Positions 1 through 64,000 of a stretch of DNA of 64,000 bases are shown piece after piece. The position numbers and the translations under genes were made by a program. Source of the stretch: Candidatus Borrarchaeum weybense. Its GTDB lineage: Archaea > Asgardarchaeota > Sifarchaeia > Borrarchaeales > Borrarchaeaceae. The DNA lies in assembly GCA_019057385.1 (NCBI GenBank), contig JAHQJS010000004.1, forward strand, positions 320,001 through 384,000. The letters run 5' to 3'. The notes below the pieces were generated by a model. The model had not been told where the DNA came from. It saw only the letters and a program-made list of their open reading frames with translations, and did not search any database. Each line of letters begins with the position of its first letter. Within the stretch, counting starts at the first letter, position 1.

Positions 1-250
1 GTCCCGTGCTCTGTAAACGGTGGTTTAAACAGAGAGGAAACTCTCAGTGATCACCGTAGAGTACTGACTGATAACTTTGGCGAAGAGAACCTACTCCCCT
101 GGTGTTGGGAGCGGCGGGACTTGCGAGTACCCGTCATTAAAACACCACCCGAGGTTGGGTTACACCAATCCCTGTCTCCGCAGAAAGGGTTGTGTGGTCA
201 AATACCTGACCTCAATTCCTCCCCCCAACACGGTGGGGGGTTTCCTTGAG
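1..250 (+). mobile_element. Non-autonomous IS200/IS605-family relic (HEARO/omegaRNA-like scaffold plus right-end hairpin), truncated by window start
   Basis: Motifs GCTCTG..TTAAACAG..CAGTG..AACTTTGGCGAAG resemble HEARO-type RNA. Ends in CAATTCCTCCCCC-AACACGGT-GGGGGGTTTCCTTG, the typical subterminal hairpin. No intact nuclease ORF. Confidence 0.55.
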
Positions 251-258
251 GTAATCTT

Positions 259-963
259 ATGAGCGAATCAGAAGAAATTGAAATAAATAAAGGTGACTTT
301 GTTCTTATCGATTATATTGGGAGGATAAAAGATACGGGCAAAATATTTGCCTTGACGAATGAAGAAATTGCGAAAAAGGAGAAAATGCATCGTGATGATG
401 GGATCTACGGCCCAGAACTAGTTGTAGTTGGGGAACGTTGGGTCGTGGAGGGTCTCGATGATAGTCTTTTGACGCTTAAAGTTGGGGAGCAGGATGCTAT
501 CGTAGAAATTCCTCCCGAAAAAGCGTTTGGAGGACGAGATCCTTCGCGTGTAAAGACCGTTCCTATACGTGAGTTTAGAAAAAGAGACCTCAAACCTCAA
601 GCAGGGATGACATTCCGATATAAAGGTTCATTGGCAACTGTTCAAAGTGCCTCAGGCGGTCGAGTTCGCCTAGATTTAAACCATCCATTAGCTGGTAAAG
701 TTCTCAGTTATGAAGTAACGGTTCTTAGAAAGATAGAGGACATGACCGAAAAAATAAAGGAACTGATGAAACGTAGACTTTCAACTCTCTCTGAGACGAT
801 TGAAATTGACGTGCAAGAAGATAAAGTATCAATCAAAATACCAAAAGAGATGTTTTTCGCAGAGGGAATTCAATTTGCTAAAAGCGGTATAGCTGGCGAT
901 ATTCACAAATTTTTCGAAGATATCACTTTAGTGGAATTTTTAGAAGTCTACGAACGTTCTTGA
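259..963 (+). CDS. slyD: FKBP-type peptidyl-prolyl cis-trans isomerase (long archaeal SlyD-like)
   Basis: GDFVLIDY, IPPEKAFG and DLNHPLAGK motifs. Confidence 0.92.
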   Translation: MSESEEIEINKGDFVLIDYIGRIKDTGKIFALTNEEIAKKEKMHRDDGIYGPELVVVGERWVVEGLDDSLLTLKVGEQDAIVEIPPEKAFGGRDPSRVKTVPIREFRKRDLKPQAGMTFRYKGSLATVQSASGGRVRLDLNHPLAGKVLSYEVTVLRKIEDMTEKIKELMKRRLSTLSETIEIDVQEDKVSIKIPKEMFFAEGIQFAKSGIAGDIHKFFEDITLVEFLEVYERS

Positions 964-1409
964 GGAGAAATTCTAGCAACCAAAGCAATTGATATGTCGT
1001 TTCCTTCACTGCATTCTACTTTTTGTATGATATCTAGGATACGAACCTTATCTCCCTCTTTAAGTCCTGCGGGAACACAAAACTTTCGGAACTCACAAAT
1101 TTCGGAACAATCCTGCGGCTGAAAGGATATAGTTGCTCCTGAGAAGGTTATATTGGTTGGAATACCAACTTCTTTTTCTGTTTCTTTTACGCGAACCACT
1201 TTAATCTGTTCTTCGTGTAGAGGGCACTCAAACTCATTCTCTAAGACCTCTATCACTTCATAAATGCGTTCTGCTTCTAATGGTTGAATACAAACGTGAT
1301 ACATTTTGCAGGTCTTGCATTGTTCTAAGTCTCCCATATGTTGAAACTTATAACCAGATTTTGCCAGGTTTTTTGCGATGAATGTTATCACTGGTTCTGT
1401 ATCTTCCAT
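948..1409 (-). CDS. UPF0179 family protein
   Basis: ITFIAKNLAKSG start, CxxC..C and CPLHE pattern; usual neighbour of egsA. Confidence 0.8.
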   Translation of the reverse strand: MEDTEPVITFIAKNLAKSGYKFQHMGDLEQCKTCKMYHVCIQPLEAERIYEVIEVLENEFECPLHEEQIKVVRVKETEKEVGIPTNITFSGATISFQPQDCSEICEFRKFCVPAGLKEGDKVRILDIIQKVECSEGNDISIALVARISPQERS

Positions 1410-1424
1410 ATAATCCCACTCTTA

Positions 1425-2504
1425 TCAGTTTATTACGCCTGTCACATTCGCTAATCGAGTTGCAGCCTCTTTTGTTAAGCCTTTTTCGCCTAGAATCGTA
1501 TATCTGTCAGGTCGGATTTTATGACACGTGGTTAGTGCTTCAATAACATATTTTGGTTCAATTCCTAACTCACCAGCAGTTGTTGGCGCACCTATCTTGC
1601 GCAAAGCATCTTTTATGCGCTCCCAATCACCGCCATGGAGATACATCGTCATAATAGATCCTACGCCTGCTTGTTCTCCATGTAATGCTGGAGGCATTCT
1701 TCCTTCCTTAATATGAATTTGATCCAGAGCATGTGAAAACATATGTTCGGCACCGCTTGCTGGGCGACTGCTTCCTGCAATACACATAGAAACCCCACTA
1801 CTGATTAATGCTTCCATTACAATCCGCACGCTTCCTGGCATGCCTAATCTTATTTGATTTGCTCTTTCAATAATAATTTTTGCACTCATAGATGCAAGAG
1901 ACGCGGCATACTCTCCATAATATTCGTTTCGGAGTTTATGTGCAAGTTCCCAGTCCAAAACTGCAGTAGAGTTGCTTATTATATCCCCACAGCCAGCAGC
2001 TAGTAACCGATAAGGAGCTTTTGCGATAATTTCGGTATCAGCGATAATAGCTATTGGAGGTTTAGCAGGAATTGAGTGTGGTATCATGGGTTTTTTAATA
2101 GACGCTCTTGGCGAGACGATTCCGTCATGTGATCCTGCTGTAGGTACACTAATAAAAGGGATGCTCAAATTCATGGCAGAGACTTTCGCCACATCTATGA
2201 CCTTTCCTCCACCAACTCCTAAAACGATATTGATGTTCGATTCACGGATTCTTTTCTCAACTATTTCTACTTGCTCTAAATTAGAATCTTTGATGATCAA
2301 CTTAAGCGGTTGAAATCCCTCATCTTCCAGTGAAGCAAGAACTGTATTTCCTGCAATATCAATTGTAATTTCGTCGGCAAGGACTAACGGCGCTTTTCCA
2401 AAATCTAATTCTGTGCATACTTTTCCAACATCAGTAATTACGCCTCCGCCAATTAGTACTTCACGCGGAAGTTGAAACCGATGTTTTGCTTCAGATGCTT
2501 CCAT
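1425..2504 (-). CDS. egsA: NAD(P)-dependent glycerol-1-phosphate dehydrogenase
   Basis: GVGGGKVIDVAK, PTAGSHDG, SRPASGAEHMFSHALD, LHGEQ. Confidence 0.96.
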   Translation of the reverse strand: MEASEAKHRFQLPREVLIGGGVITDVGKVCTELDFGKAPLVLADEITIDIAGNTVLASLEDEGFQPLKLIIKDSNLEQVEIVEKRIRESNINIVLGVGGGKVIDVAKVSAMNLSIPFISVPTAGSHDGIVSPRASIKKPMIPHSIPAKPPIAIIADTEIIAKAPYRLLAAGCGDIISNSTAVLDWELAHKLRNEYYGEYAASLASMSAKIIIERANQIRLGMPGSVRIVMEALISSGVSMCIAGSSRPASGAEHMFSHALDQIHIKEGRMPPALHGEQAGVGSIMTMYLHGGDWERIKDALRKIGAPTTAGELGIEPKYVIEALTTCHKIRPDRYTILGEKGLTKEAATRLANVTGVIN

Positions 2505-3083
2505 TTAATGCACTATCCTCGCATTTACAATAATAATAGTGATGATAATAATTTTGTGTATCAATTTTATTTTTCTCAATAAGTAGTCAAATTCAATTTG
2601 CGTATAAACATGACTTGTAGCACCATGAACTTAAAGGTATTCCTTTATTGCGGTAGTCGTTATGATTCCCGATGAGAGCAGAATGTTATGACACAGCGTT
2701 GAAAGAGATGTTATATAAAGTTAAAACCATGTAAAGCGTAATTTTAAAGAAAGAAGTTAAGAAAGGTTTGTGATTGCCTTTAAAAATGAGATAAAACCTT
2801 TTTTCTTCCGTTACTGAACGTAAAAAGACCTTAACTTTAATCATAACGTTGAAAAAAACTCATTTCTTTATAAACGAACATCATGTCTTTATAAATAAAG
2901 CGCGGCCGCAGTTCATTTGAGTATATAAAGTCCGCGATTTTTGGTGGTGCTTAAATTACTTTGTAAAATACCAGATAGTAACTCAATCTGAGTTAATTAA
3001 AAGTGAGATAACAAGCAGAAAGTTGAGGAACTCCAGGCGCAATTACAAGAACAAGAAGGCAAGGGGCAAGGGGATTACTAGGA

Positions 3084-4610
3084 ATGATTTATACAGCCAA
3101 ATTCAGGATCTATCCCGACAAATTACAGGAACGTAAACTCCATGAGATTTTTACCATCTATAATCGAGTGAAACGCATCGGTTATAATCTGTTGTTTCAC
3201 GGCGAGGATTACATGACAGCACGCTTCGGTGAAGTACAAATCATCCAGCAGTGTTTGATGAGTCTGTGTCATAACAACCCTTATGTCAACACCATCTTAA
3301 TCGATAACAAGCAGAAACTGGAAGCACAAAAAACGTGGCTGGAAAAACGACGGGACTACATGACCAAACAGCTAAAAACTATTACTAAAAAAATCAACAC
3401 CATAAAGGAACAGGATACACACGACAGACGGTTAAAGGGCTTATACGCCTGCAAATCCTCGATCATGGCGAAATTACATAATTTACACCTCGCACCCGTA
3501 GTATTTGGCACTAAGAAATTATTCAAAGACCGAATACGCGGCAACATAACTAGGGAAGAATTCAGGATACGACGGGATTCATCTTTCAGGTGTGTTGGAG
3601 TGAAAGCTAGAGGTGTAAAAAACTGGAATATCAAAATATTATCCGATAAAACAGTTAAGTTACGCACCTTTTCTAAACAAAAAGGTCACAAATGGTTGAT
3701 TATCCCATTGTCCGTAAATTCTGTGCAGGAAAAATGGTATCAAGAAATTCTTAATGTTGATAAATACACTGTGACCGTAAAAAGGAAGGTCTTTATGGGA
3801 GAAATACGTTACTTTGTCCATGTGTCTTACGATATTTCAGAACCAAAACCCACTTACGGCTACGAAAACGGCGCGATTGGACTGGATTTCAATTATAATT
3901 TTGTAGTGTTAACCAATGTGGATATGCACGGCAATTTACTCTCCTATCATAACATCTCGTTTGGCAACCTTCACACTTATAGAAAAGATAAACGAACTGA
4001 TTATATCTCTTATAAGATGGATAAGGTCGTCAATTATTGCATCAATAAGGGTAAAGGCATTGTGATCGAGGATTTACAATTCGATCAAGAATTTTCCTAT
4101 AATACAAAACGCAATCGGAAATTAAACAATTTGAAGACCACCGCCCTGCAATTATTGGGGCGAAAGTGCAAAAAACGCGGTGTGTCCATCCGAAAAGTAT
4201 TTCCAGGATATACCTCCCTCATTGGGAAATACAAATATTCACGATTACATAATTTGTCAACCCATCATCTCGCAAGTTATGTAATAGCTCGAAGAGGACT
4301 GGGTTTCAAGGAAGCAATTCCAGCCGTCTACGATTGGGTGCTCTCACAAGTTGAGGATTTTATAGAGCCTCATTTGAAAAAGGGCGGTCCTTACCGTAGC
4401 TGGGCGATGATCCATGACCTCTTTGAGTATAGCGGGATAACCTCCTTCAAGACTGCCGAAATACTGAAAAAAACGATATTGATGAAGCAAATGTTGAACT
4501 CGGTGACGAGCGCACAGCCCGATAACCTTAAGGCTGGTCTTTCCAAAAACGGAAAGATTGATGATTTTCATAAAGCGTGGGATTTCATAAACGATTCCGC
4601 TGTTTTATAA
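3084..4610 (+). mobile_element. TnpB-related RuvC protein (long IS200/IS605/IS607 accessory type, no Zn finger)
   Basis: N-terminal KFRIYPD; RuvC-I GLDFN; RuvC-II IVIEDL; PGYTSLIGKYKY..HHLASYVIARRGLG. Hairpins at ~4515-4557 overlap the 3' end. No tnpA seen. Confidence 0.75.
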
Positions 4611-4750
4611 ATAGTTGTAAGGTTTGCGTATAACATTAATGTTTTTAAAAGTGATACATTTTTAAAAAATAGAATACAAGCAAACATCTGCTTTCTTGCT
4701 CATCAAAAAATCAAAATGATTTCAAAATCAATTTGGGGAGATTCAAACTA

Positions 4751-5593
4751 ATGCCTGAAGGACCTGAAGTCGAATGCACTAGACAATATCTACAGTCATT
4801 AATTGGGAAGACAGTGAAGAAAATTCAATTAACAGAACTTTCACAAAAATATCCCAAATACCAAAATAGGCAATCAGACTTTGATTGGTTCAAGGGACAA
4901 CGAGTAACTGATATTGAGAGGATAGGTAAATTTTTAGTTTGGCATTTTAATGGAAAGATTATTTTAAATCACCTAGGCATGTCAGGTAAGTGGATTCTCT
5001 TAAAAAAAGGTAATCAGAAGTTGCCTTCACATTCTAAGGCTCTGATGTACTTTGAAAAATACCCTCAATATGCTGTTTTTGATGATATTAGAAATTTTGG
5101 ACAGTTTAAAGTCTTTGAAAGTTATGAAAAAGTGATGCAGCACGACCCAATAAGAAAAATGGGTATAGATGGATTAGCAAAACCATTCCCGATGAAAGAA
5201 TTTCTCGCCAAAATCAACAAGCCAAACTACGCAAATAGGGAAATTGGCGCGGTATTAGTGGATCAGAAATTAGTAGCGGGGGTAGGCAACATCTATAAGT
5301 CAGAATCATTAGCTTTGGCAAAAATAAATCCAACTCGACTTGTAAAAACCCTCACCAAAAAAGAAAGAAAAGAACTTGGTTTAGCAATATCAAAAACGCT
5401 CTGGAAGGCAGTTGATTGCAATGGAAGTACCTTTAGCACGTTTCAAATTCCAACAGGTCAAGAAGGATCTGCGCAAAACTGGCATAAAGTCTATGGTAAA
5501 CATGGTGAAATATGCCAAAACTGTAAAACAGAAATAATCCGTATTGTCCAAAATGGAAGAAGTACCTTTTTTTGCGCTGAATGCCAAAAATGA
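4751..5593 (+). CDS. mutM: Formamidopyrimidine-DNA glycosylase (Fpg/Nei family)
   Basis: Starts MPEGPEV (ATG at 4751); HLGMSG, DIRNFG, GVGNIYKSE, C-terminal CxxC..RSTFFCxxCQ Zn finger. Confidence 0.92.
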   Translation: MPEGPEVECTRQYLQSLIGKTVKKIQLTELSQKYPKYQNRQSDFDWFKGQRVTDIERIGKFLVWHFNGKIILNHLGMSGKWILLKKGNQKLPSHSKALMYFEKYPQYAVFDDIRNFGQFKVFESYEKVMQHDPIRKMGIDGLAKPFPMKEFLAKINKPNYANREIGAVLVDQKLVAGVGNIYKSESLALAKINPTRLVKTLTKKERKELGLAISKTLWKAVDCNGSTFSTFQIPTGQEGSAQNWHKVYGKHGEICQNCKTEIIRIVQNGRSTFFCAECQK

Positions 5594-5623
5594 GTAAGAT
5601 TATAGAAAAAAGAAGAAATTAGG

Positions 5624-5860
5624 TTATTTTTTCTTGACTAGGGCAACAATCTCATATCCTTCTTTGTGGACTTCTAGCAATTCATTTCCAGTGTTTTTTG
5701 CCCATCTTTTAATGTCTTCCAGAAAAGCTGGGTCATCTGCAATAATCTTCAAAACCTGACCTGATGATAATTTATTAATTTCTTCGCGGGTACGAAATAT
5801 AGGTTCTGGACAGTAGAGCCCACTGCAGTCCACTACATTATCCGCCTTTTCTTCTGACAT
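5624..5860 (-). CDS. TusA-family sulfur carrier
   Basis: DCSGLYCPEP and ADDP motifs. Confidence 0.9.
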   Translation of the reverse strand: MSEEKADNVVDCSGLYCPEPIFRTREEINKLSSGQVLKIIADDPAFLEDIKRWAKNTGNELLEVHKEGYEIVALVKKK

Positions 5861-6173
5861 AGAAATCTCCTCTACTTATTCTTCTTCTCTTCAAAAGGTA
5901 AATAAAGATAATCTCTTCGTATATTTAAGGATTTATTTTGGAGCAATCGGTACTTTAGGGAACCATTTAATGTTTTGTGGTATGAAAGAATCTATACAAG
6001 AAATGCACGAAGAAAAGGCTTTAAAAAGTAGAGCTACGTCTTTAACCTCCAAGGTAAAAATCGAAATTTATTTAAAGACTGGGGATAGAGTAGAGACGAG
6101 GCTTACTCTTTTTCCTCATAAAGTTAATTTAGATTCATATTTTTAATTTAATTCATTATGCTAAGGTGTTTGG

Positions 6174-6785
6174 ATGACCACGACTCTTGGTTTAGTCCTA
6201 CGCGATGGAGTGATTTTAGCAACTGATATGCGGGCCACAGCAGGCTATTTCATTTCACATAAACATGCACAAAAACTCTTCAAGATTGATGATCATCTTG
6301 GTGCTACCATAGCTGGAAGAGTTGCAGACGCACAGCAAGTCATGGATTGGGCTCAAGTTGAAGCATCACTCTATAAACTGCAGCGCGGAGTTCCAATGCC
6401 AGTTAGGTCAGCAGCACGTTTGATTGCTAATATTCTTTTTCAATCAAGATACATGCCTTATTATCTCCAAAGCTTGATTGCTGGAGTTGATTCTACAGGT
6501 CCTCACTTATTCATACTGGATCTTCTTGGAAATCTTGTAGAGGAGAAAAGTATTTCGACGGGTAGCGGATCCCCGTTCGTTTTTGGACTATTAGAGGATC
6601 AATATGATGAAGGAATGACTGTTGAAGAGGGAAAGGATTTGGCAGTCAGAGCTGTACATTCCGCGATGGAACGCGATGCTGCATCTGGTGATGGCATTGC
6701 AGTTGCAGTCATTTCTGCGGAAAAAGGCTTTACACCAGTATCTGAAGATGAAATTAAGCAGATTTTGAATGGATCGAAGCGATAA
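6174..6785 (+). CDS. psmB: Proteasome subunit beta
   Basis: TTTLG, ATDMRAT, AGRVADAQ, TGSGS, RDAASGDG. Confidence 0.95.
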   Translation: MTTTLGLVLRDGVILATDMRATAGYFISHKHAQKLFKIDDHLGATIAGRVADAQQVMDWAQVEASLYKLQRGVPMPVRSAARLIANILFQSRYMPYYLQSLIAGVDSTGPHLFILDLLGNLVEEKSISTGSGSPFVFGLLEDQYDEGMTVEEGKDLAVRAVHSAMERDAASGDGIAVAVISAEKGFTPVSEDEIKQILNGSKR

Positions 6786-6909
6786 ACCCCGTATATGTAT
6801 ATGGATGTTTTCTTTCTACATTTCGCTCTTTTCATTGTTCAAGAGTACCTAGTCTTCCTTAAGTTATAGTAAACAGTAGATAACATAGTTTATCATTATT
6901 GGTGATTTA

Positions 6910-9900
6910 ATGTTTTTAAACGACGAATTTAACAAGATAAAACACACAATTCTAGAAAGTATTCCTAAAGACGCAAGTGTTTCTGATATTGAATTTGAGG
7001 GTCCTGAGATTGCTATTTATTCAAGAAATCCAAAAGTTTTGTTAAATAATGGCGATATCATAAAGGTACTTGCTAAACGTTTACGGAAACGGTTGGTTAT
7101 TCGATCTGACCCTGCATTACGAATGCCTCCGCAACAGGCTGAAGCAGAAATCAAAATGATAGTTCCAGAAGAAGCAGAAATAAGTTCCATTAACTTTGAT
7201 GACAATGTCGGAGAAGTTATTATTGAAGCAAAAAAGCCTGGATTAGTTATTGGCCGTAATGGAACTACACTCAAGGAAATCACACGTAAAATATTTTGGC
7301 GTCCTTCTGTTATACGAACTCCTCCTATTCAGTCCCGAATTGTTTTACAACTAAGACACGCTCTACAAAAAGACAGCGAGAAACGAAGAGGGATTTTAAA
7401 AACAATTGGTCAACGAATCCATAGATCAGTCATAATGCGCAACGGTTGGTTGCGTTTTACAGCATTGGGAGGCTTTAGAGAAGTTGGTAGAACATGTCTC
7501 TTTGTACAAACTGCAGAAAGTAATGTTTTAATTGATTGTGGTATAAATGTTGGTACTTCTAGCCAAGGTAATTCTTTTCCTCGATTAGACATGCCAGAAT
7601 TTGATCTTGATGAATTAGATGCCGTTATCATTACTCATGCTCACTTAGATCATTGTCTCCCGCCCGATACTCCTATTCGAATGGCGGATGGCCGTTGGAA
7701 ACCAATTGTTGATGTTGAACCTGGAGAGCAGGTAACCAGCTTCAATTGGGAAACTGGTGAATTTGAGCCAGCAAAGTGCACTGGAAAAACTGTAACAAAC
7801 GGCCATCAAGAAATATTAGAAATTATTACACCTTATCACCAACTCGTTGCTTCTCCTAATCATCGTTTTTTCACAATTCAAGAACTTGAAGTTCGTGAGG
7901 TTGAAGCTCAAGATTTGCAGGAAGGGATGCTTCTACCTATTCAGCGTCCTATAATGGTTGAAAAAACCTCACCTGTTAAATTGGTAACTGATATTCAATA
8001 TGAAGGATTAATCCCTCTCACTACTGATATAGGGGAATTCTTACGAGAACTTCGCTTAAAGCGACATCTCAAGCAAGCACAAGTAGCTAAAAGTGTTGGT
8101 GTTCATGTAAACACAATTTCGAAAATTGAGACTAATCCTACTTCTACAACTCTGCCTGTTATTCGCGCCATAACTGAGTTTTATAACATCGAATGGAAAA
8201 CTTTTGCTGAAAAATTTGAATTTCCTAGACTTCCTGAGACTCTCACTCCTGAACTTGCTCGATTAGTCGGGTACATTCAAGGTGATGGTCACAAATCTAA
8301 TGAATATTCCTTCCGCATTACTGAAATGGATCAAATGCTAATATTAAGTTATTCCAGATTAATAACTCAACTATTTCGTGTTAAACCTTCTGTTAGAGAG
8401 AGAAAAGATACACAGACACCGACATATACAATTTCAGTAAACAACGCGCAAATCCTTAGGTTCTTAGAAAGTAATTTCTCCACTATTTTCTCAAAGAGTA
8501 AAGACCTTGAAGTCCCTGAAATAATCCAAGATGCTCCACTATCGATAAAACAAGAATATCTCAAAGGATTGTTTGACGCCGAAGGAACAGTTGTAATTGG
8601 AATCAAATTCTGTAGTTACAGCCATAAACTTTTACGTCAAGTCCAGTTTCTCCTTTACCAGCTTGATATACCTTCCTCAGTACACCTTAAAGGCAATGTA
8701 ATACGTCTAGCTAGTCCCTATGCCCTTAAACGATTTTCCGAATTGGTAGGTTTCACCGCTCCAACGAAAAACAAGAAGTTAGAAAAGAGGCTTTCATCAT
8801 TCTCTGACGAAAGATTTGTTTATCCATCGTCACTTATACCTATTTCTTCAAAGGATCTTGAAACCATTCTACGAGAAATTGGAATACTTGGTAGGATACA
8901 TAACAGTCCTCGCATAACAGAACTTCCTATGGCAATTCTCGATTGGTATCGTCGCAAAAAAGGATATGTTACACGACCAACTGTTGAACAACTTTTAGAA
9001 GTTCTATTGGAACGTTATAATTCTATTGAACTCCTCAAAGGAACGCTAAAACATAATCTACTTACTGCCCGTCAACAACTCACGATCCCTCGATCAATAG
9101 TCGCTGAGGCAACTGGCCTATCTACAATGCAGATTCAATACCGCGAGGAAGGCAATTTATATGATTTTGCAACCGAAGAAATCGAAGAATTCCTAAAAAC
9201 ACAAATAGACAGAATCCAAGACAGCATTCGTGATATTGTCCAAAAGATTCATCATATTCTCACACTCAATGTCGAATGGCATCGCATAAAACGTATCAAT
9301 AGTTCTCCCAACACCAAACCTCTAATTGACATCGAAGTGCAACCCAACCGCAGTTTCGTCGCAAAAGGAATAGTTATCCATAACTGCGGCTTTGTTCCTT
9401 TTCTATATAAATATGGTTATCGAGGTCCCGTTTATTGTACCAAGGCTACTCGTAATTTAATGACCTTGTTGCAACTCGATTACCTAGATGTTGCTGAACG
9501 CGAGGGAAAACTCTCTCCATACAAGCAAAAAGATGTGAAAAGCGTTGTTCTCAATACTATCCCTCTTGATTACGGGGAAGTGACAGATATCAGCCCTGAC
9601 GTAAGATTGACTCTCCATAATGCAGGACATATACTTGGAAGTTCTATATCACATCTCCACATAGGAGACGGCCTATACAATGTCGCTTATACGGGCGATT
9701 TTAAATTTTCTAAATCAAGATTACTAGAGGCTGCCACATCACATTTTCCTAGGCTTGAAACCCTTATTTTAGAAAGTACTTATGGAAATGTAGATGATAA
9801 CTTGCCTTCTCGACGTGAATCTGAAAGACGATTGATTCATGCGATTAATAGAACCATTCAACAAAGAGGAAAGGTTCTAATACCTGTTCTAGCAGTAGGT

Positions 9901-10557
9901 AGGGCTCAAGAAATAATTGTTTTATTAGAAGAGGCGATAAGGCACAAAATCATGGAAGAAGTTCCGATCTTCATTGAAGGTATGATTTCTGAAGCCACAG
10001 CCATCCATACAACACATCCAGAATATCTTGCCCATGATCTACGTGATAAAATATTCCATTATGGTCTAAATCCATTTCTAGCAGATTGTTTCACCCAAGT
10101 AGACTCTTCAAAAGCGCGTCCTGATATAGTAGAGGGTGAACCATGTGTTATACTGGCAACATCTGGAATGCTTTCAGGCGGTCCTTCGGTCGACTATTTC
10201 AGATATCTGGCACCTGACCCAAAAAACACGGTCATTTTTGTATCATACCAAATCGAAGGAACTTTAGGAAGAAGGATACAGAAGGGTCAAAAAGAAATTC
10301 CTATGACTGGTGGAAAGAATTCTAAACCACAGATAGTTAAAGTTGCCCTCAATATTGAAACTGTAGAGGGCTTTTCAGGTCATTCTGACAGAAGACAATT
10401 AATAAACTATACAAAACAAGTTACACCACGACCTGAGAAAGTTATAACATGCCACGGCGAAAAATCAAAGTGTATAGGTCTAGCAAAGTCACTTAAAAAG
10501 ATATTAAGGACTGAAACTCACGCCCCAACTAATCTTGAAACACTTCGCCTTGTTTGA
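6910..10557 (+). CDS. fttA: Beta-CASP ribonuclease aCPSF1 / transcription termination factor, intein-containing
   Basis: N-terminal KH domains (EFEGPE, KPGLVIG), LGGFREVGR, HAHLDH, AGHILGS, ESTYG, GFSGHSD. Confidence 0.95.
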   Translation: MFLNDEFNKIKHTILESIPKDASVSDIEFEGPEIAIYSRNPKVLLNNGDIIKVLAKRLRKRLVIRSDPALRMPPQQAEAEIKMIVPEEAEISSINFDDNVGEVIIEAKKPGLVIGRNGTTLKEITRKIFWRPSVIRTPPIQSRIVLQLRHALQKDSEKRRGILKTIGQRIHRSVIMRNGWLRFTALGGFREVGRTCLFVQTAESNVLIDCGINVGTSSQGNSFPRLDMPEFDLDELDAVIITHAHLDHCLPPDTPIRMADGRWKPIVDVEPGEQVTSFNWETGEFEPAKCTGKTVTNGHQEILEIITPYHQLVASPNHRFFTIQELEVREVEAQDLQEGMLLPIQRPIMVEKTSPVKLVTDIQYEGLIPLTTDIGEFLRELRLKRHLKQAQVAKSVGVHVNTISKIETNPTSTTLPVIRAITEFYNIEWKTFAEKFEFPRLPETLTPELARLVGYIQGDGHKSNEYSFRITEMDQMLILSYSRLITQLFRVKPSVRERKDTQTPTYTISVNNAQILRFLESNFSTIFSKSKDLEVPEIIQDAPLSIKQEYLKGLFDAEGTVVIGIKFCSYSHKLLRQVQFLLYQLDIPSSVHLKGNVIRLASPYALKRFSELVGFTAPTKNKKLEKRLSSFSDERFVYPSSLIPISSKDLETILREIGILGRIHNSPRITELPMAILDWYRRKKGYVTRPTVEQLLEVLLERYNSIELLKGTLKHNLLTARQQLTIPRSIVAEATGLSTMQIQYREEGNLYDFATEEIEEFLKTQIDRIQDSIRDIVQKIHHILTLNVEWHRIKRINSSPNTKPLIDIEVQPNRSFVAKGIVIHNCGFVPFLYKYGYRGPVYCTKATRNLMTLLQLDYLDVAEREGKLSPYKQKDVKSVVLNTIPLDYGEVTDISPDVRLTLHNAGHILGSSISHLHIGDGLYNVAYTGDFKFSKSRLLEAATSHFPRLETLILESTYGNVDDNLPSRRESERRLIHAINRTIQQRGKVLIPVLAVGRAQEIIVLLEEAIRHKIMEEVPIFIEGMISEATAIHTTHPEYLAHDLRDKIFHYGLNPFLADCFTQVDSSKARPDIVEGEPCVILATSGMLSGGPSVDYFRYLAPDPKNTVIFVSYQIEGTLGRRIQKGQKEIPMTGGKNSKPQIVKVALNIETVEGFSGHSDRRQLINYTKQVTPRPEKVITCHGEKSKCIGLAKSLKKILRTETHAPTNLETLRLV
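7654..9384 (+). mobile_element. Intein (577 aa) with LAGLIDADG homing endonuclease and HTH insertions
   Basis: HAHLDH|CLPPDT ... GIVIHN|C splice junctions; block B ASPNHRFF; LVGYIQGDG and LKGLFDAEG motifs. Confidence 0.93.
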
Positions 10558-10664
10558 GCATATCTTTCGTACTTAAATTAACTCAGAGATCTAATCTGTT
10601 TTGAATTAGTTACTGATGTTCTAGTTTAAAATGTGAGGGTAATAAAAAAATTAAAAGAGCTCAA

Positions 10665-11060
10665 TCACTCTCTCCAGATACGGATAAACGATGGAGTTAC
10701 TATTAAGGTTTCACCACCGACAATGTGACCTATATCTCCGCCAACGAAGCGTAAAATGCCACGTATTTGCTCAATTGCTCTCATACATTCACGTGGTCTT
10801 TCATAAAGCCCCGTTAGGTGAACTATCAAAATATGTCCTCGTTTAAGCTCCTTTTCTATCCCTGAGATATCTTCCAAACAAGTAGGATGTATTGATTTAA
10901 CATAAATTTCAGTGTTTCCCATTAATTCTGTTATATTTTCTCCTTCCTGATCAAACATCTCAAATTTGTCTAAGTATTCACCGATGTCTTCGTCGAATGA
11001 AATTTCCTCGACTTCTTTTCCCCTAAAAAAATTTCTGAATATTGACGTAATAAATCTCAC
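10665..11060 (-). CDS. SepF-like cell division protein
   Basis: IYVKS..LEDI..ELKRGHILIV..GGDIG..LIVTP matches archaeal SepF/DUF552 pattern. Confidence 0.75.
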   Translation of the reverse strand: MRFITSIFRNFFRGKEVEEISFDEDIGEYLDKFEMFDQEGENITELMGNTEIYVKSIHPTCLEDISGIEKELKRGHILIVHLTGLYERPRECMRAIEQIRGILRFVGGDIGHIVGGETLIVTPSFIRIWRE

Positions 11061-11231
11061 CCCTTATTGTATTTCCATACGAAATTAGACTATTTTTTTA
11101 TCGAATCTCATTATTCTATAACAGAATTGTGACGGATTCTTTTATGAAAGATAATATTATACCCGTATCTCTCTAGATATTATTGTTCCCGCAAAAAAAA
11201 GTATTATGTCGGAAACAAATCGTTAAGTTAT

Positions 11232-11735
11232 TCAAATCCCAGCTAACTCAAAATATTTATCTTTTATGTAATGTAGATTTTTAATCGCTTTTCCATGAGT
11301 TGTATTTTTAATTTCATCACTGCTCATAAGCGCTATTCCTATTCCAATGGGCTTATTTTTAAATTCCTCATTAACAGTTATTACATCGCCTTCGGCAAAT
11401 TGATCACTTCTCGTTATTCCTGGAGCCATCATATCTGCCCCATTCAAAAACGCTTTGACGGCTCCTTGATCGACATAAACTGCTGGAAGCTCAATTTTCC
11501 TCTCATAAATCGAGAAAAGAGAAGGAATAAATTCGTCGCTAATTTTAAGCAGCTGTAAATTTTCGTCTACAAAGTATGCAGTTTCATTATTAGATATTTG
11601 TATTCTTTCAACTCGACTTTTTTTTGGGAAAAGTGTTGCCCCAAGATCTCCAAATCTCATTAACACCTCGTTTCTCAGTCGTTTAATGTCAGAGGATTTC
11701 ATGAAATGACGTTTCAATTTCAAAGTATCGACCAT
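11232..11735 (-). CDS. PUA-domain RNA-binding protein (DUF1947/MCT-1-like)
   Basis: VDQGAVKAFLNGADMMAPGI, GKAIKNLHY. Confidence 0.9.
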   Translation of the reverse strand: MVDTLKLKRHFMKSSDIKRLRNEVLMRFGDLGATLFPKKSRVERIQISNNETAYFVDENLQLLKISDEFIPSLFSIYERKIELPAVYVDQGAVKAFLNGADMMAPGITRSDQFAEGDVITVNEEFKNKPIGIGIALMSSDEIKNTTHGKAIKNLHYIKDKYFELAGI

Positions 11736-11922
11736 TCTTTTGTGTTTTTTATTCCATAGGGCTTATTGGATCAAATTCCTATTACTTCTGAAGTTTAAAA
11801 ATAGATTTAAAGATATCTTGTTTTTGAAATACTGGAATGAACAACCCAAGCAAAAAACAAAACTTTTTAAATATTCTATTACAACTTTTCCCTCCGTTAA
11901 ATTACTGAAGAGGTTGGATATA

Positions 11923-12153
11923 ATGTCAGCTGCAGATAAGCCAATAGAACTCTTACAACGATCTTTAAATGCAATCGTCCTGATAAAACTCAAAGGAGGA
12001 CGTGAAATTCGTGGAAAACTCCGTTCCTATGATCAACATATGAACCTTGTGCTAGAAGAGGCCGAGGAATTTAGGGCCGATGAGATAAAGGCTCTTGGAA
12101 AAATCATCGTTAGAGGCGATAATGTTATACTTATCTCACCACCTCCACGTTAA
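11923..12153 (+). CDS. Sm-like (LSm/SmAP1) protein
   Basis: GKLRSYDQHMNLVL, IIVRGDNVILISP; true start ATG at 11923; upstream of rpl37e as usual. Confidence 0.93.
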   Translation: MSAADKPIELLQRSLNAIVLIKLKGGREIRGKLRSYDQHMNLVLEEAEEFRADEIKALGKIIVRGDNVILISPPPR

Positions 12154-12200
12154 TTACTATGCTATAAGGCTAAACTAACTTAACTACCAAGGTGAATACA

Positions 12201-12386
12201 ATGGGTAAAGGAACTCCCTCACTTGGAAAGAAAAATAGAAAGGTTCACATAATGTGTAGAAGATGTGGTCGTCGTAGTTATCACGTTCGCAAAAAACAGT
12301 GCGCCGCATGTGGTTTCGGTCGATCGAAAAGAATTAGACGTTATTCATGGACAAATAAGAAGGTAAACAAAGTAAGAGTAGTTTAG
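12201..12386 (+). CDS. rpl37e: 50S ribosomal protein L37e
   Basis: [24 protein letters not shown]. Confidence 0.96.
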
Positions 12387-12410
12387 CCTTTATTGTTATG
12401 TCAATTTTGT

Positions 12411-12548
12411 GGGCCGGTAGCTCAGCCTGGAAGATCGCCGCGTTGGCATCGCGGAGGAGCAGAATAGATGTTCTATTCTTCGCCGACCCGAGGGTTCAAA
12501 ATGAATTGGGATGACTTCCAATTCATGAAAATCCCTCCCGGTCCACCA
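12411..12548 (+). tRNA. tRNA-Ala(GGC) with two non-canonical introns (variable region and T-loop)
   Basis: GGGCCGG/CCGGTCC-ACCA acceptor; CCGCG-TTGGCAT-CGCGG anticodon arm; ~30-nt hairpin inserts after AGG and inside TTCAA|AT. Confidence 0.88.
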
Positions 12549-12583
12549 TTAATAAAAACACCCCTTGTGTAATTAATGTATAC

Positions 12584-12721
12584 GGGCGGGTGGTCTAGTT
12601 GGTTATGACGCCGCGTTGACGTCGCGGAGTATTCATACACTTGATGTATGGACCCGAAAGTCGTGAGTTCAAAGGAAAAAGGAGAGAATCTATCTTTCTG
12701 AAAATCTCACCCCGCCCACCA
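12584..12721 (+). tRNA. tRNA-Val(GAC) with two non-canonical introns (variable region and T-loop)
   Basis: GGGCGGG/CCCGCCC-ACCA; CCGCG-TTGACGT-CGCGG; GTGAG-TTCAA[insert]AT-CTCAC. Confidence 0.88.
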
Positions 12722-12872
12722 TCTTATCCTAACTGTTTTTGACGAATAATTCAGTAAATAAGAATTATTAATCGTTAGATGAATATAGATCACACTAAAA
12801 TCCACTAGATTTTTAAATAGTCGAAAAACAATAAGGGAAAATGGCAAATAAAATTTTAAGTGGTGATCTTTT

Positions 12873-13319
12873 ATGAAAATTGGCGATCTTGAATTTCCCG
12901 AAGATCTATATTATTATGCAGAACATCATATTTGGTTGAAACAAGAAGAAGAAGAAGATAAAGTTAAAGTTGGTATGGATGCCTTTGGACAGAAGATAGC
13001 AGGTAAGATCCTTTTTGTGAGACTCCGTCCCGCAGGCAAAGCTACAAAAGTTGGAAAAACATTTGGAACACTGGAGACGGGGAAATGGGTAGGACCTTTG
13101 AAGTCACCAGTCGCTGGAACTATCGCCGAAGCTAATCCCGCAGTTAAAGACAATCCTTCCTTAGTTAATGATGATCCTTACGGCGAAGGATGGCTTCTTG
13201 TCGTTGAGCCTTCAGCTTTAGATGCCGATCTTGCAGGTCTCATAAAAGGCTCAGACCAGGACGCGATTACAAAATGGATCGAAGAAGAACAGCAAAAATA
13301 TGCTGACAAATTGGAGTAA
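12873..13319 (+). CDS. gcvH: Glycine cleavage system H protein (lipoyl carrier)
   Basis: TLETGKWVGPLKSPVAG, NDDPYGEGW. Confidence 0.88.
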   Translation: MKIGDLEFPEDLYYYAEHHIWLKQEEEEDKVKVGMDAFGQKIAGKILFVRLRPAGKATKVGKTFGTLETGKWVGPLKSPVAGTIAEANPAVKDNPSLVNDDPYGEGWLLVVEPSALDADLAGLIKGSDQDAITKWIEEEQQKYADKLE

Positions 13320-13361
13320 AACGTATTTCTTTATTTCAATTTTCATTTCCACTTTTTTATA

Positions 13362-13814
13362 GTGGTGTTTGTAGTTATGTCACGAATCTATCCATGGAAG
13401 CATTATAGCCTTGTAGGTGTAGTAATCACTATATTTGGGCTTTCTCTAGTAGCTCAACTTCCAACTCTGTATCACGCTAGCCAAATTCTAGCAATTCAAA
13501 GCGCATCTATACTTATTTCAAGTCTTATTGGAGGCGGTCTAGCAGTTACTGGAGCAGCAATTCTGTTCACCGAAGGAATTGCCCGTAGAAGTAACCTTAG
13601 CGAAAGTCAAATACTTTATCCAACGTTAGGTGGATCTTTTATCTCCATCACAATCTATCTAGGAATCTATATGCTTTTTGCAGTGATTCTTTATATTCGC
13701 AAAATCCCGTACCTTTCCTTTGTTGATCCAGTTTTCCAGTTTTTGTTTTTAGTGATTGTTGCAGCTTTTGTGCTTCTACTTAGTGCGGCACTATTTGAAG
13801 AGAGAACCCGCTGA
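13362..13814 (+). CDS. Hypothetical membrane protein (~4 TM)
   Basis: Four hydrophobic segments; no recognisable motif. Confidence 0.6.
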   Translation: MVFVVMSRIYPWKHYSLVGVVITIFGLSLVAQLPTLYHASQILAIQSASILISSLIGGGLAVTGAAILFTEGIARRSNLSESQILYPTLGGSFISITIYLGIYMLFAVILYIRKIPYLSFVDPVFQFLFLVIVAAFVLLLSAALFEERTR

Positions 13815-13934
13815 GTCAACGATCTAATTTCATTATGATACAGGACTTTGTTAAGAAACTGAGTGTTAGGTGCAAAAATTTATATACGAAGCCAGACTTT
13901 TCTGTCTAAGTCGAAAAAGTAATGGACTAAACAG

Positions 13935-14037
13935 GCGGCTGTAGCTTAGACAGGGAGAATTAAATAATCCTTTAATTACCTATAGCGTCGGACTGAAGAT
14001 CCGATTGTCGCAGGTTCAAATCCTGCCAGCCGCACCA
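13935..14037 (+). tRNA. tRNA-Phe(GAA) with D-arm intron
   Basis: GCGGCTG/CAGCCGC-ACCA; TCGGA-CTGAAGA-TCCGA; ~26-nt AT-rich hairpin insert in the 3' D-arm. Confidence 0.9.
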
Positions 14038-14081
14038 TATTTCTTTTTAAAAATGCTTTGTGATACTTATCGCTTGAAATA

Positions 14082-14480
14082 TTATCCTCCTTGCATTTTT
14101 ACAAATAGTTTTCTATTACGTGGTCCATCGAATTCGCAGAAATATATTCCCTGCCAAACTCCTAGAGCAAGAGCACCATTTTCTATGATTACTGTACGAT
14201 CTGGACTAAAAAGTGATGACTTAATGTGAGCTGGAGAATTGCCTTCACTATGTTTATATGTGGCGTTAAATGGAACGATTTCATTTATGGATTCGATTAT
14301 ATCGCGAATAACATCCGGATCTGCATTTTCATTAATGGTAACGCCTGCCGTTGTATGTGGGACAAAAATAACACAAATGCCTTCTTGAATCCCTGATTTT
14401 CCAACCACTTTCTTGATCTGACTCGTGATATCAATTAGATCAACTTTTTTGTGGGTTTTAATTTCAAGTTTTTCTAACAT
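14082..14480 (-). CDS. yjbQ: YjbQ/UPF0047 family protein
   Basis: PHTTAGVTINENADP, HSEGNSPAHIKS, WQGIYFCEFDGPR. Confidence 0.93.
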   Translation of the reverse strand: MLEKLEIKTHKKVDLIDITSQIKKVVGKSGIQEGICVIFVPHTTAGVTINENADPDVIRDIIESINEIVPFNATYKHSEGNSPAHIKSSLFSPDRTVIIENGALALGVWQGIYFCEFDGPRNRKLFVKMQGG

Positions 14481-14534
14481 TTTTTATTCCTCCTTCTCTT
14501 AGAATAAAGTTATAACTAATTAATAAAAGGAGAT

Positions 14535-14671
14535 TGGTGCGGCCGCCGGGAACTCCCAATAGAAACGATATGTTCCTACTTTTTGAACCCGGGTTACTGA
14601 CTTGGAAGGCGTCCTCCGCATTTCCTCTTGAATATACGGCAGAGTCCTAAACCGCGCTAGACTACGGCCGC
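14535..14671 (-). tRNA. tRNA-Gly(TCC) with introns in the anticodon stem (~29/30) and T-loop
   Basis: GCGGCCG/CGGCCGC-ACCA; spliced arm CTG|GC-CTTCCAA-GTCAG; CCGGG-TTCAAA[insert]T-CCCGG. Confidence 0.85.
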
Positions 14672-14730
14672 GCATTAATTTATAAAGATATAAAATCCAA
14701 TTCTGTTCCAAGATATATACCGAACTAAAA

Positions 14731-14837
14731 TGGTGCGGCTGCCGGGAATCTCAAAATGGGTTATATACCTCAATTTTTTTGAACCCGGGTCATCGACGTG
14801 GCAGGCCGAAGTCTTAGCCAGGCTGGACTACAGCCGC
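14731..14837 (-). tRNA. tRNA-Gly(GCC) with T-loop intron
   Basis: GCGGCTG/CAGCCGC-ACCA; TCGGC-CTGCCAC-GTCGA; insert in T-loop. Confidence 0.88.
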
Positions 14838-15040
14838 ACAATGTAAACTATATTCTAAGGAATTGAAACGTTTAACTTTTATTCAATTCAATTCCTATAT
14901 AGAGAAAAAGCTGTTTAAAAATGTTATGACAAACTGAAAATGCGATTTCTACTCATAACACATTTCTAGCAAACGGTATTTTGAAAAAAGAACTACTTAA
15001 TTTAGCAAAATCATTCGAGATCAACGCATAATGATTCAAT

Positions 15041-15745
15041 CTAAAAATCATTATTAAAGTCTATTTTTGATGATATTTCGTAAGAATAGAGTACTCTTGA
15101 TATAGCAACATGAGCATCCAGTGATATTTTACTTATAGAAACTACTTCATCTGCAATCTCCAATGTTTTCTTTTCAAATTGACCATGTGGGAATCCACCT
15201 ACAATAATTGCCAGTGGTTTGATTTCAACTGCCTTTTTCATTAAATTGTTTAATTCAACCTCTTTGCCTGTTTTAGAGAATAAAATTGTATGTTTTGGCT
15301 TTATTTCATCATGAAGTTCTTTTAAAGTCATTTCATGAATAGTAAGTAAACTGGATCCTTTTGGAGGTACTTTCCCCATCATGAACAATTGACTCATTAA
15401 CCCCGAAAAGCGGACATAATTACGTGGGAGTCTTACATTGGGATCTACCTGGATAACAAGATCATTCAAAGTATGTATGAAGATTTTTATGTATCCTGAT
15501 TTACATAGCGGTGTGCCTAAAATTGATAGAAGTGAGATATGTACTATATCAGGGCGTCCTCTTTTCTCATATGCTTTTGGATTATCTATAAAAAACGAGT
15601 GAATAGATTTGTCAAAAACAATGGTTTCTGGGGATTTTTTCTGTTTTTTAGCATATCTTCGAAATTTTGCCAGATTTCTAAATTCGACGGGGATTGATTC
15701 CAGTGCGGATTCTGCTAAAATGAAGTATAAAATAGAGTCTTTCAT
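15041..15745 (-). CDS. nep1: Nep1/Emg1 rRNA pseudouridine N1-methyltransferase
   Basis: KRGRPDIVH, RLPRNYVRFSGLM, VGGFPHG. Confidence 0.93.
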   Translation of the reverse strand: MKDSILYFILAESALESIPVEFRNLAKFRRYAKKQKKSPETIVFDKSIHSFFIDNPKAYEKRGRPDIVHISLLSILGTPLCKSGYIKIFIHTLNDLVIQVDPNVRLPRNYVRFSGLMSQLFMMGKVPPKGSSLLTIHEMTLKELHDEIKPKHTILFSKTGKEVELNNLMKKAVEIKPLAIIVGGFPHGQFEKKTLEIADEVVSISKISLDAHVAISRVLYSYEISSKIDFNNDF

Positions 15746-15879
15746 TTTTTCTCCTTTAATAATGAAATATCTTTTAAATACAACTGGTTTTCGGTCTTCA
15801 TTGAAGCTTGACTACAAAAGGGAATAATTTTATAGATTTTCGTTCATATCACTTTTATCAAAGTTTTTGTGAGATCGTC

Positions 15880-16215
15880 ATGAAACGTCGTAGAAGAATA
15901 AATACTCGCTCCATAAAGAAAATTGCACGTGAAAGGATCGAACATCTTCTTGAATTAGCTAAGGCAGTATTTAGTACAGATAGTAATCTGGCACAAAGAT
16001 ATGTACAACTTGCCTTACGGATTGGTATGCGACATAAGGTCCGAATTCCACGATCTCAACGTTGGCAAATTTGTAAACATTGTCATTCATTATTAATTCC
16101 GGGTGTGACCTGTCACTCAAGATTACGTAACAAACGTGAACCACACATAGTTATAACATGCTATAAATGCAAAAATTACAGTAGATATCCCTATAAAGTG
16201 AAAAAACAACGTTAG
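15880..16215 (+). CDS. rnp4: Ribonuclease P protein Rpp21
   Basis: IARERIEHL, RYV, CKHC..PG..CYKC..RYP; start reassigned to ATG 15880. Confidence 0.92.
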   Translation: MKRRRRINTRSIKKIARERIEHLLELAKAVFSTDSNLAQRYVQLALRIGMRHKVRIPRSQRWQICKHCHSLLIPGVTCHSRLRNKREPHIVITCYKCKNYSRYPYKVKKQR

Positions 16216-16275
16216 TACTGCTTTCTCATGTAAAATTGAATCATTATTATGGGAGAAATATTTTAAACACTAGTA

Positions 16276-16998
16276 ATGGTATTAGGCTTCAATTACTCGA
16301 ATTATCCAGAGGGCTTTGATTTGAAGATTACAATTCTTATTCCTGCTTATAATGAAGCACATTCGATCAAAGAAGTAATTCGAAGAATAAAAGCCCTCAA
16401 TCTTGGTTATAAGTACGAAATTCTTGTTGTAGATGATGGATCAACTGATGAAACATCAGAAATCGTCAAAAAAATGAATAATGTAAGACTAATTACGCAT
16501 AAAATGAATAAAGGTAAAGGTACAGCATTAAAAACTGGTTTTAACGCCGCAAATGGGGATATAGTTGTTATCCAAGATGCAGATATGGAGTATTTACCGA
16601 AAGATATCCCGAGTTTAATTAAACCTTTGATTGAAGGTAAAGCCGATGTAGTTTATGGATCAAGATTCAAAGGAAAACTTTATGGTATGACTTTTTCTCA
16701 TGCTTTAGGCAACTTAGGACTGACTTTGGCAACATCTTTACTTTTTGGTACAAGGGTAACAGATATGATGACTGGATATAAGGTTTTTCGAAAATATGTA
16801 CTTGAAAACATCAATATACAGGCAGAACGATTTGAGGTTGAACCTGACATTACAGGAAGAATATTATTGAATAGATATCGATTAGTCGAATTGCCTATCG
16901 AATATCATAAACGGAAAAAAGGAAAAGCAAAAATCAGTAAACTTGATGGTGTACGGTCCCTGATTTGGTTGTTAAAAATTCGCTTTAGGCGTCATTGA
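16276..16998 (+). CDS. Family 2 glycosyltransferase (dolichol-phosphate mannosyltransferase-like)
   Basis: IPAYNE, VDDGSTD, NKGKG, QDADMEY, VYGSRF. Confidence 0.9.
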   Translation: MVLGFNYSNYPEGFDLKITILIPAYNEAHSIKEVIRRIKALNLGYKYEILVVDDGSTDETSEIVKKMNNVRLITHKMNKGKGTALKTGFNAANGDIVVIQDADMEYLPKDIPSLIKPLIEGKADVVYGSRFKGKLYGMTFSHALGNLGLTLATSLLFGTRVTDMMTGYKVFRKYVLENINIQAERFEVEPDITGRILLNRYRLVELPIEYHKRKKGKAKISKLDGVRSLIWLLKIRFRRH

Positions 16999-17018
16999 AT
17001 TAGATTGCATTGAGTTAA

Positions 17019-17945
17019 TCAAAGAAGCAATGTTAGAATTGCCTTTTGTGCATGTAATCTGTTTTCCGCTTGATCCCACACAACTGAATTAGGTCCATCA
17101 ATCACCTCGTCAGTAATTTCTTGACCGCGATGTGCTGGAAGGCAATGCATTACAATGACATTTATTAGTGCATTGTTTAGTAATTCTTGATTTACTTGAA
17201 ATGGTGGAAAAACTTCCATTCTTTCCTCTGCTTCAGCCTCTTGCCCCATTGAAATAAAGGTATCAGTATAGACAACATCTGCATCAAGAACTGCGTCTTG
17301 AGGATCGTGAACTATCTGAACTTCAGAATCAAATATTCTTGCGTTGTCTTTTGCTAAATCAATAACATCTTCTAATGGTTCATAGTTTTCCGGACAGCCC
17401 ACTGATATATTGATGCCTAGTTTTGAGCATCCTATAAGTAAAGAATTACAGACATTATTTCCATCTCCAACATAGCTTATCTTCAAATTCTCAAAATTTT
17501 TCCTCTTCTCCTTAATAGTCAAAAGGTCAGCCAATATTTGACAGGGATGGAATAAATCACTTAGACCGTTTATAACTGGGACTTGTGAGAAATCTGCAAG
17601 ATCTAATAAGTCTTCATGTGAGTAAACACGTGCCATAATTCCATCTACATATCGGGCTAGTGTACGCGCAGTATCAGGGATAGTTTCTCCTCTACCAAGT
17701 TGCAAATCTTTTGCGCCTAAAAATAGGGCATAACCTCCCAATTGGCGCATAGCCACTTCAAAGGATACACGAGTTCTAGTACTTGATTTTTCAAAAATCA
17801 TAGCTAATGTTTTTCCATTTAGTATCTCAGACGACTCTCCACGAAGATACATCTTCTTAAGATCGCTCGCAATATCCAACATATAATGAATTTCTTCAAA
17901 TGAAAAATCTTGCAATGTAAAGAAATCCTGTCCTCGAATATCCAT
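17019..17945 (-). CDS. argF: Ornithine carbamoyltransferase
   Basis: SSTRTRVSFE, HPCQ, SMG, HCLP, QAENRLH. Confidence 0.96.
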   Translation of the reverse strand: MDIRGQDFFTLQDFSFEEIHYMLDIASDLKKMYLRGESSEILNGKTLAMIFEKSSTRTRVSFEVAMRQLGGYALFLGAKDLQLGRGETIPDTARTLARYVDGIMARVYSHEDLLDLADFSQVPVINGLSDLFHPCQILADLLTIKEKRKNFENLKISYVGDGNNVCNSLLIGCSKLGINISVGCPENYEPLEDVIDLAKDNARIFDSEVQIVHDPQDAVLDADVVYTDTFISMGQEAEAEERMEVFPPFQVNQELLNNALINVIVMHCLPAHRGQEITDEVIDGPNSVVWDQAENRLHAQKAILTLLL

Positions 17946-18010
17946 AAGGTCCTCCTCCTTTTTCTAAATAGGAGTTAACTAACTTAATTTAAGATCTAAT
18001 AATAATTATA

Positions 18011-18940
18011 TTATATAGCACTTTCTGGTACGATCTTTTCAGCAAACTTTTTAGGATAAAATGCATCTAGATCTTTGTATTCTTGACCGATTCCAATAAA
18101 TACAATGGGCTTTTTCGTAACATGAGCAATAGAAATAGCAGCCCCTCCTTTTGCATCAGCATCAACTTTAGTCAGTATTGAAGCATCAATACCTACAGCC
18201 TCATTGAATTCGCGAGCTTGTTCGACGGCATCATTACCAGCAAGACTGTCTCCTACAAAGACTGTAATCACATTCGCGTCTTCGATTCGTTTAAGAACAC
18301 GAACGATCTTTTCCATCTCTCCCATAAGGTTCTTATTGGTTTGCATTCTCCCAGCAGTATCAATTAGAACAATATCTATGTTTTTTGCAATTGCATGACT
18401 AACAGCATCAAAGGCAACAGCAGCAGAATCCGAGCCATATTTGTGTTTGATTACTTTAACTCCAAGTTTGTTTGCATGAATTTCTATTTGCTCTATGCTT
18501 CCTGCACGGAAAGTATCCGATGCTGCAAGGACTACAGAAAAACCCTTTTTTTGGAATAGACTAGTAAGCTTGGCTAAAGTTGTTGTTTTTCCTGTACCAT
18601 TAACTCCTAAAAATACAATCGCTAAAGGTTGCCCCTGTTCTTTGCCTTTTTTTGCTAACTCAAAAAGATCTATACCCTCTACTTTAAGGATTTCTAGAAT
18701 TGTATTTCTTAAGGCACTATAGACGAATTTCTTTGTGCTCTTAAGACGACCTACCTTCTCACCAGTCAACTGTTGTTTCATAAGTTCTCCAATTTCAGCT
18801 GCCACGGAAAATGCAACGTCGTTTTGTATTAATATTATTTTCAAAGATTCAAGAACATCCTCTAACTGGTCTTCACTCAATGTCTTCGATGATATTTTTT
18901 CTGTAAAACCCTGAAGACCACTTCTTAGTTTTTCAAACAT
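18011..18940 (-). CDS. ftsY: SRP receptor FtsY (first 38 codons apparently supplied by the island)
   Basis: GVNGTGKTTT, DTFRAG, DTAGR, TKVDADAKGG, GIGQ; start MFEKL at 18940. Confidence 0.95.
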   Translation of the reverse strand: MFEKLRSGLQGFTEKISSKTLSEDQLEDVLESLKIILIQNDVAFSVAAEIGELMKQQLTGEKVGRLKSTKKFVYSALRNTILEILKVEGIDLFELAKKGKEQGQPLAIVFLGVNGTGKTTTLAKLTSLFQKKGFSVVLAASDTFRAGSIEQIEIHANKLGVKVIKHKYGSDSAAVAFDAVSHAIAKNIDIVLIDTAGRMQTNKNLMGEMEKIVRVLKRIEDANVITVFVGDSLAGNDAVEQAREFNEAVGIDASILTKVDADAKGGAAISIAHVTKKPIVFIGIGQEYKDLDAFYPKKFAEKIVPESAI

Positions 18941-19263
18941 AGATGTTTTCTCTCCGAGCATATGAAGCATTAAGGATTGATTGATTGCTTGACGCAAGTT
19001 TGTGACATATCAATCAGGTTTTTTAATATACGTTTTGATTCCGAATTTGAAAACTCAATTTTATCGAATAATTATTCAAAGAACATTTTAACACGCATTC
19101 ATCTCTTGTTGAATTATAAAAGATGTTATATCTGATGAGGATGTCTTACCTATTTTATAGTATTCTTGAGCAATAGTATGAATATATGTCGAATAGCTTT
19201 CTTTTATAAAAAATGTGAAAAATGCCCTTTTTCTCTTATATCAGATAATAATTAAGAATAACG

Positions 19264-19304
19264 AAAGGAGTGAGATGATCAGCACAAAACCGATCATCTC
19301 CTTT
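19264..19304 (-). terminator. Hairpin closing guide RNA 1 (terminator or 3' processing signal)
   Basis: AAAGGAG-TGAGATGATC ... GATCATCTC-CTTT inverted repeat just downstream of spacer 1 on the minus strand. Confidence 0.55.
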
Positions 19305-19310
19305 TGGATG

Positions 19311-19470
19311 ATTTCAGCTGCGACAGAAAGCGCGACATCGTTTTCGTGGGTATGACATTTTTCGTCCCTTGCGAGTCATCCGTCCCCTTCGATGAGGCGT
19401 CGGACCTCTCAGGTTCAGTCTCATGCACAAGAACGTGTCCCTCATGTTTTATGAGGAACATACCGCCTTG
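19311..19470 (-). ncRNA. Putative guide RNA 1: scaffold (19346-19436 core) plus 35-nt ftsY-matching spacer (19311-19345)
   Basis: Scaffold repeated at 20452-20546; spacer 28/35 identical to ftsY 18792-18826; own TATA box (TTTATATA, 19498-19505). Confidence 0.8.
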
Positions 19471-19541
19471 CAACTCATATATTCGCTTACAAAGACCTAT
19501 ATAAACACCACTCTTCATAACAAGGACTCCCAGTTCCATAC

Positions 19542-20354
19542 TTACATGTCCTCTTTCAGGTCATCAAGATAAAGGTTGACCATTAATAAGAGATGGTTTT
19601 TCAAAGAAGAAAAACCATAGGTTAGTGCTTCGTTGATTTTATCAAGGTCATTGCATTTTCGAATAAAGGTATAAAGTGCAAAAGGAGAGTATTGGCGCAG
19701 TTCTATCTCTCTTTTTAACGCGTTGAAATCTATCTCTTCTGATTCTGCTACATGATAACGTGAAAATGCAGTCCATCTAAATTTTCGAGAAATCATTGCA
19801 GACCATCTATCATAATTTTGTAGTAAAGAAAGCAGAGGAAAGTCTTTTTCATCTATAGTATAATTATGATGGTTCTTTGCGAGCTGATAGACTTCGTCAT
19901 TAATTATATCAACATCAGTATAAATTTTGCTTGGATGTCGATCAGTGCTTACAAAATCATGCAGGAGCATTGCTATAATTAACTTTTCCTGCACATCTGA
20001 GAGTTTTGGAAGTTTCTTACGTATGTTAATCTTTCTCGAAATATAGAGGGGTTTTTTCTTGAATTCACTCACAGAAGTCCAAAAGATTTGTCCCACCCCC
20101 TCACATGTATAACTCCCGACACTATCAATAGCTAGTGCTTTTTCAAGTTTATGTTCTGGAACGATGAACTCAACATTACCAAACCATGCCCTAAAGGTCA
20201 TTGGAGCACGTCTTTGTCCTACCGTTAATTTTCCGAATACCCTGGGACGACCATTTATAGTCATCGCACCAACATCGGTAACTCCAAAATGTCTACGCCT
20301 TGAAACGATAGGAGTTTTTGTATAACCAATCAATTTAAAGTATTTTTGTGACAT
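19542..20354 (-). CDS. Cas5-like RAMP fused to HD nuclease domain
   Basis: N-terminal beta-rich RAMP ending in G-loop VGSYTCEGVGQI; LLHDF..NHH..YDRWSA and C-terminal SLKNH. Confidence 0.7.
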   Translation of the reverse strand: MSQKYFKLIGYTKTPIVSRRRHFGVTDVGAMTINGRPRVFGKLTVGQRRAPMTFRAWFGNVEFIVPEHKLEKALAIDSVGSYTCEGVGQIFWTSVSEFKKKPLYISRKINIRKKLPKLSDVQEKLIIAMLLHDFVSTDRHPSKIYTDVDIINDEVYQLAKNHHNYTIDEKDFPLLSLLQNYDRWSAMISRKFRWTAFSRYHVAESEEIDFNALKREIELRQYSPFALYTFIRKCNDLDKINEALTYGFSSLKNHLLLMVNLYLDDLKEDM

Positions 20355-20404
20355 TTATTCCCCTCATTTGAGGTTTTACCTCCTCTTTAAACAAAAGAGA
20401 GGAG

Positions 20405-20570
20405 ATATAAACCTTGCCAAAGTAAACACGTTTGCAACTGTTGTTTGTAAAGTGGGTATGACATTTATCGTCCCTTGCGAGTCATCCATCCCCAATAATC
20501 GAGGCGTCGGACCTCTAAGTTGGTTCAGTCTCATGCACAAGAACGTATCACTCACATCAGTAGGTGATAG
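20405..20570 (-). ncRNA. Putative guide RNA 2: scaffold (20452-20546 core) plus spacer matching the cas7 promoter
   Basis: Second scaffold copy; 20405-20451 aligns to 21454-21501 (42/47 identities, one gap); followed by a CTCCTCT/AGAGGAG hairpin. Confidence 0.8.
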
Positions 20571-20608
20571 ACCGTTATGAGATGAGAAAAAAAGTTGAGA
20601 TAAATATG

Positions 20609-21418
20609 TCACACAACCACCTTCTCACCCTGTCCACTCATAAGATTCAAAGAAGTTCTCCAACCCTCGATATTACTTAGAGTTAGTGGAGTTTCAGTGG
20701 TTTCTTCGATAATTTTATAATTTCCTTCACTATCCTCTCCGATTCTTCGAATAGTTTCAACCTTCTGAAGAGCAATATTAAGGATCTTGACGCAACCATA
20801 ACCACTTGCCCGTCCTGCTCCAAGAATTTCTACGTAGAGCATTGCCTCTATAAGAAACTTGATTTCACCATCAGTTAAGTTAGTCACATCAATGTGAAAG
20901 GAAAAAAATCCGCTGAAATAACTCTCACGAAAGTCTTGGATAGGAATACCATCATAGGCAAGAGCTATCCTATTTTCGCTAGCGATGTGGACATTTTGAA
21001 CAGGCACTTCAGTTGTGTATTCCTTATGTTTAATCGAGACAATAGGATCTGCAGCGACAACAATAGAGGACTTTTCGCGGAAGGTGCCAAAGATTGTTCG
21101 GAGAATACAGGGAGGATCACATGTACCAAGCGCATGAAACCCTTTCGGAAGAACACTTTTACCATCTTTAAGCGCTGTTTTCTCAGAACTGTGACAGACT
21201 TCAATGTTGCAGTCTTGAGCAAGCTCCATACAGGCATGTCTTAGCATTCCTCGGATACCTTTAATGTAATAAAACTTAGTATTGAATGTCTTTGAACTGT
21301 TTGTGTAAGGAAGTTTCCCTAACAAGAGCATGCTAGAATTTTTCTGAATCGAGGCATTGATAGGCTTTGCTATGGGTGTAAAGGCATGAATAACTATCTG
21401 TTTTTTGATTTTTCTCAT
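20609..21418 (-). CDS. Cas7-group RAMP (Csm3/Csf2-like backbone subunit)
   Basis: TPI near N-terminus, KGIRGMLRH, Cys cluster ..C..PCILRTIFG, ENRI, C-terminal G-loop LGAGRASGYG. Confidence 0.82.
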   Translation of the reverse strand: MRKIKKQIVIHAFTPIAKPINASIQKNSSMLLLGKLPYTNSSKTFNTKFYYIKGIRGMLRHACMELAQDCNIEVCHSSEKTALKDGKSVLPKGFHALGTCDPPCILRTIFGTFREKSSIVVAADPIVSIKHKEYTTEVPVQNVHIASENRIALAYDGIPIQDFRESYFSGFFSFHIDVTNLTDGEIKFLIEAMLYVEILGAGRASGYGCVKILNIALQKVETIRRIGEDSEGNYKIIEETTETPLTLSNIEGWRTSLNLMSGQGEKVVV

Positions 21419-21452
21419 GTTTCCAACCTCAGATATATTTAGTACAAGTACC

Positions 21453-21501
21453 TATATAAACCTTGCTCAAAATAAACACTTTTCCAACTTTTGTTAGTAA
21501 A
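21453..21501 (-). promoter_or_regulatory. cas7 promoter (TATA/BRE region); predicted target of guide 2
   Basis: TTTATATA at 21453-21460, ~35 bp upstream of the cas7 ATG; same ACCTATATAAAC context as the guide-1 promoter. Confidence 0.75.
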
Positions 21502-21764
21502 ATGGGGATTAAATTGACTTCCATTTTAGAAATAAAGCATTTTTAACAGTTTTTAGATGAAAAACCATCGAATATTTAGTGCCTGCTTTATAAATAACAA
21601 AGTCAAGCAACAATTTACATCATCATCTCTTTAAAAGAATAAACATATGATTTAACAAAATTAAGCGATTACGAGAATTCACAAGGAATACATTAATGGT
21701 GTCAACTAAACTAAAAAATGTTCTTAAAAGAATAATTGTACCATTGATGGTTGCTAATAAATCA

Positions 21765-24700
21765 TTAGGGCAAAAGATCCTTAACTATAACTGGAGGACC
21801 TTTTTTCTGTGGTGTATAAATTCCCTCCATGTGTTGAAACCTTTCAAACATTAGAAGAAGAGCTTCTTTATCTGGAGCATAAATAAAGGGGACGAATCGC
21901 TTCTTTTCTAGCAAAAAATCCTTGAGTTGTAGTGCGCACTGCCTTATAGCATCCTTTACTGTCATATATTCATCCAGATAGTATATCTCTTGATTAAGTA
22001 TATCACCAACCAGTCTCTCAACTTTGTAGTGCCCGTTCCACGTTAAATGATAGAATCGTTCACGCTCTAATGTTTTACGTATCTTAAAATCGGCTTTTGT
22101 AAATTTACCATATATACATGCTAAGATGAAGGTGAACCTGAATAGGGGAAGAAACATCTCTCGGAAGTCAACGACGGTGCCAAGAAAGGATCGCCGTGTT
22201 TTCTTAAAATGCAATATCAGTTCATCGGGCACCCATGAGAACCCTACTTCAGCGAGTGCTTTTCGACAGTAAAAATTAAGATGGCGATAGACGGCATTGA
22301 GTGCCGCACTAAAGGGAGTTCGCGCCTTTGCTTCACCCAGAAGCACCACTGTGGCAATATAGCGATCGAGGGTACGACTAATGATCTCAAAGTAACTGCC
22401 TTGCAGCAAATGCTTGGGAACCTCCCAGGCAACGCTTTCCACTACCCCTTCAAGACCGCGAAGGTTGTCAATATTGCCCCGCCAATAGAGAAAAGTGTAC
22501 GCCACGCGATCCAGCAGTTGGGATAAGAATTCCTGTGCCTCCGCAGAAGATAATATCCCCTCTTTTTCAAACCAGAGAATTGCATTGGCGAGCCCCATAT
22601 TTTTACCCATCACCAGCAGCCTCGCTAATAACGTGCCTCGTTCCGTCCCTCTGAGTTGCTGGGCGGTGTGTTTCAGTTCATCAGCTAATTGTTGTTTCTC
22701 TGGTGTCAGTGTATGCTGTGCAAAGAATCTGCCTTCGGGCGAATTAATATCAATGAGTTTCTTGCCATAGTTCTTACGAACTAGTTGCGAAACTTCTCCA
22801 CCCTCGATGATGATGTGACAGATAGCACCGATTAAATATCGATGTGTTGTTTTCCCGTCCTTTAGTGCATGAGCAAATCGTTTTTTCTTAATATCAAGCC
22901 GTTCACCGCACTTGACACGAATGGTTCGTTTTGGTCGTCGAATGTAAACCTTTGTTTTTTTAACCCGCGGGACATAATTTCCGGGCTTGCCTAAAAGCAA
23001 ATCCAATCCTTTTAGCATCAAACCTCGGTTGCCTGGTTTCACCACCAAGTCACCTTTCATGGTCAAATAATAGCGGGAATTGCATTCGGGACAGACTGTG
23101 TATTCATTATAGCAGGATGGCAATTCCACCGTACCGCCGGAGTAGCAGAAGTAGCACGGAGTATCATCGAGTGTTTCTTGTATGGCACTAATTGTGCGCT
23201 TTTTTAACTCCCGCGCTTTCTGATGGTATTCGCAGGCACCCATCTTTGGTGCGGCATAGGATTTCCTTTCTTGCCTTCCAATTTTTGTGTTATACTTTTG
23301 ATTCAACACACAGATATGTGCACGTTTCGATCTGCGACGATCCTTCATAGAATTTATCCGAAAGAAGCCACATGAACCACAGGTGAGCCGCAGATGTTCA
23401 GGAATACTCATATTCGCGTCTGCCACATAGATTTTAGGGCGACCTCGTAACTGCCCTCGAGAGATAAATTGGATTTTTCCTTGGATTCCTAACTTCTTTG
23501 CATGTTTCACTACCGTAGTATGGTGAACTGGTCGATTATACTGTTTACGAACCTCTGACGTAATTTGTGCGTAAGAGATGACCTTATATTGATTAATAAT
23601 GTTATAAATTGCTTCTTGAAGTCCCGGATATGGTATCGGTCTGTACTTTGGATACCTGCGTCTCCTTCTGCCTTTGTTCCCTCTTTCAACTTCAGGCTCT
23701 TTGTATTCAGGATTTAGTTTTGTGGTAAGTTTTTTGGCAACCCTTGCCGCCCTCGGGTCACTGCGCCCCAGATAGTCATAACTTGCTTCTGCGATCCACG
23801 ACGCCGTCTTTCTATGTGCTTCTGCATCACCCGGTCGTATGTTTACCCGAGTTGCAGCTTTTGTGACCGAAGAACCCTGACTGAGTAACCATACGAAAGA
23901 GGCATATTGCTGGGCGGTATATCGTGTGGTGTTGCTCACTTCATGTATGCTTCGACCGATTAGTGTAATTACGTGCCGGGAGAATTCCCGTTCTGAGGAG
24001 CAATGATGTGTGGCAAAAAACTTCTTGATCCTTAAGGCGGTTTTAATCGGCAGTAAAAATTGGCTGGCCCAGCGTCCTTTGGCTGTTGCACTAAACTTTC
24101 CACCATTTCTTTTGATAAAACCTTCCTTGATAAGTGTGTGAAGGATTCCCTCTCTTTTTTTCTTCGGTTCATCCTGCTTAGGTCGAGCTAACAGTTTCTC
24201 TCTTAGTTGTTGTGTAAAGTCTTTCAACTGGTCGTGGGTGAATGGTGTCAACAGTAAGCGAAGCTCTCCGTTTTTGACCCCGCGTGTAGTGGTGTTCTTC
24301 TTGACCCACATGAAGAATTTTCTCGTTACACGTTTCAAGTCGAATGGGAGAGAGCCTTCGTGCGTTTCGCGCAATAAGGACAGTAAATGAAGTTCGTTAT
24401 TGAGCCGACAAAGCTCCTCTTCCTGGTTCATGAGTGCGTTATTCATTAGTTCGGACCAATTCTGTAGCAATGCTTTGTGTTGATGCCAGAAGTAATGTCT
24501 TTCAAGTTTGTGAAGTAATTGATTCGTGGATGCCGAGCCTCTAGCTATCAGGGTGAGTACAATATCTGCCAAAGAAGAACGTGCCTGGCTTGTTATACGA
24601 TGTTCTTTGACTATCAATTGTCCCTCGACGATTTGTATCTCCTTTTGCTTCAAAATTTCTTGATCGTCCCCCACGAAGATCAGATCAGCATAGCCCACCC

Positions 24701-25775
24701 GATGATGGCGCGGTCGTGCCGCCCTGCCACTCAATTGTATCAACAGGTGAGGGTTGAACATCCCGGCATCGGCAATTATCACCCGTTTGATCGGAAAGTC
24801 CACCCCCTCTCCGTATTGAATCGTTGACAGAAAAACCTGAAATTCACCCTTCTTAAGCCGTCTCATAGCTTCTTGTTGTTCCTCTTTACTGAGCCCGGCG
24901 TGACTGTAGCCCACGGTGAGATCGAGTCCACAACTCTTAAGAAAGGACTGCAACTCTATAGCTCGTTGTTCAACCTGATTTCGTGTGTAGCAAAAGATGT
25001 GCACGATTTTAGTCCCCTGATCATCACCATACGAGCGTTGTTCAAAGGTCTTTTTGATCAAGCGAGCGAACAGAAAGCGTTTTTTTCGTTCAATCTGCTC
25101 TATGGTGCTGCCTGAAACCCCACAAGATGACACAATAAGCTTCGACTGCCGTTCGTTGGTATGGATAAGTTGAGCGTCAAGCCAACTTACCAGTTCCTCG
25201 GCATTCCCCAGAGTAGCCGAGAGATAGATGATATGCGGGCGAGGGCGTAACCAAGATCTTGCATTGACGATTGCAGTTTCTAGGCGAGCACCCCGCCCTT
25301 TGTTGCCCAGATTGTGCAGTTCATCGACCACAATCAATCCTATCTTGTCTAAAAACGGATACTCGAAATGCTTAACTAGCAGTCCATTGAAGGATTCGTA
25401 GGTGCTGATGAGGATATCCGCCGTTTCAAGCTCTTCAGGAGACGAACGGTCATCTCCGCTGACTTTGAGGATGGTACAGGCGTCGTGATACCACTCTTTG
25501 AACTTGTCATACATCTGATCGATCAGCCGTTTGGTCGGCTCAAGAATTACACAGCGCATCCCTTTTCCAAGCACGCGGGTAGACACTATTTGGGATATCA
25601 AGGTTTTTCCCGAAGCGGTAGGAGTGTACAACACCTTGTCCTGCCTTTGTTTACCAGAAAAACATGCCTCCCATTGAAAGTCGTAGAGGGCGTTAATGTC
25701 AGCCTGTTCCAACCGTTGACGTATGAATTCGTAGTTTAACCCTCTTTTCGTCATTGTAATGAACTGGCCTCTCAA
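21765..25775 (-). CDS. Ski2/Hel308-like SF2 helicase - HTH/Zn-finger linker - divergent Cas1 integrase fusion
   Basis: Helicase: PTASGKT, DELH, SAT, HAGL, QLSGRAAR. Cas1 (~21765-22950): LRGLEG, PFSAALNAVY, ILH, DFREMF. Start may be ATG 25754; TATA box at ~25810. Confidence 0.82.
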   Translation of the reverse strand: MRGQFITMTKRGLNYEFIRQRLEQADINALYDFQWEACFSGKQRQDKVLYTPTASGKTLISQIVSTRVLGKGMRCVILEPTKRLIDQMYDKFKEWYHDACTILKVSGDDRSSPEELETADILISTYESFNGLLVKHFEYPFLDKIGLIVVDELHNLGNKGRGARLETAIVNARSWLRPRPHIIYLSATLGNAEELVSWLDAQLIHTNERQSKLIVSSCGVSGSTIEQIERKKRFLFARLIKKTFEQRSYGDDQGTKIVHIFCYTRNQVEQRAIELQSFLKSCGLDLTVGYSHAGLSKEEQQEAMRRLKKGEFQVFLSTIQYGEGVDFPIKRVIIADAGMFNPHLLIQLSGRAARPRHHRVGYADLIFVGDDQEILKQKEIQIVEGQLIVKEHRITSQARSSLADIVLTLIARGSASTNQLLHKLERHYFWHQHKALLQNWSELMNNALMNQEEELCRLNNELHLLSLLRETHEGSLPFDLKRVTRKFFMWVKKNTTTRGVKNGELRLLLTPFTHDQLKDFTQQLREKLLARPKQDEPKKKREGILHTLIKEGFIKRNGGKFSATAKGRWASQFLLPIKTALRIKKFFATHHCSSEREFSRHVITLIGRSIHEVSNTTRYTAQQYASFVWLLSQGSSVTKAATRVNIRPGDAEAHRKTASWIAEASYDYLGRSDPRAARVAKKLTTKLNPEYKEPEVERGNKGRRRRRYPKYRPIPYPGLQEAIYNIINQYKVISYAQITSEVRKQYNRPVHHTTVVKHAKKLGIQGKIQFISRGQLRGRPKIYVADANMSIPEHLRLTCGSCGFFRINSMKDRRRSKRAHICVLNQKYNTKIGRQERKSYAAPKMGACEYHQKARELKKRTISAIQETLDDTPCYFCYSGGTVELPSCYNEYTVCPECNSRYYLTMKGDLVVKPGNRGLMLKGLDLLLGKPGNYVPRVKKTKVYIRRPKRTIRVKCGERLDIKKKRFAHALKDGKTTHRYLIGAICHIIIEGGEVSQLVRKNYGKKLIDINSPEGRFFAQHTLTPEKQQLADELKHTAQQLRGTERGTLLARLLVMGKNMGLANAILWFEKEGILSSAEAQEFLSQLLDRVAYTFLYWRGNIDNLRGLEGVVESVAWEVPKHLLQGSYFEIISRTLDRYIATVVLLGEAKARTPFSAALNAVYRHLNFYCRKALAEVGFSWVPDELILHFKKTRRSFLGTVVDFREMFLPLFRFTFILACIYGKFTKADFKIRKTLERERFYHLTWNGHYKVERLVGDILNQEIYYLDEYMTVKDAIRQCALQLKDFLLEKKRFVPFIYAPDKEALLLMFERFQHMEGIYTPQKKGPPVIVKDLLP

Positions 25776-26228
25776 TTCCTGCCTCTCATTTACAATGGTT
25801 GCAAATTTCTATATAAAGAGGGGAACTTTTGGATCGCTGGCTCGAAAAACTATGTCACTTGAACTCTTCACAAACCAAAGCGTTTTCCAAATCAAATGCT
25901 ATTAGACACAAATTAGAGATCGTTACTTTCATTAATTGAATCTACACGAACTCTCACTAAAAACAAAATTGTAGCATTTATGAAAGAATTTTCAAATGAT
26001 AGCATCATTTGATAACGGGAACGTAATCTAATTTCGGGACGGTAAAATTATCGCTAAAACTAGGAATATGAATCTTTGAAATCATATAGGAGAGGAACTT
26101 CAACTCACTAGAGAGGCATAAGGATATGTGAAATCATAATTAAACAAATATGTCCAGCAAAAAATTACTAAGCTTTATTAGTTGCCAAGCTAATATCTAG
26201 ACGATTAATATGGACGCGGTTCGTAAAA

Positions 26229-28469
26229 ATGCCAACAGATGACCATTTTAAAAGAGGAATTGAATTCTTCAATCGAAAACAATACAAGAAGGCCATTAAA
26301 GCATTCAAGAAGGCTTTAACGTCAGACCAAGAACACTATGTGATATGGTACAACATGGGATTAGCTTTCTCGAAACTAGATAAATTCACTAATGCCATTT
26401 ATTGTTATAAAAAAGCCGTGAAAATTAACCCTGAGTTTGCAGAAGCGTGGGGCAACATGGGTGCTGCGTATCATGAGTTAGATAAGCTTAACAAAGCCAT
26501 CGAGTGCTTCCAAAGGGCATTGGAAATCAACCCTGAGTTAATAGACACATTAAACAATATGGCGGCAGTTTACATAAAATTAAATGAGTATAATAAAACT
26601 GTCGAATGTTATCAAAAAGTTTTGGAAATTGCCCCTATGAATAAAATCGCTTTGCATAATTTAGCTTGGGCTTATGGAAACTTAAATAATTATGAAAAAG
26701 CAGTTGAATATTACCAAAAGGCAATAAAAAACGAACCTGAATATGTATTCGCATGGAATAACTTAGGAGCGGTTTATGGAAAACTCGGTGAGTATAAAAA
26801 AGCCATTGAATGTTATGAAAAGGTCCTTAAACTTGACCCCATAAATGTAAAGGCATGGAAAGGCATAGAAATTGCTCACAGAAAATTAAACGAATTTGCT
26901 GAGGCAATTGAGTGTTGCCAAAGAGTTATAGAACTCAATTCTAGCGATATAGACACATGGAATAATATGGGCGTTTCCTACGGAGAATTGGGCGAATATA
27001 ATAAAGCTATCGCATGTTTTGAAGAAATATTAAGAATTGAACCCAATAACGCAAAAGCGCTGAATAACGCAGGAATTGCCTACGAAGGATTAAATGAGTT
27101 TAAAAATGCGCTTAACTATTATAAGAAGGCTTTAGAAATTGATCCTAATTATGTAGATGCATGGTACAACATGGGCAACGCCTATAAAAAGTTAGACGAA
27201 CACATGAAAGCAATTGATTGCTACAAGAAAGTCGTGGCAATTGACTCAGAGCATACAAAAGCATGGAATAATTTGGGCAATACCTATGAAAAATTAGACC
27301 TACATATGCCTGCGATCGAATGCTATGAGAAAGCGTTGAAAATTAACCCTGAGTTTGTTAATGCTTGGTATAACATAGGTAATGTCTATAGAAACTTAGA
27401 CGAAGACATGAAGGCGATTGAATGTTATAAGAAAGCTGTGGAAATCGACTCGAAGCACTCAAAAGCATGGGGAAATATGGGTGCCATTTACACGCTTTTA
27501 GGTGAACACATGTCTGCAATCGAGTGCTATAAGAATGCTGTAGAAGCTAGTCCTGAATATGCTGGCGCGTGGTATAACATGGGTGTGACCTATGTAGAAG
27601 TAGGCAAATACATGTCTGCAATCGAATGCTATAAGAAAGCATTGGAAATAAATCCCGATTATATAGATGCATGGACGGGGATGGGGATCGCGTATGCAAC
27701 GTCTGATAATTATAATAATGCCTTTGAGTCCTTTCAAAACGCATTGGACATCAATTCTGAAGATGTTGGTACATGGTACAATTTAGGTGTGACTTACAAG
27801 AAATTAGGAGAGCGTAACAAGGCACATGATTGTTTTAAAAAGGCTCTGGAGATCAATCCTAAAGATATATTGTCAGCATACAATATGGGGGCGATTCAAG
27901 CAGAACTAAATGCAGAAAAGAAGATCTCAGAATTAAAGAACGACGTTGATTTTCTGAAAGGTCAAGAACTAGAGAATAAGATAAGTGAACTTGTCGAGAA
28001 ATCGTATAGTTTTCAATGCAAAAGAGAATATCGTGTCCAAAAATTGGAGGACGAAGAAGTCGAAAAATTCATTGAAAGAGGTTGTTATAGAGAAAGTACT
28101 AAATCAGTTGAATTAGATGTAATAGCTATAAAGGAAGAAGCCAAAACTGGGAAAAAACGCCCTGCCATGTTACTTTGTGAGTGTAAAGCCAAAAATACGC
28201 ATACAAATGAAAAACAAATCAAATGTTTCCTTTTAAAGACAGAAATTTGGAAGAGAAAATTTACTGAATTTTATGAATCCATGCCTGATTATCTCGCCCC
28301 AGAGTTCATATTATGGTATGTTAGCTTAAAAGGATTTACCAGAAACGCTGAAACGCTAATAAATCAAAATAAGATTGAGCCCTTTGATCTTGAAAAATTA
28401 AACAAGGAATTGAAGAAAGTAAATATTCTAACAATTCCTAAGAGATTTATTGCAGAACAAGAAAATTAG
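26229..28469 (+). CDS. TPR-repeat protein with C-terminal PD-(D/E)xK (Mrr/restriction endonuclease-like) domain
   Basis: ~16 TPRs (AWYNMG..Y..AIECY.KAL.I.P); ELDVIA..CECK..VSLKGFT. Confidence 0.8.
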   Translation: MPTDDHFKRGIEFFNRKQYKKAIKAFKKALTSDQEHYVIWYNMGLAFSKLDKFTNAIYCYKKAVKINPEFAEAWGNMGAAYHELDKLNKAIECFQRALEINPELIDTLNNMAAVYIKLNEYNKTVECYQKVLEIAPMNKIALHNLAWAYGNLNNYEKAVEYYQKAIKNEPEYVFAWNNLGAVYGKLGEYKKAIECYEKVLKLDPINVKAWKGIEIAHRKLNEFAEAIECCQRVIELNSSDIDTWNNMGVSYGELGEYNKAIACFEEILRIEPNNAKALNNAGIAYEGLNEFKNALNYYKKALEIDPNYVDAWYNMGNAYKKLDEHMKAIDCYKKVVAIDSEHTKAWNNLGNTYEKLDLHMPAIECYEKALKINPEFVNAWYNIGNVYRNLDEDMKAIECYKKAVEIDSKHSKAWGNMGAIYTLLGEHMSAIECYKNAVEASPEYAGAWYNMGVTYVEVGKYMSAIECYKKALEINPDYIDAWTGMGIAYATSDNYNNAFESFQNALDINSEDVGTWYNLGVTYKKLGERNKAHDCFKKALEINPKDILSAYNMGAIQAELNAEKKISELKNDVDFLKGQELENKISELVEKSYSFQCKREYRVQKLEDEEVEKFIERGCYRESTKSVELDVIAIKEEAKTGKKRPAMLLCECKAKNTHTNEKQIKCFLLKTEIWKRKFTEFYESMPDYLAPEFILWYVSLKGFTRNAETLINQNKIEPFDLEKLNKELKKVNILTIPKRFIAEQEN

Positions 28470-28640
28470 GCTTAAAAGATCCTTCTAAACTTTCGACATG
28501 ACGTAATTGAACTAATAAAAATAAATAGCATAAAATGTGATAGATATGGAAAAAGTAGAAGCGTTTTCATGGTATTTTGTTAAAAATAAATGGCCTGATT
28601 TAATTAACCGTTTCCATATTTTTCCCATAGGACTTTTAGG

Positions 28641-29207
28641 TTGGTTATCAGAATAAAAACTACATATTATCCATCTCTTAATGTTCAACAAATTAACTTT
28701 GTCCAAACAATCCTTATAAGATGGTGGAAAGAGGAAATAAGTGCAAAAGGAAAAAGAGACTTTTTCTGGAGGAAATGGATACTTGATCCTAAGATGACTA
28801 CCGTCATTTTGGAGGATTTTTCGTTTCCTCGTGATTTTGGTATATTTTGTACTGAAACAGCCCTGCGAAAAACACGCGCTGAAACTGTAGAAATTCATTT
28901 TAGACCATTTTTCAGGAGGTTTCATAGTTTTCAAGAAGTTAAAGCTGCAGATACAAAAGAATTAAGAAAAGTCCTATACCCCCTAGGTCGTGTCTCCCAG
29001 AATGTACGAGACCTTAAACAACGGGCTACAATAATAATAAACGAATTTAATTCGGAAGTCCCATGTACTAAAGAATACATAAGACGTCTAATGAAAACCT
29101 ATACACGAAAAATCTTACTGGAACACAGTTTCGAACATGGAGATGCAATAAACAGTACTTTGGTGCCTTTGCCACAATTCCTCCATCAGCTAATTCTAAG
29201 AGATTAA
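28641..29207 (+). pseudogene. Truncated HhH-GPD DNA glycosylase (MutY/MIG-like)
   Basis: KRDFFWR, ETALRKTRAETV, PLG, EVPCTKE; similarity ends before the HhH motif and FeS cluster. Confidence 0.6.
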
Positions 29208-29281
29208 GAGGATACAACATTTAAACCTTTGTGTGAGACCTTTTTCGTCTACCGCAAGTCAATGACCTCATTATAAAATAG

Positions 29282-29407
29282 TTATACTAGAAAAAGAAGA
29301 ATTAATTGTAGTTCCCAGAGAACATCATCAATTTGATCTTCGCTTAAAGTCTTAGTGGATACCTTGTCAGCGAATCCTGTGAGACTCTTTTTTAACTTTT
29401 CAAACAT
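29282..29407 (-). pseudogene. Stranded original 5' end of ftsY (41 codons)
   Basis: MFEKLKKSLTGFADKVSTKTLSEDQIDDVLWELQLILLFLV*; 23/38 aa identical to the FtsY N-terminus; directly downstream of pfdA. Confidence 0.9.
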
Positions 29408-29469
29408 CTTAATTTCTCTCTATGAAGGTCACTTAAACAGTAATTGTTCAGAAAAAAGTAATATTGATG

Positions 29470-29895
29470 CTATTTTTGTTGCATCTTATTGTAAGTTTCT
29501 TGTACAGTAGCCCGAAGTTCTTCTATTCTCTGGAGAGTGGTTCCCAACTGGTTTTGGAGTGTTGTGGAAATTCCTCGTAGTTCTTGTAATCGTTCAGCAA
29601 GTTTTTCTTGAGCGTTCTCTATACTCGTTTCAATAACTACATCACTACCTATCCCTAGAATAACCTTTTGTACGTTTGCAAGTGTTGCAAAAACAAATGA
29701 ATTCGATCCAATAGGTAAAAGGACCTCTTGACCTTCTTCTGCTTTAGTGATTCCATCAAGTGTGACACCTGTAATTGTAATCTGATTAATTTGAGCTTCA
29801 ACAGCTTCGACATTAGTTCTTAATACATCTGCATTAGCTTGTTGATGATTGAGTTCGTGAACCATCTGTTCAATCTTTTTTTGTTCTTCAGCCAT
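29470..29895 (-). CDS. pfdA: Prefoldin subunit alpha
   Basis: Coiled coils flanking EVLLPIGSNSFV..VILGIGSDVVIE. Confidence 0.92.
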   Translation of the reverse strand: MAEEQKKIEQMVHELNHQQANADVLRTNVEAVEAQINQITITGVTLDGITKAEEGQEVLLPIGSNSFVFATLANVQKVILGIGSDVVIETSIENAQEKLAERLQELRGISTTLQNQLGTTLQRIEELRATVQETYNKMQQK

Positions 29896-29921
29896 TCTTT
29901 ATGCCTCCCTTGGCAAATTAT

Positions 29922-30158
29922 TTATATTCGTGATAATTCAGAAGTAAGGCTCTTCAGTACAGGATCGGTAATATCTTCATCTTGAATTTGTGAAATTTCA
30001 GTTATTTTTATGAATTTTCTTGGAACTTTGTGTTTACTCCCTATAAGGGATAAAACGTTTTCAATTGCATGGGTTTCTTTTAGGGCTTTGATCTCTTTGG
30101 CGAATGGGATCTTTTTACTCTTTGCTCTATAGACGCCCTTAATCCGAAATACTGACAA
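29922..30158 (-). CDS. rpl18a: 50S ribosomal protein L18Ae (LX/eL20)
   Basis: FRIKG..FAKEIKA..AIE..S.IGSKHKVPRKFIKI; probable TTG start. Confidence 0.88.
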   Translation of the reverse strand: MSVFRIKGVYRAKSKKIPFAKEIKALKETHAIENVLSLIGSKHKVPRKFIKITEISQIQDEDITDPVLKSLTSELSRI

Positions 30159-30404
30159 TAAAAACACCTCTATTTTCAGTGAAACCTTTTGTGCACATCT
30201 TAACATATTATCTTTTAACCTTTTACATTTGGGTTGAGAATTTTTGCTTTGTAAAAAAACTCTTGCTGTGAAAATTGGTTTTTAAATTGCACAATGAAAA
30301 GCTTAATAATTTTTATCCTAGCAAGGTCATTCATCTTGCAAAGACTTCGTTCTGAGTGATATTTATCTGGCGAGAGTCCTTTCTGAGAGTAAAATGGATT
30401 AACA

Positions 30405-31085
30405 GTGTACCTGGTGAACTGTGTGGTTATTGTTCAGAATAACTTTAATGGAATCGCCTCAGTCGGCATAATCTCACTGGCTACTGATAGTTATGTATTG
30501 GTTCCAAGAAACCTTCCAAAAAGAGTAGTCAATAAGCTACATGAGGTATTTGCTGCGCCAATTATCAAAACTTCAATTTATCAATCGCATCTAATTGGAA
30601 TATTAGCCGCTGGTAATAAATTTGGTCTATTAACTCATTTTCTTTCTGATGATGATGAGATTGAATATCTTAAGAAGGAAATTGGTATCCCTGTTGAAAG
30701 AATGAAAAGTAAACTAACTGTCGGAAATTGCATTCTTGCTAATGACAAAGGCGCAATTGCTGCGGATGAATTTGGTAAAGAAGACATTAAGCAAATCACT
30801 GATATTCTCAATGTAGAAGTTTTGCAAGGAAAGATCGTCAATTCATCTTTAATCGGATCACTTGGAGCAGCAAGTAATGAAGGCGCTATGGTGCACCCAT
30901 TAGCTACCGAAAAGGAATTAGAATGGATTAGCGAAGGCTTGAAAGTACATTCTGATATTGGGACCGTTAACAGAGGTGTTCCATATGTCTCAACAGGAAT
31001 CTTAGTTAATTCACAGGGGTGCGTTACAGGCGAAGAGACTACAGGTCCTGAATTAGTAAGAATCTCACAAACATTCGCACTTTAA
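30405..31085 (+). CDS. eif6: Translation initiation factor 6 (inverted relative to neighbours)
   Basis: GNCILANDKGA, GAMVHP, GTVNRGVPYV, TTGPELVRI; start may be GTG ~30423. Confidence 0.93.
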   Translation: MYLVNCVVIVQNNFNGIASVGIISLATDSYVLVPRNLPKRVVNKLHEVFAAPIIKTSIYQSHLIGILAAGNKFGLLTHFLSDDDEIEYLKKEIGIPVERMKSKLTVGNCILANDKGAIAADEFGKEDIKQITDILNVEVLQGKIVNSSLIGSLGAASNEGAMVHPLATEKELEWISEGLKVHSDIGTVNRGVPYVSTGILVNSQGCVTGEETTGPELVRISQTFAL

Positions 31086-31167
31086 ACTCTTATTTATTAT
31101 TGAGTATATAGTAATTACATTAATTTTTGAAAAAACAAAAAGAGAAATATCTATTGAAATAAAATGT

Positions 31168-31455
31168 TCATTTTGCTAAGTAAACTTCACATATCCCTTC
31201 GGTGTCCTTCACTGCCCTAACTCTTATTTTTCTCGGAGGTTTTTCGATACCTCGCTTCCAAAGTTCTTCATTGAGTTCTGGATCAATTCGAATGTCAATA
31301 GGATTTACTTTCATATGACGTTCTATGTAGTGTTTCAGAATCTTTATCGCACGAACTGTGCGTTTATGCCGTGGGGCGTGCTTTACGTCACGAAATGGAA
31401 TAGTATATAACTCTTCTTTTTCAATTTCTTCATCTAATATTTCTTCATCTGACAT
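31168..31455 (-). CDS. rpl31e: 50S ribosomal protein L31e
   Basis: YTIP, LNEELWKRGIEKPPRKIRVR. Confidence 0.95.
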   Translation of the reverse strand: MSDEEILDEEIEKEELYTIPFRDVKHAPRHKRTVRAIKILKHYIERHMKVNPIDIRIDPELNEELWKRGIEKPPRKIRVRAVKDTEGICEVYLAK

Positions 31456-31476
31456 TTCGTTTACGCATCCTTTCTA

Positions 31477-31632
31477 CTATTTCTTTAAGCGTGTACGTCG
31501 CCAATGCCTACTTTTAGGATGTGTACGCACTCTTCTTCGAGTTCTAACAACTATCCATGCAGGAACGCTTCTTGATTGCTTCAGTGCTTTTCCTAGTCGC
31601 AATTTTTTTCCTAAAGGTTTATATCGTGCCAA
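31477..31632 (-). CDS. rpl39e: 50S ribosomal protein L39e (not in ORF track)
   Basis: TTG start, [39 protein letters not shown]. Confidence 0.92.
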
Positions 31633-31645
31633 TGACAAGAATCTC

Positions 31646-31990
31646 CTATTTTCGTGTGATTTTAATATCTCTTTGTTTATCAGTCAATCTTCGTAAAATG
31701 GTTTTTAATTGGTCATCAGTTAATACATTGCCAAGTCGTCCAGCTTGTGCAAGTTGAATTAATTGAAGTTCAACCGCTTCAGCCAATTCGGGTTTTACAA
31801 TTTTTATTCGATTCAATCGTTCTCTTGCTTCAGGAGTCAATATCTGTCGGAGTATTGCTTGTTTCTGGGCTTCTAGTTCCTGTTGCATTTGTGCTTGTCG
31901 TTCTTGTTCTCCTTGTTGCTGTTGTAACTCAAGCATACGTCTTTTCTTTAATTCTTCAAGTTCTTCATCCGACAAGGTTTTTCCCTCCAA
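31646..31990 (-). CDS. PDCD5-family DNA-binding protein
   Basis: [28 protein letters not shown]. Confidence 0.93.
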
Positions 31991-32005
31991 GTTAAAAAAT
32001 CATTC

Positions 32006-32437
32006 TTACTTTTTTAATTGCTTTAAAATCTTGTTAGCAGCACGATCCATAAAAGAACGACCTTTAGCCGATAATGTTCGGCCAGAAGTATCATTTGGCT
32101 TCTCAATAAAACCTAACGCCTCTAATTGTTGTAAACCTAATCTAATTATCTTCCCAGCGCCTTTTCTAAAATGCTCTCTTCTATTGCCTTTGCGTAGTCT
32201 TCCTCCATACTTTATTCGAAGACGATTGACTCCAATTGGGCCATTAATATATACTTTACGTAGCAGGCTAGCTAGCCTGACATACCACCAATTAGGATTG
32301 GTCGGTGCCTTCTCCCGAAAGACGCCAGTTTTAACAAAGGACGCCCATGCTGGAGGTTTAAGCTCATCTATGTTCTTAAGTTCACTCGCAACTTCTTTAT
32401 TTAGTATAGCCGCTGGCACTTCATAAATGGTAACCAT
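32006..32437 (-). CDS. rps19e: 30S ribosomal protein S19e
   Basis: PAWASFVKTG, WWYVRLASLLRKVY, GPIGVNRLR..YGG. Confidence 0.95.
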   Translation of the reverse strand: MVTIYEVPAAILNKEVASELKNIDELKPPAWASFVKTGVFREKAPTNPNWWYVRLASLLRKVYINGPIGVNRLRIKYGGRLRKGNRREHFRKGAGKIIRLGLQQLEALGFIEKPNDTSGRTLSAKGRSFMDRAANKILKQLKK

Positions 32438-32821
32438 GAAACATCTCACCGATACGAGATTTTGTTCCTCTATTCTAGTATTTTCGATACTAGACTTAAT
32501 TCATTTATAAACATTTGCCAGTTGTCAATTTGAGCCTTATTTTTTCCCTTTATCTCTAAAGAGAAGAAAAAGGAAACCAATATCATCTTTCTTAAATTCC
32601 CAATTTAAATAAACTATCCTTTTCGTTATACAACAAGACCAAGACTGTAAATAAAATTGCGAGATTTTTGCGAAAAATAAGAATTGATTCTTTAATATCT
32701 GTATAGACTATTTATTTTGCTTAGAATCAAAAATTCAAAAAAAGGATAAAAAAAGTGAAAGATTTGATATTTTGAGATTTCTTATAAAGGTTGTTCTTTT
32801 ATGGGGTTGGAACACTATTAT

Positions 32822-34393
32822 TTAACCTAACTGTGCTTTGAGCTCTGCAATCTCCTTCTTCAGGCGTGCAACTAAATCTGAGTGCTTCTCCTCGGAGATT
32901 TTTCCATCAAGGAGCAGATCATCTGCTTTTTCTATTCTTTCTTGACGCTCTTTTATCTCATTTTTAATTTTACCTGTATCAGTAGACGTGGTTGGAATCG
33001 TTGATGGCCCTGCGACTGGAACAACACCAGCTCCGGTGACTATTGTTGGGGATGCATCAATTGAGACACCTTTCTTACCTAGTTCACGATATCCTTCAGC
33101 TTTTACAAGATCCTCAACACTTATGCCCGCTTCTTTGGCTCGTAAATACAACTCTGCGTCAATACCTTTCATTGTAGCGTACTTTTCAGCTTCTATTCGT
33201 GCAAGTGCTTCATCTTCAGCAGTTGATGAGAGTGCTTCATATTTTGCTTTCATAGCTTCTAATTCTGCTAGTTTTAACTCCTTTTCTTTTTCAAGCATCG
33301 CAAGTTCTGTTTCGGAACTTATCATTTTCGCCTTGGCAGTTTTTTGTATAACTAATTCTTCGTATTCTTCAGCTCCAGCGATGGTTGCTATTTCAAGTCG
33401 CGCTAACTGGACTCCCCAATCGCCAAATGTATTCTCAGCGATTACTTTTGCTTTAGTGGAAATACCTTCGCGATTTGAAAACACATCTTCTAATGGATAG
33501 GTGGATAATGTTTGCGTTACGATTCCTCTCATGGAGTCTTTTGCCCAGTTATCAAATTCATCAGGCGCTAATTTCTCCTTACCACCAATAAAGTTTTGAA
33601 CGAGGCGTTTAGGGTCACTAATTTTGATGTACGCCGTGCCTGAGGCTCCGATCTTTATCTTATCTTGTGTATAGATACGTTTAGGAACTCCCCAGGGAAT
33701 TTTATATTCACGTGTATTTACCCATACGACTTCAGTGCCAACTAGTGCACTGTAGAGTTTTCGTACATCCATTCCGCTGAAGATTTTGTGAAGTAGTCCT
33801 TTAGAATCCTCTTTTCTCCACGCTTTGTCCATTTTCCCTGAAGCTTCTAATTCTTGCGCACGTTCTCTCGCTTTTTCTTCAATTTTTCTCTCTTCTTCTG
33901 GTATTAAATCATATACCCCTGCGCTTAATTCTCCTATCAAAGCTCCCTGTTTATAGAACAATGCTTTTTCATACGATCGTACAACAAATCCTCGAATGGG
34001 TTCCTGAAGTCTCGCATCATATCCACACTTCTTGCAGAAAGGCTGACCTGCTTTAATTGTAGAAACTCGTTCGGTAGGTATATCTGCACCACATTTTCTA
34101 CAGAATTGTTGTCCTTTATTTGCAAGTGTTCCACATTTTGGACATTTCCTTGCTTCTGCTAGTTTTCTACATCCCGGACAGTGCATATCATAAATTGGCG
34201 GAGCATTCATAATATCTTCATATGTAAGTCGATGTATTATTCCAGGATATACTTGGTGGTTCCAAATGTAGGTATATCGATCTCTACCCCATTCTTTTTC
34301 AATTACCTCATCAGCGTCTAATCCTTTGTCTGCTACTCTTTTAACATCCTTGTCCACTTTTCTGGTTCTAAACCATTCTTTAATCGACGACAT
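32822..34393 (-). CDS. Zn-ribbon + SPFH/band-7 domain protein with coiled coil
   Basis: Multiple CxxC pairs; VVRSYEKALFYKQG..G.Y, WG, SGTAYIKISDP, WGVQLARLEI. Confidence 0.75.
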   Translation of the reverse strand: MSSIKEWFRTRKVDKDVKRVADKGLDADEVIEKEWGRDRYTYIWNHQVYPGIIHRLTYEDIMNAPPIYDMHCPGCRKLAEARKCPKCGTLANKGQQFCRKCGADIPTERVSTIKAGQPFCKKCGYDARLQEPIRGFVVRSYEKALFYKQGALIGELSAGVYDLIPEEERKIEEKARERAQELEASGKMDKAWRKEDSKGLLHKIFSGMDVRKLYSALVGTEVVWVNTREYKIPWGVPKRIYTQDKIKIGASGTAYIKISDPKRLVQNFIGGKEKLAPDEFDNWAKDSMRGIVTQTLSTYPLEDVFSNREGISTKAKVIAENTFGDWGVQLARLEIATIAGAEEYEELVIQKTAKAKMISSETELAMLEKEKELKLAELEAMKAKYEALSSTAEDEALARIEAEKYATMKGIDAELYLRAKEAGISVEDLVKAEGYRELGKKGVSIDASPTIVTGAGVVPVAGPSTIPTTSTDTGKIKNEIKERQERIEKADDLLLDGKISEEKHSDLVARLKKEIAELKAQLG

Positions 34394-34410
34394 TTCTCTC
34401 CATCCTCTCC

Positions 34411-35571
34411 TTATCCTTTATATAGGCTTGGTACATACCAAGCAGTGCCTCCCGCATAACTAGAATCACGTCGGGTAACTCCTTCTTGCTCAAGTGTTTG
34501 TAAAGCTCGCATTACACGTTCATTGTCCCATTGTGTTTTTACCAACAAATCTTCAAGGGAAATATATCCATTTGAGGTTGCAGCAAGCTCAAGTACTGTT
34601 CGTGAATCTTCTGTCATGCCAACTGGCACAAATTCGATTAGTTTTAAGCCTGAAGGTAATACATGTATATCAGCTATCATTCCTGATTTATCTAATTTCT
34701 TAACTGCTTTTTCGACATCATTTACATTGAATTCTATGTCTAATCTACGTTCACGCATTTTCATGTAGAGATCTGCGAGCGAACAGATGCCTCCTGTTTC
34801 ATTTTTGATCATATCTTTGAGTTTAAGAATTTCTTCTCCAAGTTTCTCATAGTAGTCGCCTTTGCCAAAAAGTCGTGGTTTTTTCGCTTTTTCGTCTTCC
34901 ATTGCTTTTCTAACATCACTGACTTTATCCTTTTCTCGATGTCTCATTTGCCATAGTTTTTCGTCAAGAATTTCTTCTATATTTTTGTATACACCATGCC
35001 ATCTACCAGGTATTGCTTGGTAAATGTGATCTGCTGGGGTCACACCTAACAATAAATCATTCCTCTTTTTGAAAAGACTCACTACATCATCCATATCACT
35101 CTTTATTTCTCTTAGAGCTTTCTTAGCGTCTTCAGCATTACCATCTTCTACCTTAGGAAGTAAAGTTTCTCGTAATATTTCAGCCATTGCATCCACTTCA
35201 AATAACGTAAGCATATCTATCCCAACAAGGTTTTTGAACGTATCTGATTCTAACGTAACATCAAACTTTGTTGGCCCTTCAGCAATTTTGCTTTGTTTTT
35301 GGAGTTTTTCAAATTCGAAAATGGGAGCCATCAACTCAACGTCTTGTTGAAATCTGTTCAATTTCTTCCTTAATCTTTCGCCTAACTTTAATACATCATC
35401 GTTACCTATGTCAACCGAAGCTTTCTGGATCTCTCCTAATAACTCATCTGAGTTTGTTAGACTATTTAACATCTTTTCTTTTAAGACACGATCATAATTT
35501 TCTCGCATCTCTTTCCTCCAACCAGGCTTAATCCATTTGAAATAATTCTTAATTTTTCTAAGCCTTTCCAT
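34411..35571 (-). CDS. ESCRT-II Vps22/Vps36 (EAP30)-like protein with N-terminal helical extension
   Basis: GDYYEKLG, GGICSLADL, DVEKAVKKL, VP..M..D..TVLELA, W..ER..AL..L..EG, WYVPSL tandem winged-helix pattern. Confidence 0.8.
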   Translation of the reverse strand: MERLRKIKNYFKWIKPGWRKEMRENYDRVLKEKMLNSLTNSDELLGEIQKASVDIGNDDVLKLGERLRKKLNRFQQDVELMAPIFEFEKLQKQSKIAEGPTKFDVTLESDTFKNLVGIDMLTLFEVDAMAEILRETLLPKVEDGNAEDAKKALREIKSDMDDVVSLFKKRNDLLLGVTPADHIYQAIPGRWHGVYKNIEEILDEKLWQMRHREKDKVSDVRKAMEDEKAKKPRLFGKGDYYEKLGEEILKLKDMIKNETGGICSLADLYMKMRERRLDIEFNVNDVEKAVKKLDKSGMIADIHVLPSGLKLIEFVPVGMTEDSRTVLELAATSNGYISLEDLLVKTQWDNERVMRALQTLEQEGVTRRDSSYAGGTAWYVPSLYKG

Positions 35572-35604
35572 GGGTCACACTCCTTTTTTTCATTTTTTTT
35601 CTAT

Positions 35605-37092
35605 TTAAACCGACTTTTGTCTTTCAAGTTTCATACTTAATGTGCTTCCACACGTTGGACACTTGAATTTCTCGGGCCCTACCCAATCTACGCTTTCCTC
35701 GCTCAAAGGCGCACCACATTCTGAACAGGTAGTGGGAACGGTCTTTATTAGTACTACTTCTTCTTTCTTCTCGATGATTCTCTCCTTAATGATCATTCCA
35801 GTTGGTTTGGAATTATTCCCTCCCGAAACTGCAGCTGCAGCTGTAACTGGATCTACGATATCCATATACGCTCTACCAATCTCAATAGTAAGAAGTTCGC
35901 TGTAAATAGCAAATTTTTGAGATTTAAAGATTTTCGGGGCATTAAAAAGAATCTCAGTGGGATTCAAAGAATATAATCCACCAATTGTTGGTGTAACTTT
36001 AAAATCAACAGCTCTATACGTTCCAGGACGAATTCTTTCTATTTGCTTCCCATTACCATTTCCCACTTCAAACTCAGATGGGAAATCTGTTTTGACCTCA
36101 ATATTAGTAACTTCGAAATCAGATTTATTACGGATATCTACCGAAATAAGCCCTTCATGGTCAATATATAACGCCTTAGCTTCTCTTTCTATCTCAATGT
36201 TAGGTAAGACGAACACTGGCGTGAGATTGACATCTGTAGATGTTGGTTGAAAGTTCCCTGCAGTTATTGTTGCTTGTGCACGTATCGCAAATACACCAAC
36301 ATCACCTGAAGGCAGCTCTAAATCTATCTGTTTACTTTCATCTTTCTTTAATGCAACTGAAATGTCTTCATTCAAAACAGGAAAGTGTAATTTAAACTCA
36401 GTAGGTAATTTTGCTGTAATAGTCAAAGTAAGTGGGATCTTATTTCCAACTCTAATTGCTTCAACAGTTTCAACATTTATACTTGGTAATACCCTGAGAA
36501 TGGGAATTCCCATTCTGTTACAAACCGGGCAACCAGTGTTCACCAAATTTCTGTTACATAATACTGGATGGGCTCCAGCTTGAACCAGTTTCTTCTTGTT
36601 CAGTTGATTGAAGACGTCAGCCAGGGTATCTTCAACGATTTTTGGCTTTGATTTTGCAGATTCCCACCCACAAGCTACACACATCACTTTATAATCAGGA
36701 GCATCTGAGTCAAAGACGCCTCCTTTTTGAAATTGCGTAAGAACCAGTTGCTTACCACATTGGGGACACAAGGAGTTTAATATAGACTGACATTTAGCAT
36801 TAGGTGGCGCTGATTGGAATCCTATTCCACAGGACGGACAGAATGAAATTTTTTTCGATGCACAGTGTTTGCAAAACACGCCGTGTTCAGGACAGTAAAA
36901 GTTAGCGAATTTACCGCAGTGTACGCAAATATAATTAGCTAATTTTTCTTTTTTCTTACCTTCTTCTATAAGCAGCATTGAAGCCCTTGTTGTTGGAGTT
37001 GGTTTAGAGAGAGAAAATAGTGGTGAACCACAAAAAGTACAGAATCTTAGACCTTCTCTTAGTGTTCTTCTGCATCTAGGACATGCCGGCAA
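35605..37092 (-). CDS. Multi-Zn-finger protein with Ig/CARDB-like beta domains
   Basis: Many CxxC pairs incl. B-box-like C..C..H..C..C; beta-rich central region; C-terminal Zn ribbon. Confidence 0.6.
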   Translation of the reverse strand: MPACPRCRRTLREGLRFCTFCGSPLFSLSKPTPTTRASMLLIEEGKKKEKLANYICVHCGKFANFYCPEHGVFCKHCASKKISFCPSCGIGFQSAPPNAKCQSILNSLCPQCGKQLVLTQFQKGGVFDSDAPDYKVMCVACGWESAKSKPKIVEDTLADVFNQLNKKKLVQAGAHPVLCNRNLVNTGCPVCNRMGIPILRVLPSINVETVEAIRVGNKIPLTLTITAKLPTEFKLHFPVLNEDISVALKKDESKQIDLELPSGDVGVFAIRAQATITAGNFQPTSTDVNLTPVFVLPNIEIEREAKALYIDHEGLISVDIRNKSDFEVTNIEVKTDFPSEFEVGNGNGKQIERIRPGTYRAVDFKVTPTIGGLYSLNPTEILFNAPKIFKSQKFAIYSELLTIEIGRAYMDIVDPVTAAAAVSGGNNSKPTGMIIKERIIEKKEEVVLIKTVPTTCSECGAPLSEESVDWVGPEKFKCPTCGSTLSMKLERQKSV

Positions 37093-37507
37093 TATTCTAG
37101 TCCTCCAGCTTTTGTTAGTACCACTATTGTAGTACTACGTATAAACTGACTACCCGGTAGTATTTAAGATTTTTGAGAAAATTCTCCGCACTTTAATTTT
37201 AATTATCTCAATCTAGCGAAAAACATGTCCCGGTGAATATGTAGAATGTAACATCTATTACCAAGGATTTTATTGTACTTCACTTAATTTGCGGCAAATA
37301 ACTTAATGTTAGATTGCTTAACTGTCGAAACTATACCGATTTATTGACAGATGCGCTTTCGTCTTCAGAACTATCTAGTCAATTAGCTCGAAAAAATCTT
37401 TTCCAAAATTTTAGATGTTTATGTCGGACGCAACATTTCTATAGGAGTTATTCAACTCTTAAAATTAGAACTACTATAAAATCAAATATAAAAGAAATTT
37501 TGGAGAT

Positions 37508-40480
37508 TTGACAAAAATGGGAGTTTCATCGTACTTTTCAGGAAGAAAAATAATTGTCTACGTTATGACGGCGTTTGTCGCATGGTTTGCTTGGCTGGAT
37601 AATATTATTGACTACTTATATTTCCTAGGTATCTACGCAGATACATGGCCTTACTACGATGTCTTCACTTTTCCCGACTTCGCATATAATGTCACGCTTG
37701 CACTACCGCTCATCGTCTTTGTAATGACGCTGTTACCAGAAGCTGAAAAATGGAAAAATATTTTGCGTACCATGGGTATCATTGTATTAATTACTGCGCT
37801 GCTAATGTTAGTATCAACAATAAATTTTGTTTTTTACAGACCTTTCATTACGGCTGTTGTTTTAATTGTCATTGCAGGGATATTCACACTTCTTAATTAT
37901 CCGCTTAAGGATAAGACCTTTTGGGGACATGAACCTTGGCAGTGGGCAGTTAATTGGTTCGCGTGTGGAGTTTTTTTTGCATTAATTGGCTTTCTGTTAC
38001 CTCCAGCTGTATTTACTGGGTCTCTTGAATATCCAGTTCTTATAGGACCTTATGTCTGGGCTCTAGTGTTCGCTGTTGGCGGTATACTAGCACTAATTCT
38101 CGGTTTCATCATGCCGGTTGAAACCGGGCTTGTTGAAGGTTTAATTGTTGGTGTGTTTGGTGCGATAGGTACACTCGCTGGTTTGTGGTTATTCTTCTGG
38201 GACACGGAAGTTATACCCCCCGACGGATGGTACATTCAAATCTTAGTTCTATTCATAGTTGCTGGATTTGCTGGCGGGTTTTTCAACCAGTTTAACTTCA
38301 CAAAATATATCATGAATTCGTTTCAAGACTTTATCAAGATGAAACTAGTGTTAGCTCTATGGATCGTTGCGTTACTTGGAGCTCTCGTAGCGTATTTTGC
38401 AATCGCCATCTATTTCCCAAGTGGCGTTCAAAACATTGTTTTACGACAGGTGCTGATATTTCTCGTTCCGTCACTCATTGTAACACCCATAGCATTTCGT
38501 AGCGCCCATTTCTGGCAAGGGCTGCTCATTGGTATCACTACGAGCCTTTCATATTTCAGTGCAATCATTCAAGGCGATCCATCTCTTGAGATCATCGGAC
38601 TTATCGGTTTTCCATTTGTTCCGTTAATTCGCTATTCACCTCCAGAGATATCTATCTATATAGTCAATGGTTTGCTACTGGTGTTAGCAGCTCTATGGGG
38701 TGGCCTTTGGGGTTCAGTTGGAAACTACTTTACAATGGCATATACAGAGATTCCTAAGGAAGGAGATATCGCAAAGAGATTCCGAACAGCATATCTATTT
38801 CGTGACCTATGGTCAAACTACTTCATTCACGGAAAGAACAAAGAAAACGAATTTGAGAAAGCTGAACAATTCAAGTTAGATTTGGATTCGCTGGATCAAG
38901 TGTTAGACCTTGATCTAAAACAGACTGACTTACCAAGATTCGGTGAATACGTTTCTTTTCGCTACATGGACAGAAGTAAGCACTGGGAGACGGTTCCAAA
39001 GCCTTTGAAATCGATAGGCGTCCAGCCGATTAAGGGTTCAGAAAAAGCAAGAGTTGAATACAATAATAAGCACATCGGAGACTTTTATGATCCAAAGGTA
39101 CTAGCTGACAAATATTCCCCAGTATGGAGTCCAATGAATCTAGTATTTCAGCGTACGTTAGTTACCGCGATGCGTCCAATCATTTATGTGCTGTTGGCTG
39201 TCACATTGGTACTTGTAGGCTATAGTATCTACGTTAATTTCACAATAATTGGCGGTGGAATCGAATTTCTAGGACTTGCAGTTACCCAGATAGTTGTTCT
39301 TATCTTCTTGTTCTTCTTTATGTTCAAGTGGTACGGCTTATTCGAACAAACAGTAAACGAGCGACCAGAAGCTTCATCTAGCTTCTTAATCGTAGCTTTA
39401 ATCATTGTCGTAATCATGCTGTACATAACCTACACGGTTAACAGTCTGGGGACGTTCATTGTTACAGGAGCTAACGAAGATCTGATCCGATTCGAAACTA
39501 ACGGCCTATATATAATGCTTCTCATAAACTTCATCTTAGGCATAGGATCTGTTCAAGTGCTTGGCTCAGAAAACATGAACCTCTATTGGTATGATAAGAG
39601 ACCCGAAGCTTTTCCAATGCAATCTCAGGAAGATGCGCCTGTCTGGCTTAAGGGGGACCAGTATTGGGTCTTTAGAAACCTCTTTTGGTGGCCCTTTGAG
39701 CTTACCGTTGGCAGTAAAGGATTGGAGCACGAGGACTGGGAAAGGATCGAGTTGTGGGTCAATGCGAATACGGGGAAGCCAGAGTGGATCATCTCAGATT
39801 ATCATTGGCGCGAACTTTGGTACAGGGTACCAGAACTGGATGAAGAAATAATGATTAAGGTCACGTTTGCAACGAACTTCCACACCCCCATACCTTCGGT
39901 TCTCCGTAAGGCTACATATGACGCATTTGTAGCTCAATTCGAGGGTGCGGGAGCAGCGAGTGCGGTAATTAAATATGCAATTGGTGCAGCGAAATCAGGT
40001 ATCGGTCGAGCGTTTGACTCAATTGGCTCTTCTTTAGGATTAAAGACTAAGGGCGAAAAGGAAAGAGAAGCAAAAACCACTGATGGAATGAAGGCTCGTA
40101 CAAAAGTGCTTGGGAAATATTTTGTCGACGTTGGAGGTCCAGCTAAAGGGATCTGTGGAAAACAAATGGCAGCAACAGACTTTAACTTCTTTAGATATCC
40201 TTACGGATGTGCAAGTACTAAGAATGTTGGAACCGGCAGTGCAATTGATATTAAATACTTTTATAGGGAAAAAGATTTCGTTCCACCAATAAAAGAACCT
40301 GGGACGGGATTTAACCTAAAAGCAGAGAAAAAGGATGGACTAGGGTTTAAAATATCAGTAGATGAGACAGCACCACAACTATGCATGGATTGTGGAGAAC
40401 CATACAACGTACTTGAAACTGTAATTTGCCCGGCTTGTGGCGCAAACAATGAAGCGGCGTATAGAATGCCAATCGAATAA
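37508..40480 (+). CDS. Large polytopic membrane protein with H-x-DWE (Vps62/NPP1-like) domain and C-terminal Zn ribbon
   Basis: >12 hydrophobic segments; EHEDWERIELWV..SDYHW..NFHTP; CxxC..CxxC. Confidence 0.6.
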   Translation: MTKMGVSSYFSGRKIIVYVMTAFVAWFAWLDNIIDYLYFLGIYADTWPYYDVFTFPDFAYNVTLALPLIVFVMTLLPEAEKWKNILRTMGIIVLITALLMLVSTINFVFYRPFITAVVLIVIAGIFTLLNYPLKDKTFWGHEPWQWAVNWFACGVFFALIGFLLPPAVFTGSLEYPVLIGPYVWALVFAVGGILALILGFIMPVETGLVEGLIVGVFGAIGTLAGLWLFFWDTEVIPPDGWYIQILVLFIVAGFAGGFFNQFNFTKYIMNSFQDFIKMKLVLALWIVALLGALVAYFAIAIYFPSGVQNIVLRQVLIFLVPSLIVTPIAFRSAHFWQGLLIGITTSLSYFSAIIQGDPSLEIIGLIGFPFVPLIRYSPPEISIYIVNGLLLVLAALWGGLWGSVGNYFTMAYTEIPKEGDIAKRFRTAYLFRDLWSNYFIHGKNKENEFEKAEQFKLDLDSLDQVLDLDLKQTDLPRFGEYVSFRYMDRSKHWETVPKPLKSIGVQPIKGSEKARVEYNNKHIGDFYDPKVLADKYSPVWSPMNLVFQRTLVTAMRPIIYVLLAVTLVLVGYSIYVNFTIIGGGIEFLGLAVTQIVVLIFLFFFMFKWYGLFEQTVNERPEASSSFLIVALIIVVIMLYITYTVNSLGTFIVTGANEDLIRFETNGLYIMLLINFILGIGSVQVLGSENMNLYWYDKRPEAFPMQSQEDAPVWLKGDQYWVFRNLFWWPFELTVGSKGLEHEDWERIELWVNANTGKPEWIISDYHWRELWYRVPELDEEIMIKVTFATNFHTPIPSVLRKATYDAFVAQFEGAGAASAVIKYAIGAAKSGIGRAFDSIGSSLGLKTKGEKEREAKTTDGMKARTKVLGKYFVDVGGPAKGICGKQMAATDFNFFRYPYGCASTKNVGTGSAIDIKYFYREKDFVPPIKEPGTGFNLKAEKKDGLGFKISVDETAPQLCMDCGEPYNVLETVICPACGANNEAAYRMPIE

Positions 40481-40538
40481 AAGACTTTTTTTGTCTACTC
40501 TTTTTTTTTATTTTAAAAGAAAAGATGAAGGTTAAGAA

Positions 40539-41309
40539 ATGACTCAATTGCCTTGGATTATAGCTCACCGAGGAGCGTCAGGTTATTATCCAGAAAATAC
40601 TCTTCCTTCTTTCTTAGGAGCAGTTGAATTGGGTGCAACTTGTGTTGAAATGGATATTCAGCCAACAGCAGATAAAAAATTGGTCGTTTTCCACGACAAG
40701 ACAATGGAACGTATTGTTGGTGTTCCAAAAAAGATCACTGACCTATTATGGCAAGAAGTCATCCAATACGATGTAGGACGTTGGAAAGCCCCAAAGTGGG
40801 AAGGAACAAAGATCCCGCTTTTTAAGGAAGTCTTGGAAAAACTTCCACGATCTATGAAATTGAATTTAGAGCTCAAATATTATTCTCCGAAGGATGATTG
40901 GTTTGAAGGATCAGTTCTTGAAGTTGCCTTGGAATATGATCTTCCCAGTAGAGGATATCTCGCTATCAAACATGTTGAAACCATTTCATTCGTGAAAAAA
41001 CGGGCACCTGACTGTCCTTTGGGCCTATTACAGAAAGGAAGAACTCCAAAAGAAACATTTGATCTTTGTTGTAAGTGGGACCTTCCATTTGTTCAAATTA
41101 GAAGAACAGCGTTAACTAGTGAATGGATTGATCGCTTTCATGAACAGGGGATCAGAGTTAATTTCTTTTACTCGGATGACCCCGAGGAAATGAAGCATCT
41201 TTTGAAAGATCTCAAAATTGACGGAATTCTAACGAATTATCCGGACAGGGCAGTACAAGTGTTCCAAGAACTTGGCTTGCCCCTTACAAAATACAAAGAT
41301 TTCTCTTAG
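40539..41309 (+). CDS. Glycerophosphodiester phosphodiesterase
   Basis: IAHRGASG..PENT, EMDIQ, FHD, NLELK, GILTNYP. Confidence 0.93.
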   Translation: MTQLPWIIAHRGASGYYPENTLPSFLGAVELGATCVEMDIQPTADKKLVVFHDKTMERIVGVPKKITDLLWQEVIQYDVGRWKAPKWEGTKIPLFKEVLEKLPRSMKLNLELKYYSPKDDWFEGSVLEVALEYDLPSRGYLAIKHVETISFVKKRAPDCPLGLLQKGRTPKETFDLCCKWDLPFVQIRRTALTSEWIDRFHEQGIRVNFFYSDDPEEMKHLLKDLKIDGILTNYPDRAVQVFQELGLPLTKYKDFS

Positions 41310-41433
41310 TGTTATACTTCTTTATAATCCCTTCTGATTAATTCATCATTTTCAGCTTTGAGATCATAAGCTCAATTAGTCATTAATTAGAAAATCTAAA
41401 AATCTTTAAGATGAATATGAACACAATTAAATT

Positions 41434-42813
41434 ATGGAAAAAATACTTGCCTGCATTGATGGGGAACATTACTTGCCTGTCACGAAAGCAGCGATAGAAA
41501 AGTTAAATAATTTGCCAGATCAAGAAGTTGTTGCTGCGTTATTTCTAGGCGGCACCGAAAAAATTGGAGATCTTAATGAAATTGAGCAATATCTGAACTT
41601 ACCCATTTATTTTCTTGACAAAAAGAGTAATTTCGAGGCAGTTTTACACAAAATAATAAAGCAGCGCAAGATCAGTTCTGTCTTCGATCTTAGTGGTGAA
41701 CCCGTAGTGACTTCTCTAGATCGAATGGATTTTGCGTGCGCCGCTTTATTTGAAGGATGTAGTTATAAAGGCGCAGACTTTCAATTCATCCCCATTGACT
41801 TTATAGAGGCTAGAAAACCTGTAATAAGTGTTATTGGTACAGGAAAACGAGTTGGGAAAACAGCTGTTGCAGGTTACATCGCACGTGTTATCAAAGAAAC
41901 GAAATGGACACCTTGCATACTTACTATGGGCAGAGGAGGTCCAGAAACTCCTGAATTAATCCGAGGCGACCAATTAATTGTCAACGCGGAATCTCTTCTT
42001 AAAGTTGCGCGACAGGGCAAACACGCAGCCAGTGATTATTGGGAAGATGCTCTAACTAGTAGAGTTATAACGATAGGTTGCAGAAGATGTGCAGGAGGGT
42101 TAGCAGGGGCACCCTTCCTGGATAATGTAGAAGAAGGAGTCAGAACCGCTGAAAAATTAACTATCGATTTAATCATTGCCGAAGGTAGCGGACCAAGTAT
42201 TCCTCCGGTGATGGCGCAGTCCTTTATTATTGTAATCGGTGCACAACAACCTCTTTCTAACGTTAAAGATGTTTTGAATCCCTATAGGATAAAACTTTCC
42301 GAACTTGCGATTATAACAAATTGCGAAACTCCCCTTGCGACTGATGATAAGATTCAAGAAATCTGCACCACTATAAAAGAGATAAATCCAAAGATTAAGA
42401 TATGTTGTACAACTTTTCGTCCTAAAGTTTTAGGTGATATACAGAATAAAACTGTGTTTTATGCAACAACAATGCCTATTGAAATGATGAAAACTGTAGT
42501 TAACTATTTAGAGCAAAATTACAATTGTAATATATTAGGAACAAGTGTGCATCTCTCAGATCGCGCAAAATTGAAGGAAGATCTTAAGAAATTAACTCAC
42601 GCGGATGTCCTTGTGACTGAATTAAAGGCTTCAGCTGTTGATGTAGCGACTAAGACTGCGTTTCAGATGGGAAAGCCAACTATCTATTGTGATAATGAAC
42701 TCCAGATAGTGGAGTATGCTGACGGAGAAATAAACTCAATTCAAGAGCTTGATTCGTATCTTATTGAGATCACAAAAAGGATTGTAAAAGGAGGGTCAAC
42801 TACCCCACCCTAA
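41434..42813 (+). CDS. cpgS: Cyclic 2,3-diphosphoglycerate synthetase
   Basis: IDGEHY, GGTEK, GTGKRVGKTAV, MGRGGP, HAASDYWEDA, ELKASAVD. Confidence 0.88.
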   Translation: MEKILACIDGEHYLPVTKAAIEKLNNLPDQEVVAALFLGGTEKIGDLNEIEQYLNLPIYFLDKKSNFEAVLHKIIKQRKISSVFDLSGEPVVTSLDRMDFACAALFEGCSYKGADFQFIPIDFIEARKPVISVIGTGKRVGKTAVAGYIARVIKETKWTPCILTMGRGGPETPELIRGDQLIVNAESLLKVARQGKHAASDYWEDALTSRVITIGCRRCAGGLAGAPFLDNVEEGVRTAEKLTIDLIIAEGSGPSIPPVMAQSFIIVIGAQQPLSNVKDVLNPYRIKLSELAIITNCETPLATDDKIQEICTTIKEINPKIKICCTTFRPKVLGDIQNKTVFYATTMPIEMMKTVVNYLEQNYNCNILGTSVHLSDRAKLKEDLKKLTHADVLVTELKASAVDVATKTAFQMGKPTIYCDNELQIVEYADGEINSIQELDSYLIEITKRIVKGGSTTPP

Positions 42814-42829
42814 AGGGGCGGGGGCTTTC
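42795..42829 (+). repeat. Solo IS200/IS605-type left-end palindrome
   Basis: GTCAACTACCCCACCC-TAAA-GGGGCGGGGGCTT. Confidence 0.65.
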
Positions 42830-42850
42830 AGAGACAGGAGAGGCGAAGTA

Positions 42851-43768
42851 ATGGGAGTCAAACACATAACGATTAAAGCAGATAATTATGATTATCCCTA
42901 CAGTAGGGGTTTGTTAGCAACACGCATGATGGTAACTGGTCTCGACTTAGTTGATGCGTACAAAACAGCTGAAGCAATAGCTTTAGAACTGGAACTGCAG
43001 GATATCTGGGAACTTACAGAAGCCAAACTTAATGATCTCGTCAGTGATATTCTCGAAAAAGAGGGCAAAATACTTCATGCTACTCGATATCGTAATTTTC
43101 TCAAATTTAAGAGTAGGCATGAACCTCTGATTATTCTGATTAGCGGTGCTACAGGCATCGGTAAATCTACTATTGCACTGAATTTAGCGGCTCGATTAGC
43201 TATTAGTCACATAGTAGGAACTGATACTATCAGAGAAGTCATGCGTAAAGTATTATCTTCAGAATTAGTCCCTTCATTACATTCTTCCTCGTATGCTGCT
43301 CACAAATCTATGAAAGAATATGTAAGTCCAATTTACAATAAAGTGATTATAGGCTTCGAGGAACAGGCGAGACTTGTCGTTTCTGGAATTGAAGCTGTGA
43401 TTGCTCGTGCGTTGACAGAAGGAATAAGCATAATTGTTGATGGCGTCCATATATTGCCCTCAATCATGGATCCAAAACTGCTCAAATCACCAAATATTAT
43501 ACCAGTGTTTCTTCATCTTTCAAACGCGGAGGATCATATGATGAGATTCCACGAGCGTGCGAAAACGAAGGTAATGAGAAAACCACTTGAGGATTATTTA
43601 GAAAATTTTGATGGCATCCGAATAATACAGGACCATCTTTTAGAGCAGGCAAGATTACATGGTATCCCGTTAATCGAAAACATGCTAATCGAAACTACCA
43701 TTAGAAAGATTTTGGATATAGTTTTTGAACGCATTGAAAAGCTTATAACAACACCATTAAAAACCTGA
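42851..43768 (+). CDS. pgk2: 2-phosphoglycerate kinase
   Basis: PYSRGLL, GATGIGKS, TDTIREVMR, LHSSSY, DGVH. Confidence 0.9.
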   Translation: MGVKHITIKADNYDYPYSRGLLATRMMVTGLDLVDAYKTAEAIALELELQDIWELTEAKLNDLVSDILEKEGKILHATRYRNFLKFKSRHEPLIILISGATGIGKSTIALNLAARLAISHIVGTDTIREVMRKVLSSELVPSLHSSSYAAHKSMKEYVSPIYNKVIIGFEEQARLVVSGIEAVIARALTEGISIIVDGVHILPSIMDPKLLKSPNIIPVFLHLSNAEDHMMRFHERAKTKVMRKPLEDYLENFDGIRIIQDHLLEQARLHGIPLIENMLIETTIRKILDIVFERIEKLITTPLKT

Positions 43769-43799
43769 AGAACATCTCAAACGCAAAGAGGGAACAACT

Positions 43800-45335
43800 T
43801 TGGCAAGATTTGTCATTATGTCTGACTCCCACATCACGGAAGGTCAAGAGTTTAACAAAGATATTTTCAAAATGGGGGTAGACTTAATCTGTTCTATTAA
43901 AGCCGATTTTTATTTTCATTTAGGAGATATAGTCGAATCAGGAACACTTGCAGACTATAAATTAGCTGAAGAACTCCTCCTACCGATAAAAAACAGACTT
44001 ATTTTCATTCCTGGAAATCATGATGCCAGAAATGTAGGAGATCGCTTATACGGGGAATTTTATGGAGACAGGGAATTTGAGATGGAAACAAAAATCGATG
44101 GGACAAAGTTTTATATCACTGGATTAGACAGTTCAATTCCGGATCAGAATAGTGGACGCGTTGGACGTCGATCTCGGCATACTCTTTCTAAAAGATTGGA
44201 TCAACTAGATGACGATTTAATCAAAGTAGTTGTGTTTCATCATCATTTACTCCCAATTCCCAATACTGGAAGGGAACGTTCTACTATCGATGATGCAGGA
44301 GATATGTTAAAAGTTTTGCTGGATTACGATGTGGATATAGTGATAAATGGTCATCGCCACATTTCTAACGTTTATAAGATAACTGACGGTAGCCATGAAC
44401 TGATTGTAATCAACAATGGAACCTTTTCTGCTAATAAAACACGATATCGTGAACTTCATTCCTTCTCGATTATAAACGTCATTCCTGAGGAAGTAACAAC
44501 AAGCAGAATTCAAATCTATACGAATAAAGAAAAGAAAGTTACCAAAAAGTATCGTCATCATCCCGCTTTGCGTTTTGGCGGCGAGAAACTATGTCGGATA
44601 GTTCATATCTCTGACACTCATTTTACCCAAGGACGCGAATTTCAAGAAGCAAATTATGATAAAGCTGTAGAATTAATCAATAAGTCTGGGGCGGACGTTA
44701 TAGTCCATACTGGAGATGTAACGAATGAAGCCTACCGATTGAGCTATAAGATAGCAGCTGATAAATTAAGTAAACTTCAGTTACCGAAAGTGATTGTACC
44801 CGGACATCGCGATTGCTACGCCATTGGGTGGGAACTGTTCCCAGAGATGATAGGTCCTATGGATCCCGTATGGGAGTCACCGAACCTTAAAATCATCGGG
44901 ATAAATACCAGCTTACTTGAGGAAGAGGTCGGTTCTGTTGGAAGATTCGAACTGCAAAAAGTTCTAGATGAAATTCATGCCACAAAAGAACAAAAAATTG
45001 TAGTTGTAGCGATGCATCATCATCTCGTTCCGGTTCCTAATACCAAACACGTTGCTTCCCTAACTGATGCAGGTGAGGTATTATCTGCTCTTGGAAAAAG
45101 CGGAGTGGATTTAGTGTTAACAGGTCATAAGCACATAACGTGGAGTGTACAAGTTGAGGACGCCATTATTAGCAACTGTGGCAGTTTATCAAGTGCTAAA
45201 GTGCTCTCGCTTGCGGGGAATGTGTTCAATATCCTCGATGTATACGAGAACGGATATGTTCAAATTGATGAAGTGTCCCTTGACGAAAATATGCGAAGAA
45301 CGACAGGACGTTTTATGATTCCTGTCCTAAAGTAA
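43800..45335 (+). CDS. Tandem calcineurin-like metallophosphoesterase
   Basis: Two repeats of DxH / GD / PGNHD (PGHRD) / HHH / GHxH. Confidence 0.88.
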   Translation: MARFVIMSDSHITEGQEFNKDIFKMGVDLICSIKADFYFHLGDIVESGTLADYKLAEELLLPIKNRLIFIPGNHDARNVGDRLYGEFYGDREFEMETKIDGTKFYITGLDSSIPDQNSGRVGRRSRHTLSKRLDQLDDDLIKVVVFHHHLLPIPNTGRERSTIDDAGDMLKVLLDYDVDIVINGHRHISNVYKITDGSHELIVINNGTFSANKTRYRELHSFSIINVIPEEVTTSRIQIYTNKEKKVTKKYRHHPALRFGGEKLCRIVHISDTHFTQGREFQEANYDKAVELINKSGADVIVHTGDVTNEAYRLSYKIAADKLSKLQLPKVIVPGHRDCYAIGWELFPEMIGPMDPVWESPNLKIIGINTSLLEEEVGSVGRFELQKVLDEIHATKEQKIVVVAMHHHLVPVPNTKHVASLTDAGEVLSALGKSGVDLVLTGHKHITWSVQVEDAIISNCGSLSSAKVLSLAGNVFNILDVYENGYVQIDEVSLDENMRRTTGRFMIPVLK

Positions 45336-45377
45336 CTGAACTTCTAACTCATAAGTTGAATTCATGTTGGGGGTAGT

Positions 45378-46781
45378 TCAAGCGGATAGCTTGCTTTCAA
45401 AGAAGTCAGCAACTTTCATCTTTGGTGTTTCATAATCGGATAATTCTACATCAATAGCCTCTACAGCCACTGCGCTAACATCACATAAATTCAACTTCTT
45501 ATTTTGCAAGTACTTTTGGAGCCTTTCCTTGATCCAGTGAGGCTTTGTGAGTTTGTGCCCGTCAAAATACGCGAAGAAAGTATATATTTGGGTGCACCCT
45601 GGCGTGATTCCTCCATGATTTGCTTTTCTATAGATGATGTCATAACCATATCCTTCATTAGCTGTTCCGATTACATGTCCAAATTTATCTCGACTATAAC
45701 CAACGTCCTTGCCAAAGATGTTTTCTATTTCTTCATATTCCGGCGTGAAATGAACCCAGCGATTAGCCGGCATCCTTTTCAGCCGATCAACAAGCTCATG
45801 AATCTGTTTACTTCGTGAATGTATTAGGTCTTCGGTAAACCATATTCTAAACCCTCTTCTCCCATCAGTTGCGATTGCATAATCGTTTTCAGAGAATCCA
45901 TTCATACTGGCAAGTTGTTGGATAGTTGCAGTAATTGGGAAAATTTCTGGCGTATCGGAGTTACCATGATCAGTCGTCAAGATAAACAAAGTATCGTCTC
46001 CCATCGCGAACAATAACTTACGTATCATTTCAATTGCATTTCTTAACACTTCTGCAGCCGTTAATGATTTTGTTCCATCAGTATGGATGGCCTTGTCTGG
46101 TCCACCGATCGTCCCTGTGATAACGCTTGGATTATATACGTTAATCAATTCTGCGACCTTTGCCGTGAGTACATCATCCATCTCACCGAATTTATCTACT
46201 CCTACATGTTCGCCTCCGAAGATACGTTCCCTGATTTTCTTACGTCTTTCATTTAGTTCGTCAAACGGCTCTCTCTTTCCATTGTGATAGATACCAGAAG
46301 GAATTGCAATCTGATGGAAGGGTGAATAAGATGTAGACAAAGACCCGTTTTCCTTAGTCATTCGCATGTATAGCTGAAGGGTACGTTGACCTCCCTCGTC
46401 GCCAGGATCTACCGTTTCTTTTGAAATCCCTCCTTCTGAAATTCCGCATCCCTTATTTCCGAATCCGAGCAAAGTGTGGCCAGCGTCCTTTAAATCATCA
46501 AAAACTGATCTATATTTCTTAAAAATATCTAAAGGAGGGTTAATCACCTTCATTTGTTCGATGTCGACAAATCTGTTGCCTACTAAATTCGTTTCAAACG
46601 GCGACAACCTATAACTCAAGGCTACGTGACCTGGTCTTGAGACTGAAAAAATATCTACAAGTGTGGGGACTTTAAACGTATTATCATCGATATAGTTAAG
46701 AAATCCCCCATTAGGAGAGTTAACAGCGGTTTCCCAGCAGTTAATAGCTAATCCATCAATAATCACATAGCATAGTTTCAT
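45378..46781 (-). CDS. Alkaline phosphatase superfamily protein
   Basis: VIIDGL, SRPGH, PDKAIH, TTDHG, NHGG; start reassigned to MKLCYV. Confidence 0.75.
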   Translation of the reverse strand: MKLCYVIIDGLAINCWETAVNSPNGGFLNYIDDNTFKVPTLVDIFSVSRPGHVALSYRLSPFETNLVGNRFVDIEQMKVINPPLDIFKKYRSVFDDLKDAGHTLLGFGNKGCGISEGGISKETVDPGDEGGQRTLQLYMRMTKENGSLSTSYSPFHQIAIPSGIYHNGKREPFDELNERRKKIRERIFGGEHVGVDKFGEMDDVLTAKVAELINVYNPSVITGTIGGPDKAIHTDGTKSLTAAEVLRNAIEMIRKLLFAMGDDTLFILTTDHGNSDTPEIFPITATIQQLASMNGFSENDYAIATDGRRGFRIWFTEDLIHSRSKQIHELVDRLKRMPANRWVHFTPEYEEIENIFGKDVGYSRDKFGHVIGTANEGYGYDIIYRKANHGGITPGCTQIYTFFAYFDGHKLTKPHWIKERLQKYLQNKKLNLCDVSAVAVEAIDVELSDYETPKMKVADFFESKLSA

Positions 46782-46866
46782 AATATTCTCCAGTATACAA
46801 AACGGTATTGCTAAATATTTATCCCTTTCGTCAATTACATAGAAAAAATAAGGGGAAAATACCCTG

Positions 46867-48252
46867 TTATCCGCGTAAACTGTGAAATGGGGCGGGTGTA
46901 CGTCCTCCTCTTTTAACAAAGGTATCTGATCGGTAAGGTTTTGTATTGAGAACTGGAGCTTTCCCCATCAAACCACCATACTCTATCATTTCGCCTCCAT
47001 AACTTTTTGGTACCGGAATAATCCGTACACCTGCAGGCTTGTCATTGGCAATAGCTATTGCGATTTGATCTGCGATGATTGCTGAAATCGTTTCTTTGCT
47101 TGTGTCTCCTGGTATTAGCACCATATCGATCCCCAGTGCACACACACTGCTCATAGCATGAAGCGTTGTAATATCGATTGCACCTCTTTTTGCTGCCTCT
47201 GACATACCCTGATCCTCCATAACTGGGATAAAAACACCCGAAAGTCCTCCTACATAACTACTGGCCATCGCACCGCCTTTTTTCAGGGCATCAGCAAGAA
47301 TAGCAAGCGCTGCTATCGATCCATGACCTCCGCACTCTTCTAGCCCCATTGCCTGTACAATCTCTGCAACTGAGCCTCCATTTGGATCAGGGGCTAAACT
47401 GATATCTACTGCACCAAACTCAATCCCTAGCGCTTTTGCGATTTGTCTGCCAATTAGCTCACCGGCACGTGTCACTTTAAAAGTAGCAGCCTTGATTTCA
47501 TCGGCCAATTTCCCAATATCTGCGTTTTCACCAATTTCTTGTATTGCTGCTTTGATCACGCCAGGTCCGCTAATTCCGATAACAACTGTTGCGTCAGGTC
47601 CACCTGGACTGGCAAATGCACCAGGCATAAAAGGTGTATCTTCCATTGCGTTAGCAAAGACAGTAAATTTTGCACAACCAATTCCGTTAGGTGTTTTTTG
47701 AGCAACGTTTAGAATGATTTCACCCATTTTGGCAATTGCATCAAAATTGATGCCCGCATGAGTTGTCGCCACATTTACAAAACCGCAAACCGTTTTAGTT
47801 TTGCTCATAACTTCGGGGAGGGATTCTATTAGTACAGTATCTGCTTTTGTGAAACCTCGATGAACAAAAGTTGAATACCCACCAACATAATCAACCCCAG
47901 ATTCCTTTGCAATTTTATCCAACGACTTAGCGATTTTTAAGGCAATATTGATACTTTCATCCATATCCTCATTTTCGACCATTGGGCCTAATAATTGTGA
48001 TATGGGGGTTACGGCTAGCCTTTTATTGACGATTGGAACACCAAAACGCTCTTCAATATCTGAGATCTTATCAATAAATTTCTTAATAAACGGGGGCATA
48101 TTTGTTTCCATGAGCGAAATTGTATGATCAGGATCATCACGAGCATATTTTTGGATGTTCATTGCTAAAGTGGTTGCACGTATGTTCAAGTTTTCAAGCC
48201 AAAACATACGAACGGTATCCAAAATTTCACTTGGAGATAAAAGTAATGGCAT
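46867..48252 (-). CDS. UPF0210/DUF711 (PFL-like) protein
   Basis: GVPIVNKRLAVTP, DTPFMPGA, SGPGV, VGGLSGVFIPV.ED. Confidence 0.92.
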   Translation of the reverse strand: MPLLLSPSEILDTVRMFWLENLNIRATTLAMNIQKYARDDPDHTISLMETNMPPFIKKFIDKISDIEERFGVPIVNKRLAVTPISQLLGPMVENEDMDESINIALKIAKSLDKIAKESGVDYVGGYSTFVHRGFTKADTVLIESLPEVMSKTKTVCGFVNVATTHAGINFDAIAKMGEIILNVAQKTPNGIGCAKFTVFANAMEDTPFMPGAFASPGGPDATVVIGISGPGVIKAAIQEIGENADIGKLADEIKAATFKVTRAGELIGRQIAKALGIEFGAVDISLAPDPNGGSVAEIVQAMGLEECGGHGSIAALAILADALKKGGAMASSYVGGLSGVFIPVMEDQGMSEAAKRGAIDITTLHAMSSVCALGIDMVLIPGDTSKETISAIIADQIAIAIANDKPAGVRIIPVPKSYGGEMIEYGGLMGKAPVLNTKPYRSDTFVKRGGRTPAPFHSLRG

Positions 48253-48267
48253 ATCTTTTTTTCACTC

Positions 48268-48588
48268 CTAAACGCGATTCATAAAATTGAAAACCTCTTC
48301 GTGAAGAGTAAAAATATGAACTCCTAATTCTTCACCTTTTTCTTTTAGTCTTTCTTTCAGTGCTTTTAGCGGCATAGTAGAATTGGACATATCGCCTAGC
48401 AAGATCATGCTGAAAAGATTTCTGTTCTTATAGTGTAGAATTGTACTGCTCATATCCTCAATATTAACTTCACATTCTGCTAGTACTTGAGATACGCCAG
48501 CTACGATACCCGTTCGGTCACCGCCAATAACGGTAATAACAACCTTGTCTATTTCTTCTGAGGTATCATTATTTAGAGTTGTACTCAT
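48268..48588 (-). CDS. ACT domain protein (UPF0237)
   Basis: VITVIGGDRTGIVAGVS..NIED..F.FMNRV; usual partner of UPF0210. Confidence 0.9.
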   Translation of the reverse strand: MSTTLNNDTSEEIDKVVITVIGGDRTGIVAGVSQVLAECEVNIEDMSSTILHYKNRNLFSMILLGDMSNSTMPLKALKERLKEKGEELGVHIFTLHEEVFNFMNRV

Positions 48589-48922
48589 ATTTTCTTCCTC
48601 CTGTTCTTGTTCTTTTAGCTCCTTTGTGTTTAGCTATAAAAAGAAGTACTACTGGGTCCTTATGCTCTATTTCAAAAGCACCACAGCACGGGATGCTAAA
48701 TGAATCGGTATTCACATGTTTCTTTGGTGCATACGAAAAATAGTCTCTCACTCCACAGTTTGCTATGGAGTTCCTGTCTTTATCTAAATTCCTTGGTAGG
48801 GCATCCCAACCTCTCCAAAAATAAATTGAGATGTGTTTACGAAATACGCTATATAAATCTTGCTCTTTTATGAGTTCTGGATTAACTCTGACTAAAAACG
48901 CTATAACAAGATTAATAGCATC

Positions 48923-49378
48923 TTAATCAAGTAATCTTTGCTCACCACTGAGTTTTTGTATTTCTGTTATATTTTGTGATGCTTCGAGACAACCGAGGTA
49001 TTTTCCACTAGAGTCCCTTAACGCGTAATATTCTATCATGACTTTCTGTTTCTCACCTTCTGGGTCAATCGTGAGATCTATCCAAAAGCGCGCTTTATCT
49101 CTTGTTCCTTCCTTCATTTCATTTAAGATTCGTTCTACTTTATCAAGACTCTTTTTTGGATGGCAATCACGAACATTTCTTCCAATCACGCCCTTAGGTC
49201 TCTTGAATATTCGTGTTTCGTGTTTATTCCATGCCAATGCCTCATCATTCTCATCAAGAACTGAGAATTCAATAGGTATCGTTTCAAGAATGGCTTCTAA
49301 TACCTTTTCAGGCAGTTTTCCTATCATTTTTTCTATCCTTCCATATTTTTCTAAGTTAGAAATATGAAATTCGCTCAT
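48923..49378 (-). CDS. PAS domain protein (PAS_10-like)
   Basis: RIFKRP..VIGRNVRDCHPKKS..YYALRD..GKYLG.LE..Q. Confidence 0.85.
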   Translation of the reverse strand: MSEFHISNLEKYGRIEKMIGKLPEKVLEAILETIPIEFSVLDENDEALAWNKHETRIFKRPKGVIGRNVRDCHPKKSLDKVERILNEMKEGTRDKARFWIDLTIDPEGEKQKVMIEYYALRDSSGKYLGCLEASQNITEIQKLSGEQRLLD

Positions 49379-49527
49379 ATATATAAAATGAATTCTTTGA
49401 TATTGATAATAGATCAGAGAGCCTAGAAATCCTATGGTCTAAGTTTTTTGCATTGACATCTATAAAAAGAAGGATTTAAAGCGATCTCTAGTAAGTCTTG
49501 TTATTCAAATGTTCAAATAATTTCGTT

Positions 49528-51134
49528 TTAGATAGTAATTATTGTGGTATTAAAAACCCATACCACTGTAACTTCCTGCACAATCACTACCCACTCAGGA
49601 TTCTTGTCTTTAAATTGTTGCCAAATAATGTTATCGTGGTATCTCTGAACATAAGTTAAATGAAACACTACATAATCATATTTTTCTAACAAGGCATTCA
49701 GCGACTGAGGTAACGGTGTAACTTCTCCTTTATAAAAATCATCAAGTCTCTTATCACCATACGCACACGCAACAACTAACTGATCGGATTTACTGGAGAG
49801 ATATTCTGCAACTAATCTTGTTCCTTCCGAAGTATATGTTGTAGTTATTTTGGATCCACCATTTAGACCCCCCACAAAATCATTGAAATAGAAAACATAG
49901 AAAGGTTGAAAATTATAGCACCAAAAAGCGGCTGGAAATACGATTACAAAACTAATAATCACGTTTGGTGCTATCTGCCAATTTTTAAAGCGGCCAAAAG
50001 AATTCCAGAGTGTTCTTGTTGAACTAAGGATCATATGAAATCCATCAGAAGAAAATAACATAAGTATCGGCCAAATTGGTATTAAATATCGATCTAGTTT
50101 TTTACTGAATATTGAGATGCCGATGATAAAAAAAACAGTGGCAATTAAAAGTAATGTTTCTTCTAACATTACTTTCTTTTTGTGCATTTTATGGACATAT
50201 AAAGTAACCGAGATGAGAAAACAAATCAATACTCCAGTGCTTAGTCTTATCATTAATATGATCGGATAAAAATAGAAAGGAGCAGCGTTGTTTGGCCATG
50301 ACGTAGAACCAAGAAAGAATATAGGTAGATCGTGGCCGCTAGAAAGCCCACTAATAGCCTTATTTAGTTTATCGAATGCTAATTGTAGGTTCCAAACTCC
50401 TGGCCAAAGAATGACGAAGATTAAGCCTCCAATTAAAAGTATTTTAATCATTAACTTTGTTGATTGCCAAAACTTCAATTCGGCATTATTTTTTAGTAAC
50501 CACAGCCAAATCACTAAAATAGGTATAAGAAAAATTGCAAAACCTTTAGTCAAGACAGCTAAGCCTAGTGAGATCCCAGAAAATACAGTGTAAATTTGTT
50601 TTTTTTTTGGGTAATTCCTAGCCAAAAAAAGTATAATGTTAGTGTGAAAAAAAACGATAGTAAACCATCAAGATGAACGATCCTAGTTATTCCAATATAA
50701 AATGGTTCAAAAGTAAGCATCACTGCAGCAAGAAATCCACGTTCTCTGTTGAATATTGACGATCCCATTAAATAGATCAAAGAACAAGTTGCTGCACCGA
50801 GAATACAAAAAGGGAGACGGGAATAGCTTAGAATATCCAAATTCTCAGGAAGCAAGAAATATACGAATCCGGTTAAGTACATAGTAGTTACACCAGGATG
50901 GTTTGAAATCATGGTTCCACTTGGATTTAAGTCATATAAAGCCCAGATAAACTTTTTAGCTCTAAAAATCCACTTTAGTTCATCGGTTTGAAGTCCATAT
51001 CTTAAATTTATAAGTCTAATAGAGAATCCTATGAGAAAAATTATGAGAATTAGTAAAATATCTACCCAGTTCTTTTTGACAAATATTTCACTTTTCGCCA
51101 TAGTTTTTTTAATCAAATTCTGGATCCTCTCCAC
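49528..51134 (-). pseudogene. GT39/ArnT-like membrane glycosyltransferase split by a frameshift
   Basis: ORF 50565-51134 (DE, HPG, RLP, D) and ORF 49528-50625 (LTK, RY) join across an A10 tract at 50599-50608. Confidence 0.75.
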
Positions 51135-51248
51135 TCATTGACATTTACAGAATTTCAAGCAATTAATTCACAATTTCTGTTGTATGAGAGCCCTTACCTT
51201 TCAAGACATAGTCAAATAGATATCTGATATAGATTATCCTTTTTAATT

Positions 51249-52406
51249 TTATGATGGTTTTGCTTTTTGCCAAGCTATGGTGGCCATCACCTCCACAAAG
51301 AGGCGTGCGCATAATTGAGCAGATGGACCTGTCGGTGCATCATATTGTGGCCCTAGACAACTGATGTCAAAGCCATTGATCAATTTATGCTTGCCAATCT
51401 GTCGAATTGCAGATATAATTTCTCTAGAGGTCAAACCACCTGGTTCAGGATATTTTTGAGCAGGACAGAATGCAGGGTCCACAACATCGATATCAAGAGA
51501 AACATAAAGCGCATCGGTATTCTCAACGACTTTAAGGGCTTTCTTAATAATTTTTTTTATTCCTTCTTGTTCTACATCAGCCATTGTAAAGTATTGTATC
51601 CCCAATTTTTCGGCTACGTATCGTTCATGTAGTTGGTTTCGCAAACCCCGTATGCCGATGGAACAAAACTTCTCTGGATTGATTTGAGGAAACTCAAAAA
51701 GCGGTCCCCATTGAGACGCAGCTGAGATTTCTTCTTCGAAATAAAGGTCAAAATGAGAATCGAAGGAAATCATTCCAATATTTCCATCAGTATTGTTCAT
51801 AAGACTGCGGATACAGGGATAAGGGATGGTGTGGTCACCGCCTGATACTAATGGAATTGCACCTGCCTCGTAAATCTCTGAAATTTTGCGAATAGAGTTT
51901 TCTATTGACGCATCAGGATTTTTAACGTCCACGTCAACGTCACCGTAGTCTACCGCTTTAATATGATTAAAAATAATGAAATCTTTGTCCAATTCTGGGA
52001 AATAGCCCCAATTATGATTGATAGAGTAAAATAAGGAGTATTTTCGAATAGCTTCTGGCGCTTTATCCGCACCAGTTCTATAGTAAATTGAATCCGGAGG
52101 TGCAGGTGCTGCCGTTTCTGGTAATATAGTCCAAGGGTCTAGATACTTTAGTCCCTCCCATGGAAGCCCCACAAACGCAACATCGACTCCTGCTAGGTCT
52201 TCTTTTTTCTTAGCATGTGGCAATTCCATAAAAGTCGGAACATCTCCATAAAGAATAGCTTTAAGCCGTCGTTCAATTCGCTGAGGTATTGTCTTTTTTG
52301 AGTCACTATAAGCTTCGTCCCACACTTTATCAAGTTTTTTTCGACGATTAGTGGTTTCTTTTTCTCTAGACAACTGATTTTCCTCCATTCTGCATGTTAA
52401 TATCAA
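51249..52406 (-). CDS. Agmatinase/ureohydrolase family protein
   Basis: GGDHT, DSHFD, GIRG, SLDIDVVDP, PEPGG. Confidence 0.88.
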   Translation of the reverse strand: MILTCRMEENQLSREKETTNRRKKLDKVWDEAYSDSKKTIPQRIERRLKAILYGDVPTFMELPHAKKKEDLAGVDVAFVGLPWEGLKYLDPWTILPETAAPAPPDSIYYRTGADKAPEAIRKYSLFYSINHNWGYFPELDKDFIIFNHIKAVDYGDVDVDVKNPDASIENSIRKISEIYEAGAIPLVSGGDHTIPYPCIRSLMNNTDGNIGMISFDSHFDLYFEEEISAASQWGPLFEFPQINPEKFCSIGIRGLRNQLHERYVAEKLGIQYFTMADVEQEGIKKIIKKALKVVENTDALYVSLDIDVVDPAFCPAQKYPEPGGLTSREIISAIRQIGKHKLINGFDISCLGPQYDAPTGPSAQLCARLFVEVMATIAWQKAKPS

Positions 52407-52587
52407 TTTTACTTTTTTGGATGACAGACTAATGTGAAATACTATTAATAAACTAACATGAATGCAGATAAACTTAAGTTTGAAATTTCTAAATTCTTCA
52501 CTAATATAGGCTTACGTAATTATAATTCTTCACCTTCTGAATAAGCTCTAGAGAATAAGAGATGGTGTAAAAAAGAGGGAACAAATA

Positions 52588-53871
52588 ATGGATCTAGATG
52601 ATACGTTCATTGAATTAATTGATAGGGCTGACACTGCATTAGAAAATGAAAACGAAATAAATGCGAGGCAATACGGACTTGATCTAATCAATAAAGAAAA
52701 ATATAAAGCTCTCCAGAAGATTCCTGATGCTGAACTAAAAGAGCAACTTCGTCAAGCTAAAGAAGCCTGGATCGACAGGCTTGACGAACTAGTTCAAATA
52801 GCGAAAGAAGGTTTAGAGGCTGTTGGCTGCAAAGTATTTTTCGCAAAAACACCTCAAGATGCGCTCAAATACATTGGAGAAGTTGTAGGCGAAGGAAAAT
52901 TGGTCGTAAAATCAAAAACAAACGCAGGGTCCGAAATCGGTCTCGTAAAATATTTGGAATCACGCGAGAACGAGGTAATAGAAACAGATCTAGGGGACAG
53001 AATAGTCCAAATGAGGGGTGAAAGAGGAACACATCCCATAGCCCCGGCGATTCACTGCTGTCGGGCAGATATCGCCGAACTATTTGGACTCCCACCAGCA
53101 GTACCTATTGATGAGATAATAGCTAAGGCTCGAGGAGAAATCCGTGATTTCGTTTTTAAGGCGGATGTAGGTATCTCTGGCTGTAATGCATTAGCAGCTA
53201 AGGAAGGGGCTATATTTCTTGTAGAAAACGAGGGAAACATTCGGTACGTATCTAACGCTCCCCCAGTTCACATTTCTATCTGCCCTTTGAATAAAATAGT
53301 ACCCGATGTTGAAGCTGCTTTCACTCAAATTCGACTACTCTCCGTTTATGCTGCTGGTCAAGTTACCCCCGTCTACTTGTCTATGATTAGTGGTCCAAGC
53401 AAAACAGGCGATATTGAATTCGATGTCAGGGAAGGTATGCACGGCCCAAGAGAAGTTCACGTTATTCTGGTAGATAACAATCGAATTGAAGCAAGCAAAG
53501 GACCTCTTAAAGAATCCGTCTTCTGCGTTGGGTGTGGCTCTTGCATTAATGAATGTCCCGCCTATGATAATCTAGGAATCGCGTTTGGTGGACCTACATA
53601 TGTAGGACCAATTGGAATTGTGCATACTAGTATTCAAAACGGATTAGAAACTACTTTAGAATCTGGGTTGAATTTCTGTACGATGTGTAAAAGATGTGGG
53701 GATGTATGTCCAGTGGATATTCCCATACCCGAGTTACTTACATATTTACGAGATCTCGCAATTGAAAAGGGATTGCTTTTGCCACCTTTTGCTGAGATGG
53801 AAAAGAGAATAAAGGAAGTTGGAAATCCATTTGGCATTCAGGAACAAGCGGTTTCTCCCGAAAAGAGGTGA
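52588..53871 (+). CDS. LUD-domain Fe-S protein (LutB/LldF-like)
   Basis: VKSK, ETDLG, ENEGN, SGPSKTGDIE, HGP, two CxxCxxCxxxCP motifs. Confidence 0.88.
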   Translation: MDLDDTFIELIDRADTALENENEINARQYGLDLINKEKYKALQKIPDAELKEQLRQAKEAWIDRLDELVQIAKEGLEAVGCKVFFAKTPQDALKYIGEVVGEGKLVVKSKTNAGSEIGLVKYLESRENEVIETDLGDRIVQMRGERGTHPIAPAIHCCRADIAELFGLPPAVPIDEIIAKARGEIRDFVFKADVGISGCNALAAKEGAIFLVENEGNIRYVSNAPPVHISICPLNKIVPDVEAAFTQIRLLSVYAAGQVTPVYLSMISGPSKTGDIEFDVREGMHGPREVHVILVDNNRIEASKGPLKESVFCVGCGSCINECPAYDNLGIAFGGPTYVGPIGIVHTSIQNGLETTLESGLNFCTMCKRCGDVCPVDIPIPELLTYLRDLAIEKGLLLPPFAEMEKRIKEVGNPFGIQEQAVSPEKR

Positions 53872-54575
53872 ATGCGATGAGTAAAATTCTGCTCTTTCAC
53901 GGCTGTATGAACAGATTTATAACTCCTCAGGTTTCTGAAACGACTCTCAAGATTTTAAAAGACGCAAACATTGATTTTGAAAGCCTTGATAGGGAATTAT
54001 GCTGCGGTTTTGTACTGTATGAAAATGGTCAGCATGCTGCTGCCGTCGAGGTAATGAAGAAAAATCAAGAGCTTTTTTCTGAATATGACATCGATACCAT
54101 TTTGACAAGTTGTCCTACATGCGCGTATATCTTTAAGATTCACTATCCTGAACATTTGCCTGATTGGAATTACAAAGTTGTTCATATGACAGAATTTCTA
54201 GCAAAACTTATCGATGAGAAAAAACTTAATATCGATAAAAAACCAGCTGTTACTGTTACTTTTCATGACCCCTGTCATCTCACACGTGGACTTAAAATTA
54301 CTGAAGAGCCAAGAAGTGTTTTGAATGCGATCCCTGGTCTAAAATTGGTGGAAATGGAACATTCACGTGAAGCATCAAAGTGCTGTGGCGCAGGAAGTGG
54401 AATGCGTCTCTCTTTTAGTAGCATAGCACAAGCGTTTGCAGAAAACAGGATCGCAGAAGCTGAAAAAACTGGTGCGACAATTTTAGTTACAGCGTGTCCG
54501 ACCTGCATGTTACATCTTCAAGAAAACGCAAAGAATATCAAAGTAATTGACATTTCGGAAGCAATTGTCGATTAA
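53868..54575 (+). CDS. CCG-domain Fe-S protein (LutA/GlcF-like)
   Basis: CCG, HDPCH, CCGAG, ACPTC. Confidence 0.85.
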   Translation: MNAMSKILLFHGCMNRFITPQVSETTLKILKDANIDFESLDRELCCGFVLYENGQHAAAVEVMKKNQELFSEYDIDTILTSCPTCAYIFKIHYPEHLPDWNYKVVHMTEFLAKLIDEKKLNIDKKPAVTVTFHDPCHLTRGLKITEEPRSVLNAIPGLKLVEMEHSREASKCCGAGSGMRLSFSSIAQAFAENRIAEAEKTGATILVTACPTCMLHLQENAKNIKVIDISEAIVD

Positions 54576-54673
54576 ACAAATTTTGCTTGTATGGTCGATG
54601 TCTAATCTTTTAGAGTTGAAATACATTTGAAATAAATATGTATTCAATGTATTTGTTATAGCGAGGTGCGGAT

Positions 54674-55000
54674 ATGATTGTCAAACAAAAAGATAAACCT
54701 GTTAAAAGTGCGTATGGTGTAGAATTTAAGGCACTTGCGACTGGCGATAGAATAATGTGTACCATTATGAGATTCAAAAAGGGCGGCAAAGTTCCAAAGC
54801 ATAAACACCCCGCTGAACAGGTCGGATACATTGTAAAAGGGAAGTTTAAACTTTGGATTAATGATGAGGAGATTGGGGTTTTAGAACCCGGAGATAGTTA
54901 TATGATTAAAAGTAGTGAATTTCATTCGATGGAAATGCTAGAAGATTCAGAATGGGTAGATATGTTTTCTCCACCACGAGAAGAGTATATGGATAAATAA
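54674..55000 (+). CDS. Cupin domain protein
   Basis: PKHKHPAEQ..G..H..D.FSPPRE. Confidence 0.88.
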   Translation: MIVKQKDKPVKSAYGVEFKALATGDRIMCTIMRFKKGGKVPKHKHPAEQVGYIVKGKFKLWINDEEIGVLEPGDSYMIKSSEFHSMEMLEDSEWVDMFSPPREEYMDK

Positions 55001-55064
55001 ACTACCCTTATTTTTGAAATACGCGTTTAAATACGATAATATAGAGTTTCAAAGTGATTAGCTT

Positions 55065-55718
55065 ATGATTATTAAACAGGAAGACAAAGCTATAAAGAAA
55101 TACTTAGGAAGATTGAAGTCTGCTATAGAAAAAAGATTTCCCAAAGAGTTCTCAAAGCCCTTAGCTGAGATATTATATCCGTTAGCAAAAAACAGAATAA
55201 TTTCTTACGATAAAATACAACTAGAGAAGGAACAAAAGGATGAACTTTTATTTTTGGCGTATAACGAGCGCCTATTACTTCCAGTTGCGCTAAAAACGTT
55301 AGCGTGGAATTCTAGACCCCTAACTTTAAGATCGGGGGAACGGTATGAAATGCCTCCTGCAATTCAATATTTGATTAGGCATGCCGAAAAAACGGGAGAA
55401 TGGAGTCCTGAGCATGCTGTGAGAAGTTATCTTGAAGTTATTGGTGAGCCTAACGTCGAGATACTTCTGACATTTTTCCAAGAAATGAAGAGACAGGTAA
55501 GCCGTTCAAAAACGTTATCTAAAACCAAAAAGATTACACCTGTCCTTTTAAAAAGATGCCTAAGAAATATCCACGCAAAACAACTAGCCACAAAATTGGA
55601 GTTAGGGAAAACAATAGCCAAATTAAAGGGAGGAGGTATAATTAGTCCCTTTTTCCTTAAAATTCCAGAAAAAGGTCCGTGTTATGAAATAAATCCCTCT
55701 GTTTTCTTTGACTGCTAG
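55065..55718 (+). CDS. Hypothetical protein
   Basis: 217-aa ORF; no motif recognised. Confidence 0.55.
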   Translation: MIIKQEDKAIKKYLGRLKSAIEKRFPKEFSKPLAEILYPLAKNRIISYDKIQLEKEQKDELLFLAYNERLLLPVALKTLAWNSRPLTLRSGERYEMPPAIQYLIRHAEKTGEWSPEHAVRSYLEVIGEPNVEILLTFFQEMKRQVSRSKTLSKTKKITPVLLKRCLRNIHAKQLATKLELGKTIAKLKGGGIISPFFLKIPEKGPCYEINPSVFFDC

Positions 55719-55807
55719 GGAACAAAGAAATGCGGGAACTTTCTCGTATAAGAACATATATTTGCCTGAAAGAAAAAGAAAAATGGGGATGTTCCCAGTA
55801 ATAAAAA

Positions 55808-56989
55808 CTATTCTTCATTAAGTCCGAGTGCTTCAGCGATGATCTCAGTTATATCCATCATTTTGATATTTGCTTCTGCTTTTTTGATTCCTTCGTTAAT
55901 ATTGTCGTAACAAGCAGGACATCCACTTACGATTACTTCTGCACCTATTGATTTTGCCTGCTCTACCCTCTTTAGAGCTAGTTCCATGCCTAGACCGGCG
56001 TCAACACCTTTTACGCCACCACCGCCACCGCAACATCTTGCATCTTTTCTTGTATCTGGGAGTTCCTTGTACACTATGCCGGGAATAGCCTGTATTAACT
56101 TTCGTGGGTTATCATATTGCAATTCATGTCGTCCAAGTTCACAGGGATCATGCCACGTTACAACTTTATTAATACTGTTGCCATTGTTTAGTTGAAGTTT
56201 TCCTCGATCTAAAAGGTCTGCAAGAAACTCATTTGCATGAACTACTTCAAAGGGTGGTTTGATTCCTCCAACATCTTCATAAAGGTGTTTAAAAACTCTA
56301 TAACAGCCAGCGCATGTCGCTATTACTTTTTCTACGCCTAGATTATTGAACGCCGAGATATGATGCTCCGCTAGTTCTTTAATCATCTCGCGGCCGCCAG
56401 CCAGATAGTATGGAGAACCACAGCACCATTCGTCTTCGCCCAGGAGAGTGAAGTCCAGACCTAAATGATCCATTGTCTTTACTAATGATAGTGGTATTTG
56501 TGATAAGCGACCCATGAATGAGCCAAGGCAGCCCACAAAATATCCAATCTTTGCATCTGTGTTGGTCCTGTCCTCAACGACCTCTTCGGCATCGGCATCC
56601 ATCATAGACCAGATCGTTCGATCATCTTGTTCCATATCAAAGATATTATGACTTTCTTCCAAAGCCTCTACGAGCATCATTGAAGACTCAGGAGCGCATC
56701 CTCGGTTAAACATTTCCTCGCGAGCATGTAATATAATCTCTGTACATTCAACTCCACTTGGACAAATATCTACGCAGTGATTACAAATTAAGCAAGTATA
56801 TTCGCCTTGAGTCATTAGTTCGTTAGGGGAAATTTTTCCCTGAAGCATTCCTAATGCCATTCTGATTCGTCCACGGGGCCCGATGACTTCCCATCCGCGT
56901 TCCTCAAGTGTTGGACAAATTGAATTGCATTTAGCACATCGCACGCATTTAAGCATTGCCTGAGCCCAATTTTCGATCTTCTCGTGCAT
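55808..56989 (-). CDS. HdrD/GlcF-like Fe-S oxidoreductase
   Basis: Two 4Fe-4S motifs plus CCG domains (WCCG, HDPC, CCGGGGG). Confidence 0.88.
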   Translation of the reverse strand: MHEKIENWAQAMLKCVRCAKCNSICPTLEERGWEVIGPRGRIRMALGMLQGKISPNELMTQGEYTCLICNHCVDICPSGVECTEIILHAREEMFNRGCAPESSMMLVEALEESHNIFDMEQDDRTIWSMMDADAEEVVEDRTNTDAKIGYFVGCLGSFMGRLSQIPLSLVKTMDHLGLDFTLLGEDEWCCGSPYYLAGGREMIKELAEHHISAFNNLGVEKVIATCAGCYRVFKHLYEDVGGIKPPFEVVHANEFLADLLDRGKLQLNNGNSINKVVTWHDPCELGRHELQYDNPRKLIQAIPGIVYKELPDTRKDARCCGGGGGVKGVDAGLGMELALKRVEQAKSIGAEVIVSGCPACYDNINEGIKKAEANIKMMDITEIIAEALGLNEE

Positions 56990-57008
56990 TTTTTTTCACC
57001 TCGTATCT

Positions 57009-58466
57009 TTAAATAGTCTTGACGGGTATCTTGTTCAATATAACTTCTGGATCTTCGTTCAAGGCCATTTTTCCAGGATTCATGATATTTTTCGGGTCTA
57101 GTGCCCATTTAATTGCTTTCATTATGTCAAGTGCGACCTCGCCGTGCTCGCGTTTCATGTATCGTGCGCGTGCTATACCGATACCGTGTTCTCCAGTTAC
57201 TGTACCGCCCAACTCTAACGCTTTTTGATTTATTTCTTCGATAAGTGCCTCTAACTTTGGCCAGTCTTCAGCAACTTCTTTTCGAATCGTAATGGCGGGA
57301 TGTAAGTTGCCATCACCAACATGCCCGAACGTCACAATTGGGAAATCGTATCTTTGGCTAGCTTCACGTAAGAAAGTTAACATTTCGGGTATCTTCGAAA
57401 TCGGCACAGCAAGGTCTTCACCCGCGTAAACACGCGAGTAACCTTCTCGAACACGTACCGATGCTGCACCGACAAGCGACCGTGCTTCCCATAAGCGATC
57501 TATTTCCGCTTTTTCTGTTGCCTTCTTTACTTCTATTGCACCGCTATCTTTACAGATCTCTGCAATTCTGTTGATTTTGGGTTCTATTTCGAATGATGAT
57601 CCTTCCACTTCATAGAGAAGCATTGCTTCAACGTCTGGAAGCTGCATTTCTGGTTTGTATTGATTGATTGCATAAATTGATGATTTGTCTAATATTTCAA
57701 CGCAACCGGGAATTATTCCAGCCTTAAAAGTGTTAATGACAGCCTTCCCAGCATTTTCAAGCTCATCAAATAGTGCCATCGCTATGCCTTCTGTCTCTGG
57801 AAGTGGGATAAGTCTCAACCAAATCTTTGTGAAAACACCTAATACGCCTTCACTTCCTGTAAAAAGTCCCACTAGATTTAATCCAGAAGCTGTTTTTAAT
57901 GCATTAGATCCCACAGTCGTTATTCTTCCATCAGGAAGAACAACCTCCATTTTTAAAACATAGGCACCTGTTGTTCCGTAGTTAACGGCTTCCTTTCCAG
58001 AAGAGTCATTTCCAACCATTCCGCCTATTGTGGCTGCGTAGGAACTCGCTGGACCTGGTACTAAGAATCCATGTGGTTTTAAGAACTCGTTGAGTTTATC
58101 ATTAACTATTCCAGGCTCTACACAAACCTGTAAGTTATCCACATCAAGTTCTAAAACATGATTCATGCCTGTTAAATCGAGTAGTATTCCACCATAAACA
58201 GCTATTATTCCACCTGAACAACCAGTTCTGGCGCCTGCAGGTATTACAGGAATTTCGTTTTCATAGCAGTATCTAACTATCTTTGAAATTTGTTCCGTTG
58301 AACTTGGTCTTACAACTACATCTGGTGTTTTCTCAAAACGTGACGCGTCCGTGGCAAAGGTTAGTAGCATTACTGGATCCATTGAAAAGTTTTCTTTTCC
58401 TACAGTTGCCGTTAAAAATTCATTTAATTTCTCTTTATCAATCGACTTTCTCTCCATAATTCTCAC
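57009..58466 (-). CDS. FAD-linked oxidase (GlcD/D-lactate dehydrogenase-like)
   Basis: ATIGG, GSEGVLG, GHVGDGNLH, GEHGIG, DPKNIMNPGK. Confidence 0.92.
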   Translation of the reverse strand: MRIMERKSIDKEKLNEFLTATVGKENFSMDPVMLLTFATDASRFEKTPDVVVRPSSTEQISKIVRYCYENEIPVIPAGARTGCSGGIIAVYGGILLDLTGMNHVLELDVDNLQVCVEPGIVNDKLNEFLKPHGFLVPGPASSYAATIGGMVGNDSSGKEAVNYGTTGAYVLKMEVVLPDGRITTVGSNALKTASGLNLVGLFTGSEGVLGVFTKIWLRLIPLPETEGIAMALFDELENAGKAVINTFKAGIIPGCVEILDKSSIYAINQYKPEMQLPDVEAMLLYEVEGSSFEIEPKINRIAEICKDSGAIEVKKATEKAEIDRLWEARSLVGAASVRVREGYSRVYAGEDLAVPISKIPEMLTFLREASQRYDFPIVTFGHVGDGNLHPAITIRKEVAEDWPKLEALIEEINQKALELGGTVTGEHGIGIARARYMKREHGEVALDIMKAIKWALDPKNIMNPGKMALNEDPEVILNKIPVKTI

Positions 58467-58676
58467 CTATCGATAGGTCTTAAAACGTATTTGGAAACGT
58501 TCAAAAAGTCTAGACCCTATAGAAAAGGTCTATTCTCCAAATTTGTCTTTATCTATAATGTTAATCCTCTAAATGAGTTATTATCGTTTGTCACAGGATT
58601 TTTTGAACTTTTATAGTTTTTTACACTGACAAGCTTAAACATGCCTCGTTTATACATTTCCCCTATTAAAAATTTT

Positions 58677-58841
58677 GTTGCAGAGTGAAAAACGATGATG
58701 CACTTACTGAAACATGCTTATGGGATACATTAAGTTTGCAGTTGTCAATGCAAGGTTGCAGAGTGAGAAACGATGACGCACTAACTGAGACGTTCCTGTC
58801 GCGAATCCAGCAGTAGCCTTAATCGTCAAAATGCAGAGTGT
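58677..58841 (+). CRISPR. Mini CRISPR array: two 37-nt repeats, a partial third repeat and two spacers (41 and 38 nt)
   Basis: GTTGCAGAGTGAAAAACGATGATGCACTTACTGAAAC (58677-58713), GTTGCAGAGTGAGAAACGATGACGCACTAACTGAGAC (58755-58791), AATGCAGAGTG (58830-); TTTATA at 58649. Confidence 0.7.
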
Positions 58842-58910
58842 GATTTTAGAATTCCAAAAAAGTCAAGAATTGTGCAAAATCAAAAAGTGATTCTTGGTGT
58901 TAGGTTAGAG

Positions 58911-59043
58911 ATTACTTGATAGTTACTGATTTAGTTTTTTGGTTGTTTCCTTTGGTTGGTGCTTACTTGGTAATTACTGGAAAAAAAAGTTAATTACTGA
59001 ATAATTACTTAGCTCGGTTAGTAGTACTGAGTAGTTACGTACT
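58911..59043. repeat. Four pairs of TTAC(T) motifs spaced 11 bp
   Basis: TTAC/GTAC at 58912+58923, 58963+58974, 58994+59005, 59024+59035. Confidence 0.55.
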
Positions 59044-59225
59044 ATGACAAAAGCGCGAGATAGTGCACGCTACTCCTAAAAGTGTGGGGTTTATTAATGA
59101 ACTGTACTCTAAAGTATACAGGAGCAGTCGATCACCATACAACAGACTGTCAAATTCAGAAACACTCCCGATTCATACGATGTGTAAACCCTGAACAAGA
59201 AACCTGCATCTTCGGAGCTAATTTT

Positions 59226-60530
59226 ATGTAGGTAAAGAAGGGAATCAGGCTGCGGATTTATCCGAATAAAGAGCAGAGCATACTGCTCAATAAAACGCTC
59301 GGTTGCTGTCGATTCCTTTATAACAAGATGCTGGAAGAACATATCAAGGTATATGCTCAATTAAAAGACGATTAGGACGCCCTCTACAGTTATAAGTACA
59401 AAACTGAGAAATACTACAAGCAAGAGTACCCGTTTCTTAAAGAAGTGGACTCTAAGGCACTGCAAACTGCGAACCGCCACCTGTTTGCCGCCTACCAGAA
59501 CTTTTTTGAAGCACTTAAAACGAGCAGGGAAGTGGGCTTTCCCAGGTTTAAGTCCAAGAAATGCTACCCACAAACCTATACCACGTATAATATCAACAAC
59601 AGCATACGGATTGACCACCAGCGAAGGAAGATTCGTATTCCGAAGGTTGGTTGGGTCAACTATAGAGATAACCGCATGATCAGTAATCCGATCAAACACA
59701 TAACCATCGGTAAGACTGCCACCCACAAGTATTTTGTGTCGGTGAAGGTGGTGTGTGATGTTGAAATACCACCTAAGAAGGCAGTACTTAACAGCGAGGA
59801 TATAGCAGGGTTTGATATGTCGACAACGCACTTCCTGATCGACGAACATACGCAGTACGAGAACCCTCGATTTTATAGGGAAGAGGAGAAACGCCTCAAG
59901 AAACATCACAGGGAATTATCGCGCAAGAAAGAGAGGTCAAAGAACCGGAAGAAGGCACGACTCAAACTGGCAGGGGTTTATGAGAAGATTAACAATCGAA
60001 AGCATGACTGGCTTCACAAGATCACCCATGACTTGAGCGAGAGACACGATGCCGTTATCCTAGAAGATCTCAACATCAAGGGGATGCAGCAATTCAACTC
60101 AGGTCTTAGTAAGTCTATCACGCTGGACTTCTCGTGGTATCAGTTTCGGGTATATTTGTACTATAAAATGTACTGGAAGGGCAAGCATTTCGTCCTGATT
60201 GACCGCTTTTCCCCGTCCAGCAAACTATGCTCGATCTGCGGTCAGATAAACAATGACCTTAAACTGAACGATCGAGTCTGGACTTGTAAACATTGCGGCA
60301 CTACTCACCACCGAGATATCAATGCGGTGGACAATATTACAGGCGAAGGCATTAGAATATTACAAGAAGAAATCGGAATCATGGTAATCGCAACAACCGA
60401 CGACCATGATACGTCTACCGTAGGGACTACGGGAAGTCACGCCTCTGAAGAGGATGTAAGACCTTCTACCAATACCAGGCAGTCCTCGCTGAAGGAGGAA
60501 TCCACGAGCCTTTAGGCCGTGGTAGTTCAA
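59226..60530 (+). mobile_element. tnpB: IS605/IS1341-type tnpB, interrupted by two in-frame TAG codons, with right-end hairpin
   Basis: LRIYPN..GCCRFLYN HTH; GFD, ILEDLNI, SSKLCSICG..CKHCG..RDINA; TAG at 59229 and 59373; end CCACG-AGCCTTTAGGC-CGTGG-TAGTTCAA. Confidence 0.88.
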
Positions 60531-61135
60531 ACTGACACGGATGATGACTAAATTGATATTTAATCTTTTGGACTATTGAATTTGGTTATTCACTATAATT
60601 AATGGAAATGATCTAGTGTCAAGAAAAGGCTTGTTATAGAGATCTTAATTGCTTGTTCCCATATAAACGAGAACAGAGAGTGTGAAGAATTCGAGAAAAC
60701 TGAATTCTGTCCAAGTATAATTGCACGCGTATGACATCCTTGGTCGACTTGCTGATATGTATAAGGGTCAATTTAGGACAAGATAAGGCAAAAGTGCAAA
60801 TAGACTTGCACTCCTTTCTGGAAGGCTAAATGGACGAATAAAACAGATTAATATATTTCAGTTCTTTTCTAGGCGATTACGACTTTGAGAAAGGCAATCT
60901 CAAAAAAATTTTTGACAAGTTCACTTGAATTCATAACAAGTTGATTGATATCTTTTTTTGTTGATCATCGATGTGCAAGTCGCTATGACTATAAATTCTT
61001 GTAATGAACTTCCACCATTTCTATTGCAGCTTCTTTATGATGATAACAGCTTTGAGAGATCTCGCATAATTTTGTTTCATTCATTACTATATTGGTTTTT
61101 CTTAGCATTGTCTGAAGTTTTTTCAATTATTAATT

Positions 61136-62584
61136 TTAAGGAGTAAAGAGATAAATGCTGATCTGATTTTTTGTCTTCATTAGTTTACAGTGATTCGCAA
61201 TCCAGTCTCTGAATTCAGCATCAGGATCTATAGCACCCAGCGTACCTGAGATAAGAAGCCATACTCGTTCATTAGCATTTTTTATCTCATCAAAAGTGCC
61301 AGGTTTAAATAATTCGATAGATAGGTTGAAATCGATTTTTCCTAGATAATAATAGACCGCTTTATCACCTGTGGCAGCAATGAGATCCTCTGTTGTCATG
61401 TGATTTTCAACATATGCACATGCACTTTTCCAGTCTGCATGAGCTTTATACCTATAATAAGAGAAATAAAAAGTATAAAGGTTGTTTACACTAAGAACTA
61501 TCGCAAATAAAAAGCCAAAAGCCAGGATCTTGTTTTTATCGAGATTTAATATTAAACCGCGAAATTCATTTTTGCTTTCGCTTTTCCTAATTTTCTCAAA
61601 GGATTCTGTTACTAGGTGAGCCGACAATAACGCATACGCGGGTAAAGCAAAAACAATATATCGAGTGTCAATACTAATAATAAAAGTAAGCAAAGCGAAA
61701 GTAATCAGCGGAATTAAGGCATAAGCTGTCAATAAAAAGCCAGTACTACTTTTTTGTAAAACTAGGTAAAGTGCACCTGCAACAGAAAATACAGACAACA
61801 TTATCCCAAGATCGGATTGAACCAACCTCTTAAAAAGCTCATCGATGGGCAGTCCCCATCTGAGCGTATTTTCTCCAAATTTAAACTCTATCGTCTGGAG
61901 AATTGTAGTAAAAAACAGGATTGAACTAAGGATAAAGAAAATACCAAAGAAAATCGTAAGATATTTATAATTAAGGCGAAACTGATCACTGCGAAGAAAA
62001 CCTTTGGAAATTAGCCAGAAGACTAATATTGCTAGTATAAGAATGGCAGAATAATGTGTGTAAAAAGCTAAAACGGTGAATATAGCAGAAAACACGTAGG
62101 GTGTGGCCGTTTCTTTATATGTGGTTTGATAAAAAAAAGACAAGGCTAATAGGGTAAAAACGGCCAATTCTGTATACATTCTTGCTTGTTGAGACCAATA
62201 GATGTGCCACGGAGATACAGAAATAAGAAAGGAAGCCACTAATCCTTCTTTTTCGCTGAACAGTTGTTTCCCAAAAAAATAAATCAAGGGAATCGTGGCG
62301 ATGCCAAATAAACAGGAAGGAAGCCTAATAGTAAACTCATTTGTCCCAAGGGTTTCTACAAATAACCTAAGGATCACATAGGATAGCGGAGGATGAGATA
62401 TGTTGTACAGTTTACCTCTACTGTCTAGGATTGATGATGCTTCATCATTCCCTAGGCTTGGGCGCCCTAATTTATGTAACCTCAACATAGCACCTATAGC
62501 TGTAATTATTATAAGCAAATAAAGAATCATCATATGCGGCGCTAACAAAGTTTGTTTCAATGAACGTCTTCCCTGCAGTTTCAC
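61136..62584 (-). CDS. GT39/ArnT/PMT-like membrane glycosyltransferase
   Basis: DE, HPPL, RLPS, SQQARMY, YTHY, RY; many TM segments. Confidence 0.85.
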   Translation of the reverse strand: MKLQGRRSLKQTLLAPHMMILYLLIIITAIGAMLRLHKLGRPSLGNDEASSILDSRGKLYNISHPPLSYVILRLFVETLGTNEFTIRLPSCLFGIATIPLIYFFGKQLFSEKEGLVASFLISVSPWHIYWSQQARMYTELAVFTLLALSFFYQTTYKETATPYVFSAIFTVLAFYTHYSAILILAILVFWLISKGFLRSDQFRLNYKYLTIFFGIFFILSSILFFTTILQTIEFKFGENTLRWGLPIDELFKRLVQSDLGIMLSVFSVAGALYLVLQKSSTGFLLTAYALIPLITFALLTFIISIDTRYIVFALPAYALLSAHLVTESFEKIRKSESKNEFRGLILNLDKNKILAFGFLFAIVLSVNNLYTFYFSYYRYKAHADWKSACAYVENHMTTEDLIAATGDKAVYYYLGKIDFNLSIELFKPGTFDEIKNANERVWLLISGTLGAIDPDAEFRDWIANHCKLMKTKNQISIYLFTP

Positions 62585-62666
62585 AACTCCTATAGACTAT
62601 TTATGGACCAATAAAATAGCTGTAAATATATAAGTATTGTAATGATTTGTAGTGATTTGCTTTTAT

Positions 62667-63050
62667 TTAGATGAGTAGACCCTTGAAAAAGTCACTCACA
62701 AGTAAATTCTCGACAAGACTATTTGAGTTTTTGACAAGTCGATTAATATCTTCTTTAGTCGCGTGATCAATATGTAAACCTGCTATGACGACAACATTTT
62801 TGTCAAAGTCAAAATTCTTCATTAATTCCGTTGCAATGTCTTCAGCAATAACGTTATCTTTATGCCCTTCATCCGTCCAGATGGTATAGTTAACGTTCTT
62901 ACTCTTATTAGGGCAAGCTATGACCACGGAACCAATATGTGGTTTTACTCCACCGCCAATAATAACTGTTAAATCATCACCTGAAGTAATAGCGTGTAGG
63001 TTGACTTTGAATTTGCCTTCATCGATAGTGTCGTTAAATTGATTTTTCAT
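62667..63050 (-). CDS. LpdD-like small protein
   Basis: GDDL..IGGG..PHIGSV, GHKD, V.AGLHID.AT.EDI. Confidence 0.6.
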   Translation of the reverse strand: MKNQFNDTIDEGKFKVNLHAITSGDDLTVIIGGGVKPHIGSVVIACPNKSKNVNYTIWTDEGHKDNVIAEDIATELMKNFDFDKNVVVIAGLHIDHATKEDINRLVKNSNSLVENLLVSDFFKGLLI

Positions 63051-63568
63051 GAGATCCCTTCTGGAGAATACTCCTTAATAATATCATTGCTAGATGCTAT
63101 TGCTTCATATGCTTTTTTTACAATTCTACGAACTCTTTGTTTATTATCTTCAAAGAAAAGAAGGTGACTTTTGCATCCAGATTTACAGTCAGATGCACCA
63201 AACCCTCTTACAACTATTTTTCCGCCTAACGATAAGAGTTCTTTAATTATCATACATTCATATTGCTTATTTGATTCAAAAAATACGATGTGGTTTATTT
63301 GAGATTCCTTTACCTTAAGAAAGTAATCAATATGCCAATGGAGGGTTTTTACTTTAGATATGTGGCGTTGCAATCGCCCTCCGAGACCAACTGCTCCTTT
63401 TCCAAGAGCAGAACCGGTATATACATAGTTTCCGCTAGGGAATTTATATATCCCCAATTTTCCAACTTCAATTTTAATCTCTTGATTCAATTTGATAATT
63501 AGCGTATACGTACCCGGACTACTAGGTATTCGATCTATTGGAATCATAGTGCTCATTTTTTTGGCCAA
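63047..63568 (-). CDS. DUF123 / GIY-YIG-like nuclease
   Basis: GTYTL, YVYTGSA, RL.RH, HWHIDY, GFGASDC..C.SHL. Confidence 0.88.
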   Translation of the reverse strand: MAKKMSTMIPIDRIPSSPGTYTLIIKLNQEIKIEVGKLGIYKFPSGNYVYTGSALGKGAVGLGGRLQRHISKVKTLHWHIDYFLKVKESQINHIVFFESNKQYECMIIKELLSLGGKIVVRGFGASDCKSGCKSHLLFFEDNKQRVRRIVKKAYEAIASSNDIIKEYSPEGIS

Positions 63569-64000
63569 GTAACAAGCTGTGGGGTTCTTGGAAGTTCATC
63601 GCCGATATATTTTTTGATTTCATTCGGCCATTTCTCAAAATCAAATCCATGACGTATGACGAATACATATGCCCATCGTGATGGACCGATCCCCACGCAC
63701 CCCGTCCAGACATCTCTGTTCGCTTTATCTTTAAAATTGAATCTTCCTGCATAGAAGTCAGTGTGAACATGATAGGATGATATTTCTAGTTCTGCTTCTG
63801 GTCTGCTAGCCGTTTCAAAAGGTAGGATTGCTGTTAGGTCATATGTCTTCACAAATTCCTCTGTTTCATCTTTTTCTGTAGCGCCGGCATGCTCAAGATA
63901 AACTGCTGTGGTTTTGTCAATTCGGTATTCCAAATCAAAGATATCGTTTATTATTTTCTCTGAGCGTTCGAGAATTTCATCTCTGATATCGATAGTTTTT
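63553..64000 (-). CDS. Hypothetical protein, 5' end outside window
   Basis: Reading frame remains open from 63933 to the window edge. Confidence 0.55.
   Translation of the reverse strand, partial: KTIDIRDEILERSEKIINDIFDLEYRIDKTTAVYLEHAGATEKDETEEFVKTYDLTAILPFETASRPEAELEISSYHVHTDFYAGRFNFKDKANRDVWTGCVGIGPSRWAYVFVIRHGFDFEKWPNEIKKYIGDELPRTPQLVTWPKK

Follow-up and report, generated by a model that had tools for sequence, protein, structure and literature searches.

CRISPR derivatives termed ARAMP and HRAMP were reportedly described by Makarova et al. in the CRISPR Journal in 2020, and since then ARAMP loci have stood as relatives of CRISPR without an array or a known guide. Reviews place these array-less derivatives in the Asgard archaea (ARAMP) and the Haloarchaea (HRAMP) and call their mechanism enigmatic (PMC8730458, PMC12669027). 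The 64,000-nucleotide stretch of Candidatus Borrarchaeum weybense DNA analysed here (the window) contains a 10.5-kb island at the ftsY gene of this Asgard archaeon. Like ARAMP loci, the island has an Asgard host, diverged Cas7 and Cas5-like RAMP proteins nearest to those of type III, an attached nuclease, a distinct Cas1 homologue and no CRISPR array, and the ARAMP reviews also suspect a link with mobile elements. By gene content, compared through the descriptions in these reviews, the module is the already named ARAMP family. We found no published account of ARAMP guide RNAs or of a rule for their sites, and the two reviews describe no RNA component, target rule or empty sites. The analysis below gives ARAMP an RNA component and a testable function, in the form of a conserved structured RNA with a variable tail, a rule by which the tail names the insertion point and matched empty sites, and points to a previously undescribed RNA-addressed way of DNA movement.

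Several other systems invite comparison. As in CASTs (I-F, I-B, I-D and V-K), a nuclease-poor CRISPR effector is accompanied by a guide that is carried on the element and agrees in sequence with the site at which the element itself is attached. The island differs from CASTs, however, in that TnsA, TnsB, TnsC and TniQ were not found in its main ORFs (Pfam, NCBIfam, PADLOC), in lying at the 5′ edge of its target (0–8 nt) rather than ~50–80 bp beyond the PAM-distal end, in lacking inverted-repeat ends and 5-bp duplications, in having single long-scaffold guide RNAs instead of array-derived crRNAs, and in replacing part of the target gene and carrying a diverged copy of the target. Elements of the IS200/IS605 and IS607 types with TnpB or IscB and ωRNA also have a structured scaffold at their end, and the adjoining flank can be the guide; this layout recurs at G004:C21, G002:C6 and C4:903446, whereas in the window the tail is internal. 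There too an occupied site is protected because insertion parts the target from its 5′ context, and the logic is likewise one of selfish retention and homing. In contrast to TnpB and IscB, the island effector would be a multi-subunit RAMP and HD complex, no RuvC-type nuclease domain being found by Pfam or NCBIfam; many guides of the island family are internal with their own terminators, and a Cas1–helicase takes the place of TnpA. With casposons the island shares a Cas1-fold protein on a mobile element (casposase 6opm is among the Foldseek matches of its Cas1 domain, E 4e-8), but it has no PolB, terminal inverted repeats or 14–15-bp target duplication, and its Cas1 is fused to a helicase and stands beside RAMP genes and guide RNAs. 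Unlike type III CRISPR–Cas systems, it retains only the HD domain of Cas10, fused to a RAMP, with no Palm/cyclase, array or Cas6. Finally, one of its RNA tails (tail B) appears to match part of the element's own cas promoter, a possible parallel with the self-regulating guides tracr-L of Cas9 and the CreR/CreA cr-like RNAs (PMC8730458, bioRxiv 10.1101/2023.03.03.530964).

Insertion at the 5′ end of ftsY

The island (18792/18827–29293) is an insertion. The host gene on its right flank, pfdA (prefoldin alpha; 29470..29895, minus strand; Pfam Prefoldin, 2.3e-19), is contiguous with ftsY in three congeneric genomes (G004, G002 and G001), which provide empty sites. This bears out the first-pass annotation, which had read the island as a true insertion, and the split arrangement of ftsY is not seen in these congeners. 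The host body of ftsY, encoding an SRP54-type GTPase (18011..18791, minus strand; Pfam SRP54, 2.3e-71), is ~90% identical to G004 and G002. At the other end the junction is located at 29293/29294, and beyond it the first 114 nt of the host gene (29294..29407, minus strand), identified by translation and alignment as codons 1–38 followed by an early stop, are stranded beside pfdA. This displaced fragment is 92.7% identical to G004, as is the remaining host flank. Host-homologous sequence is thus present on both sides of the island, and the break in host pfdA–ftsY falls exactly before the sequence (S) matched by the tail of guide A.

In place of the severed end, the element brings an upstream region and a replacement ftsY 5′ end (18827..19271, minus strand; ATG at 18940, codons 1–38) that is 56–74% identical to congeners, compared with ~90% in the gene body. 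The annotation had described the island as splitting ftsY: a 114-nt host 5′ fragment has indeed been cut off, but the gene is intact from its true ATG at 18940 and the split is formal only. Alignment with the empty alleles reveals a further feature, absent from that annotation, namely that the element has brought into the working gene of the occupied allele its own, diverged version of the sequence targeted by guide A (S*; 18792..18826, minus strand). Two changes in the first 11 nt of S* occur in none of the empty alleles. We rejected a Campbell-type single crossover as the origin of this arrangement, since the stranded fragment ends at +114, whereas element-like sequence in the working copy extends to about +149. 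Among the DNA contigs from sequencing runs that were aligned to the stretch, none joined the two sides of the island, so these samples gave no sign of an empty allele.

The same ftsY site is occupied in a second metagenome, from another sample, by an element (L068) with a 92%-identical core in a host whose flanks are only ~78–83% identical to those of the window host. The two elements have in common the 5′ region of ftsY that they carry (18827..19271) and S*; they differ in cargo and in right-end sequence, their junctions lie 3 nt apart, and the displaced fragment in L068 is that of its own host.

Protein-coding genes of the island

The longest gene (21765..25775, minus strand) encodes a Hel308/Ski2-like SF2 helicase (residues ~20–430) fused to a Cas1-fold domain (residues ~950–1300). 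Pfam identifies DEAD, Helicase_C and Cas_Cas1 (31.9 bits, cut-off 22.3), NCBIfam identifies Hel308 and cas1, and every one of the top 50 Foldseek matches of the C-terminal domain is a Cas1 or casposase structure, the best at E 3.7e-9, so the assignment of a Cas1 fold stands. The invariant E/H/D spacing in this domain marks out putative catalytic residues. The long reading frame is kept in six of ~10 modules, one of the six appearing split. A word-limited homologue search with the Cas1 region recovered four close relatives only, and a search of genome contigs for homologous loci with the whole protein confirmed none.

The two remaining cas-like genes encode a Cas7-like, Csm3-like RAMP (20609..21418, minus strand; Pfam RAMPs, 4e-6; PADLOC Csm3, 3.3e-7) and a protein designated RAMP-HD (19542..20354, minus strand), in which a single Cas5/Csm4/Cmr3/Cas6-like RAMP domain (residues 1–108) is followed by a Cas10-type HD domain (residues 119–270). 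The AF2 model of RAMP-HD (pLDDT 84.7) matches the HD domain of Csm1 with VIA-align Z scores of 8.6 and 7.9 and RAMP chains with scores of 5.5–7.5, and the HD residues H132, D133, H140, H162, H163 and H254 are invariant. Sequence searches of the PDB with RAMP-HD and the Cas1 part, using single sequences and profiles, gave no Cas match. The identities first assigned to the three proteins (helicase–Cas1, Cas7-like RAMP and Cas5-like–HD) therefore hold. The effector, for which a minimal Cascade-like complex had been proposed, resembles type III (Csm3, Cas10 HD) and not Cascade. The scanned ORFs (Pfam, NCBIfam, PADLOC) also agree with the earlier view that the island has no Cas2, Cas6, Cas8, full Cas10, Tns protein, PolB or tyrosine/serine recombinase, and no classical CRISPR array; there are no short regular repeats in 17000–31000 and no inverted repeat joins the island ends.

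Divergent to the helicase–Cas1 gene is one encoding a TPR-repeat protein (26229..28469, plus strand; Pfam TPR), and TPR-LRR or LRR genes hold the equivalent place in L068 and in a sister element (C5). A cargo ORF encoding an HhH-GPD/MutY-like fragment (28641..29207, plus strand; Pfam HhH-GPD, 4e-4; TIGR mutY, 1.4e-8; PADLOC type II nicking endonuclease, 6e-8) was not found in congeners.

Structured RNAs and their variable tails

Downstream of each RAMP gene lies a ~125-nt scaffold (copy A, 19346..19470; copy B, 20452..20580; both minus strand), copy A having its own TATA box at about 19498–19505. The first-pass annotation had reported two copies of ~95 nt; there are two copies with different tails, as it stated, but the length is greater and a third, partial scaffold-like copy with a further 45 nt (copy C; 29199..29279, minus strand) has a paralogue in a relic that precedes purA. 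The scaffolds are predicted to be structured RNAs, as had been proposed, and include a 5′ hairpin with compensatory changes: 97% of cells pair compared with at most 55% in slid controls, seven of the nine pairs of helix 1 show covariation, and the G–U pairs are compatible with this strand only. When sequences were folded singly, their energies did not stand out (z about 0), so that covariation is the one line of support for the structure. A TATA box lies upstream and a hairpin and T-run downstream; for guide A the hairpin and T-rich run (19272..19301, minus strand), read from the sequence, form a probable terminator, and equivalent hairpins come after the A-type guides of sister loci. In relatives, as many as three units of scaffold and tail follow one another. 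No Rfam family was found in 17500–30500 at E values up to 1. That the scaffolds instead encode a small protein was rejected, as the copies differ by 1- and 3-nt indels, tblastn matches change frame and the two small ORFs that overlie them show no in-frame conservation.

The 35-nt spacer-like tail of scaffold A (19311..19345, minus strand) matches ftsY from the insertion point onward, agreeing with 18792–18826 at 28 of 35 positions; the match begins exactly at the base of insertion. When 34 nt of this tail were scanned without gaps across the genome (~8.4 million positions, both strands), ftsY, at 27/34, was the sole non-self site to score at least 26. The 3′ segment of scaffold B (20402..20451, minus strand) comprises 34 nt and the TATA-like box preceding cas5-HD, and matches the sequence directly upstream of the cas7 BRE/TATA (21454..21501, minus strand) at 42 of 48 positions (E 1e-4; 29/34 ungapped). 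Both of the matches originally noted, one tail to the insertion site and the other to the element's own promoter, are thus confirmed. Wherever a locus has a B copy, its tail matches the cas7 promoter, and tail B varies between sub-families; because its 48 nt also hold the TATA box of the next gene, it could be a duplicated promoter instead.

The prediction that one scaffold per element carries the sequence of its own insertion site is upheld by this island and three other full-length copies in the genome, four in all. At C3:91587-98503 the junction is 1 nt before S, and the spacer agrees with the G004 empty allele at 32/35 positions compared with 27/35 for its own allele; at C5:117988-128548 the junction is at the edge of S, and at C4:424013 it is 8 nt inside S. 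In a small copy, G004:C95, the spacer target lies 6–8 nt from the junction (30/38 in the empty allele, 26/37 in its own), with the match of the tail located at the element's far end, in opposite orientation. Across loci with a mapped empty site, the junction and the 5′ edge of the matched sequence are 0–8 nt apart. Matches of spacer to site are found in copies from relatives too. For five of ~13 non-B tails in G000 the best genome-wide match is at most 1.9 kb downstream on the same strand. Of 36 further scaffold copies in other MAGs, only four have tails with a significant match within ±4 kb, so the internal homing-spacer layout is not universal. Tails run in the sense of their target genes (ftsY, a PRC-barrel gene, 16S rDNA) and so cannot pair with the target RNAs, which points to DNA as the probable target.

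Copies of 2.4–2.6 kb that have no helicase–Cas1 are also present or absent between genomes. In G004:C21, G002:C6 and C4:903446 the terminal scaffold directly abuts host DNA, and the host-like length that follows a scaffold ranges from 35 nt in the window, through ~45 and ~85 nt in G004 loci, to unlimited where the flank is abutted; internal tails are each followed by a terminator and hold to a length of ~35 nt. Alignment of the right ends of the window island, the C5 island and the purA relic brought out no conserved terminus, the relic alone resembling copy C. Neither terminal inverted repeats nor regular target duplications were found: two empty-site junctions show 7–8-bp overlaps, one an 11-nt gap and one neither.

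Proposed cycle and rival readings

The findings that the first-pass annotation had named as counting against its idea were each looked for, and none spoke against it. Insertion or homing addressed by RNA is well supported, and on balance we favour the view that the island belongs to a group of mobile array-less Asgard CRISPR derivatives of ARAMP type that work by the following cycle. Each element would make at least one structured RNA of ~125 nt with a variable tail of ~35 nt at its end; on the model of class 1 effectors, RAMP-HD would hold the scaffold end and copies of Cas7 would line the tail. The tail of one RNA per element would pair with S on the chromosome in an unoccupied allele, and a DNA break or strand transfer at the 5′ edge of S (0–8 nt) would place the element there. 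The element would supply a substitute for the severed gene end (here the promoter and the first ~149 nt of ftsY, including S*), leaving the essential gene functional and the occupied allele a poor match to the guide. Small copies without helicase–Cas1 would be moved in trans, and the second RNA (B), matching the cas7 promoter of its own element, would probably exert feedback on expression. We infer the RNA–protein assembly, the pairing with DNA and the identities of the cutting and joining enzymes; helicase–Cas1 is most likely the enzyme that joins DNA. More tentative is the idea that it is a programmable integrase, in which a minimal type III-derived RAMP complex with a single long-scaffold guide RNA would mark the site and Cas1 would join kilobases of DNA at the edge of the RNA–DNA hybrid. 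Counting against our preferred explanation are the polymorphic copies without helicase–Cas1, the non-conserved right ends with no terminal inverted repeats or regular duplications, guides that match distant genes (16S rDNA and an HDAC-like gene), the low share of tails with a significant match within ±4 kb among the further scaffold copies of other MAGs (four of 36) and a spacer–target identity of only 74–91%; the cycle is also burdened by having to acquire a spacer and the matching replacement gene end jointly.

Homing without an integrase would explain some of these features. Here the Cas7/RAMP-HD–RNA complex would cut empty alleles at S, in the manner of TnpB/IscB or homing endonucleases, host recombination would copy the element from an occupied chromosome copy, and helicase–Cas1 would do another job, such as adding scaffold–tail units or processing DNA ends. 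The HD nuclease domain of the effector, the loci in which the flank becomes the guide, as with ωRNAs, the diverged S* of occupied alleles, the polymorphism of Cas1-less copies, the lack of conserved ends, inverted repeats and target duplications, and the host-homologous sequence on both sides of the ftsY island all fit such a process. We nevertheless consider it rather unlikely: a common occupied source predicts none of the differences between the window and L068 in right end, cargo, junction (3 nt) and displaced fragment, a first insertion at a new gene cannot arise in this way, and the long helicase–Cas1 frame has been kept in most modules.

On two further readings the tails would not direct insertion. 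They might be records, the site being set by proteins or chance and flanking DNA being captured by joining, imprecise excision or nested insertion, with the RNAs serving another purpose or none. The varying host-like length after the scaffold is in keeping with this, as is the covariation of spacer and S* between the window and L068 (GCAGCT versus GCGAAT). It is improbable, however, given that internal tails are kept at ~35 nt with their own terminators, that simple flank capture does not yield the far-end, oppositely oriented match of G004:C95, that the fit of tails to empty alleles equals or exceeds that to the occupied copy beside them, and that one ftsY site is used in two host lineages. 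Alternatively, a CRISPRi-like or type III-like complex might bind chromosomal or invader targets as a regulator of host genes or a defence, presence and absence then being ordinary island gain and loss. An effector related to type III, the sub-family-specific match of tail B to the cas7 promoter in all B-bearing loci and the tails that match 16S rDNA and the HDAC-like 5′ region far from the element would suit this role, but it leaves unaccounted for both the coincidence, at four full-length loci, of junctions with the border of the matched sequence and the element-borne replacement gene ends, and an unsystematic search found no tail match to a virus or plasmid; we regard it as very improbable.

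If the guide does set the site, as in the cycle that we favour, this would be a fourth independent marriage of RNA guidance and DNA mobility, and the first in which Cas1 and a type III-like effector take part. Such a system would have implications for the origin of CRISPR adaptation and for compact programmable insertion tools, and would illustrate how selfish elements can safely target essential genes by means of a guide-resistant replacement. Were the more tentative programmable-integrase reading true, it would amount to RNA-guided insertion unrelated to Tn7-type CASTs, IS110 bridge recombinases or TnpB, and to an extant link from Cas1 transposons to CRISPR adaptation. Homologues of RAMP-HD and copies of the scaffold are found in records assigned to Borrarchaeum, Borrarchaeota, Promethearchaeota, Sifarchaeum, Heimdallarchaeota and Thorarchaeota.

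Anatomy of the ftsY insertion

The genes pfdA (29470-29895) and ftsY (body 18011-18791), both on the minus strand, flank an island encoding, also on the minus strand, a 1336 amino acid helicase-Cas1 protein (21765-25775; Hel308/Ski2-like helicase N-terminal, Cas1 match C-terminal), a 269 amino acid Cas7-like RAMP protein (20609-21418) and a 270 amino acid protein without a family match (19542-20354; the cas5-HD product, here RAMP-HD). On the plus strand are two further ORFs, one encoding a TPR protein (26229-28469) and the other an HhH-GPD-like fragment (28641-29207). Two direct repeats are present, one after each of the two small genes (cas7 and RAMP-HD), and the start of FtsY is duplicated by a 40-codon fragment at 29407 that begins MFEKLKKS, the true ATG of ftsY being at 18940. 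The island anatomy described in the first-pass annotation is thus correct.

In three congeneric genomes (G004, G002 and G001) pfdA and ftsY are adjacent. A five-way alignment gives the host sequence at the site as ...CTT|GAAAACGATG..., and pfdA-side homology in the window ends exactly at the bar (position 29294). The stranded ftsY fragment is 92.7% identical to G004, as close as the remaining flank. In the working ftsY, identity to the relatives is only 56-74% over the first ~150 nt and about 90% beyond this point. From the empty sites and the identity profile of the flanks it follows that the island, 18792/18827-29293 (about 10.5 kb), is an insertion, and the low identity of the 5' end relative to the ftsY body indicates that the upstream region and first ~149 nt of ftsY are supplied by the island itself. 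A single homologous crossover does not produce the observed arrangement. The genome holding the window (G000) is a metagenome assembly with an estimated contamination of 7%; the island junctions are spanned by long contigs from a public sequencing run and are repeated in L068, a contig from another sample. The MutY/HhH-GPD-like ORF (28641-29207), a fragment not found in the congeners, matches the PADLOC 'type II nicking endonuclease' model (6e-8).

Scaffold repeats and their tails

We read each repeat as a scaffold of ~125 nt that carries a variable 3' tail. About 22 copies are found in the 4.18-Mb genome G000, mostly 3' of Cas7-like and RAMP-HD genes, and their alignment yields a five-helix consensus in which 97% of cells pair, against at most 55% in controls with partners shifted 1-3 columns. 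The 5' hairpin has two-sided changes in seven of its nine pairs, and several conserved pairs are G-U, so that the structure fits only the gene-strand transcript. In the window's sub-family, A copies (those after RAMP-HD) are preceded ~40 nt upstream by a TTTATATA box and their tails are followed by a hairpin with a T-run; scaffold and tail probably form one transcription unit. Small ORFs over the repeats were rejected as genes, the frame being lost between copies, and the scaffold region has no Rfam match.

The 35 nt 3' of scaffold A match ftsY 18792-18826 (S*, a diverged copy of S, the chromosomal sequence matched by the tail) at 28 of 35 positions. Scanning the whole genome on both strands with 34 nt and no gaps showed no other non-self site with 26 or more matches. 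The match begins exactly at the base where the relatives' sequence is broken by the island. Over its first 11 nt, tail A agrees fully with the empty alleles of G004 and G002, and the resident S* differs from the tail at two of these positions. Tail A has the same sense as the ftsY message and so cannot pair with it; its likely partner is the DNA template strand of ftsY.

Tail B, from the copy between cas7 and RAMP-HD, matches the sequence directly upstream of the cas7 TATA box (28-33 of 34 positions) at every locus that has such a copy. The sequence of this tail varies among three sub-families, and the matched stretch extends into a TATA-like box preceding RAMP-HD. Self-regulation by the guide is possible, as is a duplicated promoter.

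L068 carries, in order, pfdA, the stranded ftsY fragment, LRR and TPR-LRR genes, helicase-Cas1, cas7, RAMP-HD, guide A and ftsY. Its element core is about 92% identical to that of the window, its host flanks 78% (pfdA) and 75-88% (ftsY/OTCase), and its stranded ftsY fragment has the type of its own host (G001-like). The junction lies 3 nt from that of the window, with unrelated sequence inside it. The S* changes that distinguish the window from all empty alleles are also present in L068, so that S* travels with the element; tail and S* of L068 both differ from the window's at the same three positions. Window and L068 appear to represent separate insertions of two related elements at a single address, later cargo turnover being a possible alternative explanation of their differences.

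Other copies and their sites

Further full-length elements in G000 adjoin sequences matched by their tails. Neither G004 nor G002 has the 6.9-kb element at C3:91587-98503. The right junction of this element lies 1 nt before the sequence matched by its own guide A tail, which agrees with the G004 empty allele at 32 of 35 positions but with its own allele at only 27; the PRC-barrel-like gene that is interrupted receives its promoter and first codons from the element. At C5:117988-128548 (10.6 kb, missing from G004) the tail of the first guide matches the left-junction host flank from its first bases, and at C4:424013 host homology restarts 8 nt into the tail-matched sequence. Genome-wide in G000, the best match lies on the same strand and at most 1.9 kb downstream for 5 of ~13 non-B tails; among scaffold copies in other Borrarchaeum and Sifarchaeum assemblies, only 4 of 36 tails match significantly within ±4 kb.

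Small copies (cas7, RAMP-HD and guide only; 2.4-2.6 kb) vary in presence between genomes. The copy on G004:C95 occupies a site corresponding to G000 C5:164150. The sequence matched by its tail lies 6-8 nt from the junction, and the copy carries a substitute for the final 13 codons of the host gene. That on G002:C6 is inserted at G000 C6:557713/557726, its scaffold directly adjoining host DNA, as does the scaffold on G004:C21, where the host DNA at the one mappable junction continues as G000 C4:702604. Where G000 C4:903446-904158 is compared with G004:C118:17299-17840, G004 keeps guide A without cas5-HD through helicase-Cas1 and G000 has an extra 208-nt scaffold unit adjoining the host flank. 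Guides can thus stand alone, and single scaffold units are gained or lost.

Guides of G004:C9 (L055, G004:C9:1-9000) lie at 3017, 2751 and 1418. The 16S rRNA gene is matched by one of the tails, in the rRNA sense (33/36). Two others match the 5' region of an HDAC-like gene (G000 C5:351022-351146) convergently, at positions ~50 nt apart and on opposite strands. All of these targets lie away from the element. The 16S rRNA gene near G000 C5:332705 is apparently broken, ~100 nt past the matched stretch, by unrelated sequence that may be an intron or insertion.

Proteins and a proposed mechanism

Helicase-Cas1 scores 31.9 bits against Pfam Cas_Cas1 (cut-off 22.3). A model of its C-terminal 461 residues, built with six relatives, is poor (pLDDT 61); every one of its top 50 Foldseek hits is nevertheless a Cas1 protein or the casposase (best E 3.7e-9). 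E, H and D residues with Cas1-like spacing are invariant among relatives and are presumably catalytic. The 269 amino acid RAMP protein matches Csm3 models (3.3e-7). RAMP-HD, modelled with 30 relatives (pLDDT 84.7), is predicted to have two domains: residues 1-108 form a RAMP domain like Cas6, Csm4, Cmr3 and Csf chains (Z 5.5-7.5) and residues 119-270 are similar to the Cas10/Csm1 HD domain (Z 8.6 and 7.9). H132, D133, H140, H162, H163 and H254 are invariant, and its relatives are all unnamed proteins in Asgard records. TPR or TPR-LRR genes lie directly upstream of helicase-Cas1 in full-length elements (window 26229-28469; L029 15160-16125; L068 7676-8260 and 8939-9874), the C3 element being without one, and diverge from it in the window and in two of three sister genes; they may be a conserved accessory.

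The array-less type III derivative of Asgard archaea known as ARAMP usually occurs with a distinct Cas1, and its mechanism has been called enigmatic by the authors of the family (PMC8730458; PMC12669027). A full-text literature search, with the original family description outside its reach, found no description of a guide RNA, target rule or empty sites for ARAMP-type loci. In our reading the island is probably an RNA-addressed mobile element. The guide would recognise S in the empty allele, the DNA would be opened at the 5' edge of S and the element placed there, and the gene would be repaired by the element-borne gene end with S*, spoiling the match to the guide. On grounds of fold and conservation, helicase-Cas1 is the obvious candidate for the joining enzyme; it is kept in six of ~10 modules, one of the six appearing split. 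A TnpB-like alternative, in which an HD cut is followed by recombinational copying, fits several facts: scaffolds that directly adjoin host DNA, copies without Cas1 and element ends that are undefined.

Three minor observations concern related or repeated sequences. The tail GTGTTTTACGTCTACGTA... is common to G000 (C4:903914-903947), Borrarchaeum yapensis and a Sifarchaeum marinoarchaea assembly (L077, L094); no target for it was found in G000. Two short repeats of ~320 and ~350 nt (L028 15119-15437, G000 C3:99118-99437, and L028 6933-7286) have 80-98% identical copies on dozens of contigs in all four congeners and resemble miniature repeat elements. At the right end of the island (29199-29279), a partial scaffold with 45 further nt is 85% identical to a relic just upstream of purA (G000 C3:20289-20365), conserved in G001, G002 and G004 at 84-92%. 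The relic may mark where an element was lost, or be a promoter of element origin.

Follow-up and report, generated by a model that had tools for sequence, protein, structure and literature searches.

The window analysed here is a stretch of 64,000 nucleotides from Candidatus Borrarchaeum weybense (GenBank assembly GCA_019057385.1, contig JAHQJS010000004.1, positions 320,001-384,000), and all positions given below are those of the window. It holds the gene ftsY in two separated parts, both on the minus strand. The working gene (18011-18940) carries the SRP54 (GTPase) and SRP54_N domains of Pfam. A second, orphaned ftsY start at 29282-29407 consists of 38 codons (29407-29294) followed by FLV and a stop codon (29293-29282), and it sits directly behind pfdA (29895-29470) and L18Ae, in the order found in relatives. 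An earlier note on this DNA, made from the letters alone, had read the start behind pfdA as broken after codon 38 plus FLV and a stop, and had asked for a comparison with genomes in which the site is empty. Two genomes of the same genus, the metagenome-assembled Candidatus Borrarchaeum yapensis (G004) and a second relative (G002), provide it: in both, pfdA and ftsY are contiguous and the site is uninterrupted, and what the note had described is thus a true insertion. The segments 14001-18940 and 29294-33000 each align to the two relatives at about 91-92% identity. The alignments of the two flanks overlap by exactly 114 nt, which places the insertion at 18827-29293, after codon 38. The inserted element, taken here on the minus strand like ftsY, is 10,467 bp long and is missing from the orthologous site of both relatives.

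The first 38 codons of the working gene (18940-18827) are supplied by the element, and native sequence begins at codon 39. The functional gene starting at 18940 does have a different N-terminus, as had been claimed, since the two 38-codon stretches agree at only 70 of 114 nt and 23 of 38 amino acids. Compared to G004, the orphaned piece is nearly unchanged (107/114 nt, 36/38 amino acids) and the gene body is identical at 728 of 813 nt (89.5%), similar to the flanks, whereas the new 5' end reaches only 72/114 nt. The working 5' end together with its leader resembles no relative, with 62-66% nucleotide identity over the first 114 nt to G004 and G002. Judged by these identities, the element brings a replacement 5' end for ftsY, and the orphaned fragment and the gene body are native; the proposal that the element carries a foreign ftsY fragment is borne out. 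The leader (18941-19270, minus strand) has no counterpart 5' of ftsY in the relatives. It is presumed to be the promoter of the restored gene, and that it drives ftsY is an inference. Replacement of the whole ftsY by a xenologous copy is excluded by the identity of the body to G004, which is like that of the flanks. Homing by double homologous repair as the original event was also rejected, given that the host's own 5' fragment is still present and no homology exists at the right junction.

A repeat search and a comparison of the junctions revealed neither an inverted terminal repeat nor a target-site duplication at 18827 and 29293, and no core common to the two, and a Pfam search of the element's open reading frames found no recombinase besides a Cas1 domain, and in particular no tyrosine or serine integrase. 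The earlier note had said as much, namely that there is no identical att core, no clear duplication and no recombinase other than Cas1. The data come from a metagenome assembly with an estimated contamination of 7%, and the helicase-Cas1 gene of the element has 45% G+C vs about 37% for the contigs of the genome, so that an assembly artefact, or else a simple xenologous ftsY, has to be considered. We give this almost no weight. Logan contigs, which come from the probable source run but from a different assembler, span both junctions with zero differences, and the left one is also spanned by a 2,089-nt contig of 93.7% similarity from an unrelated study of soil; a chimera at the junctions, for which the note had suggested junction-spanning sequence as a check, is therefore very unlikely. 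The gene body and both flanks are moreover 89-92% identical to the relatives. No contig was found that skips the element (an empty site) or joins its ends (a circle), which is weak evidence, as such contigs drop rare forms.

Read in the sense of ftsY, the element contains an HhH-GPD fragment, a TPR protein, a helicase-Cas1 fusion, a Csm3-like RAMP, an RNA scaffold (B), a 270-aa protein and a second scaffold (A), followed by a 35-nt tail, a hairpin, the foreign leader and the foreign codons 1-38. The fusion protein (21765-25775, minus strand, 1336 aa) joins a Hel308-like helicase, a linker with a wHTH and a Zn cluster, and Cas1, and is matched by the Pfam families DEAD, Helicase_C and Cas1, the last at 1e-7. 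Against the PDB, the Cas1 region gave no match by sequence or by profile and only the fold search succeeded, with an AF2 model of the C-terminal 407 aa matching the casposase 6opm and Cas1 structures in Foldseek at 1e-10. The LEG, LH and DFRE motifs are invariant in 9 of 9 family members and the E, H and D..E residues are kept; the roles of these catalytic residues were assigned by motif and not by superposition. Members of the helicase-Cas1 family are extremely rare: a search of 1.84 billion representatives gave 24 relatives, and a word-indexed protein search gave 6.

The Cas7-like protein is a Csm3-like RAMP of 269 aa (20609-21418, minus strand), supported by Pfam RAMPs (4e-6), PADLOC Csm3 (3.3e-7) and a weak NCBIfam match to a type III RAMP. 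The 270-aa protein (19542-20354, minus strand) matched no sequence family in Pfam or NCBIfam and was read from motifs and structure comparison as an HD nuclease domain joined to a probable Cas5-like RAMP. Its LLHDF, NHH and D motifs are invariant across 9 paralogs. In the predicted model, residues 119-270 best match the HD domain of Csm1/Cas10 (Z of 8.6 and 7.7), and for residues 1-107 the matches are Cas5 subunits of types I-A, IV-A and I-D, with a Z of only about 5; Foldseek with the whole model gave no match with an E-value of 0.001 or below. A feature search of the Atlas produced only a lead at 0.75. The remaining two genes lie on the plus strand and are cargo. One is the TPR protein (26229-28469; Pfam TPR), with a weak Mrr-like C-terminus whose Mrr_cat match (E 0.007) is below the cut-off, and the other is the HhH-GPD glycosylase-like gene fragment (28641-29207), also below the cut-off in Pfam (4e-4). 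The TPR gene is not common to the sister elements described below, and neither cargo gene has a syntenic counterpart in the relatives.

Between and behind these genes lie two copies of an RNA scaffold of about 125 nt, which is present in about 24 copies in the genome and matches no family in Rfam at either gathering or permissive thresholds. Scaffold A is at 19346-19470 and scaffold B at 20452-20575, both on the minus strand, with cores that are 87% identical. Two small open reading frames, 19294-19539 and 20376-20612, were rejected as genes; they are copies of the scaffold. In an alignment of 26 scaffold copies, each pair of the 5' hairpin shows 2-10 double compensatory changes, and a long-range helix shows changes from G-U to A-U. 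The covariation is observed directly, and these two kinds of change indicate, as far as aligned sequences can, that the scaffold would be an RNA read from the gene strand. The unit of scaffold A is closed by a terminator-like hairpin (19272-19300, minus strand) with a 12-bp stem in the fold, and in the other copies the scaffold is likewise followed by 35-45 variable bases and then by a hairpin of its own, different in each. No CRISPR array was found, as the only repeats in 17500-30500 are the TPR repeats and the two scaffolds.

The tail that follows scaffold A is the proposed homing guide. This 35-nt tail (19311-19345, minus strand) matches the ftsY of three relatives at 29-30 of 35 positions and the present host gene at 28 of 35. 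Its protospacer-like target (18792-18826, minus strand) starts at the first host base after the junction, which is the beginning of codon 39, and it is the only site with at least 25 of 34 guide matches in the 4.18-Mb genome. The tail is not simply host flank serving as a guide, since the empty sites lack it and about 480 nt of the element separate it from the junction. It likely explains the choice of the site, a reason that the earlier note had missed. Occupied targets, including this one in ftsY (positions 1, 9 and 16), have substitutions that are unseen in any relative, and some of these are nonsynonymous. This fits either an escape from continued targeting or a remodelling during insertion.

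The tail of scaffold B behaves differently. This second guide (20407-20451, minus strand) matches 21501-21456, just upstream of the TATA-like box of the element's own Cas7 gene, with mismatches at positions 6, 12, 18, 22 and 30. In every module the internal scaffold tail matches the stretch upstream of Cas7, and eight modules have the pattern. Pooled over seven modules, 31 of 40 mismatches fall at multiples of six (6, 12, 18, 24, 30, 36 and 42; P about 4e-17), and the same period recurs in the module of the relative. In guides bound by Cas7, the protein backbone flips out one base in every six. The six-base period, taken with this property of Cas7, argues that the internal tails co-evolved with the Cas7 upstream target as Cas7-bound guides, a conclusion drawn from the pattern of mismatches and without expression data. 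The internal guide would then probably regulate its own module as a feedback brake. A match of the second guide to pfdA was discarded, as its 16 nt are at chance level, with an estimate of about one such match in 13 kb.

The ftsY locus is one of several in this genome, which has six modules of helicase-Cas1, Cas7 and Cas5-HD, several partial ones and the scaffolds counted above. Four insertions, including that in ftsY, have empty-site controls in G004 and are thus observed as presence/absence polymorphisms. One sister, 6.9 kb, splits a PRC-barrel gene and carries only the three genes and the RNAs, with no cargo. Its guide starts at the junction and matches the empty site at 29 of 30 positions, the sole mismatch being at position 6; the gene now takes its start codon from the element, whose other side is flanked by the orphaned old 5' end. 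A 10.6-kb sister lies upstream of a trpB-like gene, with a guide that also starts at the junction and matches the empty site at 24 of 34. At a fourth gene, a 5.25-kb remnant has taken the place of the original promoter and start codon, the guide matches the empty site at 36 of 38, and the junction is near guide position 14. The start of the target gene is thus replaced in two of the three sister insertions as well. For three of the four guides, the sole match in the genome with at least 25 of 34 positions sits 176-519 nt downstream on the same strand.

Not all of the modules are as regular. The right ends differ between elements and the junction positions vary. A 28-kb island (C4:395.6-424.0 kb) ends, on its far side, in a complete but diverged copy of the gene it targets, and host identity resumes just after the target-like stretch, so that the junction is not at guide position 1. 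No clean empty site was found for the modules at C4:747-754 kb and C4:904-910 kb, and for many of the terminal guides no target could be recognised in the genome. The sister elements have no other recombinase by Pfam, and no inverted repeats or target duplication at their junctions. At one locus a relative keeps the scaffold and guide without the three genes, and therefore the RNA and the gene cassette can separate. In Ca. B. yapensis the module comprises four guide units, and the matches of two of these lie in the 16S rRNA gene (32/34) and at the 5' edge of the RNase P RNA gene (29/34). These genes are typical conserved homing sites.

Taken together, we favor the reading that the locus is an RNA-guided, gene-restoring integrative element built on an array-less, type III-derived module of the ARAMP type, and we would put its probability at roughly 60%, in the absence of expression data and biochemistry. 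The Cas7-like protein, the Cas5-HD protein and the helicase-Cas1 fusion would make up a module with single guide RNAs, each consisting of the scaffold of about 125 nt, a guide of 35-45 nt and a terminator hairpin. That these RNAs are made and loaded is inferred. One guide would bind the promoter region of the module's own Cas7 gene, and the other would recognise codons 39-50 of ftsY and direct insertion to the 5' edge of that site. An R-loop may mark the insertion site and the Cas1 domain with its helicase may join the DNA, and both of these steps are inferences. The fusion is the only candidate for joining in the minimal element, and the ends lack the repeats and duplications of known Cas1 integrases. 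Because the cut would kill an essential gene, the element would carry, on the side facing the target, a foreign promoter and its own codons 1-38, keeping ftsY functional and leaving the native 5' piece orphaned. The choice of site by a guide RNA is the simplest account of the regularities. Counting against it are that the guide matches the present ftsY site at only 28 of 35 positions and that junction and guide position 1 do not coincide in every element.

The same regularities could also arise if the guide were a record of the insertion and not its cause. The element would have entered by another, possibly host-encoded, route, and helicase-Cas1 would have copied the first 35-40 nt of the new flank beside the scaffold, where the guide serves super-insertion immunity, regulation or retention, like the flank-derived guides of TnpB. 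In CRISPR systems Cas1 is indeed an integrase that works in acquisition; the guides also start at the junction, and the occupied targets have diverged from them. However, the internal position of the ftsY guide is hard to square with copying from the flank, as the terminator, the leader and the foreign codons 1-38 lie between the two. The foreign 5' end itself shows that the element was specialised for ftsY before it arrived, and the yapensis module has guides to the 16S and RNase P genes although neither is within the 19 kb of sequence available around it. We therefore consider a recording role unlikely.

No better supported, in our view, is a scheme in which the ARAMP module is only cargo with a role in defence or regulation, and the island arose by recombination of carried ftsY-like DNA with the host gene plus an illegitimate join at the opposite end, with no RNA involved in the choice of site. 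ARAMP has been classed as a defence-like CRISPR derivative (PMC8730458, PMC12669027), and the variable junctions, the whole diverged target-gene copy in the 28-kb island and the hybrid look of the occupied targets would all suit such a history. It is difficult to reconcile with the 6.9-kb sister, which consists of the three genes and RNAs only and yet is inserted precisely, with the poor homology available for a crossover (61% over 114 nt, with no common core), and with the position of the stretch matching the host target, which comes after the RNA scaffold in four elements.

Comparison with known systems helps to place the element that we favor. In PMC8730458 and PMC12669027, ARAMP (Asgard RAMP; Makarova et al. 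2020, CRISPR J) is described as array-less and type III-derived, with a divergent Cas1 and an enigmatic mechanism expected to be unlike that of CRISPR. The gene set found here fits ARAMP: an Asgard host, a diverged Cas7-like RAMP nearest to type III, a divergent Cas1, associated nuclease domains and no array, with the diverged Cas5-like RAMP resting on weak structural matches alone. What differs is the presence of scaffolded guide RNAs, a self-target with a six-base signature, mobility with empty sites and repair of the target gene, none of which we found described for ARAMP in the literature searched, which did not include the defining 2020 paper. From type III CRISPR-Cas the module differs in having no Cas10 Palm/cyclase, with only a Cas10-like HD domain on a RAMP, and no array.

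In function the element is most like the homing system of the CRISPR-associated transposons (the Tn7-like I-F3, I-B and V-K CASTs, and CasMu), without the Tn7 or Mu genes. Those also pair a nuclease-poor CRISPR effector with an atypical, stand-alone homing guide to a conserved chromosomal site, and a guide matching the site beside the element is present here. However, a Pfam search of all open reading frames found no TnsA/B/C, TniQ or Mu transposase, and the element has no transposon ends. It abuts the guide-proximal edge of the target, whereas CASTs insert 50-80 bp beyond the far end, and it has a type III-like effector and rebuilds the gene it splits. With casposons it shares a Cas1 homologue as the only recombinase candidate, the casposase 6opm being the best structural match. 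Known casposons also favour the ends of conserved genes. Unlike casposons, the element has no PolB among its open reading frames, no terminal inverted repeats and no 14-15-bp duplication, and its Cas1 is part of a helicase fusion that occurs together with RAMPs and guide RNAs.

The carried substitute that keeps the target functional is reminiscent of the gene-restoring elements driven by integrases, in which attP carries a gene end, as when tRNA genes are the target, except that here a recombinase of the tyrosine or serine type is missing, the junctions have no identical core, and the carried copy agrees with the displaced one at only 61%. A large 5' scaffold and a 3' guide in a single unit are also found in the OMEGA RNAs of TnpB and IscB and in the long tracrRNA of Cas9, and in the latter, as we infer here, one guide represses the promoter of the system itself. 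The partner of the RNA here is instead a multi-subunit Cas7/Cas5 assembly, and the guide is encoded inside the element and not read from the flank.

A further step would be to regard ARAMP as programmable, with Cas7 and Cas5-HD and a stand-alone scaffolded guide marking the site and helicase-Cas1 inserting the element, independently of Tn7 and Mu, using three proteins and a single guide of about 160 nt, and with the split essential gene routinely rebuilt. This we hold only tentatively and with more doubt than belief.

ARAMP and HRAMP are listed in reviews up to 2025 as array-less CRISPR derivatives of unknown mechanism. The locus, its sisters and their empty sites give ARAMP guide RNAs, a self-regulatory target and a probable role, that of an element homing to conserved genes. 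If the Cas1 step is true, casposons, CRISPR adaptation and RNA-guided transposition would be linked in a single system, found in the group of archaea nearest to the eukaryotes, and it would be a class of RNA-guided transposition based on the integrase of CRISPR adaptation as well as a compact candidate for programmable DNA insertion. For the host, the repair of ftsY means that the element can occupy an essential gene without harm, and it makes imprecise loss of the element lethal.

The stretch of about 80 nt that adjoins the right junction of the ftsY element (window 29199-29279) contains a short motif resembling the 3' part of the scaffold RNA, followed by a conserved tail. Further copies of it, with 84-92% identity, are found in an intergenic position on contig C3 of the same genome (20289-20365) as well as in three relatives, and it may represent either a small RNA in its own right or DNA captured from the host. 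In a third relative (G001), two copies of the scaffold itself are inserted about 2.3 kb past pfdA (L025:1185-1488, contig C73), at a point equivalent to about 31650 of the window, and the ftsY gene of this genome is uninterrupted in the part that was examined.

Contig C3 of the host genome also contains two short repeat families, of about 320 nt (L026:15118-15437) and about 370 nt (L026:6933-7300), each of which occurs in dozens of copies in all four of the relatives. These repeats are missing at the orthologous site of Ca. Borrarchaeum yapensis, and they look like miniature transposable elements.

A comparison with Ca. B. yapensis is also available for the module at 904 kb of contig C4. The relative keeps its terminal scaffold, guide and GIY-YIG-like ORF (C118:17337-17840, compared with L030:7656-8159), and a 6,114-bp cassette that comprises helicase-Cas1, Cas7, scaffold B and Cas5-HD is missing there, leaving a clean joint, a difference that may have arisen either by insertion or by deletion. 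The 16S rRNA gene of the host genome (L075:2568-5233; C5:332567-335232) spans 2,666 nt compared to the 1,478 nt of the model, and it therefore holds about 1.2 kb of extra sequence, being an intron or an insertion. The 16S site matched by the guide of the yapensis module is about 140 nt into the gene, within ordinary 16S sequence.

In the 28-kb island, the gene for helicase-Cas1 (L028:9430-13469; C4:417430-421468) is split into two overlapping ORFs of 567 and 781 aa, with a frameshift as the probable cause, and its second half is matched by a database protein of 781 aa (P0008). For this multi-copy family, composition was measured in the window copy (21765-25775), where G+C is 44-48% compared to 31-40% for the remaining element and its flanks. 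In two elements a TPR protein is encoded divergently from helicase-Cas1; the protein of the window copy (26229-28469) ends in a weakly Mrr-like nuclease part, and that of the sister copy (L027:15160-16122) has LRR repeats. This divergent TPR protein may be an accessory component of the system.

What the first reader, a model, noticed from the sequence alone, without database searches (positions are those of the whole stretch)
19311..19345. Homing guide: spacer 1 is a piece of ftsY beginning exactly at the insertion junction
The minus-strand spacer GAAAACGATGTCGCGCTTTCTGTCGCAGCTGAAAT (reads ENDVALSVAAEI) aligns ungapped to ftsY 18826-18792, CAAAACGACGTTGCATTTTCCGTGGCAGCTGAAAT (QNDVAFSVAAEI), at 28/35. 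Mismatches are at 1, 9, 12, 15, 16, 21 and 24, mostly third codon positions. Spacer position 1 is the first base of ftsY codon 39, exactly where homology of the stranded 5' remnant ends. The synonymous-type divergence suggests the guide came from the ftsY of a related host, or that the site was recoded to escape re-targeting.
Basis: partly seen in the sequence, partly recalled or inferred. Interest (0 to 1): 0.93.

Follow-up and report, generated by a model that had tools for sequence, protein, structure and literature searches.

The report
Guide RNA matching its element's insertion site
A mobile element in an Asgard archaeon carries a CRISPR-like guide RNA, without a CRISPR array, whose 35-base guide copies the exact spot in the essential gene ftsY where the element sits, which points to an undescribed RNA-guided homing system.

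Summary
Minus-strand 19345->19311 matches ftsY 18826->18792 at 28/35 with sharp edges; the next best match in the 4.18-Mb genome is 24/35.

The 35 bases follow a ~105-nt structured RNA scaffold that belongs to an ARAMP-type cassette: helicase-Cas1, a Cas7-like RAMP and a Cas5-like RAMP fused to an HD domain. The cassette lies in a ~10.5-kb insert that splits pfdA from ftsY.

Sister genomes and a metagenome contig carry uninterrupted pfdA-ftsY. The guide matches the closest of these alleles at 32/35, with mismatches at 12, 21 and 24. The resident target differs from that allele at positions 1, 9, 15 and 16, and it continues a diverged, element-borne ftsY 5' end.

The pattern recurs in other element copies here and in sister genomes. 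One guide is an inverted copy of its site, so guides can be stored in the element.

A second, internal guide matches the RAMP promoter with mismatches at 6, 12, 18, 24, 30, 36 and 42, as expected for Cas7-type pairing.

Best reading: a stored homing guide. Its biochemical function is inferred, and no RNA data were available.

The gene module is in print (ARAMP, 2020). I found no paper describing the RNA, its guides or their link to insertion sites. Earlier notes of this scan cover this same locus only.

The parts
19311..19345 (-). Guide 1: a 35-nt copy of native ftsY codons 39-50, same sense as the gene
   Evidence: 28/35 to the resident site. 32/35 to the uninterrupted allele L130, 30/35 to G002 and 29/35 to G004.
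19346..19470 (-). Terminal scaffold RNA gene, ~105-125 nt; the guide starts 7 nt after a conserved GTSA motif
   Evidence: About 23 copies in the genome. The 5' hairpin covaries in 28 copies. No Rfam family matches.
19271..19302 (-). Hairpin followed by a T-rich run, a terminator-like end of the guide transcript
   Evidence: Fold of 19345->19250 gives -26.4 kcal/mol, z -2.6. Analogous hairpins follow the guides of other copies.
18941..19270 (-). Unique AT-rich spacer (Y), the presumed promoter region for the restored ftsY
   Evidence: No homologue elsewhere in the genome. Apart from ~13 nt of leader it is not homologous to the native pfdA-ftsY spacer. The promoter role is inferred.
18827..18940 (-). 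Element-borne, diverged ftsY codons 1-38 (A'), the rescue 5' end
   Evidence: 70-76/114 nt and 23-26/38 aa to uninterrupted alleles, whereas the stranded remnant has 111/114 nt and 38/38 aa to L130.
18792..18826 (-). Resident target (B'): positions 1-16 differ from native alleles at 1, 9, 15 and 16; positions 17-35 are identical to L130
18011..18940 (-). Intact chimeric ftsY
   Evidence: TIGR00064 at 1.2e-95. About 93% nt identity to L130 beyond codon 50.
29294..29407 (-). Stranded native ftsY codons 1-38, directly after pfdA; the left junction lies at 29294|29293
   Evidence: Relatives have pfdA-ftsY contiguous.
19542..20354 (-). 270-aa protein: an N-terminal Cas5/Csm4-like RAMP domain and a C-terminal HD domain
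   Evidence: Invariant HD, H, HH, D and H columns in 9 homologues. Model pLDDT 75. Residues 119-270 match the Csm1 HD domain (6ifk_A, Z 7.1) and residues 1-105 match class 1 RAMP subunits (Z 5-6).
20406..20451 (-). Internal guide, conserved between element copies
20452..20576 (-). Internal scaffold RNA gene
20609..21418 (-). Cas7-like RAMP, 269 aa
   Evidence: PF03787 at 4e-06, 27.9 bits, above the cut-off.
21454..21507 (-). Site upstream of the RAMP gene matched by the internal guide, ending at a TATA-like box
   Evidence: Mismatches at 6, 12, 18, 22 and 30 here, and at 6, (9), 18, 24, 30, 36 and 42 in a second lineage.
21765..25775 (-). Hel308/Ski2-like helicase fused to Cas1, 1336 aa
   Evidence: PF00270 at 3e-26, PF00271 at 1e-14 and PF01867 at 1e-07 (31.9 bits). 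Six copies in the genome.
25776..29293 (.). Left part of the insert, variable between copies: TPR gene 26229-28469 (+) and an HhH-GPD-like fragment
   Evidence: Not shared with other copies. Pfam results.

Best explanation
The 35 bases are the guide segment of a small RNA made of a scaffold, a guide and a terminator hairpin. The RNA is encoded by an ARAMP-type mobile element (helicase-Cas1, Cas7-like RAMP, Cas5-like RAMP with HD nuclease domain). The element sits in ftsY between codons 38 and 39 and restores the gene with its own promoter region and a diverged copy of codons 1 to about 44. The guide is a stored copy of the unoccupied ftsY allele immediately 3' of the insertion point. A Cas7-type filament would pair it with the template strand of ftsY DNA, leaving every sixth base unpaired. 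I infer that the complex recognises unoccupied ftsY alleles in other genome copies or incoming DNA. It would then drive copying of the element into them or punish its loss, as transposon-encoded TnpB/IscB guide RNAs do. The resident site is spared because its scaffold-proximal 16 bases are changed. Shown: the anatomy, the empty sites, the recurrence, the structured RNA and the six-base periodicity. Inferred: expression, DNA binding, cleavage by the HD domain, and whether spread goes through break-induced recombination (which I favour slightly) or through Cas1 integration.
For: 1) The match is unique in the genome.
2) Uninterrupted pfdA-ftsY alleles exist in G004, G002 and metagenome contigs. 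The guide matches L130 at 32/35 (mismatches 12, 21, 24). The resident site differs from L130 at 1, 9, 15 and 16 and is identical to it from 17 to 35.
3) The same architecture occurs in other copies. Guides match empty alleles of sister genomes: E1 29/30, E11 33/35, E7 30/35, L122 27/30, L123 28/30. Resident targets carry extra mismatches in positions 1-10 (20/44 against 7/43).
4) In G004:C95 the guide is an inverted copy of a site 17-45 nt from the insert. That resident site has 5 changes in guide positions 4-9 relative to the empty allele.
5) Mismatches between the internal guide and the non-coding RAMP promoter site fall at multiples of 6 in two lineages (30 of 42).
6) The scaffold hairpin covaries, and homology between element copies stops at the scaffold end.
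7) Five of five tested sites are empty in the sister species.
8) The HD motifs are invariant and the fold resembles the Cas10 HD domain.
9) Asgard Cas1 has been proposed as a transposase that travels with guide-RNA nucleases (PMC10691335).
Against: There is no expression or biochemical evidence. Even against the closest empty allele one pairing position (21) mismatches, and sister-species alleles have 3-4 such mismatches. Geometry is not uniform: many copies have the scaffold abutting native flank directly, one has an inverted guide 17 nt away, and native-like guide lengths vary from 30 to 77 nt. The origin of the diverged rescue segment is unexplained. The fold matches for the 270-aa protein are moderate (Z 5-7).
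Confidence: 0.72

Rival explanations
1. CAST-like RNA-guided integration. The guide complex marks ftsY and recruits the helicase-Cas1 fusion, which inserts the element at the 5' edge of the protospacer. The HD domain plays no part in spread.
For: The left junction coincides with guide position 1 in E2, E1 and E3. Cas1 is the only integrase candidate in the minimal 6.6-kb copy E1. The Cas1 motifs look intact.
Against: No terminal inverted repeats or target duplications were found. The distance and orientation between guide target and insert are not fixed. Several copies keep the RAMP, HD protein and scaffold but have no helicase-Cas1. The HD motifs are conserved.
Confidence: 0.3
2. A purely positional guide, as in the TnpB arrangement. 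The 35 bases would be the original ftsY DNA left in place between two separate insertions and read through from the scaffold, not a stored copy.
For: Many copies have native flank starting at the first base after the scaffold (E10 and about ten sites in G004 and G001). The stranded remnant A and the guide together equal the native N-terminus (50/50 aa to L130).
Against: Positions 17-35 are present twice. The resident copy is identical to L130, while the guide copy differs at 21 and 24. A hairpin terminator follows the guide directly. The inverted guide in G004:C95 cannot be read-through.
Confidence: 0.12
3. A repair or duplication scar with no guide function.
For: Short duplicated target segments flank extra DNA in several copies.
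Against: The register is fixed at the scaffold end in at least 8 elements. Guides are conserved towards empty alleles. The internal guide shows six-base periodicity. Hairpin terminators sit right after the guides.
Confidence: 0.06
4. The guide represses or otherwise regulates the resident ftsY, in the manner of CRISPR interference.
For: The internal guide appears to target its own promoter.
Against: The resident ftsY site has five mismatches at pairing positions (1, 9, 15, 16, 21). Promoter targets mismatch almost only at every sixth base.
Confidence: 0.05

Closest known systems
ARAMP (Asgard RAMP) array-less CRISPR derivatives; Makarova et al. 2020 CRISPR J, summarised in PMC8730458 and PMC12669027
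   Same: The host is an Asgard archaeon. The locus has a Cas7-like RAMP, a Cas5-like partner with a nuclease domain and a distinct Cas1, and no CRISPR array.
   Different: The summaries I could read call the mechanism enigmatic and mention no RNA component. Here there is a ~105-nt scaffold RNA with guides tied to the element's own insertion site and to its own promoter. The 2020 paper itself was not available to me.
TnpB/IscB OMEGA systems of IS200/IS605, and the aCas1-TnpB loci of Asgard archaea (PMC10691335)
   Same: The guide RNA is encoded by a transposon. Its scaffold lies at the element end and its guide equals the DNA next to the insertion. There are no inverted repeats and no target duplication. 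The logic is homing or retention.
   Different: The effector is a multi-subunit class 1 derivative (Cas7 filament plus Cas5-HD), not a RuvC nuclease. Some guides are stored copies followed by a terminator. The element can carry a replacement 5' end for the gene it splits.
CRISPR-associated transposons (types I-F3, I-B, I-D, V-K) with homing spacers
   Same: A class 1 guide complex on a mobile element, with a guide that matches the chromosomal attachment site.
   Different: No Tn7 proteins (TnsA/B/C, TniQ) were detected. There is no repeat-spacer array. The insertion lies at or within the protospacer rather than about 50 bp downstream. A Cas1-helicase takes the place of a DDE transposase.
Casposons
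   Same: A Cas1-family protein is the candidate integrase of a mobile element.
   Different: There is no PolB, no terminal inverted repeats and no 14-15-bp target duplication. The Cas1 is fused to a helicase.

Membership tests
ARAMP | Asgard archaeal host | tested here: met
   Same-genus genome G004 has contig lengths equal to those of Candidatus Borrarchaeum yapensis records.
ARAMP | Cas7-like RAMP gene | tested here: met
   PF03787 at 27.9 bits, above the cut-off of 22.1.
ARAMP | Cas5-like RAMP or associated nuclease | tested here: inconclusive
   No Pfam or NCBIfam hit. The model matches class 1 RAMP subunits (Z 5-6) and the Csm1 HD domain (Z 7.1). HD motifs are invariant.
ARAMP | Distinct Cas1 next to the RAMP genes | tested here: met
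   PF01867 at 31.9 bits in the C-terminal part of the 1336-aa helicase fusion.
ARAMP | No CRISPR array | tested here: met
   No short repeat-spacer array in 17000-34000. The only repeats are two ~105-nt scaffolds 1.1 kb apart.
CRISPR-associated transposon (CAST) | Tn7-type transposition genes (TnsB, TnsC, TniQ) | tested here: not met
   Pfam on the insert's ORFs gives none. The minimal copy E1 holds only three genes.
CRISPR-associated transposon (CAST) | Guide matching the attachment site | tested here: met
OMEGA (TnpB/IscB) | RuvC-type single-protein nuclease | tested here: not met
   No such domain in the cassette.
OMEGA (TnpB/IscB) | Scaffold at the element end with the guide equal to the flanking DNA | tested here: met
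   Native flank starts at the first base after the scaffold in E10 and about ten sites of sister genomes. At this locus the guide is a stored copy.
Casposon | Terminal inverted repeats, a 14-15-bp target duplication and PolB | tested here: not met
   Junctions of E1, E2, E9 and E10 show none. There is no room for PolB in E1.
Class 1 crRNA-target pairing | Every sixth guide base free of pairing constraint | tested here: met
   30 of 42 mismatches between internal guides and their promoter sites fall at multiples of 6, in two lineages and in non-coding DNA.

The most novel reading that the evidence does not exclude
ARAMP cassettes are programmable RNA-guided homing modules of helicase-Cas1 transposons. 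When they sit inside an essential gene they behave like a natural cleave-and-rescue gene drive. The guide targets the unoccupied essential allele, while the element supplies a diverged replacement of the targeted 5' end that the guide no longer matches.
Probability: 0.3. Interest if true: 0.95.

Novelty: new variant of a known kind. Interest (0 to 1): 0.86.

Why it matters
ARAMP systems have been listed since 2020 as array-less CRISPR derivatives with an enigmatic mechanism. This locus and its many paralogues supply the missing RNA, fix the register of its guide and tie each guide to the element's own insertion site. That makes a concrete mechanism testable. If it holds, it adds a third, independent case of mobile elements using guide RNAs to home, after TnpB/IscB and the CRISPR-associated transposons. 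This one is built from a Cas7 filament, a Cas5-HD protein and a Cas1-helicase, in the archaeal group closest to eukaryotes. The rescue of an essential gene by the element is a further unusual feature.

Tried and rejected
- Rfam gave no family for 17000-31000.
- No RNA holder was listed among public runs, so expression could not be examined.
- Contigs of four DNA runs laid on 17500-30500 showed no joint that skips the insert. One contig from another study spans ftsY, guide and scaffold at 94% identity.
- phmmer of the Cas1 part against PDB sequences found nothing.
- Foldseek on the 270-aa model gave no match at E <= 0.001.
- Single-sequence folds of the scaffold were no better than shuffles. 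The structure rests on covariation instead.
- Tandem duplication as the source of the rescue segment is rejected. Y is not homologous to the native upstream region, and A' is far more diverged than the stranded remnant.
- Campbell-type integration through the ftsY fragment is rejected because the predicted order of segments does not fit.
- A Cas1-Cas2-type ruler for guide length is rejected because native-like guide lengths range from 30 to 77 nt.
- No upstream motif common to the empty-site targets was evident.
- A source lineage for A' was sought among 30 Asgard ftsY genes and 10 metagenome loci. None was closer than the own genus.

Full report
**Observation.** On the minus strand, 19345->19311 aligns without gaps to ftsY 18826->18792 at 28/35. 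The mismatches fall at 1, 9, 12, 15, 16, 21 and 24. In the same register the flanks on both sides are unrelated. The next best match of this 35-mer is 21/35 in the window and 24/35 in the whole 4.18-Mb genome. ftsY (18940->18011) is intact and is a clear FtsY (TIGR00064, 1.2e-95). Position 1 of the 35-mer corresponds to the first base of codon 39. A second copy of codons 1-38 lies at 29407->29294, directly after the prefoldin gene pfdA, and runs into a stop four codons later.

**What lies between.** Reading along the minus strand, the insert contains the following.
- A variable left part with a TPR gene.
- A 1336-aa protein that fuses a Hel308/Ski2-like helicase to Cas1 (PF00270, PF00271, PF01867).
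- A 269-aa RAMP (PF03787).
- A ~105-nt conserved sequence followed by a short variable stretch.
- A 270-aa protein.
- The same ~105-nt sequence again, followed by the 35 bases and a strong hairpin.

The 270-aa protein has invariant HD-type motifs in nine homologues. Its model (pLDDT 75) has two domains. The N-terminal domain is most like class 1 RAMP subunits (Z 5-6). The C-terminal domain is most like the HD domain of Csm1/Cas10 (6ifk_A residues 2-218, Z 7.1). These Z values are moderate.

This gene set is the ARAMP module of Asgard archaea. Two reviews describe it as an array-less derivative of type III systems with a distinct Cas1 and an enigmatic mechanism (PMC8730458, PMC12669027). The organism belongs to the genus of Candidatus Borrarchaeum yapensis.

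**The conserved sequence is a structured RNA gene.** The genome holds about 23 copies, mostly in pairs 1.1 kb apart beside RAMP and HD genes. In 28 copies from this and related genomes, a 10-bp 5' hairpin shows compensatory changes at eight pairs. Homology between element copies ends exactly at the 3' end of this scaffold. Rfam has no such family.

**The internal guide fixes the register.** The stretch after the internal scaffold is conserved between copies. It matches a site just upstream of the RAMP gene that ends at a TATA-like box. The mismatches fall as follows.
- Elements E2 and E1: 6, 12, 18, 22 and 30 (E1 also 16).
- Element E9: 18, 24 and 30.
- A second lineage (E4-E6): 6, 9, 18, 24, 30, 36 and 42.

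In all, 30 of 42 mismatches fall at multiples of six, and the target is non-coding DNA. This is the signature of pairing on a Cas7-type backbone. It shows that the sequence after the scaffold acts as a guide counted from the scaffold end.

**Empty sites.** Same-genus genomes G004 and G002 have pfdA directly followed by an uninterrupted ftsY. A metagenome contig, L130, is closer still. Its codons 1-38 are 111/114 identical to the stranded remnant, its upstream 600 nt are 95% identical, and the gene beyond codon 50 is 93% identical.
- Guide against L130 codons 39-50: 32/35, with mismatches at 12, 21 and 24.
- Resident site against L130: differs at 1, 9, 15 and 16, and is identical from 17 to 35.
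- Extant codons 1-38 against any uninterrupted allele: only 70-76/114 nt and 23-26/38 aa.

So the working ftsY is a chimera. A diverged, element-borne 5' end runs to about codon 44 and is joined to the native gene. The guide preserves the sequence of the unoccupied allele. Positions 17-35 occur twice, so the guide is a separate copy and not the only remnant of the original site.

**Recurrence.** Six of sixteen variable guides in this genome have a same-strand match downstream that exceeds every cross-element control. Each of the following guides is compared with the empty allele of a sister genome.

| Element | Guide vs empty allele | Note |
|---|---|---|
| E1 | 29/30 | The sister genome's flank maps up to the left junction and resumes at the guide |
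| E11 | 33/35 | |
| E7 | 30/35 | |
| G004:C95 | 27/30 | |
| G004:C24 | 28/30 | |

Resident targets beside the elements match worse. Their extra mismatches concentrate in positions 1-10 (20 of 44, against 7 of 43 for empty alleles).

In G004:C95 the guide is an inverted copy of a site 17-45 nt from the insert. The resident copy of that site has five substitutions in guide positions 4-9 relative to my genome's empty allele, while its flanks are 94-96% identical. That guide cannot be read-through of the flank.

All five insertion sites I tested are empty in the sister species, so the elements move on a species time scale.

**A second architecture.** In E10 and about ten sites of G004 and G001, the native flank starts at the first base after the scaffold, with no terminator and no duplicate. 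Four such sites begin exactly at a gene's start codon. This is the TnpB/IscB arrangement, in which the guide is whatever lies beside the element. I found no terminal inverted repeats or target duplications. The left junction sometimes carries a small deletion.

**Mechanism.** The guide has the sense of the gene, so it can pair with the template DNA strand but not with ftsY mRNA. I conclude that the RAMP filament and the RAMP-HD protein carry this RNA and recognise unoccupied ftsY alleles. The resident allele is spared because its first 16 positions are changed.

I cannot decide whether spread goes through HD cutting followed by recombinational copying or through integration by the helicase-Cas1. 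Three points favour the first slightly:
- The guide-to-insert geometry varies.
- HD motifs are conserved in copies that lack helicase-Cas1.
- Asgard Cas1-TnpB loci offer a parallel, in which Cas1 is proposed as the transposase and TnpB carries the guide (PMC10691335).

**Unexplained.**
- The source of the diverged rescue segment is unknown. It is closest to the own genus but far more diverged than the rest of the gene.
- E9 has three scaffolds, two of them hybrids of the internal and terminal types.
- A solo scaffold is inserted in my genome relative to G004.

**Limits.** No RNA data exist for this organism in the runs on offer. A contig from a different study carries the same ftsY-guide-scaffold arrangement at 94% identity. 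The 2020 ARAMP paper was not available, so I cannot exclude that it mentions an RNA. Five full-text searches found no description of one.

Noticed in passing
window 20406-20451 and 21454-21507; the same in loci L056-L060 and L063: The internal guide matches the RAMP promoter region with mismatches at every sixth base in two element lineages. This suggests autoregulation by the guide complex.
   Followed up: yes
L114, L129, L124, L126, L128 (G004 and G001): At four independent sites the scaffold abuts the ATG of a host gene exactly. The guide is then the first codons of that gene, and the gene may be expressed as a leaderless read-through product.
   Followed up: partly
Guides of E1, E2, E3, E7, L123 and L125: Six of seven guides that lie inside coding sequence start at a codon boundary. 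The unpaired positions 6, 12, 18 and so on therefore fall on wobble bases, which would make guides tolerant of synonymous variation.
   Followed up: partly
L063 (G000:C5:117988-128548): Element E9 has three scaffolds. The extra one carries the guide that matches the flank. Two of the scaffolds are reciprocal hybrids of the internal and terminal types.
   Followed up: partly
G000:C4:903446-903655 against L115: A solo scaffold of about 170 nt is present in this genome and absent at the same place in G004, as if scaffolds alone can be inserted or left behind.
   Followed up: no
window 29199-29279 and G000:C3:20289-20365: An 81-nt motif (85% identical between the two places) resembles the 3' hairpin of the scaffold. 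One copy lies 14 nt inside the left junction. The other lies in an unrelated intergenic region.
   Followed up: partly
L067 2780-2812 (G004:C95): There is a cluster of five substitutions in six bases of a gene's 3' end, exactly where the neighbouring element's guide would start pairing. It looks like escape from self-targeting.
   Followed up: partly
G000 genome-wide: Several cassettes (E4, E7, E10, E11) keep the RAMP, HD protein and scaffolds but lack helicase-Cas1, like non-autonomous elements.
   Followed up: no

Follow-up and report, generated by a model that had tools for sequence, protein, structure and literature searches.

The window, a stretch of 64,000 nt from Candidatus Borrarchaeum weybense, carries on its minus strand a set of neighbouring genes that correspond to the published array-less ARAMP module: a Cas7/Csm3-like RAMP protein (20609-21418; PF03787, 4e-6, above the family cut-off) whose relatives are labelled Csm3 or RAMP by their sources, a RAMP-HD protein, p270 (19542-20354), the putative Cas5-like/HD partner of ARAMP, and a Hel308-type helicase fused to a Cas1-like integrase (21765-25775; Cas1 domain 1e-7), which is multi-copy in this genome. 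Homologues are assigned to Borrarchaeum, Promethearchaeota, and Heimdall-, Thor- and Sif-archaea. ARAMP (Asgard RAMP) systems were reportedly described by Makarova et al. in the CRISPR Journal in 2020 as array-less, CRISPR-derived systems with aCas1. The present locus resembles them in its Cas7-like RAMP, its putative second RAMP with a nuclease-type domain, its divergent Cas1, its restriction to Asgard hosts, and the absence of a CRISPR array or of any short regular repeats; as the preliminary description had noted, Cas6 is absent as well, and a structured RNA accompanies the Cas-like genes. The passages on ARAMP in published summaries describe systems, classified since 2020, that are array-less, "enigmatic" in mechanism and possibly not programmable, and those passages name no RNA partner (PMC8730458, PMC12669027), and a link to unknown mobile elements has been suspected. 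In contrast, a conserved structured RNA with guide-like extensions lies at the element boundary here, and it is this boundary coincidence and these extensions that are new, the gene module itself being already in print as ARAMP.

The p270 family has homologues in Asgard archaea only, and no Pfam family was found for it. Its structural model (pLDDT 86.5) comprises an N-terminal beta-rich, RAMP-like domain that includes a G-rich loop, and a helical domain in which H132, D133, H140, H162 and H163 are invariant; fold searches with Foldseek gave weak matches (E at least 0.07), many of them RAMP proteins, and none in the PDB at E <= 0.001. The predicted RAMP-p270 complex reached an ipSAE of 0.63 versus 0.00 for the best control; this level was attained in 58 of 80 solved complexes and in 2 of 110 mismatched pairs. 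The model runs agreed on at least 73% of contacts, with a partner pLDDT of at least 63, and the modelled interface involves the RAMP domain and G-rich loop of p270. This prediction supports binding between RAMP and p270; its score may in part be due to resemblance to solved Cas5-Cas7 complexes.

Associated with these genes are two near-identical repeat copies on the minus strand, which had been described as scaffolds of 95-120 nt. The copies are real, but the conserved unit proved longer, each being the gene for an RNA of ~131 nt: copy 1, the terminal scaffold (19346-19476; covariance-model score 145.7 bits), and copy 2, the internal scaffold between the RAMP and RAMP-HD genes (20452-20582; 132.6 bits). 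The unit begins with a conserved leader (CAAGRCGGWAUGY), followed in copy 1 by helices P1 to P4, a pseudoknot GUC (19354-19356) and an 8-nt tail, AUACCCAC (19346-19353). A TATA box, TTTATATA (19498-19505, minus strand), lies 26 nt upstream of the leader of copy 1, and the alignment of copies shows its context, GGTGTTTATATAG, to be kept upstream of other terminal copies; we infer that this promoter drives copy 1. Covariance-model searches gave 26 matches within this genome, and the family alignment comprises 84 copies from six genomes of two Asgard genera. The suggested check against Rfam (release 15) gave no match at the gathering threshold across the whole window, and the best matches below threshold were at chance level (E 0.5-9). 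This folded RNA family of ~130 nt is apparently undescribed so far.

A comparative fold with the P1 hairpin, P2, P3, P4 and a pseudoknot is supported by covariation. The support is comparative because the folding energies of the single sequences are unremarkable (z -1.9 and -0.3 for the two copies). Across the 84 sequences, 90.7% of paired cells could pair versus 78.0% in shuffles and 41-50% in slid controls; double-sided changes occurred in 23 of 29 pairs, and none of 500 shuffles reached the observed values. P1 is a 10-bp hairpin, sequence-divergent but structurally equivalent between the copies, with both sides changed in nine of ten pairs, which bears out the divergent hairpin previously noticed before each copy. 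The three small helices proposed alongside it gave way to the comparative pairings: P2 joins GGGACG to CGUUCU; in P3, CC pairs with GG of GGGG and covaries as CCAA/UUGG, CCAU/AUGG, CCCG/CGGG and CUCAUC/GAUGAG; and P4 (GAGG/CCUC, with the 7-nt loop UCCGACG) includes the GGU. Likewise, the proposed GAC-N7-GUC hairpin fails in every copy with GUG. Instead, the GAC of the P4 loop pairs with the 3' GUC as a pseudoknot (pair states GC 36, CG 24, AU 14), GUC/GUG changing together with GAC/CAC/AAC in the loop. Differences between the two copies are confined to non-conserved stretches. Conserved G-U pairs (U-G in 75 of 84 sequences at two P2/P4 positions, with UG/UA alternation) point to a fold that is specific to the RNA strand. 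Invariant CUGA and GGAUGA motifs flank P3; by eye, the CUGA/GAUGA motifs fitted neither a canonical k-turn with a 3-nt bulge nor a hammerhead, and Rfam returned no box C/D match on the element.

Within this genome, 20 of the 26 copies lie downstream of a gene for a RAMP or p270 protein at a distance of at most ~190 nt, on the same strand in every case, and five or six are solo, without cas-like genes. The preliminary description had held that genome-wide scatter of a known MITE or non-coding RNA independent of cas genes would speak against it: the scatter, the solo copies and mobile-end behaviour were indeed found, but a match to a known family was not. Spacing between copies is 1106 nt at this locus and 159-1105 nt elsewhere, so that with a repeat unit of ~131 nt the arrangement departs from the 25-40 bp repeats and regular unique spacers of a CRISPR array. 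Only L078, in a relative, has three consecutive scaffold-variable-hairpin units, a true array. In Heimdall and Thor archaea, the covariance model detected no RNA at distant ARAMP loci (E at least 0.3), where host genes directly follow the RAMP and p270-like genes; within this genome, a divergent RAMP-p270 pair (C5:80696-82265) likewise has no detectable copy.

Comparison with the relatives G002, G004 and G001, in which ftsY is uninterrupted and the equivalent of window position 18954 joins that of 29294, identified 19346-29293 as an insertion of 9.9 kb within ftsY. The insertion and the 8-nt tail share their last base, exactly 8 nt past the pseudoknot GUC, an independent confirmation from empty sites that the tail, earlier likened to a crRNA 5' handle, is a real boundary. 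Upstream of the insertion, a native promoter-proximal ftsY fragment is stranded (29294-29422, minus strand; start codon and ~38 codons), which by eye resembles G004 more closely than the flanking background does (~90%). The guide-like segment directly behind the tail, T' (19311-19345, minus strand), copies the ftsY codons that in relatives directly follow this fragment and the insertion point, contiguous with 29294 onwards. It matches the resident copy of its target (18792-18825, minus strand) at 28 of 34 positions, five of the six mismatches being synonymous third positions, with a score of 19 versus a shuffled maximum of 11. The spacer proposed for copy 1 is accordingly a variable, spacer-sized stretch followed by a hairpin, as described, but its 34 nt are ftsY and not foreign. 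The hairpin (19272-19300, minus strand; 12 bp, GC-rich, followed by a T-rich tract; z -2.75) is a putative terminator of the scaffold-T' transcript.

Beyond it lies a patch (18792-19271, minus strand) in which relatives align from 18954 downwards. About 317 nt of this patch (18955-19271) lack a counterpart in relatives and are presumed to be a replacement promoter. The rest (18792-18954) is an ftsY 5' end of foreign appearance, far more divergent than the ~90% background to relatives, and is fused to the remainder of ftsY, which is host-like. Origin of the two ftsY 5' ends by a long target-site duplication was rejected because the two copies are only ~69% identical, versus ~90% for host flanks compared with relatives. 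The left part of the insertion (25776-29293) is cargo unique to this copy, with a TPR gene (26229-28469, plus strand), an HhH-GPD-like ORF (28641-29207, plus strand) and a decayed piece of the scaffold 3' part (29229-29269, minus strand) 24 nt inside the left junction. Contigs from four DNA runs, compared over 18500-29700, contained no joint across the insertion and so gave no sign of an empty allele, and one soil-metagenome contig has the same ftsY-RNA junction; among public runs with the sequence, none of RNA is listed.

Ten further independent sites in relatives end in the same manner, homology with the empty site of G000 beginning 8-12 nt past the GUC, with clean examples at L070 (6.9 kb), L067 (1.5 kb), L068, L065 and L075. 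On their right-hand side, mobile insertions with ARAMP genes end exactly with this RNA. Solo units of 0.4-0.6 kb (L065, L076, L074; G000 C4:903446) are present where a sister genome has an empty site, and resemble MITEs or PATEs, being short, multi-copy, present or absent at orthologous sites and without enzymes of their own. Across the compared insertions, no terminal inverted repeats or conserved left end were found. The left ends differ from one another and stretches of host DNA (25-312 nt) have often been replaced, less tidy than a defined mechanism of transposition would lead one to expect; partial scaffold copies occur near two left ends, that of the ftsY insertion and that of L068. A 7-8-nt target overlap was seen at two loci, and a 14-15-bp duplication like that of casposons was not seen.

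In about ten units, the 23-46 nt behind the tail reproduce host sequence from the insertion junction or its vicinity, from one strand or the other, with a terminator hairpin following; in 13 units a strong hairpin begins 35-58 nt after the tail. The T' of the PRC-barrel gene matches the empty G004 allele at 29 of 30 positions and the resident copy at 25 of 30, and that of pyrD matches the native G004 start at 36 of 38, the resident copy lacking the first 13 nt. Other matches are 27/31 at the C5 locus, with a target 5 nt beyond the junction, 26/27 to host DNA at L076, and, as reverse complements, 27/28 at L077 (11-17 nt away from the left junction, with 8 of 21 nt altered in the resident flank there), 22/23 at L059 and a match to host DNA at L074. 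The L078 array includes a variable segment that agrees with the 16S rRNA gene at 42 of 46 positions. T' match scores were 17.5-22.5, compared with at most 12.5 for shuffled controls. A match was identified in only ~10 of ~40 genus-level units, and none in the second genus (G005), for which close empty sites are absent from the comparison set. Relative to the target gene, T' has the sense orientation at ftsY, PRC, pyrD and L059 but is antisense at L077 and L074. Since the distance of its target from the junction (0-17 nt at most loci, yet 83-224 nt at L059) and its orientation vary, no fixed geometry emerged, and the 5' bases of the targets (CTT, CTT, ACT, TTT, TTA, CAT) gave no clear PAM-like consensus. 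Long guide-like matches at L073 and L068 were set aside as N-termini of tandem paralogous acyl-CoA-dehydrogenase-like genes, as was that at L064_4349, probably a similar paralogue case.

Copy 2 is also followed by a hairpin (20377-20407), although the spacer proposed there proved to be the promoter of the next gene: 20377-20451 (minus strand) contains a conserved promoter module, TTTAC...GCAAGGTTTATAT, and the 5'-UTR hairpin of the RAMP-HD gene. Of this 3' sequence, 53 nt recur upstream of the RAMP gene (21454-21506, minus strand; 86.8%), where an RNA-tail remnant, AATTTAATCCCCA, precedes the second module.

We lean, if only slightly, towards the RNA being a transposon-end guide-RNA scaffold for a RAMP/RAMP-HD complex, comparable to an omega RNA or a CAST homing guide. 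The RNA gene would then form the right-hand end of an insertion family ranging from 0.4-kb solo units to ~10-kb ARAMP elements, and its own TATA promoter would transcribe the scaffold (P1-P4 and pseudoknot), the tail and a variable 3' extension, in copy 1 from ~5-10 nt upstream of CAAGGCGG (about 19480) to the hairpin (about 19270). In one class of insertions (class 1) the extension would be the host DNA abutting the element, and in another (class 2, including copy 1) a hard-wired 23-46-nt copy of host sequence with a terminator hairpin. The RAMP-HD protein may bind scaffold and tail in the way that the 5' handle of a crRNA is bound by Cas5, with the Cas7-like RAMP coating the extension, and the complex might recognise matching DNA in element-free alleles, leading to homing or integration with the helicase-Cas1 as the candidate integrase of the element, or might keep the element in place. 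Where a gene is split, as in ftsY, the element would bring a replacement promoter and gene end, the target copy being diverged or truncated. The extension of copy 2, as the promoter common to both effector genes, could give autoregulation. A class 1 guide would be the element's own flank, and therefore some rule for distinguishing self from non-self would be needed. No observation speaks for the self-cleavage, the replacement of a large subunit or the bridge to Cas1 that the preliminary description had also raised.

The end-of-element RNA might instead be real but not a guide, serving as an assembly scaffold for the RAMP proteins, a promoter or leader module for the gene downstream of the insertion or an antitoxin-like regulator, with T' segments as Cas1-type integration scars of ~25-35 bp. 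Target duplication by Cas1-family integrases is established for CRISPR adaptation (the repeat) and for casposons (the target site), in six of the nine or ten T' cases direct repeats flank a hairpin-plus-promoter segment, and most direct-orientation cases could be leftovers of such duplication. Several class 1 insertions (L067, L068, L075) also abut, or even supply, the start codon of a co-oriented gene, so that the unit acts as an upstream module for host genes. However, three T' segments are reverse complements of their targets (L077, L059, L074), that of C5, an internal array unit, matches DNA past the far end of the element, another matches the distant 16S rRNA gene, and the duplicated ftsY gene ends, being up to ~30% diverged, are not fresh duplications; we regard this explanation as unlikely.

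It is quite improbable that the scaffolds are giant CRISPR-like repeats behind whose tails the helicase-Cas1 adds spacers for defence or regulation, nearby matches reflecting acquisition in cis. No T' matched foreign-looking DNA, every identified target being a host gene where the element is inserted, class 1 units lack a separate spacer altogether, and many units have no Cas1 nearby, with Cas2 absent; such repeats would nevertheless fit the spacer-sized variable stretch between constant tail and hairpin, the multi-unit arrays at L078 and C5, the Cas1 at the locus, and the promoter sequence behind copy 2, which recalls CRISPR-repeat-like autoregulatory RNAs of the kind described in a preprint (bioRxiv 10.1101/2023.03.03.530964). 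Finally, the conserved sequence might act as DNA, a terminal recombination site for the helicase-Cas1, possibly a folded single strand, with the RNA structure incidental. Its position exactly at the boundary and the partial copies at two left ends (29229-29269; L068) would suit such a site, and IS200/IS605-type elements, with their structured single-stranded DNA ends, offer a precedent. Yet the conserved G-U pairs would turn into A-C mismatches on the opposite strand and be weak in DNA, the TATA box is conserved at the right distance upstream with a terminator downstream, solo and internal copies lie far from any Cas1 gene, and the left ends have no conserved counterpart, all of which make a DNA role most improbable.

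The transposon-end guide scaffold that we favour shares with the omega RNA/reRNA of TnpB and IscB in IS200/IS605 elements its place at the right end of the element, with an edge 8-12 nt after the GUC at ftsY and the ten further sites, a guide 3' of the scaffold that in class 1 units is flanking host DNA, and solo copies without proteins, as in PATEs and MITEs. It differs in that the adjacent proteins are RAMP, p270 and helicase-Cas1: the effector is a class-1-type Cas7/Cas5-like pair rather than a RuvC nuclease, and the integrase candidate is neither a Y1 nor a serine transposase. Many units moreover have a hard-wired guide and terminator, the left ends are undefined, and the RNAs share no sequence or Rfam similarity. 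Like the homing crRNAs of CAST systems (I-F3, I-B, V-K), it would be an element-borne, mismatch-tolerant guide against an adjoining conserved host gene, with a class-1-derived effector lacking a Cas3-type shredder; unlike them, it comes without Tn7 machinery, CRISPR repeats, Cas6 or a fixed guide-to-insertion distance, and insertions lie inside genes with a replacement gene end. For an Asgard aCas1, a role as transposase alongside the RNA-guided nuclease TnpB has been proposed (PMC10691335), and those elements likewise combine a Cas1 homologue as putative transposase, an RNA-guided module and a hypervariable guide-like region, whereas the module here is ARAMP with a different RNA and the Cas1 is fused to a Hel308-type helicase. 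The 8-nt constant segment, variable part, hairpin, and Cas5-like and Cas7-like partners recall class 1 crRNAs, but the 8 nt stay on a ~120-nt scaffold, the units are irregularly spaced and the hairpin is not repeat-derived. Casposons are also mobile elements using a Cas1-family integrase; here there is no PolB, terminal inverted repeat or 14-15-bp target duplication, and an RNA end and RAMP genes are present.

If the guide reading is correct, a scaffold RNA with target-matching extensions would be the missing guide of ARAMP, making ARAMP programmable, and a Cas7/Cas5-type effector would be linked to Cas1-driven mobility without Tn7 machinery or a CRISPR array. This would bear on the origin of guide RNAs and CRISPR repeats from transposon ends, on the roles of the many Asgard Cas1 homologues, and on the existence of compact multi-subunit RNA-guided integration systems, and the filled and empty site pairs provide concrete, testable guide-target pairs. 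More tentatively, and in our view doubtfully, the elements could be natural "home-and-rescue" gene drives, Cas1-encoding elements with a class-1-derived RNP whose hard-wired guide targets the intact host allele, the site of insertion. The replacement end, with its diverged or truncated target, would spare carriers, and element-free chromosomes would be attacked or converted. The host genes concerned would often be essential (ftsY, pyrD and possibly 16S rRNA).

Three minus-strand genes of the locus encode a Hel308-type helicase-Cas1 fusion of 1336 aa (21765-25775), a Cas7/Csm3-like RAMP protein (20609-21418; PF03787) and p270, a 270-aa putative RAMP-HD protein without a Pfam family (19542-20354). 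This gene set is already known as ARAMP, which reviews class as derived from type III but array-less; it occurs in Asgard archaea, often with a distinct Cas1 alongside, and its mechanism has been called enigmatic (PMC8730458, PMC12669027). The homologues of its proteins are named from Asgard archaea (Candidatus Borrarchaeum, Promethearchaeota). Our literature search, which covered summaries of the original ARAMP work, found no mention of an RNA partner. Two scaffold RNA repeats share the orientation of the genes, with copy 2 between the RAMP and p270 genes and copy 1 behind p270. Alignment with further copies set the conserved unit at ~131 nt (19346-19476 and 20452-20582), running from a 5' leader, CAAGRCGGWAUGY, to a 3' end, AUGUC-AUACCCAC. 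A TATA box on the same strand (19498-19505) precedes the copy 1 leader by 26 nt, a context kept at other terminal copies. The sequence behind copy 2 is a promoter module common to the RAMP and p270 genes, an arrangement that would permit autoregulation.

Among 84 aligned copies, 90.7% of cells pair, versus 78.0% in column shuffles and 41-50% with slid partners, and both partners vary in 23 of the 29 pairs. The fold comprises P1, a 10-bp hairpin; P2, pairing CGUUCU with GGGACG and including conserved U-G pairs; P3, pairing CC-NN(N) with (N)NN-GG and covarying by inspection (CCAA/UUGG, CCAU/AUGG, CCCG/CGGG, CUCAUC/GAUGAG); P4, GAGG/CCUC with the 7-nt loop UCCGACG; and a pseudoknot between GAC of this loop and the 3' GUC, whose first pair is G-C (36), C-G (24) or A-U (14). 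The upstream hairpin of the preliminary description is P1 and was correctly placed; its ACC/GGU, CCUC/GGGG and GAC-N7-GUC hairpins were mis-assigned, since covariation supports the pairings listed here. Copies 1 and 2 differ mainly in a compensated lengthening of P3. That G-U pairs are conserved favors an RNA of the minus rather than the other strand; single-sequence folding energies were unremarkable. The Rfam search returned no matching family.

BLAST located 24 copies in the 4.18-Mb genome, and a covariance model based on 20 of these gave 26 matches. In 20 of the 26, a RAMP or p270 paralogue on the same strand lies immediately upstream; five or six copies stand alone. About six complete helicase-Cas1/RAMP/p270 modules are present in the genome, besides several RAMP/p270 pairs, with protein identities of 33-89%. 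Of 100 related genomes searched, all four others of the genus carry the RNA (3-21 matches each), as does a single genome outside it, from another family of the same class (31 matches); it was not found in the other 95 genomes of the phylum, nor at the distant ARAMP loci searched. No scaffold was detectable at a divergent RAMP/p270 pair with overlapping genes (G000:C5:80696-82265, L132; 42% and 33% identity). The flank of one RNA copy in the other-family genome (G005, L083) matches C5:84376-84451 of the present genome at 93%, which, given the different family, hints at recent transfer.

The position of copy 1 became clear from ftsY, which is intact in three sister genomes, where the equivalent of ≤18954 runs directly into that of ≥29294. 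In minus-strand order, the host promoter and first ~38 ftsY codons (29422 to 29294) end at the junction CTTCTT/TTTCTAG (between 29294 and 29293), where a 9,948-bp insert begins (29293 to 19346) whose final bases are the RNA tail AUACCCAC. Next are the 34 nt that in the relatives come after CTTCTT (GAAAACGATG..., 19345-19311), then a hairpin with a T tract, about 317 nt without counterpart in the relatives, and an ftsY 5' end of much greater divergence (18954-18792), which is joined to the host-like part of the gene. Copy 1 is thus the right end of a mobile insertion, and what had been described as its spacer is the host sequence that bordered the site of insertion. A foreign-looking promoter and 5' end restore the interrupted ftsY, a normally essential gene. 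Four metagenomic runs showed no empty allele. At its left, over 3.5 kb (25776-29293), the insert holds a TPR-repeat gene of 746 aa whose C-terminal part is not TPR, and an HhH-GPD-like ORF of 188 aa; this cargo is unique in the genome, unlike the multi-copy helicase-Cas1/RAMP/p270 part.

Comparison of the flanks of sister-genome RNA copies with this genome revealed ten independent sites at which homology to the RNA-free site begins 8-12 nt after the pseudoknot GUC, and both junctions were seen for insertions of 6931, 2136, 1545, 1015 and 557 bp. Further insertions in this genome are delimited likewise, at a PRC-barrel gene (6.9 kb), on contig 5 (10.6 kb) and at pyrD (5.3 kb). The left ends share no common motif, with 2-312 nt of host DNA lost and scaffold fragments inside two of them. 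Some of the sister-genome insertions border directly on the next gene's start codon, or even provide it. One 1545-bp insertion in a sister genome (L067, G001:C176:3444-4988), with two tandem RNA copies, immediately follows a host gene's ATG; its last three bases, directly after the 8-nt RNA tail, are a new in-frame ATG, so the gene is probably still translatable. In the same sister genome, in a neighbourhood inverted relative to ours (L062), two tandem RNA copies adjoin the homologue of window 31648-32431 (G000:C4:351648-352431), another insertion or rearrangement site within the synteny block of the window. A ~380-nt insertion relative to sister genomes G004 and G002, just downstream of the PRC-barrel gene (G000:C3:90934-91313; L041 query 610-989), is a separate MITE-like repeat, as its final ~130 nt have numerous copies in each of the four sister genomes (81-90% identity).

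In a second class of units (13), a strong hairpin begins 35-58 nt beyond the tail. In a minority of units this interval includes, mostly from 0-4 nt past the tail onwards, a copy of host DNA located at or near a junction. At ftsY it matches the resident copy at 28/34 positions (5/6 mismatches synonymous); at the PRC-barrel gene, the empty alleles of G004 and G002 at 29/30 and 28/30 and the resident copy at only 25/30; at pyrD, the native G004 start at 36/38, the resident gene lacking its first 13 nt. The contig 5 match (27/31) is borne by an internal unit, its target 5 nt beyond the right junction. Four further loci gave 26/27 (L076) and, in reverse complement, 27/28 (L077; left junction 11-17 nt away from the target, resident flank differing at 8/21 nt), 22/23 (L059) and, at the very point where homology to the host resumes, the opening ~23 nt of the downstream gene (L074). 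Scores were 17.5-22.5, and shuffled queries never exceeded 12.5. Three long matches were discarded, two as tandem paralogous genes and the third as probably of that kind. No matches were found in the second genus, and no PAM or fixed target geometry emerged.

The simplest account, which we slightly favor, is that the RNA is a transposon-end scaffold whose 3' extension would guide a RAMP/RAMP-HD complex; integration would likely fall to helicase-Cas1. This would account for the sharp boundary, the association with genes and the presence of targets beside junctions on either strand. Matches in direct orientation could alternatively be integration scars, and the untidy left ends weaken the guide reading. 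A guide-bearing scaffold would be comparable to the omega RNAs of TnpB/IscB, transposon-end RNAs with a 3' guide, and its extension to the homing guides of CRISPR-associated transposons; an earlier proposal makes Asgard aCas1 a transposase that partners TnpB (PMC10691335). Supplied gene ends and resident targets that are diverged or truncated suggest a possible immunity-plus-rescue arrangement, our boldest reading, based on only three to four loci.

The predicted structure of p270 (pLDDT 86.5) combines an N-terminal beta-rich domain, which bears a G-rich loop, and a helical second domain containing invariant His/Asp residues; its matches in the PDB are weak, many of them RAMP proteins. Complex prediction with the Cas7-like protein scored ipSAE 0.63, versus 0.00 for the best control, with at least 73% of contacts in common between runs and partner pLDDT of at least 63; among 80 solved complexes 58 attained the mark that this pair attained, and among 110 mismatched pairs 2 did. 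The model supports binding of p270 to the Cas7-like protein, although likeness to solved Cas5-Cas7 pairs may partly cause the score.

In G004, an array of three scaffold-variable-hairpin units (L078, G004:C9:1150-3100) is followed by a p270 gene and then by another, fourth unit. Among the variable segments, one of 46 nt is a 42/46 match, in sense, to this genome's 16S rRNA gene (L139, G000:C5:332704-332749). On G004 contig C13, homology to the rRNA gene is lost 13 nt into the matched site and >20 kb of DNA absent from this genome follows, although assembly breaks in rRNA genes are common. This 16S gene (G000:C5:332567-334200) spreads model positions 1-1043 over 1634 nt; the surplus of roughly 590 nt, probably introns, includes an open frame of 81+ aa (L139:2757-2999).
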